Position numbers and translations under genes: made by a program. DNA of 64,000 nt from Orbicella franksi. Lineage: Eukaryota. The notes below the pieces were generated by a model that was not told the origin of the DNA, did not search any database, and saw only the letters and a program-made list of their open reading frames with translations. The stretch is from NCBI GenBank assembly GCA_964199315.1, contig OZ116699.1, forward strand, positions 13,268,001-13,332,000. The letters are read 5' to 3'. Shown here piece after piece: positions 1-64,000 of this stretch; positions within the stretch are counted from its first letter, which is position 1; the number at the start of each line of letters is the position of its first letter.

Positions 1-578
1 TTCAGCCGCAGGATTTAACTGAAACACCCGGAAACATTATACAAAATGACAAGATCTGCCTCTGCAGTTGGGTCGTGTTCTATAGCAGATTCGCAAATTA
101 TTCAGGGAAGGTATTCACCAACTTCCGGGGTTTAACTCAAGAGAGAAACCGAGGCAGACTGTCACGGTCAAAGTAGTGAAGGCACTGGTAATGTGGACGG
201 CACATCACACCCGCCGTAATTACGAGCTGTATACTGAAAAAAGCATTATTAGCACTATTGAAAGCGTAAATCATAATCATAGAAACCAATTTATCCTACA
301 AGACGATCATCGACACGACGCAACTAGCCCGGCTTGGCGACACTCGGCATAACGATGAAACGATCCTTTACGACTTCTGGTCTTTATAAGCCATTTTCAT
401 TGCATTTTCATTTTATGATTGGACTGTATCTAGCTTACAATGGAAGCTTTGTGGGAACCCTTACCTCTAAAGAACCAGTGGTTTATACCGTACAATGCAG
501 TTCCATTGTCCAGTTGAATTTCGTACGTGATTAAACTTTTATTTAAGCAGCAAATTAAACAAAATAAACTCAACTTAC

Positions 579-809
579 GATGGTCTCGTCTCGCTTGTCC
601 ATTCTTCTCAACAATATCACCAATAAAATATAGATGGCAAATGCTGTAACAATGGTTGCAAGAACAGCGATATTGTCAGATAAGTTCTGGAAGCCCTCGA
701 ACACTTTATCAAAGTCAATTGGATTGGGGGCGGTGACGAATCCTCCTCCAAAAGATGTCAAATGATTACAGAGGCAGTGGACCCGATCAACTCGTGTATG
801 GTTTCCAGC
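579..809 (-). CDS. PKD1-like exon: GPS cleavage site and first TM helix
   Basis: AGNHTRVDRVHCLCNHL/TSFGGGFVTAPNPIDF...IAVLATIVTAFAIYILLVILLRRMDKRD. Acceptor ttacttatag at 810, donor gtaagt at 578, 231 nt, phase 0-0. Confidence 0.95.
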
Positions 810-3800
810 CTATAAGTAAAGTCGGACTGTGTGCTGTTAATTAATATAGAACAACTATTGACTTAATTAAGTCTGTCCAGAATCGGTCCAGTCATTAAGA
901 GTTTAGTGATACCCACGGAAATTAAAATACATACACAGCTTGAAGAAGAAGTCTAACAAGATAAAAAAAGTATTTAATAAAGTTTCTTTTCCCATTAAGG
1001 TGGCAATAAGATTTCATATCCCTTTGAATTATTGAACCGACAAACCTACAATCCTGGCCAAAACTCCTTTGGACACTTGACAAAATGCCAACTGGTGACG
1101 CATTATTTTGAATTGGGAAGTCATTTATCGATTTGCCGAACGCCCCTTCCCCCAAAATAATACAATGTTGGAATAGTGGGTCTACTTTGGATGAATCAAC
1201 ATCAATATTGTGTTGGGGGTCGGGAAAGGGAAGTGGACAGAAAGACCATACCGTTAATCCTCGAATTAGCGCCCCCCCCCCTCCTCGAATAAGCGCCCTT
1301 CCTATCGGCCAAAATTTAAAGTAAGCGCCCCCCCCCCTCGAATAAGCGCCCCTCTCCCCTCCCCCCATGTTGTGGACGAGTAATGAGACAACAAAGGATG
1401 TATAGTTTTCGTCGTGAAGTATTAGATTTGTGCATTGTTTCAGTTTGTGAACTTGTTAAGTTTGGAAAAAAATTACAAGTACTAACGGCGCCGCGAGTTA
1501 AAGTTTAGGATCAGCTTTTTAGGTCGATAGACAGCTTATGTTGTTGTTTACGCGCAGATGATGTATTAAAAAAATTGTCATGTCAGGCGACCATTTGGGA
1601 AAAATTTAATAAGCGCCCCCCTCCCCCCCCCTTCTCGATTAAGCGCCTCCCTCGAATAAGTGCCCCCGTCTTCTCCTAAATTTGAAATAAGCGCCCCGGG
1701 CGCTAATTCGAGGATTTACTGTATTTGGGAAAAAGTGCAGTGTCCTAAGACTTTTGACCAGAATTATTTTAAACCCAGCAGTCAGATTAGGGGTCATTGC
1801 CATAAATATAATCCTGCATATGGGACGTTCTTTTGCGCTAAATTAACAATTTTGCATCCTATATAAATACAGGAATCAAGTAATTTCATAATCAAAATCT
1901 ATAATTTTAGCCTAGTCTAATGACGTAGCTCACGATTGGTAGGCATCTGATCGATGAACTAGTGAACTAGCGTCTTACGTACCTTACATCCTTTAGATGT
2001 CCATGTCTCATTTTTCTCATCCCAAAACTTACATGGAGATGAAAAACTATTAACAGTGTAATTGATGTCTCTCTCAGGGTCATACTCGGGGATCTGTAGT
2101 TTGTATTCGTCCTGAGGCCCAGTTGCAGGTCGAGGTGGAGGATCCCTATACTCTATACAAGAACGTCTGACTCGTACGCCATCTGAACAAGACCTACGCT
2201 CACGTGACTGTGTACCGTTGATATGTTTTGAATCCCGATAGGCTGCGATTCCCATGTAGTATTCACCAGCTACTGGTATCAAAGATGCGTCTATGAAGAC
2301 AGTGTAAGGGTCATACTCGCAAATCTCATAACCGTTCTCAAGAGTTCTACAGGATGTAAAGTCTGGTACAACTGCAACGAAATGATCACCTCCCACCTGA
2401 GGTCGTTCTCCATAACGCCAATGAATCTCAAACAATGCGTCGTTGTTATTCGATGTAATCTGAATGATCTTTGGTTCTCCGACATTCTCTATGTCAAATG
2501 TACGATAAACAATGCTTCCATTTTCCCCTTTCATAAACGCTGGTCTTGGTTTGGTCAGTAAGTCGACGTTGCGAGGTATCAATAAACTGATTTCATTTTG
2601 AAGGGAGGACACTTCTAAAACATTCTGTTTGTCATCTTTGAGTAGAACAGTCAGCACGTGCGAAGAAATGGTCATTGAAGTGTTATCCCATGTAAACGGA
2701 TTGTCAGAGAAAACAAGCACCTGAAAATAAAATGAAAATATTGATTGTAATTCTGTTATAGACAGCTAAAACTAACAGCTTTTAATGACTGGTTGAAAGG
2801 TAGAAAGAGACAATGCATTCAATTTAGACGACATTTTTAATGGAGATAAGTTCATTGCTTTAATTTCTAATACCTGTAAATCCACATTTTTACCAGCCTT
2901 ATTTCCAGCCAGCACTTCAGAAACGCTAGGAAAGTGGACAGACACCTGCCCATTCCCAACAGTGTGTTCTTCTTCAACGTCGGATCTTATCTTTTTTAGG
3001 ACCATAGACATTTGTGGAACAGATATAACCAGAGGTTCATCTCCTACAACAGCCAGGGAACTTAAGATGTCAGTTACATTACTGAGCGTCGCCATGGCCT
3101 CCAAGGCAATCGACCTTGCCTGAAAAATAATTGTACAAACAACGCAAGAATTAAAATAGCATAGAAAACGTAGTTGTGTTCGTTTTTCAGCATTCCGGAA
3201 AGGTGTTGCATTTTAAGTTACTGGACAGTCATAGTGCTGATGGCAGTTTGTAGCCTGATTAAAGCTCATCACTGCATGACGCATATGGATCAGAAGCTAT
3301 TCTATCGCAGGTCCCTACTCGCATTTGCATAGTTTCCCCAAAGGTTTAACGGTACCTTTACACATTCTGTAATTTGAGGCGGTATGCGCTAAGGAGTCTT
3401 GCCAATACAAGAAAACGACAAAACCGTTACGCCAATGCAACTCCCAATAAAAAGCATAAGGCTGTAGTTAGAATTTTAGTGGCCTTCCAAGCCTCATTCC
3501 TTGCCCAACAACTCCAGCCTTTTGCACACTTGATAATACCCTGTAAGAAGGTTTAAGTTGTAGTCATCATATTCCTAAAACATTACCTTTTCCCTGGTAG
3601 TATTAAATGACAAGTGGCTATCATTGGTACGAGGCTCCAATCTGGCCGTGAAACTAGCCGCCATGATGACATTGACTATGCCCGTTTCTACTATGACTGC
3701 TGTGTCTTCGATATGACTTGCAAGAGTCTCCCTATCACGTGACTTTTTGTTCACTATAACTGCCATTTCTTGGAATTGCTTTAAGCTTATTTCCTGAAAT

Positions 3801-5019
3801 GTTCAAAACGCTCTTACAGTGTAAACTTACGGTACAAATAAACAATTAAATCACTGAGGGTGACAAGGGTGACACGAAAACAATACCGGGTGATTGGAGG
3901 CTGGTTGGTCGAAATTAACACTAGGGTGAAGACATAATAAGACCCATTTGGAGTGAAGAGCTTTAGCCCAGGACCTCGCGATTTCAAGTCGAGGTCCTGA
4001 TGACTCTGGCGGCATGCTGCTTCTTCGGCCTACAGGGGCGGCAAAGACTGAGTCCATTTATAAATATTTACACGAAAAGTAAATAATATATGTCAATATG
4101 GTAGGAAAACGGAAGGGAAAAACGGAACGAACAGGGTTGATGAGCTTCGGAAAAGATGACTGCGAAGAAGATCACTCTGTGAGCCCCAAAACATTGACAC
4201 TGAAAATGAGGAGGCTGGTAAAAATCGAGAATAAAATAAAAAGCTAACCCTTTATAGCTGGTAACTGACAACGACGAAGCATAATTTTCATCACCAAGCT
4301 TCGATGTAAGGTGTGAATGCTTTTCATTATATTATGTTTGGATACATGTAATTCCACGAGCAAGCAAGACAAACCATATTCTACACTATGATTGGCTACC
4401 CTAGCGGGTAAGATGAGGCTGTCTTGTCCGCTTAGGATCCTCGGATGTAATAAATTCATAATTGTATAAGTTTGTACGCCCAGGAAGGCTGGATGTTGGC
4501 CTCGTACCTTTATTTTCTTGCGTGATTCACGAAATCCATATTTCTTTGTTTTGTTCTTGTGAGTAATGTTTTGCACACTTTCAGCTATGACCACTTTAAA
4601 CATTTCAAAACAAGTACGGTGCGTTTTCTTTACCTGAATGTCTACAGTAACCTCTTCCTTAACAAGAGTTACTTGACTTAGGGCAGATCCTAACTGCTTG
4701 ACATCCGATAGAGACGATACTGTTTTGTTTGTAAGAATAGTTCCAATCGCTGTTCTCATCTATGAAAGCCGAAAAAATGAATGTATAGAAATATGAATTG
4801 CATACATTGTAATAAAATGAAGAGGCCACAAAAAACAATCGGTGAAAGTTATGATTAAATCAATAATAAAAGGGTTTTTTTTTCTCGTCAGAAGAATATT
4901 CCAGAAGTAAAATAATATACTAGAAAATGACGACTGACGGATGGGTGGACGGACGGAGCAGGCGAGTGACTGACTGACTAACTGAGGGTGGACGGACGGA
5001 GCGAGCGAGCGACTGACTG

Positions 5020-5051
<32 letters not shown>

Positions 5052-5185
5052 ACGGATGGATGGACGGACGGACAGACGGACGGACGGACAGACGGACGGA
5101 CTGACACGCCTGACTGACTGACTGACAAACTGGCTAGCTAGCCGAATGACTGACTGACTAAGTGACTGACTGACTGACTGACTGA

Positions 5186-5238
<53 letters not shown>

Positions 5239-8200
5239 TGACTGACTGACTGACGGACGGACTGAATAACTGACTGACTGGTCATTCAATCCATCGTTAA
5301 AGCTATATCGACTGATTGATCGATCGATCGATCGATCGATTGATTGACTGATTGACCAGGATATACGACAAAAATCAGAAAGGCACTACTTCTCTAGAAC
5401 TCATTCGCCCGTTATAAACGGAACCTCTTCTGTATTCTACGGGTTGGGGGCATCGCTCTGACCGGCTATCCATCGTTTTAGGGACCAAAAGAGAAACTAG
5501 TTCCTACAGGTAGAGGACGACCCTTCAATTTTTCCTTCATTGTCTATTAAACCTATTGTGGTGCAATTGAGCGTCTCACTTGCTGTCGTTCTTCCCTTCT
5601 TGTGGTTCCATTTTGCAAAGCATGAAAGTTCAGGACTGAGACAATTGCGTTCACTTCACGAGTGGCTTCTTGGATCTTACCCACTCTTATTAAGGAAGAC
5701 AGTGACTCTTTTATAAAGTTCTGAAACTTCGTGAAGGTCTCATTCTGTCTATTTCTTCCCAGTAGCACCTGAAATAAATTAAAAAGACGAGGGATACCAC
5801 AACAAGTAGCAGGTAAACACTCTGCATTGTTTCAATCACAAAATAACCAGAATTCCTGAATATACAGATTACAGTGAGAAAAAGAAATAAGGTTTTTTAT
5901 GCCAGTTGTTGTGTAAAAGTCACACAAATTGCAAAAGGTTCTTAACACAGTTTCAAAATTTTTCTGCAAAAATTACATCGCTGTGACATTCCACTGACGA
6001 TGACTTTAAACGCAACGTCCATGACAAGTCCTCAATCGACTTGTATAAAACATATACATTACGAAACGTTACATATATATATATACTTTGATCCTTTCAT
6101 TCACATACCTTGACATCGATGTTTGATGCACTGTACGTTTTGTGACTATCAAAAATCTTGACCTGAAAATCCAGTGTAAAATTATTTTCCACATCTCCAA
6201 GCGGAAGCTTAGTAAAGAAAACAGGTGATATGCCATCATACAGAAGAGACACGACTCCGTACGAGTTTCGGTACTGAAACTCGTATGAAAGTGGAAGATC
6301 TTTGTCAGTCCATCCTTCGCACTTAAAGGAAAAAATTGTATCGTCAGAAAAGCCCCTGGTTGGGTCTACAGAACAGCTTCCACCAATCGGTGGAATGTTC
6401 ACACTGAAGGCTAATTCACTGTAACCATTTGTTCTACCAGGAACCATTCCAATAACCGACACCTTGTAAGTATTCCCAGGGTGAAGAGTGTTCCCCGGGA
6501 GATGAAGCTGATGAATTCTTGTATCATCAATAGCTATAACTTCTCTCCAAACAGACTTGCCTTCTTGTTCATCTCTCTCGTAGACATGCCACTGGTATCG
6601 TGCTTCCACAATGGCTGCTGATTCCGCTGTGTCAATTTCGGTCTCAAGAACGAGACCTTCCGACGGATTAACTGTTGCATCGCAGTTTCGTTTACACCTG
6701 TTGGCAAACAAGTACGTTTATTATAACAGTCTGGCTTGTACGGCATCCAAAACTATAGACATAGTTAACTAAACTGCATGTAGTTTGTCTTCCCAAGTGA
6801 ATGAAAATTAAACTAAAGATCGGCGCCTATACCTAGAGGGCTAGAAAGAATATGAAAGAATATTATACACGTATACATATATTAGTGGCAACGCTTATGA
6901 CCACTGAAAGGTTACGGGTAGCCTTAGCCATCAGCTGAACTGTATAATTTAAATATCTCTAAACTGACTACATGTAGCTTCAGTGACGCAATCGCTTTGA
7001 GCTACGTTCCTGATATGTGGTCACATTGTCTTATGATAGGCCCAAATTCATACGGTTTATTTGTTTGAAATATTTATATAGCTATAAAAAGTGAAACACC
7101 ACGATTACGCCCATGTGCTTATATTTGGATTGCTACTAGTCTTCGTTGGAGATTAGAAAGCCTTGTTCGGAGGTGGCGCTTACTTAGAAGGTTTATAGTA
7201 TATCCTCTATATCTGAAATTCGAGAATGAGATATAGATGCTGTTTGGGAGTTATATTATCTCTACGTCTTTACTAACCTGATCTTAATCACTGGCGGATC
7301 ACCATCGACAATCTTTACCACTTGAGAGAAGTTAGAGATTCGAAAGTGACTGTTAACTGTTTTGGAAACAAACAACACAACTGCGTATGATGAATGCAGC
7401 TTGAGTTTTCCTGTGTACGGTATCTCGATAGACAATCCTGCCTCCATTAAAACCCCTCTCCTTGAACCATTACAGAAAGCAGATGCATTGTAAGTAGAGG
7501 CACTGGAAAGGGACGCTTCACTAAGTACCAAATCTCCTTGAATGTTCCAGGAAGCATTTTGGCAGAGCCAGTAGTAATGTAAATCATGCCCAGTTTCATC
7601 AGCATCGTTGGTGTCGTCAGGATCCCGGGAATCCGATCCGTCAAAAGTGTACGGTTTACCAAAGGCTCTCTCACTTAAACTCCCTCCTTTGATGGACGCT
7701 ATCAGAGGATTTCCGCGTATTTCAATGTAGCCTTCCACAACGCTGAATACCTCATACTGTCCTCTCATGCTAACATTTAACCTAATCACATAGATACCAT
7801 ATGTCACGGTGTTTTCCTGTATCGTAAGCTTTTCGAGTTGTTTGTTATCTGGGTTAAGATCTGTGTGATTCCCAAGTTCATCCCCAGACAAGGACACTTG
7901 AGCAAGACTCCAGCTAATATCCTTATGACTAGTTGCCCTGCAATCAACTTCAATCTGAGAATGAAAATAAACTATCTGTGATGGCGTAAAAGTTGTGCGA
8001 GAATTAATGTCCTTCTCAAACTCTGGCACCGATATGGTCGGAAAATTGCATGGTATCTTTACCACAAGTGCCTTGACATGTATTTCGAAACGTGAGACCA
8101 GATTCCACGCTTGTAAACTTACATCGTAACTGCCCAACGAGGTGTAGTTGTGTTCAATGGAAAAGTTATTCTCTACAAAGTTTGTGAATTCCACTGATGG

Positions 8201-11200
8201 TTTCTCATAGGCGCAATCTGCGTGGCCAAAACCAAAAACAGTTCCATCACCAAGACTAACAATGAAACAAGAATTCGTCCCTTTGTCCTCAGTTAAGATA
8301 TTGAGAATTACTGACTCATCAATTGGCCTAGGGAAGTTATGACTGAAAGAAATGTTTTTAATCGGCAGTTGCACAGCGGCGACAGCTGTTTGGGTCGAAT
8401 AGCCAAAATTATTGGAACAATTAACAATAACCTTGAAAATGTCAATTGCTTTATACATATGGTAGATCTCCGCGGAGGACATGTTTTGGAAAGATGATGT
8501 TTGGATGAAACTACCATCTCCGAGATCCCAAGAACATAAATACGGAAATCCTTCGGTAACGTTCAGTATCATTTGCGTTGACTCAGTAAAGTTGGCTGGT
8601 AAGACTTCTAGAGCTACCTTACCAAGTGATAAAACTTTGTGAACGTAAACAGTTTTCCAGACCTGTACCGTGCTGATGTTATTGTAAACGAAGACAACAA
8701 TGTTCTTTGCACCACTTTCCTGATAATTGAAAAACAATTCCGTCGACCTTTGCGTGAAGCTGGTTCCGTCCCCCGTAATGAACATAAGTTCTGGGTTAGA
8801 ACCATTTCTGATTTCTAGAGCTACGTTAATCTCATCCTTCTGATAGATAAGTTCGAAAGGCCCACAGTTCTTTACAACTAGACACGAAATCTTAATTGGA
8901 ATTTCAACAACAACACTTTGAAACACGCTGACGTTATTTAACTCATTCATAGCCATTATGATGACGTGAAACAGTCCTGGAACGTTATAGATATGGGAGT
9001 TATTTCTTTGCAAGGTCCCCCGGACTCGTGAAAGTAAATACGTTTGTGTTGAATTATCGCCGTAATCGACAGATATGTGAACCGTTGTACCCGAGTCAAT
9101 GGTCCAGTTAATGAAATAAGTATCTCCTAAGGCGATCGCTTTCATTGATTCGTTTACTTTAAAACCTGTGACAGGATCTTGTACAAGGATAGGGACCCTT
9201 GTCAAAGAATGGTTTTGAAGTTGTAAAACCAGTTCTAATAAGCCAGTTGTATTGTAGGTGTGCTCGATAACGCAAAGAGATGTGTTGGTGACATTGCAGT
9301 CTCCGAAGTCCAAACGCATTACACTACCAGTGCAGTTATCGACCCGTATAACAACTGGTGTGTTTGTTGCCACAACGGGAGGAACTGTTATGCTGAGTGC
9401 TGAAAGTTCAAAAGAGGACATTAATTTTAGCAGTCCTATTTCACTAACTAAATTTACGATATTCCCGGCATTCAAGGGCTCTTGCCAAGCGTCTCCAACC
9501 AAGTTGGGTATTGAACTTTACTCACAAATGCACACAAATGTGCACCCATAAAAGTAACAAATTGCTGAACAGGTTGGCTCCTTGTCGTCTTTCAGTTATC
9601 GAGGTAATCAGCAAGACGTGTGCCTTGCTTTGGTGCGTTCACCTATTCGTGCAAACTTGATCTTAATCAAAACGAACGTAACTCATCCTAATTAAGACGA
9701 CAACGCAAGTTTGTTGGGTCTTCTTGCGACTCTGAGCACGCCTGGGAGGAAAAGTCTGTCTGAATCACATCATGATGGCAAATAACACCGAATGAAAAGT
9801 CATGTTCTCCGGGAAGGGGTCACTTTGTAAAAATCGTCATGATTCAACTGAAGAATGGCAATACCACATGTAATAGGCAATTCCCTATTTGCAAAGCCTC
9901 GCACATAAAAAGATGTTTTAATTTATTCGACAAGTGTCCATTTCCATGTCGTGCCTCGGTGCCCATTTTTACAATCTTTACAGCAGTTTTACCATTGATG
10001 TAAATGACTTCATTTGACAGTTGATGAAAGGCACATCTATTTACGTGTCCTGTGCTATTGGTTCTGGGGCGTCTTATACCGAACACCGTATTTTCTCCTT
10101 TTGACAACATATCGTTTATCTTTTCTGGACCATGATATTTCAGATCCCCTTGTTTGCGCCTGTTGACGATCTTCTTTCTTCCCGCTTCAATTCTCCGAAG
10201 CCGGCAGCTTTTCTGGAGCGTCACTCTTACAAAACTGCTCGCTTAACTGATTTCTTGAAGCAAATATTGTTAGCGAGGGTAAAATCCAGTCCAACTTGGC
10301 CTAGTTTTTTTTAAAAATTTGTTTGTGTGTGTTCGTTCGCGACACATTTTGACAAATTGGTAGGTGCATAACAGAATAGGCCGAAAATTCAATCTAAAAG
10401 TAACATGGCAAAATACGCTATTAGTAACTAACATATGACAATCTTTCACACTAACAAATAGTTTAACATCCCACCTGGACAAAGGTGCGTGTTACAAATC
10501 TTTTCTTCTTTATCCGGTCCCAAAAGTGAGCAATCCTTTCCGCCATTTTGTTTCTTTGGATTTTCACAGACGCGCTCTCTGTATTGCTGTCCCCCTGCGC
10601 AAGAGGCACTGCACGCTGACCAAGCAGACCAATCGGTGTATCCACCATTCACGACGTCAACTAATTATGATTTTAAAACAAAACTACTAAGTGATCTCTG
10701 ATGTACTTTACAGCAAAAGTCAAACCTTTGCCTCCTTAACTTAACGACGCTTTCTTTTAACCAAGAGAAAACGAGGGGACATTCTGCCCCCCTTCCCCAC
10801 TTTCTCTTGCTTACCTAAGTGTGTTTCACACATTTTAACTTGTCAATGAAGATTTAAGAAAAAAGTGACCGATCAAATATACTTTCTGTGGTTCCGTTAA
10901 AATTTTCCAAATAGACCGCATTTTAGCAATTTCTCGGTTTTTCTCTTTGGGACTCTCTGAAAGTAATTGGGACATACGGCCTTCGTGAGAAGCTCTCTAA
11001 CATTTAGTATGATAATATTTTTAAAAAAAATTTCGAGTCTTACCATCACATCCAAGGATTTCTACTCTCATGCAAATTCCTTCGTGCCAGGACTTCACGT
11101 GAAACTTGATGAACCGTAGAGATGTGGGATCAAGATGGTGCGTAATTGCAGTAAACTGATCAACATTCCCTTTGAAAACCTGTAATCCAAAGGTATACAA

Positions 11201-14200
11201 TTGAGATATTATGTCTCGATCAATCCTTGAAACGATTTAATAACGAGCGCTACATTAAATTATGATTCTATGATGATGATTCTAAAATCAAATAACAAAG
11301 ATTTCTGGTCTCAAGAGCGAGTAAAACCTCAAATAGGAGTTTCAAAATTTAGAATTTTACGACTTGACACTGATTTAATTTGGAGATAAATCAGTTGACA
11401 AAACTAAACAAGATTAAAGTGTCATATCCCCTTGTCGTCTTTTGTTATTGGCATTGTTGCTAATTTTGTTGTTGTTGTTGTTGATGATGATGCTATTGTT
11501 GTTTCTGGTTACGATTTCAGAAATCAGAGAAGTACAGGAAGCGGCTGGGTAAAAGGCTCGAGCCAACCCATTCAACTCTAACTGTTCCTCTTTAGATAAG
11601 TAAGCTTAAGATACGCAAAACCTTGATATTGCCATCAACCATGTAAGGTTGCAAATTGTCCAATCCATTTGCCGAGGACACCGTATATTCTGTGACCCAC
11701 TTTGCATCCTTTCCATGCTTTCCTTGGGTCGATATCCCAGTCACTCTTTTCTTTTCTCCCAGGTCAATAAGTAGATATTCTCCTGTTATGTTGTTGGCAG
11801 CGCACCAGCCTCCACCACCAATCACGCGGTTTAGTCGTGCACTCCAAGGCTCGTTGTTAACGTTGTAACTACTAGCTGTGAATAAATCGTCCAACAATTC
11901 GCCATTATTCACACCAAGAGGGAAGCCACAAACTGAAACAAACAATAATAAACCAGTTGTTATAGTAATTTATAATTACTGATTTCAGTATTTGAACCTG
12001 GTCATAAGCGAGCCTCAGAGTAAAGAGCAAAGGCCTTAGAGTTGACATGAGTCTTGAATTAGGGTATGTGTGATCAATCAGTTATCTCTTGTTATACGGT
12101 TGGTATCCCAGTAAGCTACTTTAATGATTGCAAAATTATTGTAGCACACAAGAATAATTCTGACTATCGCTGGTAAAGTCCGTACAGACTTGACCAGACG
12201 TTGTAATGAGTTTGTCAGCAATGTCGCTATACATTCGTAAAGCTTGAGAGGACATCAAAACTTTAAACACTATAAAAGAATCAAATCTTACAATATGCCT
12301 TTCATTTATAATACAAAAAATTGGATCCCAACAGTATCAAATTTAACTTTTTTCGCTCCCACAAAATAAAACTCCAATTATCAATAATCCATTTCAATCC
12401 CCCATAATTTTACATACATAGACTTTGTTTCGGAATCAAATAGTTGGCTTAATAGATCCTTGTTTCTTCGAAGGTAGAAAATAACACATGCTTAATCACT
12501 TATGCTCCCTTTACGAAAAACCAGTCTTCAATCTCCTTGCATGTTTTCACCTTGAAAAGTTTTCTGTCAGATGCTGCAAGATGGCATGGGCTTTCAGAGC
12601 CACAGGCTCGTTAAGGTTAAACTTTGTCAAACAATTTCTTTCAGGCAACCTTTGCTTTAGTTTGGCAAGCTGGCAGATGTAACCTAAGTGATACTCAGAT
12701 TCATACCTTGATAACCATACAGTTCAACTTTCATGCACACGTGATTAAACCACGTGACAGGAAGAAACCTGACATAACGAGCTTTTATTTCGTGGCTCAT
12801 TCCATGTTTGACGATGCCATGGTCGTCGGTGTTCCCGAGGAATACCTAAAAGAAATGTTATGAAAGTATGAGTAATGTCTACTATAAAGCCATCTCTAAC
12901 CAGTATTTCAGTTTCACTCCTTTCCTTTCATCAGCTAAGGACTTGTTTGTTGTTGTTGTCGTTCTTGTTGTTGCATAAGTTCATTATACGGTGAATGTTT
13001 TTAACAGCTGCTAGAAATACTTTGATTATTACAATGAAAAATAATGTGCATTTCTGAAGAAAGTTAAAATTTGATATGTTTTATTAAAAATTAAGAAGAA
13101 ATACGCTGCAGGTCAAAAACTTTAAGAGAAATAAAATAGTTCACGCTACCTTTGGAGTCTCATTTTCGATGTACAATTCCCACGAAGACCCATCCAAACT
13201 GTACGACAAATTGTACTGCGTCACCCAGCAACTATCATTCATCACGTGACTACCTTGAGTGGCCACTTGAGTGATGTTATGGCTAGTTCCTAGGTCAATC
13301 TGTAAGTACTGTTGACTGTTATCTTCTCCCGCGCGCCAAGTTTCGCTCTGGAATCCAACAGCTAGGCGGGCTCTCCAAGGCTCGTTACCTGGCCCTGCAT
13401 GACTGGAGGCCGTCATGGCTGAATTATTAAGCTTTTGTTTCTGAATTCCCAGAGGTGTACTGCGACCTTGTGATTTCAACAAAATCTGATTAAGATATTT
13501 CTGTCACAGTATTTTAAGAAAACAAATTACTACTTTGCTACTCTTCTCCACAGTTTCGTTTCTTGTTGTTTTACTATAGACACTTTCAGTAGTTGCGTTA
13601 TACATACCCCTACTCCGTATGTCCACTCGCATACACACATGACCAACCCAACTGACTGGATGGATCCTGATAAATCGTGCCAAAACATGTTTCATAAATT
13701 GGCGAGTGGCAACAGTCCTGCTGTCGTTATTTCCTTGGAAGCGCTGTAAATGAAAACATAGATTATTCAAATTACTGATTGTCAAAAGAAGTACGGGCAA
13801 TACAGTTCTTATTCTCTCAAAAAAACCCTTGTGAGGACAGAAACCTATGAAACGAAAACTGCTCGTTGCATTTCCATATATTCTGCAAAGCCGGAAATTC
13901 TCATAATGTTAAAATAAAGAATCAAATATATGAATAGAACGATCTCTGCTTTCATTTCTCTTTCTTCCATTTTCAACGGTGGGAAAAACCTAGTGGGATA
14001 ACATCATGCATTTTTACCTTTAAAGAACCGTTCTCTTTATATCGTTTCCATATGTCACCAAAATGTCCATAAGAAACCGTGTAGGTCTCAACCCAGGCGT
14101 CCTCGTCGACAGCTCCTTGAGTAATGATCTCTGTGACGTGGCTGTTTCGCTTGAGGTCGATTTCTAGGTATTGCGTATCGTCGTCGAACTCAGCACACCA

Positions 14201-17200
14201 AGACTTGTTGCCGCTGAGTATGTTGTCCTGTGGTGTCAGCGGATATCGAAAACTTGAAGCACTGAAGGAAGTGTTCGTAACCACAAGCAACTCGTCCTCT
14301 GGATTGGAGAGGAGAATTGTGAATGAGAACAAGATATGCCAAAACAAAGCAAAAATGATCCATAATGAGCTTCAGTAAGTACTGCCTTGTACAAATCAAC
14401 ATAAGCAGTCCTTTTTTAGGAATTGAGAAACTTCTGTGTTTTTAATCACGTCGCTGTTTAATTTCTTACCAATTCTTTTGCCATAAATTTCCACTCTTAG
14501 CGAGAGCGTGGGCATAGTTGCTGCCCATCGAGTCACGTGGAACTTGACGTAACGAGTGTAAAATGCCCGGATGAAGACGTGTCGCACTGGGAGGTCCTGT
14601 TCTTTATAGGTGTTGCCGCTGAAGACCTGTATACACAACATTAAGCATGTGACCTTTTTAATTGGGAGTTAAAATTTCAAGTTTATATATTGTTAAAAAA
14701 TCTACTCCCTTTTTCCATAGTCTGAACTATTTTTATACCATAATGACGCCATAAAACACTTTAAACTTGTAGTGAAACCTAGGGCTAAGATTATGTTTGG
14801 AACATTTTATGACGTCATTAAATTTGTACGGTCTGAAAAATGTGGTCGATCTGTTGAATACCTTGGGAAATCTTTCCTCGAGATAGTAATACCATCCAGT
14901 TCCATCATCACTAAATGATAACAGATACTCCAACACGTATCCATACAAGTCGTGCTCATCATCATTACAGCCCTGTGTTGCGACTCCACCTACGGACACC
15001 AAACCTACACCCAGGTCAACAAGGAGGAAGGTTTTTGCAGGCAGGAAGGCCCAGCAGCCAGTGCTGCTGTGTAACCGCGATAGCCACGGTCCGTACGTTC
15101 CGTGCATCTCTGACTCAAAGCTGTCCGAGGCGAAGATATTGCTGTCAGCGATTCGGTGGTCGCTCATCCCCAAAGGTGTCAAGCTCTGTTCGTTGAAGAC
15201 TGAAAGAATAGGAAAATCAACATTATAAATAAGTCCAACCAGCAGCCTGAGATGCTAGTAAGAATAGTGTTTCGATTGGATTCTTTTTTCTGAGGTCTCC
15301 TCGGTATATCTTGAGAAACATAGCTTTCTGGTTCTTTTTTTCTATTGAGCCATTTCCTTCATCTATAGGGGAAGAATGTGGAAACCTAAAAGTGCAACAT
15401 AAATTTAATTTCCACACGCTAGTCTGCAGTAATACAGTATGCCTATGTTAGGTATAATTGCCAGTTCATTCGATTGGACAGGGCCTTCGCAGGTGTGAAG
15501 TGGTGAGAAATATGTTTAAACATATTAACATACTTAATCAATTTCGGTTGCGCCGTAACGAGAGGAAAGCCTTACCTTTGCATCCGTACAGTTCGATCCT
15601 TACGCATGCGCGAATGTTCCATTTCTTAGGATGAAAGCGAATGTACCTGACACTCGTAACATTCTTCAGCTGGTTTTTCACAATCGATGCCCCGTCCGAA
15701 TTGCCGGTAAATATCTATATCGAAACATAGTATATAACATTCCGGTGAAAATGAACTACTGCATGTTGTACAGATGTTGTTGTTGTTGTTGTTGTTGTTT
15801 TTTACGTATTGTTCTTGTTCTCTCAAAACATGTACAGTTTGTTCCCTCCCATACTTTGCCGCTGAAAAACTGTTTTCGACACTGAGTTGACTACTAAGCG
15901 AAGAAAACCATCCTACTTAGGTGTAATTAGAGAGGTTGGCTGTTTTTGTTCTGTCATGTTTGTTTTTGTAGAATTTTCGTTTCATTTATAGACAGCAGTT
16001 AGCTCTGTTCAAATTTCTTTGCTTCCCGATCAAGCAGCAAGGCAGAGCCACAGCAAACCAACAGGGGGCAAGGAAAAGCGAGTATTCCCTAAGAGTATGA
16101 GAGTATGATGCAAAATTATAGCTTGATAATATCTGAAACTGAGGACCAACCTTTACAACACCGCTCTCAGTGTATGAAAACCACAACGAATTTTCTCCCC
16201 GGAAATCCAAGGTGTATTGCTGTACCCATGCGCTGTAATTTGATCCACTGTAGAGTCCTTGAGTAGCAATAAACCGCAATCTGTAAGGTCTTCCAATGTC
16301 CACCTGGTAAGATTAAGTAGTTGGTCAGACTACATACGCACTGGACCAATAGGTTTGAATATAGCTTCTGAAAATAACGCACAATCGGTTGATTGGGCGG
16401 CAGACTTGAACCGCTGGAGCTTTAAACTTTTGTTCAGGGCAGCCATGTTGAATACTCTTGAGAGTTAAATCTGGAGTGAGGGCCATGTAAATCTAAAACA
16501 GCCTAGCGTTAACAATGTTTATTCAACATGGTAGAACCACAACAAAACTTAGTCTGCGTTTGGAAAAAAAAAGAGGAAGAAGAAGAAGAAGAAGAAGAAG
16601 AAGAAGAAGAATGAGCCTGTTTATAGTCTAAATGACCAGCTTATGTACTTTTTCTTCAAATAAAAAGGAAAATGCGTTGCCTGTCCAGCTTCTTTTCATT
16701 GGCCACAAATAAGCACACCAATTTCATTCCTTGTTTTTTTGCTTTTAACAATTCGTTACGACGCTTTCCTCATCAAAGGTAACATAGTGCATAAATTAAC
16801 CAATCGCTTAATTTGAATTGCAAAGCTTAATGTTCCAAGAATTATACCCACAGGGTCACCCGAATCTATGAAAAGTTAAACAGAGCATATCTTATCGAAT
16901 TATATGATGATGATTACCTTTATTTTTCATCAATTCATTATCATTTCCATCAGGATTAATAACCAAACAAGTCAGTTTAACATTACTCAAATGCGACGAA
17001 ACACTAACTTGCAAGAAGGGCTGAGTATCGTGTTTGCCTGGACACCAGGACTCTCTTCCGCCAAGACGTGACAACCATGGGTAACTGCGTGAGGACTCGT
17101 AACTAGAGGCGGTGAAAGCAGACTCTTTTATAATCCAGCTTCCAATGCCGACTTCATCAGAGCAAACTGGAAAATAACATAAGGAGAGTTCTAACCATGC

Positions 17201-20200
17201 AAATAAGAGTACGATGTTCATGGTAATGATGGCGTACTACGTAAAGGAAGTCTTGGCTAAAAAAAAAAAAGAACAGTTTTGTTCCAAATTACAAGTTGAT
17301 GTTTCACATTAACATTAATGACCTCAGAGTTGAGAATGATGCTTGATGCATCGAAAAGTCAATTGATAATACTTTTAATTTTCCTGGTCAAATGCTTTAA
17401 CAAGCAACTCATTGTCCGATCTCTTATGTTAAATTGTCCCAGAAATTTAAAGTGGATAATTCTTCGCCTGTTTTCCGCTATGCTGGCCGTTTCCCTTCTA
17501 CTATTTTAGGATTTTAAATTTCCCTCGTGCCGCCATGTTTAATCTCCTTGCTTTTCAGTCAAGAGTCAGAATTTTTGTAACTTAGAAGCTACGGGAACAA
17601 TGGATGTAACTCGCTTAATTTGTTGTACTAGGGCTACACGCTTCTATGATTTGTCTGAGGATACTGAACTACCCAGGATAAGAACTAAAGACGAACGATG
17701 AAAATTGCAAATCACTAATGTTTGCTAAACTATTCAGGCTATTCTCGACATCCCGGGTGGTTTACAATCATTGGGCGTAACCTGTAAGATGGTGTGTAAA
17801 AAGCGCCATCATTATACGTTCATTTATGATCGCTTACAATGTTTCGGCCGAAACAGTTCAGTAAAAGTAAATAAAAAAGTACGGTAAAGAAGTGGGCATC
17901 AGGCCAAAGTTTCTCATACCACCGGAGCTTATTAGTCCAGGGTACAGTAGCATGAGGACACAAGGAATCATGGCAAACAATTCCAAGGTTACCCCCCCCC
18001 CCCCCTGGCACTTAATTCGCCAGTACCCATTTGTACAAACCGGTAAAGAGAGCAGTGTCTTGCCTGAGAACACAACAGAATGAATACTACTAGGGTTTGG
18101 AACCGGACTGCTCGATCCAGGAGTCGAGCACACTAATTGCTAGTCACCACGTCTTTAACAAAATATTTTTCTATAGTCAGTATATTTATACCACCTTTAT
18201 CACAACCATAAAGTTCGAGCTTTAAGCTTCTGCCTCCATGCCAATCTTGGACCCTGATCTTTATAAATCTTGCCTCTAGTTTCTGTTCTGTCGTCATCTT
18301 CTTCACCATGTTCCTCATATACAAGCCTTTTATCTTCTAAATGAAAAATCGAACTTTTAAAAGACCATGGAACGACAGGTATAAGATAGAACGAAAAAGC
18401 TTTAATTCAAGACACTTTCCTTTGAAAGTAAAATATCTAAGACTTTGAAACTGAAATGTAAGGAATAATTTAGAAGATTCAATTTCCGAGTAAATTCCAT
18501 TTCCGCATATTATCCGCATGCATAGAAGACCATACCATTCAAAGGCCTGCTAGCGGATCCACAAGGTTACTTACTTAGGTAAAATGCAACCCAAGTTGCC
18601 CTTAAACGCAGAAGGAAAGACACGAAAGCTGATCATGAAAGTCTACAGGGATGTGAAGCGGACGTCCAGCCCACTCTCACACTGCTACGTGATTCAATTC
18701 AATTCAATTCGTTATTTACACTCTAAACGCATTTACATTCATTTTGTATGGCAAAGGAAAGAAAATGGTAATAATTAAGCAACAAAAAAGACGTAACCCT
18801 TAAGCCTACCAGTCTTGAATATGAACACCGTGTAACTCCGACATGAAAAGGTTTAAATCATATCTGGTAAACCCCTTTACACAGACTATCTTCGATGGTA
18901 GTCATGTAAGCGAAACTAAGATAAGGCATGCCACCCGGCCCCCTGTAGATTGTCTACAGAGGGCAAAGTTTGAGCTCAATGTGCAAGTTATCCCTGGCTT
19001 GCCGGACAGGGTAAGAGATAAAAACGACGTGAAAAGCAGAAGGTATGATACGCCGGCTTACGCATGCGTCTAGCCAGATGAACCTGACGGATTCATGAAG
19101 CAGATGGCTTTTAAGAATAGACTGCCTCTTAACTGGCGCAAAATACTAACCTCACTGCTTCCGCGAGGTTGATAATTTTCCCAAGGTTCATCACTGTTCA
19201 TCCTGTAGTCCAAGAAAAACCAAACTAACCAGTGCTCATGATGGGAATCTCCCTCAATCTCTACATACGTAATGACTTTCGGTTCCCCAAGATCAACCTC
19301 AAGATATTCTGATGACGAGCCAGATGACGGAATCCAGCCGGATCCATGCCCCAAACGTGCGCGCCAAGGTTCTCCGCCATCTTTGAAAGAAGATGCCTTG
19401 ATGCTGGAGTCTGGTATGAGACCACTGACCATTCCCAACGGCTCAGCACACTCTGAAAGAAAACGTTTGTATTGAACTGTGCACCAGGAAAAGTGAAACG
19501 GCTATACAGAGAAAAAGGATTGTGTTAGCTTGGTAAAAGCGAAATCGACAAAAAATGTCTCTAGGTCGAAACAACCATCGAATTGAAAAGGGTAACTTCC
19601 ACACGAAGAGCGAGACCAATTCTTAGCTAATTTCAATTTCAATTCGCCCTTCGTTGGCATCAAATTGGCCAACTCACCAGTCAAGCTGTAATAATTTCTT
19701 CAACAAAAAGGAAGAGAATTTAGATATGGCAAATTCGATCTTCAAAAACGAAACATCAACAATAGAACATGAGATTATTTTAACAGATCCTTGAACTATA
19801 TAATTCATGGGATATGGCAGTGGCTTGGGAGGCGCGGTGGCCTCATGGTTAGTGCGCTCGTTTGCGGATCGAGCGGTCCGGGGTTCGAGCCCTGGCTGGG
19901 GACATTGCGTTGTGTTCTTGGGCAAGACACTTTACTCTCACAGTGCCTCTCTCCACCCAGGTGTATAAATGGGTACCGGCGAACTTAATGCTGGGGGTAA
20001 CCCTGCGATGGACTGGCATCCCATTCAGGGGGGAGTAGAAATACTCCTAGTCGCTTTATGCTACAGAAACCGGGATAAGCTCCGGCCTGGTAGGCCATTT
20101 GGCTCGTATGCAGACTACGGCAGTGGTAGTTGTACTAGCTGTAATAAAAGTAGAAGCAGCAATAGCAATGACGGCGGAGGCGACAACAGTAGGTACACCA

Positions 20201-23200
20201 CCGTGGTAGTAACTGCTACTGCTAATAATAATTAGAAGCAGCTACTAGACGTTGTTGTTGCACGTTTGTTCATCAGGCTGACGTAGATGTTTTCTCGGAA
20301 ATTTTGCATTTTTGATATATAGTTTTGATCAGTATAAGTAGCTTAAGGGGTCCTTACCTTCACACCCGTACAATTCCAAGCTGATCTGCCCATAATTACT
20401 CCATGTCCGAGGATGTAGGCGGATATAACGTGACCAAATTTTCTTCGGAAGAGGCTTACGTAACGTCTGGTATTGAGTTGTACAACCCGAAAAAACCTAC
20501 GATTAAATAATGAACATGAAAAGCATGGGTTGGAAGAAGTGCCAGAGGCTTATGTGACGTCTGGTATTGAGTTGGAAGAACGAAGGAAACGAAATATTGT
20601 TTGGGAACTGAAAATTCCCCTAATGATGATTATGCAGTAGTATTATCATGGTTGCCTAAAATAATTTTTACCTGAATTTCATTCTGAACGACAACAATGA
20701 TAGATCATAGCTAGAGACTATAGCTATATAGAGATAGATCATAGCTGTGAATTATAGAGTTGTTAGGAAATTTACGCCCAACACTGTTGACAGCCATATT
20801 ACTAAGGGATTTTTGGTTTGGCGCGATAGCAAGAAGGTGCGTGCACTGTAATTAGCAGTAATTAGCCGATCGTTACCACGTTCGGTCGACATAGTTGCGT
20901 GGCCCATGCGACGGCGATTTGCACATCGTGGAAAGTTTCAGAAGTTGTTCAACGATCGAGGAGAAATAATAAGTAAGCTTGTGCACACGACTAACTTTTC
21001 CCGCAACCAAAAACAACAGTGTAGAAATCGCCTACATTAGCTATAAAAATTTACGATATACCTTCGATAAATCTGCCGAAAAAATTGATGGAAGAGTATT
21101 GCTTCCTAGCCCCCATGTTACGGCTTGCGATCCCCTCGGCTTCGTTTAATCTTTTTTTCTGAAACTCTCCACGAGAATCTTCCCGCTGTACGGGCCAAGC
21201 AGGTCGATCGATGAAGAAAACCACTTCGTGTACGAAAGCGACAGAGTTACCCGGCTGGACCTCCTCGCTGATTGGCCAGAAAAATTTTCTGGCCAATCAG
21301 AGGGACGGAATTCGACCACTTCTGGAACTGGTTTGGTAAGAATAAGTTCTCAGGGGCTTTTCAGTTCGTGAAGTAAACGTTCACGCCGAAAATATCGCTT
21401 CGTCCCGGCTGGTAGCCTCTAGGTCTCCAAGGATGTTAATTTCATAGATGGTGTAGAATCCACGTAAGGAGATTAAAAGTATGACTTAAAAAAGAGAAAT
21501 ATGAGTTTTAAGCGTCTTTCAGTTACAGTGAACTTGCAAAAGCACCTTACCTCAATGTTACCATGAACAATGTAATCGTACCAGTCAACCCCATCCTCGC
21601 TTGTCCTCAGTGTAAATGAAGTAACCATGTCAACGTGTGATTCAACTGCAAGCGCCGCGACTGTTCTTCCATAAGGCGTTACAACCACTTGAAGATAATC
21701 TCGATTGTCACGGTGGGAATCGCTATACCACGGATGATTGTCGTGTAGCCTGATATAATCCCAACGATATTTACCTGAGGACCCGGATAAATAGTCTGTA
21801 TGTAAATTTCCATTCTCCAAGCCAAGTGGTTCCGCGCACGCTGTGGAAATCAAGATAGTAATATACCGTGAGCCCTATCCTTGAAATCATAATCATAATA
21901 AGATTGCGTACTCTATACAAGTGCTATGTAAATTTGATTTAGCGCCCAGTGTGCATAATAAATTTTGGTAGCTCAAGTAGTGGGGGTGGGGGGACGCTTA
22001 TTTTAGACATAGCTCTTACTCAGGGAAGGACATGTATATGTCTGTTTATCTACCTAGATTGACACTTGCACAAACCACAAACGCTATTGAATATGGTTTA
22101 ATAATGGATTTGAATCAAGTCTAAACCAAAACACAAATCTTTGTCAACCCAGTATTAAACTAAACTCAATGCAGTGAGTAGTATTATTGAAATACGGGAG
22201 CGTAATAGGTGTACGGGCACCTTCGGGCTTAGGGGGGCGGTGACCTTCTTGTCAGAAACATTGTACAACGCTCGAACGAGTAAGGGTTGAAATCGGGACC
22301 AAAACGCACTCAAATTGCATGAAAAATAACATATACAATTCCCACGTCTAATGAAGTTCTTATAATTTGAAAAATAGCTATTTTGGAACCTTGCATACTC
22401 TATGGACTCTATAGACAGTCTACATGATATAGTAAAATCTACAAAAATGGAGAGAAATGTAGGCACGAACTGCAGGAGATGCCAGCGATCGGCAGATCAA
22501 CACCAAAGCCATTCAAGTGTTTTAATATAGACGAGCTCCGAAAGCTAGACAATTCGAGACGTTGAAAGAACAAACTCTCTGAGGAAACCACTTGACAGTG
22601 TACAGACTCCAAGCGTCCGTTTCTCGAAGGTTCCGAAAAGTTTTCGCACCCGGAAAGCCGTAGCAAAAACTCAAACCTTATGATTACAGAACTGTTTTAT
22701 TCACAAGAACAGAGGTTGTCTTCATACAAGGAGTTTCAGGCGTATACACCTTTCGGTTTTTAGATACAGATTACCTGAAACTGGCTTTGCGGGCACGAAA
22801 AGTTTCCGGGGCTTTCCAGAAACGAGCCCCAGGTACATGTATACGTTTAATCACACAAGGATTCATCAAAAGTAACCATTTGGAGACTTTATTTATGACT
22901 TTTGAAAATCACACAAATTGCATTATTTTGGAATGTAGACTCCTAAGTGCTGTTGCTCGAATCATGAGCGTTTTGCCGGAAAAAAATCACAATTTCCGAA
23001 ACTGGGGGGTGGGGGGCTGCAGACGCCACCCTCTAAGTACATCTATCGGAATAGGGTCGTGTACTGGAACAAGAGCGTTTATCGCCAAAGGAACCGTAAA
23101 AGTAGAGGGGGCGACATTTGATTGATGAGGGAACCCATTGGAAAGAAATGGCTAAATCGAGGCATTTACCGCAACTTTACCATAACCGATGATCAATCAC

Positions 23201-26200
23201 GTATATAAACAATTTGGTTGTTTTGTCAGAAAACTTGGTAAACTACCGCACATAAAGCATGCTTTCAGACGAACTACTCAGTTTGGGTCATTTTGAACGA
23301 GCAAATCATTCTTTTGTTCCGCTCGTTAGTGGCTGTTTACTAGTACACAACTCTTGTTTCATAAGGATTCGTTTGTCAACATACCTTTACAGCCGGTTAG
23401 TTCCACCCGCATACAAATCAGTTGATACCACTCTATCGCATGCAGTCGAACAAAACGAGAGCGCAAGGATGGAGATAGTTTATGATTTGTTGTCTTGTTT
23501 TCAACATTGTTACCCTCAAAAACCTGTCATTTAGAAAGAAATATCACGATATTGCTTTATTGTATTTCTGCAAATTTTCTGTGGACTGATTACTCAAGCA
23601 TTTGTTTTATAATTAAGCACGAGGGTTTTTTACATTTTCTACGTGGTTCACGTTCGTTAATTTATAAAACCTTTGTCGTGAGTCATTCAGTATGTCAATA
23701 AGTAGATAATATGTTTGTCTGTCAGTCTATCAGACAAAAATGACTGAATCAGTTAGTCCGCGAACCAGCAGTTTATTAGTCCGTCCGTTAGGCAGAAAAA
23801 TAGTCCGTCACGCAATCAGTCTCTTGACTCAATCAATCAGTCAGTCAGTCAGTCAGTTAGATAGTCTGCCAGTGAGTCAGTTAACGGTGTGCGTTAAAAG
23901 TTGTCAATTTGAGCAATCAAGTATTTAGAAAATCTAACACTTACCCCAATTCCGTCCTCCACGTGTTGACTCCACGCGATCCCGTCGTAACTGTAAGTGA
24001 CGGAAAACTTGGTAACCCAGCCTTGAATCTCGACGGGGCCTGAGTATCTTCCTTGCATCAATATGTTAGTGATCTTGTGTACTTCAGTTAAATCCACCTG
24101 GAAGTACTGCTTGATATTTGTCTCTCGTGCACACCAAGCTCCACCTTCAATAAAGGTGCTTAATCTTCCATATTCCGGTTTGTGCCGCTTGTCTAACGAG
24201 CTTGAAGCTTTCAAAGAATGGTTTGCTATTTTTCCAACTTCAAATCCAAGGGAATCATAAGCATAAAGTTCTGAGGAAAAAATATCTTTATCTATAAATT
24301 TACTTGCTTTTTTTCTTGTTCATATGTTCAATCTACAGAGTAAACGATTGACGCCATGGATATGCCGGATAAAAAGGAAAAGCCCTTATCAATTTCAGGG
24401 ATAATAATAAATAATTAAACAAACACGTAAATGATTAATTTTTTTTAAACATATTTTTTTGGATAAATTTTACCTTAAGAGCAAAAAACCTCATCTGTAA
24501 GGCCCACTTCGAAAAGAAGGAAATTCTTTACACATTACATTGAGTAATGTAGGGTCAAACGTGGCAAAAAAGGTGAGAAACAAAGCCAGCACGCTGAACA
24601 TAAATAATTAATCCTTAAATTGGAATCTCGCGGGTTCACTTATGCCTATAACTAATTTTGTCAAGGTTTTAACCTTTTCTAAGTGGTATTTAATATTTTT
24701 AAGTGTTTAGTATTTTAGATATTTTTTGAGTAGTATGTTCCTTTTCTCTTAGTAGTTAACAATAAGATCACAAGCTCGCCATGTCTATGATCTTCTGGTC
24801 ACCCACTCACCGCTTGAAGAGCAGCCATACAACTCAATCCTCATACACATCTGTTTAAAGTAGCTGCTTGGTCGGACACGAACATGGCGGGCCCTAATAA
24901 CATGGCCCAACTTCACATATTTCGTTTTGTCATTTCCTTCATTTCCACGAAGTTGCTGTAAAACGAAATAAAACACAAAGTATGTATCTCGTATTTTTCT
25001 GGTAAAAGTACCTGCTTTCCTAAAGCCCTGGCCAAACGGAGTCGCAAGTAGTCGCAAGAAGCCACAAGTTGAACTTGCGTAGAGACTGCCGTTGGGTGGC
25101 CTAACGGACTCGCAAGTTTCGTCGCATTTCGAGGCATTTCCTCACATTTCGAGGCAGACATATCCTGTATTTCATTGGCTAATAATAGGTTAATGGACGT
25201 CACTCAACTTGCGTTGACTTGGGTTGGGTGGCCAAACGGAGTCGCAAGTAGACGCAAGTTGAGAACTTGCGTCTACTTGCGACTCCGTTTGGCCAGGGCT
25301 TTAAAGCAACCCATTTTAGCCAATGAAATACAAGATCTTTATCCTTGAAATGTTGTTTTTTTTTCGTTTTTTTTTGGCGACTTGCGTGCACTTGCGAGGA
25401 AGCTTGCGAGTCCGTTTGGCCACCCAAGCGGAGCACAATAACTATAGGAAGGGAGCCACAAGCATGCTTAGAAATAGAAAACCATGCAACTCTTTTCTCA
25501 TGGTCAACCTAGCGGCATAGATCGCGGGCGCTTGCGCCCTATGACGGCGAACGATTGCGTCAGACAACGACGAGCGAATTGCCAAAGATGGAGGCAGCGA
25601 TCAAAGCGGACAAAACAAACGTTTTGATAGCTCTTGTAATTTCAGTGTCGGCGCCAATCGCCCCAGGTTTGGCTTAACGGTAGAAAAGTTGGACTTGTTT
25701 GTATTTGATTCCGTATTCAGCGACATAGACAACTCGAAAACCATAATCAAACTTTGCTGTTGGATTGAAGGTCTTGGTTCATAAGCTTTGTACTGATTAG
25801 CACTCTTCCCAGGACAGTGATTGAAGAAAAAAGAGGAACTTGATTAGGAAGTAAAATAACCGCGTTGAGTAAATATCGTAATTAGATGGTTAAGCTAGGG
25901 TGAGAACTTCAAAAAAATTGTCTCATTAGGCATGCTTAGCAGAGCTCTGAATACAAAACAGAAAATTCCTTTTCATCTCATGGTAAAAAAAACTCTCCTT
26001 TGGATTCCAAAGGTGTAATTTGGTACGAAAATATATATGGCTTTTTTTGAAGAGGCTATTAAAAACCGCTGAGATTCAATGCAAGGTTTATTTTTTTCTG
26101 AATCAGTAGAAAAAAAAAGAGAAAGCCTGAGAAAATATGCTTTCTTTTTTTAACAAAGATGTAATTTTCCGTTCGCTTACACCTTCGACGGCAGTATCAC

Positions 26201-29200
26201 ATACTGGCAAAGTCCAACAGAAAATTTAATTTTGACGAACAAATCCAGCCAAATAGAACTTTCCTCTTTTTTGAAATGGTCCTTCTCTTTTCTTTTCAAC
26301 TAGAAATTTCTTATTGAAACCTCTTAACTTTAAATTGTTGTCTACATCTTTCCAAAAAGCACTGTTCAGCTAAACTTCTATTCCAAATACTGAACTTTTA
26401 GTGAAGACGCCTTGAAACCATGTCTGAAATATACAATTATATTCGTGCTTGGCTTGTCAAATATGGCCATCGCTGCAGCCGAACGTGTCTCAAAATCCTT
26501 GATACGTGTAGACTGTCTGTGACGTAGGCTGCTGTAGGTCAATATTGCTGAGTAATATTTAGGTACTCAAGTGATCAGATTGATTTCAGTGTTATGCACG
26601 TCATTCGTTTATATTTGAGAACTCAAGTTGTCAGATCAGATTTCAGATTGAAGGCACTCTTACTATTTGTGCCTCTCACTGTTTAAGCTGTGAAAATTCT
26701 TCGCTGAAATTACAGTGATTTGGAATATCTCACTTGCGAGAGAACTGTAACGACTTGATCCTACATACTGCAAACTCCTCAAGACAACATCATTCTTAAT
26801 TCACCAATTGACGATCATAAACTGTGGTGTGTTCATCTTAATTTTCTTATATAAATGAGCAGAAAAATCTTATAACCATAACTAAATGAACCATTTTATC
26901 ACAACTGAAGGAACAGGTCTGGTGTGCCGAGCCCCAGTTCCCCGTGACCAGTGGTTGTTTTTTTCATTTTCTTTTCCCGTGCGTTACAAACAAATGTTGT
27001 TATTGTTGTGTTGTTGTTTTTATTGTTGTTGTTGTTGTTGTTGTTTTTTTTACCAAAGTGAACAAAGCGTTTTTGCAATTGGGAAGTTTTAACAACGAAT
27101 GGGCATGAAATAAATGGTTTCTCAGTGTGTTGGTAATTTAATCGTTTTTAGCAGTAAAAACAGAAACAAGGTTAAAAAGGGACTCGAACCCATGACATGC
27201 AGCCCGGACAGTCGCTCTATATCGCCATGCAAACCATTTACACCGTAAAGATTTCATAGTCCATTTAGAAGAGCTATGCATCGGATTACAAACCCATGAG
27301 TTTCAATGCTGCTGCAGCTTTGATTTTTTTCCAACTAAAAAAGAGCAGAAGCTTAAAATGCTTATACACTTCACATGGAGGAGATCGCTCTGTGCATTTT
27401 GTTCGCCAAGTTCTGTGTGTCGGACACCCCAGTATACAGAACGTGCTAACGATGGACTATAGCCATTATGCATACTGACATCAGACTAGCAAATTTCACT
27501 ACTAAGCTTCGCATTGAAAATGCAAATTGAAAATTTTGTCCTGAACAAATTCCCAAAACAGCAAACTGACATGGAAAGAACATCACGTAAAAAATAACAC
27601 GAAGGTGCTGGAGATTTTCGAAACTAACGTGTAAACGGGGCTGCGCGTGTGACGTAATCATGGATAAGCGGTACATCTGTAATTTTGTACTTACTTCATT
27701 GTACACAGGATCGACGTACGTTTCAAAGCGTTTGCCGTCCAGAGAGTAATGCAAATAAAATCTCGTGACCCTTCCACACGAAGCGCTATCTCCTTGAATA
27801 GCGAGGCCTGTTATAGCCATCACATGATCAAAGGTGAATTGAAGAAATTCGAAGTTTTTGTTCAGAAGTGGTCGCCAGATCCCCGCATGATGGTTCAACC
27901 GTCCGCGCCAAGGTTCGTACCCAGGTCCAAAATACGTGGATGCGGATACATTGAAGAAACCTCTTTCAATTCCGAGAGCATATTCGCATACTAAAGGAAA
28001 GAGCAGGACGTAGAATTAATTGTTGTAATATAGGATATAGCGTATTTATTTAACTGAAACAAAAGTTTTCTACAGCCGGTCTACTATCTTAGACGGATAA
28101 AAATTGTGATAAAAATTGTTATCTGTCGAAGACAGTAGACCGGCGATCGAAAGCTTATGCTTTTAAATACTTTTTACCAGAGAACGTTACATCCTATATT
28201 GTCATGATCAATCCTGGTAACGGATCCGCGATATTTTTAAGAATTAACTGTGTTAGGCCCAGTTCAGATGCCGAACTTTTCATGAGCCGAACCAAATACA
28301 TTGAATTAAGTACATGAAAAGTTCGGCGTCTGAATCAGTTAAGAACGGCTATTTGAATTTTGGAACGGCCCAGCCGTTCTTCCCGCCTAGCTCAGCCGGG
28401 AATTTCGGCTTTGGAACGGCTTTGATTCAGATGTCGAACTTTTCATGAGCCGAACCTAATGTCTAAATTATTATAACGTATTTTACAAGCAGTTTTTACT
28501 TTGCCTGAAAATCGCTGACATTTCGATGTGTTTTGGTTTAAACTAAATAAAGTTCGGCGAATTAAGTTCGACGTCTGAATCAACAGGTGTACTTTTGATA
28601 ATTTGGGTCGGTCCAAATTCGAATTAAGTTCGGCTCATGAAAAGTTCGGCGTGGTGATGCTTGAAAAAAAAAAAAAAACAATTTAACGGCTTTGTCTGTG
28701 CGATGAGCGTTAACGGCTCTTGCTATATTAGGGTCAGTAACATAATATTCTTCCTTTTTTCTTTTTATTGTAGTAATCACATCGAGGACTCAAAAAAATT
28801 AATCAGCCTGCACAGCCAGGGAGGCGCAATGTAGGAGTAATGGTCGTAAAGAGTTGAACCTCCTTCCCAATCCCCCCTCTAGGATCGCACGTTGCACTCT
28901 CATTTTTCTCGACTCCTCTCTCACGTTCTAAACACGTTCACTACACGATAACGTACCTGGGCAACCATAGAGCTCAATTCTGATGTTAGCGTCATAACTC
29001 CAGGTCAGCGGCACAACGCGGGTGAAACGCGCGGTTATGTTCTGATTAAAATAATGCTTGGCTATCAAATCCATATACTCTCCTCCTTCAAATATCTAAG
29101 ATCATTAAAGAGGATCGATGACATAAGATGAACTTTAGCTGACTAAAATGAAGCAACGTCATCATAAATAGAAATAACGCCATGGGACAGGGCACTAAAA

Positions 29201-32200
29201 TGGACTGTTTTAAATTGGCGTTGAATCGGTCATAGAGATTCTCCGCATGGATAAAAATTACTTACTAAGAGGACACAGAACAAAAAAGAAAGAAAACAAC
29301 CCTAAATGAAATCGCGTTACAAATCCACATAAAAACCTCCCCTCCCGTAGCAGCTCTCGTAAGTTTGTAATTATTTTGCTTGTCAGCAGCTGTTATTGTC
29401 TTGGCGCAAGGGCATTGTTACCGTTGTTTATGCTATTGTCCTCTTAAAGTGTATCAAGCCGTTCATGTGAGACCTAACGAGAGCTTCTACTCGACCCTCT
29501 AATTCCGGCTTTAAAAAGTCTTGAGCTTCTGATATTTATTACATGTATATATTTGTATTAATTCGAGTCTAAGACTTCAATACACCGAATGCAAATGATA
29601 CGGACCACGTGACGTGACCTCAGATTATTTCAGTGATTTCTTTGAGTTTGACCATCTGAGATCTCGTTCGTTAGTGTGTGTCATCAGAACGTTGAAGGCT
29701 CATTTTACGCGTCACGGCACACTTGAGCAACTGGTGACTGACAACGGTTCACAGTTTACATCACGTGACTTCCTGAGGTTCGCGAAGGGATGGGACTTTG
29801 AACATCTCACGAGCAGCCACATCACAGTCAGGGTAACGGTAAAGAAGAGAGCGCAGTGAAGGAAGCCAAGAAAATTCTCAGAAAGTGCAGAGCGAGTGGA
29901 TCAGATGCATTTCTGGCCTTACTCGAGTTAGTCCAACACAGCGTCTCTTCAACAGAAGGACTAAGAGTCTCTTACCAATGACGGCAAATTTGCTCGCGCC
30001 ACAGGCAGTTTCAGATAACGAGCTGTGCCGAGCCAAGCTCGAACAGCGCAAACAGCGACAAGCTCAGTATTACAACAGAGGTGCTGTCGATCTGGACCCC
30101 TTGAGAAGAGGAGATGTACGTAGTAAGACTAAAACCATTTCAGCAGGGCATAGCGAGAATGGCACAAACGGATTGTGCGAAGTCGACTGGATGAGAGATC
30201 GTATGAGGTCGAGACGCCCCATCATGTGATTCGTCGCAACCGCGTTCACCTACGAAAGACAAGTGAGCCGTCACCGCCACCATCACGCCAGGCCCCTGCT
30301 GAGGTGTCTGTTCCTCTTTTTCCGCAGTCCAGTGAGTTGGCGACCACCGTTCCCGGAGAAGTAAATCCACCTCCTCAAGTCAAGAAAATGCGCCTCTGTG
30401 TAGGCCGGAAGTTGCTTCAACTGCAGCAGAGTCTCCACCCAAGCCAGTGCTAAGACGATCTGAGCGTAAAACGACGGCCACCGAAGCACTTAAGTGACTT
30501 TGTTTTGACTAAGCCATAAACTGTTCTAAAGACTTGACTTAAATACACGTTGCAGAGTTCGTGTATTCACTTCATTAATGCGCGCTTAATTCATGTAAGT
30601 CTGAAATGTAGCGAACAACTTTTAGTTCCCGCGGCGATCGTGAACTCCTTTCCTTCGTCTCAACGAATTACATTGATCCACTATTTTTCCTTGGAGGCGA
30701 ACGGTGGAAGATTTCTATCCCTTCTCGTGGCATTCAGAAATAGCAACTCATAGACACAGCGAAATAAAACAGGCCAGATCGACGACGAAGCAAGACTTTT
30801 CTTGGGGAAGCATTGTCAAAACAAAACATCAAAGCTAGCTGACTGGCTCGCTCTCATGCAGTTCGTCCCGGGTGCCGACCGCGTCGTCCGCCATATTTGC
30901 ATTCGGTGTATACAGCAGAGTGTTAGCCTCATTGTTAAGCGTTGGATTCCTATACAACGCTCCCAACCAGTACAAGTTAAAATTAAGTTAAAGCTTAGAA
31001 GTACTGTGCAATTTCACTTACTCTCGTCACTCCATTTTCTGTGTAGTTGTACCATTCCGATCCATCTTCACTGTACTTCATGTAAAACCTCCACGTATTG
31101 TGGCCATACACACGTCCTTGGACAGCCACGGCCGTCAGCCGTTTACTCGCTGGACCAAGATCAACTTGAATGAATGGCGTCCAATGGTATAAGTTTATGT
31201 ACGCAGAACCGTGACGCAGCCGGGGATTGGCATGTGAACTCGATGACGTAGGCGCTTTTTTGATTTGACTGTCCGTGATCTCCTCACTGTCCTTATTCTC
31301 CATCCCCAGGGGAGCAGAGCATACTGAGCGAAAATACATTTGCCATGTAAGAAAAAGGTAATTTACCTTGAAAATAGCAACAACCTAATATTCCAAAATA
31401 AGCGAAAGATAACAATGACATGTAAAGGTCACCTAATTGTTAACAATCAAAAGAGTGCCATAAAAGCAAAACGTGTTCATTCAAGCAGTAGAGGATAATT
31501 TGATTATATGATCGTGAGAAGTGTTCGTGGTTATCGGCCAGTCACAAAGAACACAAACAATCCTCAAACCAAATACATACAGTTGACACAAAGCGCGGGA
31601 AAAAGTGTATGAGCGAGACGCGATTAGTTTTGGTTTTACTTCTGAGAAGAGAAGAAAGTGGCTAGAGATTTTTGAACCAATCAAAAAGCGTTGCAAACCA
31701 AACAAATCCTTATCACTTTTAACACTCAAGTGAAAACCGTGCTGAGATGTCTTTTGTGAAATGTTCTCGGATAAAGCAATAGTGACACTTTCAGTTATTA
31801 CTTCAACAAAATTCTCAAATCTGAGAAATGATTACCGAGCCCAGTTTATGTTGTCATTGTATTAGGGCCTCTACAGACCAGACATTAAACTGTCGACAAT
31901 TATCTATCATCAAAAACTAAATGTTATCGACAACTCAAAATTGTTTGTTCTTAAGGTCTCGCTGACGTGACTTGGAGTTCGACAACTAACACTCTAATGA
32001 GTGGAATGCTGGGATCGGACACTAGTGTCACCAAACGTTGAACACGCTACGGTGCCTTAATCGATATGACGAAATGTTTAATTTAAACGATAGAGTGCAA
32101 AGAAAGGTATGAAAATGGAGCGGTTGCTACAAACAAAATAAATTACAAGTTATAAACGAATACAATAAAAGAAACAGAAATAACGAGCCAAAGGTTGACG

Positions 32201-35200
32201 ATACTTACAAACGTTGTATGACTATGACGGTAAGGAACACGAAAGAGGAAAGCGGCAGGGCGGTAAATGAAACAAGATGACAGTAGCGTCGCGATGAAAA
32301 TGCACAAATAAACTAGAAAAACGCATACAGAAGGGGACTGAAACAAAACAAAATTATGCGAAAAACCTAACAGAATATTGATAACGTGAAAGCGAGATAA
32401 ACGAAAAGAATGCGATGATCACGGAAAGAATGCACGTACAAACGGAAAAAATAACAAAGAAGTGAATGGGGCGGTAACAGACACAATTAGTTGTCAATAA
32501 CAAATAGTGACAACTAAATGACTTCGTCTGGTGTGTGGACGCTCTTAGACCTTATTGAACGGTTCACTTGCAATCATCAGAAAGTTTCAAACAACTCGAA
32601 GACTAGAGACGGAAATTCCGTCATCACATGAGTATCACCTTTACAGCCTTTGAGTTCCACTTTCATGCACATCCCATAATGCCACTGGGTAGGGATGACT
32701 CGAACATAGCGCGCGTGAAAACTCGTGACTTGAGTCTTAGAAAACACTGCGTCCGTATTTCCATCATACGTCTGTTAAAAAGAAATGGACTAATCAATAC
32801 AAGCTACTGTGCTAATATCTGCTGCCCAAAATGGACACTGCAAATTAACAGACACTTAACTTTCACTTTTTGACATCTCAATAATTACAGCACAGCTATT
32901 TTTACAAGAAATTATTCCTCGATGGATCCGTATATTGTAAGAGATCATCCAACACAGTGTTGGTGAATAGAAATTAATATTTTGTCATTGGTGTGAGCTG
33001 GGTCTGCAACTGTTGCAATTACAGAAAAAGAACCAACGAATGATTGAACGATTACTCTGACATTTTTCTCTCTCTTCTTCAGATGATGATTGCAGCTTGC
33101 GTTTATATACTCTTTACATAATTACTATTCATGCTTAGACGTCTTCCATTTTACAGAAGCTGATCCATAACACGGGGTTTTAAATTCAGAATCTTGTTCA
33201 CGGTCTTTAATTAATGTTATTATATGGCTTTGGCTTGTGGCCGATATAACGCGCGCTCTGATTGGCTAAGAGCGAGATCTGAGCGGTCATTATGCAGCCG
33301 TAATGCCCACGGGCCGATTACGGATTATGCAAATTAGGAAGAGCCCGGCTCTGAAAATTCAAGCGCATTGAAACGATGAAAACCGATTGAAAACAGTAAG
33401 AGAAAGTAAGTAGCTAAACGTTTAGAGATTTTTCCTTAATAAAACTAATATAGAAGTCGTTTTTGACTTACCAGCCGGTAAGCTTGGCGGGCACTAGTGA
33501 AAAACAATCAAAGTTTGCAGAGTCTTAAGTAATGCTAAAATCGCTGAGTGAAAGACACCATCGGCAGATCTGTCATGCATCCTGAGCAGAACACCACGAA
33601 GAAACGTATAAGTTATCATCTTAGTCACAAAAATTACGGAAATATTGAACTCCGTCACAATTCTCATCGAATAGATTCCCTCGCTTTAACACAAGCAAGT
33701 GTAAATCAGCTTCCCTTGAGGATCATCAGATGTAAACAATCGGGCGGTTTCTGTCGGTAGTGGTGTTTCTGATAACTGCAGGAAGTTTTAGACGTTCATA
33801 AGGCTTGAAAAGTTCATCCATAAATCCCAGAATGAAGAAGGCGGAGATATGTTGTCGAAAGCGAATGCGAAGATAGAGTTATTCTGAGCAATTCATTCTG
33901 AAGCATTAGTTGGTTTGAACTATTTTGAAGCACTTTCTGTCTTTTCTATATGCGTTGACGTTTCGCCACAAAAGTCGGAAAAACTCCCCCATCAACTTGT
34001 GGCACCACGATACTAAAATACCTTTTTGAGGCTGTGACAATCACTTTTCCCGTAAAGAAACGTGTGTTTTTAACAGAATACGTAATACAGTGGTTCACTG
34101 TGTAGTTTTGCACTGGGTTTGAGACGATGAATGAATCGGTAAACGCGCGCATCGCCGGACGTAAATTGACGACTTCCGCTCGAATAATTTTTTTCTTTTC
34201 CTTAATTCATGAGCCATATAATAAACAACTTAATAACCTCGACCGTTCCGTCGTTACGGGAAAATCTCAAACCTCGGCCTACCGTATTGACCGAGCGATA
34301 GCGAGGTCAATACGGCAAGGCCTCAGTTTGAGATTTTCCCGTAACGACCTCACTCTCGGTTATTAAGTAGTTAGTATTATTCTATGGGAATCCTTGAAAA
34401 TAGTTGTTATTATCTTGAAAAGAGATGTACTGACAAACATTCTGTTAGGTGATATAAATTCTTGTCATATTCAGTTTGCCACTAATTTAAACAAATGCAG
34501 CAATACGTCTTATGACACGTTTCAACTGGGTAATGCAAGCGATAAAACTGGAAAAAACATATTCGTGATACCTTGTTGACGTCCTGTTCCGTGTGATCAG
34601 TCCAGGCGTCTCCAAGAACACTGTACTGAATTCTGTATTTCTCTACCCAGGCATCCTCTTCCACAATACCCGCGGTAATTCCCCAAGTTGCAACTCCAGT
34701 GACATGATGAAGAGTTCCCAAATCAATTTGTAAATACTGAGTTTTGCTATCATCTGCGCACCAACCGTGCTGTTTGCTTGAACTGATGATGCTAGCACGC
34801 CAGGGATCAAAACCAGGTCCCATAAAACTAGATGCTGTGTAACCTCCCCTCTTAGCTTCTTTTAGACTGAAGTCAAGACTGTTTACACAACCTTCAAGAA
34901 AAATGAGAATAATAGAGGGGAAATATCTTTATTGTTCAATAGATGATATGAAAGATACGATCAAGGGAATTCTACAAAAATCCTTAATGATTGAGACTGA
35001 TATTCAAAATGGCGCAGTTTTTGAGGCAATATATCTGGTTCAGAATTCTCTTCCTTGCAACGTGCAAATGGGTAAAAAAGCACTTTAAATGGTTCTCTGG
35101 TAATTGGCTAGTCACCGACACACCACGATCGTGAGCGCAAGGTCCTTAAAAGAGAAAACGTTTTTTCATCGGCCAAGAAATGTCAGATGTTTGGCATTTG

Positions 35201-35345
35201 TCAGCTCTCCTTTCTAGTTTCCATCAATACACCATATTCGTATTCCCGGTATTTGACTGGAACTAGCTTGAAACCGAGGCTAATGCGGGGAGTGTTTTCA
35301 AATGCAAATGACATTGATCTCTTTTTAATGATATTCCTCCGCATG

Positions 35346-35378
<33 letters not shown>

Positions 35379-38300
35379 CGAGAGTACGAATATGTTCTGT
35401 TAGTTCACAGAGAACTAACGCTCACAGTTCAATTGTTCACTAGATCATCTTTTGATCTTGACGCAGCCTGCCGCACAGTCTTATCTGACCTGGGGTGCTG
35501 CAACACTACCTTACCTGTGTGATATAGTTCTATCCTCATACATGGCCAGATATACCAGCCAAGTACATAGATTCTGATCTTCTTCGCAAGGAATTTCCAC
35601 TCAAAAGCTCTGTAAACCACTGTGTTACCAGTAGAGCCATGAAACCCCTTAAGAGGAGTAAGCAAGTGATGTAAGTATATTTCCCAAATTTCTTCAAAAC
35701 TGGGTGGAGAAACTCTATCTGTGGGTATGAGACCTAAAGTATTAGCAACCCCTACTGTCGTAAAATAATGACCCACCCATGCAACAAGAAAATACCAAAC
35801 TTGTCCACTAAGCAACGTCATTGCTGGGAGTGACAAAGAGCAACATACCAACGCTAGCAGTTTCTAACCACAAAATCCTTTCCTCAAAACTCGAGCCTCG
35901 CAAAAGAAGAAAATCGATCCTGGATTCTCGAAGGCATCAAGGATCGAAAACCGAGTCTCGACTCGAGACAGTCAACTTACATTTGGACAGTACCGTACAA
36001 AGAAGTACATAAATACACCCTTACCTTTCTAGCTCCGTTTATCTTGTAGTCTGTCCATTGCCCTCCATTTCTAGTGAAAGCAATGGCGAAGCTAGTCACA
36101 CCTGAGCCCTCGTCAGAGTCACCCTGGAGGGCTATTTTTGCCAAGGTAAACTCTTTTCCCAGATCCACCTGTAAGTATTCGTCTTGTTTGTTTGTAGCCG
36201 CGCACCAAGAAACATTCGCGTGAAGTCTTGCAGCGTGAGGGTAGTAACCAGGTTTCCAGCTGGACGCGGTCATAGATGAACTAGAAATTTCGTCCGAGCG
36301 CTCTATCCCCACCGGAAACAAATCTGTGATAACTGACAGTAGAGGAAAAGATAATTTAAAGCTGACATCTTAGACAAAAATTAGAACAATGAAATTTTTG
36401 ATACCAGCGTGGCTAAAATAAATTTTCGAAATTTTAGTTGATGAAGTATTCACGGTAAAAACAGCAGGTAAGAACGAACGACGTTTCGACCGCTCTTCGT
36501 AAAATAGGAAACCAGGTTCGTTTCCTTTTTAGCGGGAGCAAACCAAAGTTTCAATGGCCTACAAGATAATCCTATTTATTTCAGAGCGTAATAAGTATTT
36601 AGTAATCTACGTTGATTTTTTTCCCGTATGCGCAGCGTTCGTCAAGGCTTCTAAGCGTTAACTATCAAAAGCTCGGGAATACAAAAATAATGTCATGCCG
36701 ACAATCAGGCAAAAATCTTTGGGTCAATAAACTACAAAAAGTGTTATGCATTGTTAATGCATTATTCCAGTTGTGGATTCCCTTCGCCAATAATAATGAC
36801 ACATTGTTTCTAGTTTGGATAGAAAAATGTCACCATTGCATTGGGGATAGGCAGGGTGAAGTAAAGACAAGGACTACTGGACAGCAAAAATGTGAACTGT
36901 TCCAAAATGTTCGATCAGAAATGAATTACACATTAGTACTTCACAACACATAATTATGCTTGAATAGATATGTTACTCGGGCCATTAACAAACCTTCGCA
37001 TCCGTAGACTTCAACTCGAGTGTACCTTGCCCTGTAAAAGGCCCGTGGCCGAAATATCAAGTACCGGACATCCACGGGATATTGCAGCTTAAATCTGGTG
37101 ATGCTGTTGAAGCTGGTGAATCCAGAGAAAACCTAACAAGGCAACGAGAAGAACTATCCAACAAAGGGCTAGAAAAGTCTCCAGACTTTGCAAGGAAAGA
37201 AACAAAGCCTTGCCTTTAATTTTATCAGAAGTTAAAAAATTCACTACAAAAGAAAAGAAATCACATCAAGGTCGGTTAAGGCATGAGAAAATAATTTCAG
37301 TTTTAGTCCACTTAACCTTGGCGCTGTGTTTGATTTTTAATACATCGCAATTGGCCAATTGAAAGGTGCTCCACTTTTCCCACTCGCTGCTAGTGGTATT
37401 TGCGGGCTTTGTTAGTCGGCGGCCGGTGGGGCTTAAGCATGAGAAACGAAACGAAACGAAACCCCCCTCCCCCCCGCTCACCCCTCCCCCTCCCCTCACC
37501 CGGGGACAAGAAAATTGTCTTCTTTATTACCTTTTCACGGGCGTGCTCGATCCAGTGTCTCCATGAACAGCCATCCACGCTATAAGAAATTTCATAGGCA
37601 GACACAAAGTACCCCAATCCTGACTGCACGGCTATGGCAGTAATTTTCGTTTTGGCAGGCCCAAAATCAACCTTCAGAACGGCAAGTGGATCAATGTGGG
37701 TAGGATTCCAGCCATAGGAATTCAGCCTAGCTCTATAACCTTGAGTGTAGCTGTAACTAGTCGAGTGCATCATAGCAGAGTTGCTGACTTTTTGCAAATT
37801 AGCACTGGCACAAACTGAATATGTAAAAAAAGAAAAAAAAAAAAGTAGCAACCATGAACGGACATACGTGTATCCCAGTTACCCACTGTGATCATCATTA
37901 CGTTTCACAGTTTTCTTGAACGCAAATGGGGGTTTTCAATATACGAACTAGGAAAGGTGAAATATGTATACTGAAAAAATTCTTATGTACATTGGAAAGC
38001 ATACTTTGCCAAAAAAGCAAAACATAGAATCTTCCTTTTAATGGAACCTTCGCTGTCACAAAAGTTAAGCAGTGTAAGGAATTCGAAGAATGAAAAAGCC
38101 TAAGGAAGAGCTAACACAAAGACAATCCTAGCCAAACAAAGGGAAGATCTTATCTATTTGTAATTCTTAAAGAATGTGTGGTCGTTTTTTGTCTTAGTTC
38201 TTATGTAAATATACTGTTTTCTGGAAATGTTTAGGAAATGGCACGTACTGTATCACAGTCTTGGTTTTTGTGCAAATATATCGTAATTCTAATTGTAATA

Positions 38301-41300
38301 AAAGGCTACAAGTTCGTCAGTAATTTGAGTTACTGTCAGGTTTAATTTAAGTCTTTCCCTTTACCTCACCTGTCAAATACTCCAAGGTTTATCTAAACTA
38401 TAGAGAAATGGTGTTCTGTGCTACAACTGTGACGAATAGCTCACGTTCAAAAAAGATCGTCTACAACACACGGGCGCGCTTAGTCAGTCAGGCATCTATT
38501 TTTTCAGGAACGCATACTCGCGAATCTTTTAAGATTCTAATCATTTCTCATTTTAACTATCTTTCTAGCTTTTGATTTTATTGGTGTGAGTATTTCACAA
38601 ACAAATTTCTAGGGTTTAAGTGAAAGTTCATACCTTTAGATCCAATTATCTCGGCTCGGAGACAAGGCAAGTTTTTCCACTCCTTAGGGTAAAAGCGCAC
38701 GAGACGGGCAGTGAAACCAGACAGCGTGATTTTCTTTTTCAAGGTTGTAGCATCGTTTCCGAGAAATTCCTAAAATGATATATCAAACAATGTTATGTTA
38801 ACAGTAAAGACATGCAATTGGAAGATCTTGAAATGTGATAATCAACTTTGCAGCTCAAAATGTTCCTTCTCAGCGTTAGCCTAGGAGATGAAAAGCTACA
38901 CACAGCAAAGTAAAATTATTTTGCATTCAGTTAGATTCTAGGGGTGAAGAGGATTCGCAGCGCTCTAAATTAGACAAGTCATAATGCGAAATGCAAAAAA
39001 GGGGCCCCTAAATCACAAAACGTGGAGCCTTAATTTTCAAAAGCTAAAAGTGAGAGACTGAATTAAAAAGTTCCGAATGTTGGCTTGGATGTTGAGTTGA
39101 CTAAGAAAAAGACACTTTAACATGCGTGGCAGGTGCTCGCTGGAGTAATACGCAAGAGCGAGGAGACGCGCGCGACTGGAGACACGCGAGGAAAAGGAAG
39201 GAGCCTTGCGAGTCGCACCGCTCCAACTTGAGCGCCGGCAAGTACGGAGCAATCGGGCCAAACTGATCGCCAGACCTTTCCTGTGACATAAACCAACTAG
39301 CATTCTTCGAAAGTAGGAATATTACTAGTCCATTCCAGGCAACCCCAAAGCTAATTAGGTCGCCCCAACAATTCTTTACTTCTCATTTATACACTTGTGA
39401 GGAGAGAGGCACTCAGATACTATAATGTTAGTTCACATGACCCGGCCATACTTTGAATCCTAACCCCGATATAGATGCTTGCACCCTGGAATGCTCGACT
39501 ATGCTTGTGAGTTCTTGATATAGTTACAACCAAAGATGCAGTTGTTGCAAAAATAATATTTGCACCCACAATAGGTTACTTATACTCACAATAGGTTGTT
39601 TAGTTTTGACATCTGTGACATGAGCCCACTGTTCTCTGGTTATAGCGTAAGACAGAGAGAACACTGTTACCCAAGCGTCTCCAAGCTGGTCCGAAGATAA
39701 GCGGTATTTACCCTGTGTGATGATACCGCTGATCGAGTGCTCCATTTCAAGATCAATTTCCAAGTACGGATTTACGTCATTCGCTGCAGCGCACCAAGCC
39801 CCATGCCCGATGTTCGTATCCAGTCTCCCGTAATAAGGCAGATGTTTGGAGCTGAACCAAGACGAGGCTGTGATGCACTCATCCGGGATATGCTCAGTGT
39901 ACATTCCAAGACCTTCATAACTCACTAAATTGCAAAGGAAATACAGTGAAGACTTTTTTTCTTACAATCAACCATTTGAGGAAACCAAGATTTGCAAAGT
40001 TGACGAATCTGCAGAACTCCTGACCTACTAATAACTGAACAAATATTAGCCTGGTTTCCTCAGATTGCTGGTGAAGAAAAACCTTCATCGCTTCGAGGAC
40101 ACATCTCATAGACTTAAATGTTTTTCTGTGATTACGGTATCGCCATGTTCCTTATGCTAACCCGGTACTAATATATTGATTGCGCGCCGGTAACTTATAC
40201 GGCTGAATGTCTACCAATTAGTAATTCGTCAGTTCGGACATTGGATTTTGTTTATTTACGTAGCCTGCAAACCTGACCGGTTAAATAAAAACGGTTGGTT
40301 ATGGCAGGCTAATTTAAAGGGCAATTTGCCCGTAACACCTAATTCTCGGCACTCCATTCCTTCCGTCAAAAGGCATGAGGTGAGAAAGAGAAAAAAGCCT
40401 TTAGAAGTTAAAGTACATACGCCGATGCCCTCTGAGGGACTAGCTATACTGCTAATCACTTTAATTTAATGTAGACATTGGCAAAAGTAACTGTTAAACT
40501 TCCTTCGATCGACTCACGCTTCTTAATTTCTACCTCATGATGTTTTATGTCTACGTAATGTTTTTTTGTCTTGCGCATTGGATCATATTTAGACAGAATT
40601 TCCACATTTAGCATTACACATAACTTTTGTTTGGCCAGTGTTTTATTAGTTGCCTAGCAAATCTTTTGATCGGAGTTGTAATACACTTAAAAAATATCTG
40701 AGACAATTACACGCAAAACGTCTCAATTAGTTGTTAAATACGTTGTCTTTCACGTTTACACAAGTCACTGTCACACAACATTTATGACGTTACTGAGATC
40801 AAGAGAAGATGAAGGGTATGTTAGTTGATCTCTCATATACACGTAATTCTCAAAATAATCCTTCTCAAGTTATTTTTAGACATGGTACCCAGTAGGTCTA
40901 TTCCGAGTTGCCTTTTGCCTCCGTGTAAAAACGCGTCTTCGCGCGAAACCAATAATGCGAAAATGTGTTCCGCCTACAGGTTCATTTTCGTGCAAATCAA
41001 ACTCATTTTCATATGAAAGGTTTGGCACGAGGACTTGTTTTGAAACAGAGGCACAAGGTTACTCGGAGATACCTGTTCTTCAGCGCACAATAGGCACCTT
41101 AAGATACCAGCACGGGACGAACTAGGACGGCTACCGGAAGTAAATTGACTCAACCGGGCATGCGCACGAGAACTCTCGCCTAATCTCTCTGCCGTCCTCA
41201 TCTCGTCGAGGACGCCATTTCGCCCGACTAGCCGTCGTATCGAAGACGTGAGTATTTTGCACTTGTTTTGCCCCGATAACTGTTCCAATCGACTTTATTT

Positions 41301-44300
41301 TCAGTTATATTGATAGAAATGTTTATAGCGTTCACAGTTTTCGTGATTGTAGTGTAGAATACTACGCTGAGATACGAAAATGTGAGTAAAAATATTCCTC
41401 GTCTGTTCGTTTGTGTTTCTGCAGCCACTGTGCAGACGCTATCACGAGTGTGCAAGCTCAATACAAACTCTATGCATTGAGAATACAACAGTGTAAGTAC
41501 AGTTGATAAATTGTTGTAAGAATGAATGCCATGGAGCATCTATCGAGCAAATAAAATACACATTTCCAAACTGATGTTTAGTTGTTGTTTTTATACTACC
41601 CAGAATTTGATGCAACGTTTGTTTGATTTTTATAATGCTTGTTACAATTACAGATGGAAATTGAAACGTTCAACAAAAGCCAGGATTCTTCGGCGACAGA
41701 ATTCCCAAACGCTTTAGTGGTAAAAAGCCATCTGAAGCAGGTCGATCAGATTGTTCGTTTAATTTTTTCATACGGAAATTATGGTTTCTCTATTAAAATA
41801 TTGACAGATGTTTGCTTCGCTTATGAAGAAAAAGAAATTCAGCATCGCTGTTCACTATCGTTTAAGCCTAATAGGATAAGATTTCTATCATCTCTTTTAT
41901 AGTCTAATGGATGTCATTGCTTCTGTGAATAGCTTGTACGAGGTTCCAATTATTGACGTCGCCGTCCTTTGCGAAAATGCACATCTTAAGCATTTTGTTT
42001 TTGGCGACACGACGGGACCCGCGAAAGTTTCCCGCGTCCACTGCCGTTGCCGTCCTGGCCTTCCCGTCCTCGTATCTTAAGGTCCCTAATGTTACCAAGC
42101 GCATTGCCTGGATGTATTCTCGGAGGATGAAATGCGTCAAAATAAAAAGGCGCTTGGGCTGTCCCACGTGTGCTTAAGTCAGGTCACAGGATTGGCTAGT
42201 TATAGATCCTCCTGGGATTTCAAAACCGGTAGTGATGTAAAAATAACTTGACAGAGATTGCTATGGAAATTTGCCCTATATTGGGGATTAACTCCCTTGC
42301 CATGCATACACACATACATACACTCTTCATCCTCTCTTGCTGAGATGTGCCATCCTACCTATATCGCTGACTTCAACTTCCACCTCGCATAAGCTTAGCG
42401 ATGAATTGACTTCCAGCACAAATATGGTTACAAATCTCCCCTCTACTTCCGGTACACAAGGAACCATTCTAGCCGCCCCTTGATGGAAAACATGCGACAG
42501 CCCTCCACAAGTTGGGTTTCCAATTCCTCCGTTGACACTGGTGAAGCCGATTCTAATTGACAGTTCTGTGACATTTCGATAGTTTTCGTCCCCACGATTC
42601 GCTACAAATACGCCAGTCACGGTTTTTGCTGATCGCAAGTCGACTAACCACCAGGGTACCTCAGTGTCCCCTGTGAAAGAACATGAGCCGAGCGAGTAGT
42701 CAGATGCTCTGTTGCCATCGACAGCCAGGCCTGAATTATCCGTTAGATTTCCAGACTGAGACGTCGGGCGTCTGAGAGCGTCGTTTTCAACGCTGACATC
42801 GAAACCTGCCAACCAAACATCTAAGATTGGTTCTTCAAATCTCAATTTGGTTCTATCCCACACGCATTAAAAGGCTTATATTTTGGGAAAGCAAGTGAAA
42901 TATTGTGAGACACCCTTCACGATGGCCACCCACCTCTCCCTCCCTTCCCAGCATTTCTTAGTACCACTAGCAGCAACTTATTCATTGAAAGTCTTTCCCA
43001 GTTCAAAGCAATTATCTTTTTTATCATGTATAGTTGCAGCTGGCAATTATATCCTTCGTTCTCTCAGGAATCAGTATCCATCTCTTTATACATGCAATGG
43101 CCAGCGCTCGACCTCTGTGAAAACAATTTGTTTTCTAAAAGGTTTCAAGCAAGTCATCTTCTAAAATGACTCAAGGTAACATTTTTATCCCAACCTCTGC
43201 TGGAAACGGTTGAAAAGTATATTCTAGGAGGATTATAACAACAACAGATGGATCACTTTTCCATCTGCCAGAATAGATAATAAATGGCTGCCATTTATAA
43301 ATTATTTCGTAAGTAGTAACCTCGTGTTTAAGTTGATAATTCAAAATAATTTTTACTCTCAAACGAGGTAAGTGAGGCTAATTTAAATGCCTACAAAAGA
43401 ATTGGTAGTGCCCAAGTGCTACTCACGTTTGCACCCATAAAACTCCAACCTCAAGCCCGCATATCCATACGTGGAGTTTTTTACATTTAACCTGACGTAG
43501 GCAGGGATGATCTCTTTTTCTAATTCATGCTGTACTGTCTCTGTTGACGGATTGTTTCCTTCAAATATCTGTTGAATAACAACGTAACTCAGAAAAGTCA
43601 TATACGCGGAATCACATTTTGAGTTAAACTTTTGAGCCTAAGAAGAAACCTCTGTGATTAACCATTCATGAAAACCATTAAGTGGTTAAAAATCTAGAAA
43701 TCGTTAATTTGTGAGTCTGATTAGGGAGGGATTTAACTTTCGTTTGGCGCGAAATTTAATTCCATTGTTCATAACCAGACCACGTTCAAATTCAAAATGT
43801 TCAAATGTTGATGTTTATAGTGATCAATGCGCTTAGCCACACCAAGCTAGTTCACAGGCATGCCACTTAAACTGAAAGAAACAAAATTAATGTTTCAACG
43901 AAACATAACACGCTTAAAAATCCCAACTAGCAGAGGCAGACCAGTTGGCTATTTACAAGCATAACCGAGTAGTTCAACGCTGGTCTACCAAGAAAAAACT
44001 CCAGCTAAATGGTCAGAGCGGGACTTGAACCCACGACCTCCGGATTTCAAGTCCGGCGCCCTAACCACTCGGCCACGCTGCGTCCTCCTAAACGCCCTTT
44101 GGTTAAACATCAAAGAAGATAAAATGATATAGAATGTTTCACATGCCCGCGAACAGTTTCATTAAAAGCTAAACACCTACGTACTTTGACCTGTCCATCC
44201 TCTCGATACTCGACCCAGTCTATACCGTCCATACTGTATGAAAGAGTAAACATTTTGACCAGGTAGCCGTATATTCCCTGTGTAGCGACTCCAGTTAGCG

Positions 44301-47300
44301 TGAAGTCACCAGATCCTAGCGTCACTTGGATAAAATGAGCCATTGAAAAATCGGTGTAAACCAACCATCCAGCGCCGTTATTAAGACGAGCTTTGTACGC
44401 GTTGTATTCACTTTTCCAATCGCTGGCAGTTATTTCGTCGTCCCATAGTTCGTGAGCTTCCATTCCTAAAGGATCTTGACATGCTATGACGGCAAAAACA
44501 AACACACAAACATAACTTTGGATACCTAACTGCACCATGTCCCCTCTTGTGACGTAACAGTATTGCTTTACGCCTCAGCAGTGATGCACTGCAACGTATT
44601 GCCATGTAGACTGAAAATGTAGCGCAGTTTTATTGTAGCACACGTTTTACCCGCTTGTTTCCGAACCTTTTTACGGACGCAAAATTAAAATAGGTTTGGC
44701 GTCCTAAAAATAGTGTCCCCGTAAGCCCTGCCATACTGTTTATTTTGTCTGTTAGCGGCTTAGTTTTATCGAGTGGTTCGAGGACAGGTTTTTGAAAAGC
44801 ACTCGATTTAAGACTCAAGAAGAGGGTTAAAACAACCTTCAGCTGTGACTGCAAACGCGTAATTGTTGGATACACACAGAGTTTACATCTCCCACGCATA
44901 CAATATGCATCTTGTCTTCCTAGATTTCGTCCTTCTTTACCTCGTCATTACCTTCAGCCATGTATTTCATTTACCTTTACTGCCTAATGTTTCCTAAAAC
45001 ATAAGCTTTTAAGGTGGCTCAAGAAAGGTTTCTAGCACTTTCTTGATGGGTCATTATAACTACTCTTTATCGGTTGATGCTATAATCATGTAATCAAAAA
45101 ACCGCACAATCATTAGTGAATACGTTGTTATCATTTTCGTGGCATATTAGGTCACTGTTGCAACAGCATGACCGCTAAAATGTTTTGTTCATAGTAAATA
45201 AACTCAGTTTATAATAAATACACTCGATTGGGTCATTTGCATTTGCCTTGATCATAACACCCTACAGTCAGTTACCGTAAGAGTTCCTAAAAAGTTACCT
45301 GGACAACCATACAGCTCTATTCGTAAGCAAATAGCCTTCTCCCACCCTACAGGCCGGATGCGGACAAACTTTGCAACAAAAGGAAATAAAAAGGCCCTCG
45401 TTGCGACTTCATGCTCGTTAAAGTTGCCATCGAATATCTGTGAGAAAAAAAAAGATAAGATCGGAGATTAATTTTTACCCTCTTCTGCTTAAGTGCATTT
45501 TTTTTGGTTTCCCCTATAACCGATATCTCTTTGTCTTCTTCATAAGTGATTCAAGAGAGTACGTATATAATGAGTTTGTTCGTAGATATCAAGTTCACTA
45601 AATACATATCAATAACTAGATATTCTGTTCCAATTTCTGTCTCAATACTGCTGTTTCGGGGTCCTACTGACTTGTTGATCTGGGCTTCAAGTCCCGCAAA
45701 ATGTCAGCCACTGGTACAACCCAGTGACCGACAAACACGTAAACACACAATCTGATTGGCTAATGATCAATAGACGACACTTGGACCTGGTCAGTCTTTG
45801 AAAATGGTTTCAACTTCGCGTTTTCGTATGGTTCCTAAAATAAATATACTTTTTTTGTTTAATAGATCGCACAGTCGGTTGTGCTTAACAAGCGGCTCGC
45901 TTTCGATGTTGGCTCTCGGGGCTTTGACCCTTGCCAACTATCAGCCAAACTTCGAATTCAGTCAGCCAGTCGCTCTCTAAATTTTATACAGAAGGGTGGA
46001 ACTCGCACTCTAATTGTTAAGTAACATTTGAAGTGTTTAGTTGTTACTACTACTCGTGCTATCATGCAGGATGGTCGTGTGGACTAAACAGTTCTATCCA
46101 GAACAGGATCTATTGAATGATAATTTCAAGTCTTCATAACCTCTAGCTTTCCAAGCGTTGTGTAATTCTTCCATTTCTCGCCATTTTGGCTGTGTTCTAT
46201 AAAAAAGCTCGATACCCATCCTTTTTGAGTAACAGATCCCTGCGTGCGCAGCTGACGAATCTTGCGAATCTGTGGAAACTGAACCTGTAGGTACTGGAAC
46301 GCATCATTTGCTGCTGAGCACCAGGCTCCATGCGGATTATACAAACGAGCAAGCCAAGGTTGGTAGCCTGGACCCAAGTGCGAAGAAGCTGTCATGGCTT
46401 TGTTAGGAATTTCGCCTGTGCCAGCGCCAAGGTCGTTGGAACATTCTACGGACGAAAAAGAAAGTGAGAATATTAGTAAAGCCTATTCCGGAACCCGGCA
46501 ATGGCCAGACTACCACGAGCCTCTGGTAACTTGTAGATTAACATGCAAGCACTAGTCATAACGTCATGAGTTCGACTTTCAACTGGACGAAGTGTGTTCT
46601 GGCAGAAATACCTGGCAAAATCATTAATGGCTATAATTTTACACAAGCAGATACACTCAGCTTTTTCATTCTCCTTTAGCGCATGACGCCTAGTTTTACG
46701 ACGACGTTGACGAACGCAAAACAGGAATAGATCTACCTGAATCGAAACATTTCCCTGAACGAAGGTAATTAAACATTCCCCTTATCCTTACAATAATAAA
46801 CTTTCGTCTCTTTACCAGAAGTAAATCCCTCGGAAAATTTGGGTAGTAGTTTTCATTGTTCTGAGTGTGAGCGAGGATGCCCTTTTCAAAATTCATGTGG
46901 AATATGGATACGTGAGGTGTTCCCGAGTTATTTCGGCTCCCTTCATGCTACTTATAATCGTACCAGGCAGGATGTAATGAGAAGGTTTAAAAGGAATCAA
47001 ACGAGTGCTTGTAAAAATATGTCTGATTCTCAGTTTTTGCTTCTTTACAAACGATAACTAAGTTTTTTAATAGGATAAGTCGAGACTGTATTCCAATATC
47101 AGTTTGCTTCATGTCAGGATTGCATTGTTTTCATGTCATATCAAGATGATCTTCTCTGATTGATCCGCACCTATACATTCTTATAACATAAATGCTTGAT
47201 TTGGCTTTAATTATTTTGTGAGAGGTCAGACATTGATTGCGATTTGGGTTGACTGAATGAAGAAGAAATACCAGAAAAAGATGCAAGAGGAATTTCGAGT

Positions 47301-50300
47301 GTCTCCAATGAGACAGCAATCTGCAAAAAGGTAGTTAGGTGTTTGGGTGAGTGGAGTCGATAAATCTCGTGATCGATAATCCCCCAAGGAAAGGTAGAAG
47401 CGTATTGTACCTTTGCATCCGTAGATTTCCACTCGCAGGCAGTTTGCCCTTTTCCACTTTTTAGGTCGAATCCGAATATACCGGGCAATCAGCTGGTTGG
47501 ATATTTTCCGAAATTCAGTTGTATTGGGTTTAGTGTTGCCTTTAAATTCCTGCACACAGAAAGAACATTCAAACGTATTGCATTGTTTCCCTTAGCACTT
47601 GTTACAAAGATAATCTGAAATCAGATTTCTTGTGCCCGACAGGAGCATAGTTAATAGAGGGAATGGTTAAAATGCCCGGTAAACATCAAAGAAGCAAACA
47701 AAGAGTCTAAGATTTATGTTGACAGGTCTTTGACCCTGCACATCGTTTGCTTTATGCTCATAGACTATGCCTGAATTACATAATCGCAATGCTTCCATTG
47801 GTTAGTTGTATGAGCACACATAACCGCCTTTTGTATTTTGCCGGGTTTTGAGCAGGGTAACTCCAAAATAGCCAACAAAACCACAAAACAAAGAACTTTG
47901 CCAGATTTCATAACGATTCCCTTTATGAACTACGATAAGAGTAAAAAGCATATAGATTCATTTACAATATGTAAGAAGCGACAGTAGCACTTATAGCTTA
48001 GAATTTAAATAATGAAAATGTCAAAAGCCGTACATTATTGAGTATTCCGTGACTGTATATATATGTAAAGCATACATGTGGGATTATCCCCGAAGAGTAA
48101 GAATTTTTTCTTCTTTTTTTTTCTTACTTTTTTTGAAGATACTTCACGCAATGTTTCTAAACATCGTCAATACACAAATACCTTCAGATATCCTCCTTCA
48201 TAATACTGCCTCCAAAGATCGCCATTGTCGCTGTACTCTAAAGTGAACTCTTTCACATAGGCCTTCGCGAGACGAGTCTTAGTTTCAAAACATTCCTTCA
48301 CGGTTGCTTTTACAGCAATGGTCCCAGTGTTGTTAGCAATAGTGACGCTTTGGACTTCAACTGAAGAATTTTGTCCAGAAGCGTTGTTAGCCAAGGTGAT
48401 ATTTTGTACCTCAACAGATGAATTTTGCCCCATTGTATTGTTCGCCAATAAGATTTTCTCTGAAGAGTTGCTAGCCAGGGTGACATTTTGCACCTCAACA
48501 GATGAAGTTTGCCCCCTTGTGTTGTTACCCAGTGTTATGTTTCCAGCTTGGGACGAATTTAGTGAAACAGTTTCGTTTGCCAGAGAACTGTGTATGAGCA
48601 ATTAACATAGTCACGTCATATATTTTGCATCTTCTATATCCCTGTAAAGCAAGACTGGCTATACACTGTGTGCTGCTCTACCATAGCTTTGAAATGGACG
48701 TTATGACGAATTTAAACCAAGAATCCCCTTAATAAAGAGTGATCTCCAAAAGGACATGAAAATAAAAACTAGCTAGGTGGGGAACTATTTAAAATCGGAC
48801 GCCACCTTTTCGCTCCAAAATCATATATGCACCTTTACAACAAGAATAGGCTATCTGATAACGCTTTTCTCACCAAGGCTGTTCCAGCTATTTTAGAAAT
48901 AGATTACTCCTTTTCGCAACCATTACATTTTTCGAGGGCTGAAAAGTTAGTCCTCTCAGATAATAGGATTACGAGTACGAGATCGAGTACAAGAACGACT
49001 TTTCAATTCTAGTTCGTAGGCTCCACATTATCACGTCACTGGTTTGAAATTCGAAAGTTCTATTCGTATAGTGGTCCAATCTAAAGGTCCCTAATTTCCA
49101 CATTTTTAGTATCTTCACATAATAACTTTGCAAGTGGACGAGCCCCTAGCGTACGTTCATCCTAGTTAAATTATCTTACAGAGAGATAACTTTAAACAAT
49201 TAGCCCACAAGGGCGCGTTGGATGTGAGTTGGCAATAATCATCTCATATCCAGGGCAAGTGAAATAATTTTTTTTTTTTTTTAAAAAAACGCCCCCAAAA
49301 AATTACGCGCGTGCTTACCATATTTAGAGAGCATGGTATAATGGCTCATATACCATGATGGTTAAGCCAATGAAAACACTTGAATTGTATTATCCAATCA
49401 TCCAGTTTTTAGTAAATTCAATTACGTTTGGGGTAAAGACATACCTGCAATTGACTTGTTTCTCCCAAGTAGTCACAAATTCGTGAAGCTCATTTCCTTG
49501 GATGGCTATCATGCTGATTTGGAATCGATTCCCAAGATCAATCTGCAAGAATGACTCTACATCACGTGCATCTGCACACCACGAACCATTCCCTGAAATG
49601 TCATTCAGCCGGCCGCGAAAGGGCTCGAACCCAGGCCCAAAAAATGATGATGACGTCATAGCTTTGTCAGGAATGATACCATCTTTGATGCCAAATGGAT
49701 CGAAACAAGCTATAACAAAACAAATCTCATTTGCACATTGATATCAATAACCAACGATAAGCGTCAACGCTACAAAAATGATAGGTTGATGGCTACCAGA
49801 AATAGCGTAAGAGTTAAAAGCACCAAGCAGCCAGTTCAAAGAAAAGATATTTTACAAAAGGATTAACGTGCTGCGGGGTAGTGGCTTTCCAAAATACCTT
49901 TTAAAAGCTAAACAATTAAAGCGTAAACTAAAAAAATAGTTTGTGTTTCTTTTTGATTTCAGTGTTGGTTGGCTTATGTTTCTTTTTTGTTTATTTTTGT
50001 TTATCTGTTTGTTTCTTTGTTTGCTTGTTTGCTCGCTCGGTTTTTTTTTACTCACCTTGACAGCCGTAGAGTTCAAGTCGTAAACAAGTATCACGGATAG
50101 CTCGCTTGGGATAAATTCGAAACATTTTCGCTCTTACTGGAAATGAAAGATTGTTAACCACAATCTCGCTGCTGTAATCTGAGTTGTTACGATGAAATAT
50201 CTGTCAAGAAAAGTTTATGTACATAGATCAGAACAAGTATAATCAACTTCTCATTGAACTCATTGAACTCATTGACAAGGGAGGGTTGTATCAAACTCCT

Positions 50301-56818: not shown

Positions 56819-58271
56819 ATGCGAGTTGCAGTCAAGCTCATTATCTTCTCAGCGATTTTACAAACTGGTAAGTAATGCATTTCGGATTTCAAATTATAAT
56901 TTCAACGCGTAAACATTAAACTAAACAATGTGCAACCGCCGAGGTTGCGCAACACAACGACTGCTGCACCCAGGTATAGCGGGAGAAGCTATTCAATTCC
57001 TTGTTATCCACATTACGAAAGTGGCTTAATATTGACTACATCGTCTGTTGCGATTGCAGCAAGAAACTTAAATGTTATTTACGTGCTTCAAACAAAACGA
57101 GATTACTTCTTTGATAATTAACACGCACTTGCGGGCACCTATCAGCGGAGGTAAAAATCATCCTTTACCCAAACGTACATTATATTCCAAAACTTGCAAA
57201 ACAATCTACAGGTTTATTTCAGTAATTCAAAACCCGTATCTTCGGCGGAAATTGCCGGGAAATTGACGCAGTGGTTTGGAAAATCGTGATAATCTTGCAC
57301 ATGTGTAAATGTAATAAGGACACTTCATTAACAATTCATTTCCAACAATTTACTTGGGAAAAACTGGGGTTTTTTGTCACGGGACAAGAAAACTACCCCC
57401 TTTACCGTCAAGCAGGTCAGTCGAAAGGTAATAAAAAGACAAATTTTCATTTGCTTGAAGTGAAAACTCAGATCGATGAAGAGAAAGAGTGGAAAGAATT
57501 ATCCTTTTCAATAAAAAGTTCGACGCCATGTGATACTCTTCGTCAAGGATCACCCTGTCGATATATACGTGAACATGCAGTCGTACGTTTACTAGAGATA
57601 ATCAATAACTGTATTAACTTTACAGCTCTCTGGCTGAATTTGCATCTTCTTAGTTACAACGGTTGCAGTAGTTTCAACGCTCATAAACACTGTCAAAAAC
57701 ACAGCAGGTGGCCGTTTTCATGACTGACCTGAATAAGTTCGTAATGCAGATTCTCATCACTGACTTGTACATAAATTTCAGTATGACCTGCTGACAATTA
57801 GTATTGTACCAAAAAGTAGTGCAACTTGATTATTTCTTATATTCTCCTCATCTGTCTACTTCATAATGTGCTGACCTCGTGAGAAGAAATTACATTTTCA
57901 TCGCTCCAATATGTTTTTTACCGTTTTCAGGTGTCTCGTTGACGTGTTACAGTTGCTATTCTAAAGTCAACTGGACTCACTGTGATGAACAACAACAAAA
58001 GTATATCTGTGAACCGTGGCTGGACGTGTGCGCCAAATCAAGGGCCTCTTTCGACTACATGGGGTTAAAGTTTGATGTTTACGAGCGGGGTTGTTTTAAA
58101 GGTGATTATTGCAACACAATGGCTTGCAAGTTCATTAGCCAAGCGGAAAACTGTGATCTGCAGTGCTGCGATTATGACTTCTGTAACGATGCTGCTCTTC
58201 CAACTAACCGCAAGATTCTTGTCGGGTGCTTGGTGCTTTTTACACTGTTCAAATATGTGATATATCGTTAA
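56819..58271 (+). CDS. Ly6/uPAR (three-finger, LU domain) protein, probably GPI-anchored, ~129 aa
   Basis: Exon 1 56819-56867 (MRVAVKLIIFSAILQTG|gtaagt, signal peptide) and exon 2 57931-58271 (LTCYSC...CCDYDFCN plus hydrophobic tail ILVGCLVLFTLFKYVIYR). Phase-1 intron. Confidence 0.88.
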
Positions 58272-59039
58272 GATTAGAGCGATTGCACTGAACAAAAGAA
58301 ACAGATAACGATTTTGGCCGTTGCATCGGGATATTGTTGGGTAAAAAGTTTGAAACTCTTTCACGCTACGCTGCAAACCAAGCTTCAGTTCCAAATATTA
58401 ATTCATACTTAAGAAGGAATTTGTTCAATATTATTTATGAGAATCAAGTTAGGAGCATTCTCATCGCCTCTCTTCTAGTTTATATATTTGATAACTTAAG
58501 ACAAAATGCCTTAAAACGCCAGTTTTGAGAAATGCAGCAAGACGAGGAAAAAACCTTCTCATCTTTGTAAAACGTAAAAATTACGTGTAAATTCCAGCTA
58601 AAGCTAACTAAAGTAAATTTGTAGTCAAACGTAAGGTAGCTGGCAACAGTTTCCAGCAGTTTTCCAGTGACTATACTTTGACGGATCAATACTACCACCG
58701 TTTATTAAGCAATGCTACATTGTTGGTATCACATAAATGCCCCAGCCATTGGTGAATCAATAATGATAATCTTTATGGCCTGACATTATTATTAAATTGC
58801 TATATGCATAATAAGATGCAACTTTTTGCGAAGTTTAAAAAATTCTACGAGGAAGTTCAGAGCCACCTGAAATTTTCACAGTGATAGTGTTGTTCCGTTT
58901 AAGTATAGCTGTCGGAAAAGTCATGATGCCTCGTAAAGGTTTGCTAGGAATCCTAGCACAAGCAGCATGTCCAGATTGTTGAAGTTGCTGCTGGTTCCCT
59001 TAAAACACCTGCATTTGCAGATCGGCTTGTGTGGCTTGT

Positions 59040-59760
59040 GGATTCAGGGTACACACATGAGAGAACATTAACGCACACCGACGAGCGTTGTAACTCTTGA
59101 GAGAATTTTCATTCCTGTGGTCTGACAGCGTCATTATGTGGCGTTTAACAATACAGCATCCAACCACAGTGTTATAGCTGTTGCCCTGATACAGTGATTG
59201 GTATAACCTTGAGAAAGATTGGCCGCTTTGCTGAGCTCTTTCATCATGCTACCGAGCTTGTTTACGCCTAGACATCCATTTTCGAACCACACTAATTCTT
59301 CTGCGCCCCCCCCCCCCCCCCTTCTTAGAATCGATTCGGAAACTGGAAAAAGGTGTTGCAGACAGGACTGAGTTTACTGCAGTAAAGTCGGAGGGCATTT
59401 AATTCATCACTTAGGTGATCTGTCTATTACATTCTTCCAAGTCTTAGTTTGTGGCGGTGTCAGGTATCCCCCTTGGCGTGTTTTTCTTGACTCGTCATGG
59501 GCCATGGTTAGGTAACATTTTTTGTTTTCATCGTGAAGGAATAGGAAACTGGACTTCGTCAAGTTTCTCAGTCCTTCCCGTCTACGTCGACACAAATACA
59601 GGGTGACATGAAACCAGACGTTGTATAGGAGGCCTTGAGGAGTTGTTGGACTGATAACAGTGCTCTCCTTCAGACGCCGCAGGTCCTCACGCTCAATATC
59701 GAAATTTGGAAAGGTTTTCTCCATTTGATTTCCTTAATATTTGTACTTGAAAGTTGAGAT
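59040..59760 (-). mobile_element. Degenerate Crypton-type tyrosine recombinase (DUF3504-like) remnant
   Basis: PQGLLYNVWFHVTLYLCRRRREGLRNL..AHDE..K..GG, then LGVNKLGSMMKELS..YTNHCIRATAIT (HxxR 59185-59196) and, after a frameshift, RHIMTLSDHRNENSLKSY (Tyr 59090-59092). Confidence 0.8.
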
Positions 59761-59947
59761 TACTTAAGGAGTCTTCCGACGGCTTTGCAATGTTTTCAAA
59801 TGGTGCCGGGAAACACAGAGAGCGCGACGTTACGACCGTGTTTATATACTCTCCTAAAAACACACCTATCGGCGAATGAGAACACGCGTACTATCTTAAA
59901 TATGTTATAAAAGTGTATACAAACATGCTAAATACTGTCCCGGCGCT

Positions 59948-61585
59948 TTAAGTGAATCGCATTTTACAACACTGATTTAAGGGATCGTCAAACCGTCCAT
60001 GCACAATCACTAAAAGATTTCCGCTGGTCCATAGAGCAACTGGCAACACGTTTACAATCGCCACTAAAATGTGTCTTCTCCACTGTTTTCGCCACACAGC
60101 CATTACAGCCATATTCTGATACCGAGTCTCGATCGCAACAGACATGCTGTTGAAAAACCACTCAATCACCAGCGGAACCGAAGTGTGGATTGCGAAAGAC
60201 TGCAACAACTTCAGAAATGGATAATTTCTCTCTAAGTAAATCAACTGATACAAGTATAACAAGCCGTTAACAGACACTATAGCAGTTGATTCGAACAACA
60301 TGCTCATAATAACGATATCAGCCATTAGTCTTTCACGGCGAGGTGTGCGAAAACTTCCCCATGGAAGTGATTCTCGTCTGCAAATTTGGTGGCAGAGATG
60401 ATCAATAACAACCACGGTGCTGCGTTCTACGACTTCGGCAAAGCCGTGAATTATTCCAAGAACAGCAATAGATTCCAGGCTGTCAAGGTCCGCTTGCAAA
60501 ACTCAAAACATGACAGACAATAAGCAATACAACGGTGCTAATAAAACATACGAATAACCCGGATGGGTAATGTTCCACAACCGCTGAACACAGATTCGTG
60601 AAATTGCTTTGACAGCCACACCCATGAGAGGGGAGAAGATTGCGATAACAAGTTTGCCTTCCGTGTCTTGCTTGTTGTACGCTATGTAAATAGCATACCT
60701 GATGACAAAGGCCGAAATAAAAGCGCAACAAGATGGAATCGCAATTTTACAAAGAAGACTTGCTAGTCTTGCTCTTTGTCTTATAAGCAAGTGTCTTGCG
60801 ACAAAATAGAACTGCACACACCCAGAAATGATGACGAAAATATAAAATGGAACATTAGACAAGGCTCTGTATAAAGCAGAAAGGTTAAAGATAGGTTTTC
60901 CAAACGCCTGTAGCACTGCTAGAAAGAGACCATTCAAAATGTACATCACAAAAGAAACGAGAATCAGTTTAGTTTTGATCCCTTTCAGCTGATGTGGCCG
61001 AAAAAGAAATAGCAGGTTTAAAACTGGGCAGACGTAATAGAGGACGCAACCGATGATATCTGCAATTGTTCTCGTCCATTGTATCCGTGCTGAAATTAAT
61101 TCGACTTTTTTAAATTCGCAGTTCCACGCCGTCTTATAGTTAAGATAAGAAAGCAATGTGTATATTGTACCTACAATGAAGGCGGCGAGAAGTGAAATTA
61201 AACCTCCAATGTACATTGATTTCACAACTGTCTGTAGAACGGGTGGTCTAAGTCGCTTCCAAGCCATTTCTTTGTCTTCTTCTTGCGCATTTTCCTGGTT
61301 ACCTTCTTCCGTGCTTTCCTCTGGTAAACACGCATTTATAACTTGTACATCAAGGCTGCTAGATGCCAGGTAGGCGAAGCTTGTGATGTCTTTGTCGCTG
61401 TATTCTTGATAAATAAGCTCGTCAACAGGAAGATAATACCATTCTCGACCTGTGCTTTGTACAGGATCGTAGCCAAAAGACTCTGCCGTGAACTCAGGTT
61501 CTTCTGGGTTGTAGCGCTCTGTCACACTCCGTGTAAATCTGAACACGATATCACCAAACACCTCTAACAGTGTACTTCCACTCAT
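59948..61585 (-). pseudogene. Intronless multipass membrane protein (~545 codons, ~10-11 hydrophobic segments) interrupted by one in-frame TGA
   Basis: ORFs 60503-61621 and 59948-60499 are in the same frame (..ATG TTT TGA GTT TTG CAA..). First ATG at 61585, stop at codon ~361. Family not identified. Confidence 0.7.
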
Positions 61586-62081
61586 GTTGCATTCAATGCA
61601 CAAACCGAGTTGAGGGTACAACTGTGCCTCGTTACACTGAATGAAATGCTATGTTTGTTTCATAATGTTCTTATATATCACACCCAAAATAAGGACTCCA
61701 GAAAGAAAAGATAACATTTCATGGTTGTTATCAAATCCGGAACGTATCGAACCTCTGAAGGTATCGATTCTACGGAAGTGGCGCCCTCAAACGTTATTTC
61801 CCTTGTTACGCGAACAGTGGAAAAGATAGAAACAACTAGTTGAACAGAACTGATCTGATATTTGCTACAAATGACCTTTCCCCTTTTTCTCTCTCCATAT
61901 ATACTAAGGACATAATTATTAACCGGGCAGCCAATCGTATAGGGCCGAGCTAATATTCAAGCAACTTTTGATCCTAAATCGCTAAGAGTTAACAAAATAT
62001 TAATCTGTTTAAAACGCATGAATCCCTTGCTCGTAATTTATTGTAAATATATTTCTTATTCGTGTTGTTTAAAGGTTTCAC

Positions 62082-62224
62082 CATGGTTGCCACAGACATC
62101 ACTTTTCAAAACTCCCTGACTTTTACCTAATAAAAAAAAATTTCCCTGACTTTTCCCCCAGTCTTGAAGAATGTTTTTTTCCGCCGACCATTTCTATTTC
62201 AAATCCTGAGTTGTGGCAACCTTG
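62082..62224. mobile_element. Small TIR element with 5-bp TSD
   Basis: TIR catggttgccac / gtggcaaccttg (11/12 match), TTCAC on both sides. Confidence 0.65.
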
Positions 62225-63061
62225 TTCACTGGAGGCGAGTGTTAGCTTGTGATGTCGGACATTACAATGCATCGGCCTGCAAGATTCACAGATTAGGCTG
62301 AGTTGCGAGACAACGTGTCGACTTTGCAACATTCATTGCCAGATCAGATTATGGCTTTCGTCAGGAGCCACAATCATTGATCTAACTTCAATTTTCTAAA
62401 TATTTTAGTGAGATAGGACTTTCGTACGGTGCAACGCAAGTTTCAGTATTTATGACGACTTTCTTCCGGAAGAACTTGTCAACCAGAAAAGCAAAACCAC
62501 ACGGAAAGTTCAAATATACCTGAGGTTGTTGTTTTATCAAGATGGTCGGCCCGTGTCAATGCTTATATGCAAAACATGACTCTTCGAAAACATTTGGAAG
62601 TAAACGAGGTTCGTTTACTTTCGAAACTTTATGGCATTTCTCCAACTTTTACAGCAAATTTGTTCACAAAATAATGTCATAAGGTTGTGAGCAAAAAAAA
62701 GCAAACAAACATCTTTTAAAAAGCTCCACTTCTATTCTACTACTCCAAAAATTTAGATGCTTGTCAGCGAAACTGATGGTAACTCCATAGCAAGTTGTTG
62801 ATCCGATAACATTTTTTAGCCTTTTTATCTGTCACAGATCAAAGTGTGGTGTCAAATATCGCCCACTGATCCCATTTCAAAGAGATGCTTCGCACTTATA
62901 AAATGCATTCTAATTTAACTTTCCAAGATCGATCAAAAAATCGTCAGTATTCTGTCAACATATGGTAAATTAGATATTATGAAAAAAAGTTTTAAAATAT
63001 TTCACTCTGTCAGCTTTTACAAACCTCGTTCCCAGGCCCTGGAAACGAGGTTGAGCAAATA

Positions 63062-63290
63062 CACTCTTGTTCCCAGAGCCTTCCTAGAGCCGCCTTTTCC
63101 TTTAGCCGTCGGGGTCTTGCCACGAGGAAACAATGGCTATGGATACAACTGATTTGATTTATTCTTTTCCGAATGAAGATTTGACTAATTCAAGCCGAAA
63201 GTAGCCACTGTTACATTTATTACAAACCCGTTCTATTACAGTACCTCCTTCCGCGCCTTAAGGGTAAAGGTGGCTCTCGGGACAAGAATG
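63062..63290. mobile_element. MITE with TA flanks
   Basis: TIR cactcttgttcccagagcc / ggctctcgggacaagaatg, preceded by a 31-bp mini-hairpin at 63022-63052. Confidence 0.65.
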
Positions 63291-64000
63291 TACCAAATAT
63301 TTTAATCTCTACTGATCCCCAGGAATTTCCAAGCACACCAAGAAATAGCTATCCTTATTCTCATCCTCTCTCTACTAGTTTATGCAGAAGCTTATCATCT
63401 AGATAATATGCTCCTGGTTTATGTGATTGGTAACTCAAGAAAAAAAGACAAAGATGTTAATTATCACTTTAGGGCAATGCAGGGGGACGAAAAAAATCTT
63501 GCCACATTTGTGAAAGACACAAAATAACAACGAGTTAAACCCAACTTAAATCAAAACTGAATTTTTACTCTGGGTTTGCAGACATGCGCAAACCAAGTGA
63601 CAGAGTAGTGAAGAAGATCTCCCACCAACTGGCTTTGATAACATCAGCAAGACCGATCAATCAATTGAAATCCATATTTAATTTTTGACAACTGGATCAC
63701 GAGAACACTGACACCAGCGCTGCAGACCCGAACACATCTTTCACCGGTTCACAACAAGAGTGTAGATTGTACAAGTAAACCTTGAGGCCTTCATTCATCG
63801 GGACAAGGGAAATAAGATATCACCAACTGGATGGCAACATCGACTTGTGAGTTTAGTACTTCTGTCCGTAAGGTTAAATTCTTATGGAAGAAAACGAATT
63901 TTATAAAAAATGGCTTTAATAATCCAAGATTATGTTGGCAAGGTAATTCTTTCATTCAACACTGACATGAAAGAATCAACAACATCGTAATTTATACTCA

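Follow-up and report, generated by a model that had tools for sequence, protein, structure and literature searches.

A predicted disulfide-closed, sequon-dense loop in the second discoidin domain of a polycystin-1-like receptor gene of the stony coral Orbicella franksi

Discoidin domains bind ligands via short spike loops, which are variable surface loops. In the window, a stretch of 64,000 nucleotides of the Orbicella franksi genome, one minus-strand discoidin domain carries in place of such a spike a long, Cys-bracketed insert packed with N-glycosylation sequons and split from the preceding residues by an intron. Two questions follow from this arrangement: what would such a loop do on a ligand-binding domain, and does it reach the mature protein at all?

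The host gene is, by its predicted domain content, a polycystin-1-like surface receptor of a stony coral. From N- to C-terminus the receptor contains at least 15 discoidin domains, TSP1, PKD, REJ, GPS, PLAT, and the PKD channel, and the pieces read from the genome follow the order of the polycystin-1 (PKD1/REJ) family: PKD repeats, REJ, GPS, first transmembrane segment, PLAT, Polycystin_dom, and PKD_channel. PKD is matched with an E value of 7e-18 and REJ with 8e-25 and 5e-37, while PLAT (7e-19), Polycystin_dom (2e-27), and PKD_channel (6e-42) all lie within the next 10 kb. The GPS match is weak (E about 2e-3), yet an H-L-T motif is present, with a hydrophobic segment after it. The discoidin array, TSP1, PKD, REJ, and GPS are all N-terminal of the first transmembrane segment and hence extracellular, and the insert-bearing domain (D2) is the second from the receptor N-terminus; domain order and receptor domains thus agree with the sequence-only reading, which had placed the insert in discoidin domain 2, near the receptor tip. 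The coral skeletal 'REJ domain-containing protein' belongs to the polycystin-1/sea-urchin REJ family (PMC4890752, PMC1934368). The present gene shares PKD, REJ, GPS, PLAT, Polycystin_dom, and PKD_channel with this family, whose members bear N-terminal glycan-binding modules, SpREJ1 being about 50% carbohydrate (PMC4890752, PMC1934368). Described REJ/polycystin-1 members use C-type lectin, SUEL, WSC, or LRR modules, whereas the coral gene has its discoidin array and TSP1. A literature search found no paper on a discoidin array with TSP1 in a polycystin-1 gene, nor on the D2 insert.

D2 is encoded by three exons, A, B, and C (Table 1). These pieces match positions 3-67, 50-82, and 86-127 of the PF00754 profile (E 5.6e-6, 7.4e-3, and 5.1e-5, the first being the F5_F8_type_C match of exon A in Pfam); each singly falls under the 28.2-bit cut-off, and jointly they cover the whole profile, which places D2 in the F5/8 type C family. 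Exon A also matches factor Va C2 (E 1.5e-11), with an alignment that stops at QG. Direct reading finds the discoidin hallmarks, namely the N-terminal Cys in CFDPFG.., Q-G in ..IQG.., the [WY]-V..Y-S.d-G..W motif in ..YVKEFTLEYSDNGDLW.., and ..CLRVEIYGCK with its C-terminal Y-G-C. When exons A and B are joined, the minus-strand translation gives one open frame, ..IQGNELHEFVTTWEKQVNC-S, then 98 aa, then CFETKTRLAKAYVKEFTLEYSDNG.., the intron splitting a codon after its second base. Exon B is single copy in the genome, and its 406 nt imply that exon skipping would shift the frame. Read-depth spikes occur inside the A-B intron at 48926-49082 and 49240-49396.

Table 1. Features of discoidin domain 2 and its insert, in window positions
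Feature	Positions	Strand	Description
Exon A	49445..49709	-	N-terminal two thirds of D2 (CFDPFG...IQG) and 16-residue tail ending V-N-C; ends with 2 bases of split codon; by translation
Exon-A tail, residues 73-87	49447..49491	-	NELHEFVTTWEKQVN-C; first loop arm, ending in first clamp Cys (49447-49449)
A-B intron	48588..49444	-	Phase-2 GT..AG intron within the domain; holds high-copy repeat fragments
Exon B (406 nt)	48182..48587	-	Insert, Y-V strand, and SDNGDLW core of D2; by translation
Insert proper	48293..48587	-	99 residues between two Cys; rich in N, S, T, V, A; without Pro, Asp, His, or aromatics; 12 sequons
Three repeat copies	48324-48393, 48378-48447, 48462-48531 (span 48324..48531)	-	Encode ..GQNSSVEVQN[IV]TLA[NS]N.. 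(repeat family D1)
Second clamp Cys, exon B residue 99	48290..48292	-	Invariant in 20/20 aligned sequences
Basic spacer, 10 residues	48260..48289	-	FETKTRLAKA; second loop arm; Cys-to-[YF]V distance exactly 10 in 14/14 orthologues measured
Canonical discoidin strand and turn	48182..48259	-	YVKEFTLEYSDNGDLWRQYYEGGYLK; aligns to factor VIII C2; dN/dS 0.16-0.44
Exon C	47411..47549	-	C-terminal third of D2 (EFKGN...CLRVEIYGCK); Pfam profile positions 86-127; joint 47549/48182
Stretch missing in contig L006	48281..48334	-	In-frame loss of 54 nt, with 4-nt microhomology, in a contig of 98.2% identity; one contig, one run

Alignment to solved structures puts the insert between QG and the Y-V strand, at the 'VKSLLTSM' loop of factor VIII C2, in keeping with the loop between QG and the W/Y-V strand proposed earlier; residues 101-135 of exon B are also aligned with factor VIII C2. 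This alignment strongly supports the view that the insert occupies the place of the third membrane-binding spike in that protein. The fold and loop position of the factor V/factor VIII C2 spike 3 loop (PF00754) are common to coral D2, and in factor VIII C2 this loop belongs to the face that binds ligands and membranes. Ahead of the insert, the exon-A tail (E-[FW]-V-T..V-N-C) already holds the family W-V motif, so the loop measures about 126 residues, has two basic arms, and is not a simple insertion into a normal loop. The short spike usual for PF00754 is therefore not found, although family membership is kept: the factor VIII C2 loop has 8 residues, whereas the coral loop additionally has an extra Cys pair, is sequon-dense, intron-split, and hypervariable. 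In the 11 sibling domains that could be read in a single frame, a few degenerate ones aside, the QG-to-[WY]V loop spans 4-13 residues with neither a Cys pair nor an intron there. The earlier statement that both bracketing Cys are absent from the other domains holds for the pair, though 2 of the 11 sibling loops hold a single Cys. D2 has six Cys, four of which match the two disulfides of DDR-type discoidin domains; this parity leaves the two clamp Cys to pair with each other, and we infer that they close the loop as a predicted disulfide.

Translation returns exactly the 99 Cys-bracketed residues and 12 sequons counted by the sequence-only reading. Twelve N-x-S/T sequons compare with 4.3±1.6 expected, and 0 of 20000 composition-preserving shuffles reached that number; a 13th, N-C-S, straddles the A-B junction. 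At the DNA level, three copies of about 70 nt stand out, 70-86% identical and spaced by 54 and 84 nt, with degenerate units at both ends. The original description of about 3.5 copies of an ~18-residue unit is roughly right, except that one unit is 28 residues long; Tandem Repeats Finder did not call a repeat array. The insert has no Pfam family match and no ESM Atlas look-alike, and AlphaFold, run on exon B only with a shallow 20-sequence alignment, gave it pLDDT values of 28-36 and no secondary structure. The insert gets no fold from AlphaFold. A mucin-type (PTS) domain was rejected given the absence of Pro, contents of 16% N, 16% S, and 11% T, and the N-x-S/T motif. An origin of the repeat from successive copies of the W-V strand is unsupported, local DNA alignments of core with insert, tail with core, and tail with insert being no better than codon shuffles (P 0.85-0.99). 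The sole hint of it is a weak peptide similarity between TGTIAVKATVKE and TKTRLAKAYVKE (P 0.015, uncorrected).

D1, D2 (exons A, B, C), and D3 follow one another in this order in three deep orthologous loci and two congeners. Across these five loci and more than 25 orthologous reading frames, both Cys, the intron position and phase, the 10-residue spacer, and a high sequon density are kept. The phase-2 donor (C-AG/GT) and acceptor (CAG/N) are also maintained, donor and acceptor phase being conserved in L002, L004, L005, L007, and L008. All 11 orthologous exon-A reading frames contain the first clamp Cys and end in ..VNC followed by AG/GTAYGT, and within the exon-A tail a variable middle lies between the kept flanks QGNEL.E[FW] and VNC. 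Every orthologue found retains the insert with its frame open, including lineages about 30% apart in the cores of neighbouring domains, and this frame survives many indels. Orthologues at 40-50% identity carry 8-20 sequons per 100 aa. This density, observed in every lineage examined, is 2-4 times the compositional expectation despite unit replacement.

The residues themselves are far less constrained. In three pairs, dN/dS is 0.61-1.45 for the loop, 0.19-0.40 for the D2 core, and 0.12-0.25 for D1 and D3; the exon-A tail gives 0.3-2.6. Nonsynonymous-to-synonymous counts contrast at P of about 4e-5 and 1e-4 in two of the three pairs. By these estimates the loop sequence evolves near-neutrally. 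A dN/dS near 1 is equally compatible with mere tolerance and with a shield. Exon B holds 10 polymorphic sites; 9 of these belong to amino-acid changes, including two that make new sequons. Exons A and C of the same contigs hold zero polymorphic sites, and polymorphism is 3-4 times denser in the loop than in flanking DNA. Loop length changes among congeners in unit-sized steps, and the deletion in contig L006, which takes out 18 residues including the second clamp Cys, suggests that length probably varies within the species too. The proposal that the loop is length-polymorphic is accordingly borne out between congeners and, by this deletion contig, probably within the species, but not by the three samples mapped to the window, among which no repeat-number difference was seen. 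The D2 insert is a curious newly found variant of a variable surface loop, changing sequence and length freely between species.

The reading we prefer, at a probability of about 0.55, makes the insert a disordered glycan brush, closed by a disulfide, whose composition is under selection and whose sequence is not. The conserved Cys would pair within the secretory pathway and close the loop base on its two short basic arms, after which the unstructured stretch would receive N-glycans at most of the 12-13 sequons. Such a brush would amount to tens of kDa and project from the ligand-binding face of D2, the second domain from the receptor N-terminus. The sequon excess, the extracellular placement, and the invariance and parity of the Cys lend this reading indirect support. 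What selection would retain is an open frame, the Cys pair, arms of constant length, and dense sequons; the array would expand and contract by unit-sized duplications and deletions. Since such selection would act on composition and not on sequence, the brush would most probably act sterically, a part as a sequence-specific binding site being improbable. It may shield or occupy the canonical binding face of D2, and may keep the receptor tip hydrated, protease-resistant, and non-sticky. The L006 allele without the second Cys implies that the clamp may not be indispensable. Viral envelope proteins have disulfide-bounded surface loops, such as HIV-1 gp120 V1/V2 and V4, that stay rich in sequons as their sequence and length drift, forming a steric glycan shield. 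These viral envelope loops offer a functional analogy only, with no homology to the coral loop; gp120 is a viral antigen, whereas the coral protein is a host receptor, and no immune-escape pressure is known for its loop. The factor VIII B domain and other heavily N-glycosylated disordered linkers resemble the insert in being poorly conserved, sequon-rich, and apparently unstructured within a discoidin-containing extracellular protein, but the B domain sits between domains, whereas the coral insert lies inside one and is, by prediction, Cys-closed.

Of the alternatives, the one that survives best, though we consider it distinctly less probable, is that the insert is a tolerated passenger: a low-complexity expansion, prone to slippage, that a permissive surface loop accommodates and that has no function beyond solubility. 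Its sequons would have been inherited by copying sequon-bearing units and retained since glycans make a floppy loop harmless. A dN/dS of about 1, the unit-sized indels, the lack of predicted structure, and a deletion allele missing one Cys all fit this account. Sequon residues change less often than others among congeners, but this trend is not significant in any pair, which also suits a passenger. Mere tolerance is harder to reconcile with a loop that persists in frame in every orthologue while neighbouring cores diverge, with a sequon excess that outlasts the replacement of the units bearing it, and with strict fixation of both Cys and the 10-residue arm.

An improbable reading is that the loop is a recognition determinant, read by lectins or tuning binding in a species- or individual-specific manner under diversifying selection. 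No other part of the N-terminal region evolves as fast as the loop: dN/dS reaches 1.45, polymorphism is well above that of the flanks, and amino-acid changes account for 9 of 10 polymorphic sites. In sea urchin sperm, receptors of the PKD1/REJ family serve in the recognition of egg jelly, and positive selection acts on their N-terminal lectin domains (PMC1934368). Between two Atlantic Acropora species, a suREJ homologue, which need not be the present gene, ranks with the genes that have diverged most (PMC11577847). Against this reading, dN/dS is not significantly above 1 (three sequences), and the variable residues do not template the glycans themselves. Its more specific form, in which the hypervariable Cys-closed glycan loop is a species- or genotype-specific tag read by lectins in broadcast-spawning corals, is slightly less probable again. 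If true, the tag would have a role in gamete compatibility, self/non-self recognition, or symbiont recognition, and would evolve by unit gain and loss and by sequon turnover.

In metatranscriptome run X7, one contig joins 49445/48587 (short side 27 nt, depth 6.8), which is the predicted A-B junction at its predicted GT..AG; this low-depth contig is the only one in which the junction was seen. Together with the reading frame, it agrees with the earlier claim that a unique phase-2 intron introduces the insert. A second X7 contig joins 48182/47549 (B-C; short side 131 nt) and covers all of exon B unbroken up to its acceptor. JGI contig L011 is also spliced from B to C, bringing the contigs with this junction to two; it keeps the A-B intron, but likewise keeps the undoubted C-to-D3 intron. 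A polyA RNA run, X23, from a related or the same species gave zero raw reads on these exons, protein collections queried with exons A and B returned only genomic reading frames running into introns and not the spliced product, and a search of JGI metagenome contigs found no exact A-B junction pattern and, for the B-C pattern, the one partly spliced contig L011.

The single short-sided A-B joint, the intron retained in L011, and the lack of a spliced protein in databases would suit an insert that is absent from the mature protein, being removed or bypassed by entry into exon B through another acceptor, with an incidental open frame. This reading is already largely refuted and very improbable. 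The observed joint falls exactly at the predicted sites, and a transcript contig spans the entire exon, which also encodes indispensable core strands. In six loci the reading frame opens merely 3-12 codons upstream of the conserved in-phase acceptor, and the frame outlives many indels; in-frame internal AG sites occur only at Ser codons and are unsupported. It is strongly supported that the polycystin-1-like receptor uses exon B constitutively as coding sequence, and that this exon puts about 100 residues of low complexity into the D2 loop. Equally improbable is a small folded repeat module, beta-solenoid or LRR-like, built from V-x-x-I-x-L-x-x-N per 18-residue unit: direct reading does find a resemblance to the LRR core L-x-x-L-x-L-x-x-N, and the bacterial beta-helix-like repeat protein P0011 is weakly matched (E 2.9e-5), but a pLDDT of about 30 without strands or solenoid fold, the missing Pfam match, irregular units conserved in neither length (18 or 28 aa) nor number, and near-neutral substitution place the insert outside both classes.

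In this coral receptor, one discoidin spike appears to have become a predicted disulfide-closed loop whose sequence drifts while its Cys, arm length, and sequon density are held across coral lineages. The loop would represent a clean natural case of selection on glycan density, not sequence, inside a folded domain. It lies near the tip of a receptor from a family that serves sperm-egg recognition in sea urchins. If the loop does not modulate binding, it would be an instructive but ordinary tolerated insertion; if it modulates binding at the receptor tip, it would offer reef-coral biology a way into receptor gating or species-specific recognition.

Exactly 99 residues separate the two clamp cysteines of domain 2 (V-N-C at the end of exon A, K-E-C in exon B) in the translation of the joined exons, and 12 N-x-S/T sequons lie between them, as the sequence-only reading had described. 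Same-residue shuffles of the insert contained 4.3±1.6 sequons, with 0 of 20000 reaching 12, and an additional N-C-S sequon spans the A-B junction. The insert comprises N (16%), S (16%), T (11%) and V (11%), and lacks Pro, Asp, His, Cys and aromatics entirely. Its DNA repeat consists of three ~70-nt copies at spacings of 54 and 84 nt with 70-86% identity, an array not called by Tandem Repeats Finder; exon B is single-copy in the 497-Mb genome. Origin of the repeat by copying of the W-V strand was not supported.

Coordinates of the domain 2 exons, the host gene and accompanying features (window positions unless a locus is named)
Feature	Position	Strand	Description
Exon A	49709-49445, 265 nt	minus	acceptor ..ttatag; donor AG/gtatgt; encodes CFDPFG...IQGNELHEFVTTWEKQVNC and 2 bases of a split codon
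Exon B	48587-48182, 406 nt	minus	acceptor ..cacag; donor AAG/gtattt; encodes third base of the split codon (Ser), 98 residues, then CFETKTRLAKAYVKEFTLEYSDNGDLWRQYYEGGYLK
Exon C	47549-47411	minus	completes domain 2
Host gene	573-50700, continuing in L010 (chromosome continuation) 5970-9874	minus	discoidin array, TSP1, PKD, REJ, GPS, PLAT, PKD channel
High-copy intervals	47670-47983; 48926-49082; 49240-49396		introns flanking exon B
Irregular discoidin first exon	16895-17236		frame departs from family pattern after ..FLQVSVSSHL
Simple repeat frames	4760-5385	minus	(SQSV/SQPA)n type, intron of REJ-GAIN region
RVT_1 frame	L008 (congener locus) 538-1875		intron of domain 1
Upstream neighbour	59951-61648	minus	frames of 381 and 184 aa

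Residues 1-72 of exon A align to the discoidin domains of factor Va, factor VIII, lactadherin, DDR2 and neuropilin, with alignments ending at Q-G, and residues 101-135 of exon B align to factor VIII C2; thus the insert replaces the spike loop, confirming the earlier placement between QG and the W/Y-V strand. In factor VIII C2 this loop has 8 residues, including Leu2251/Leu2252, and is the third membrane-binding spike. The Cys pair and intron had been called particular to domain 2, and neither occurs in this loop in any of the 11 sibling coral domains read in one frame, where it spans 4-13 residues. The Lys/Arg-rich exon-A tail (11-16 residues) opens with E-[FW]-V, 5-6 residues past Q-G, at the position of the siblings' W-V strand, and Pfam profile positions 50-67 match both this tail and the post-insert segment. 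An extended hairpin may have the tail as one arm and a fixed, likewise basic 10-residue spacer as the other, with the Cys pair closing it and the insert emerging at its end. Of the six cysteines in domain 2, four match the two disulfides of DDR-type discoidin domains (first Cys with Y-G-C, W-C with C-L-R), leaving V-N-C and K-E-C as putative partners, a parity that agrees with the putative Cys-closed hairpin.

A profile-free comparison against 1.84 billion representative proteins, together with word-indexed searching, yielded more than 25 orthologous reading frames for exon B; exon A has 11. All are genomic and read into introns. DNA was compared across three deeply diverged loci (L002 and the Tara metagenome scaffolds L004 and L005), with domain-1 cores 68-70% identical to the window, and two congener loci (L007, L008). 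The order D1, exon A, exon B, exon C, D3 is kept in all five, with the donor right after the first Cys (TGC AG/GT) and the acceptor in phase (CAG/N), preceded by a pyrimidine tract and, only 3-12 codons upstream, by stop codons. The second clamp Cys is invariant in a 20-sequence alignment and lies 10 residues from the [YF]-V strand in 14/14 orthologues measured. Orthologous inserts range from ~75 to ~145 residues and carry 8-20 sequons/100 aa, at only 40-50% identity to the window.

Nei-Gojobori dN/dS was calculated from three gapless pairwise alignments of the window, L007 and L008. The loop (exon-A tail plus insert) gave 0.61, 1.45 and 0.92, compared with 0.19-0.40 for the rest of domain 2 and 0.12-0.25 for domains 1 and 3, both slower-evolving than domain 2 as a whole. 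Nonsynonymous:synonymous counts of the loop differed from those of D1+D3 in two pairs (P = 4e-5, 1e-4) and non-significantly in the third. Exon C (47412-47549) showed 8 nonsynonymous and 1 synonymous changes against L007 (dN/dS 2.4), an excess not seen with the other congener. Within exon B, 10 sites differ between the window and haplotypes of the sequencing runs X3, X7 and X15, 9 of them within eight amino-acid changes, including T27N and S80N, both of which give rise to new sequons; exons A and C match the window in these contigs. Polymorphism is 3-4 times denser in exon B than around it (P = 0.003, 0.03). The suggested length polymorphism was upheld in part: congener lengths differ from the window by +10, -3, -5, -18 and about -28 residues, and a single genomic-type contig (L006, Logan SRR31168890, 98.2% identical) carries a 54-nt in-frame deletion of 48281-48334 with 4-nt microhomology (CTAA), losing 18 residues including the second clamp Cys, but no exon B indel was seen in X3, X7 or X15.

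Splicing was assessed in RNA and contig data. In the coral metatranscriptome X7, one contig spans exon B completely and carries the 48182-47549 joint, with 131 nt beyond it, and another joins domain 1's two exons; intron-covering contigs are present too. The proposed joint of 49445 to 48587 is present in X7, and the outcome that would have refuted the sequence-only reading, splicing that excludes the insert or an untranscribed exon, was not observed, but direct support for the joint is thin: one contig of depth 6.8, to which exon A contributes 181 nt and the far side just 27 nt. The 406 nt of exon B are not divisible by 3, so its loss from a transcript would cause a frameshift. X3 has a single contig across exon B, which is unspliced; in X23 the exons drew no raw polyA reads; and X15 behaves like genomic DNA, ~0.5% divergent from the window. 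Among JGI metagenome contigs, exact matching recovered no A-B junction and one B-C junction, in L011 (Ga0099806_1091608, 2015 nt), which maps to 46380-47554 and 48176-49014; it lacks the B-C intron and keeps the A-B and C-D3 introns, and is therefore a partly processed transcript, possibly from the same project as X7. This suggests early removal of the B-C intron or a library rich in nascent RNA. In every contig run the three high-copy intervals show depths from thousands up to tens of thousands and numerous loose ends; they are high-copy repeat fragments, probably of transposon origin.

Judged by its domains, the host gene is a polycystin-1-like receptor. At least 15 discoidin domains extend from 50692 to ~11600. 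Beyond them come TSP1 (E 1e-12), PKD repeats, REJ (E 8e-25, 5e-37) and a GPS motif in which H-L-T is followed by a hydrophobic segment; PLAT (7e-19), Polycystin_dom (2e-27) and PKD_channel (6e-42) lie within the following 10 kb of chromosome. No further discoidin exon was found upstream of domain 1, and the insert-bearing domain is therefore second from the N-terminus, as first placed; conservation of a candidate signal-peptide exon near 52900 extends only to the close congener. The irregular first exon looks truncated or differently spliced, and may mark a degenerate domain or another intra-domain intron. The simple repeat frames are long. The RVT_1 (reverse-transcriptase) frame of one congener, between the two exons of domain 1, has no counterpart at that place in the window. 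The upstream neighbour, whose two frames encode several hydrophobic segments and match no Pfam family, is a separate gene for a multi-pass membrane protein.

AlphaFold2, run on exon B alone with a 20-sequence alignment, gave residues 1-97 a pLDDT of 28-36 without secondary structure, and the core strand 53-66. As the insert also has no match in Pfam or ESM Atlas, there is no support for taking the V-x-x-I-x-L-x-x-N pattern as a solenoid or LRR-like fold. The main rival explanation is a purely tolerated expansion. Among congeners, sequon residues changed less often than others, a non-significant difference. The compared sequences show constraint on the open frame, sequon density, arm length and both cysteines, with sequence and unit number free to vary. 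This pattern would suit a brush that is disordered, closed by a disulfide and heavily N-glycosylated, predicted to stand on domain 2's binding face, where its effect would be steric: a shield, a spacer or an auto-mask of that face.

A recognition-tag role for the loop is a less likely reading, drawn only from analogy with sea-urchin REJ proteins (PMC1934368) and from reports that place REJ/PKD1-family genes in Acropora among those that are diverged or swept (PMC11577847; bioRxiv 10.1101/2020.02.26.956680), neither tied to the coral gene here. The described coral REJ protein is WSC-PKD-REJ-GPS-PLAT without a discoidin domain (PMC4890752), whereas the Orbicella franksi gene combines its discoidin array with TSP1. 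Literature searches found no description of discoidin/FA58C together with polycystin/REJ, no polycystin-1-family member with a discoidin-array ectodomain, and no glycosylated insertions in discoidin spikes. In this gene a discoidin spike loop has become a hypervariable loop with predicted N-glycans.
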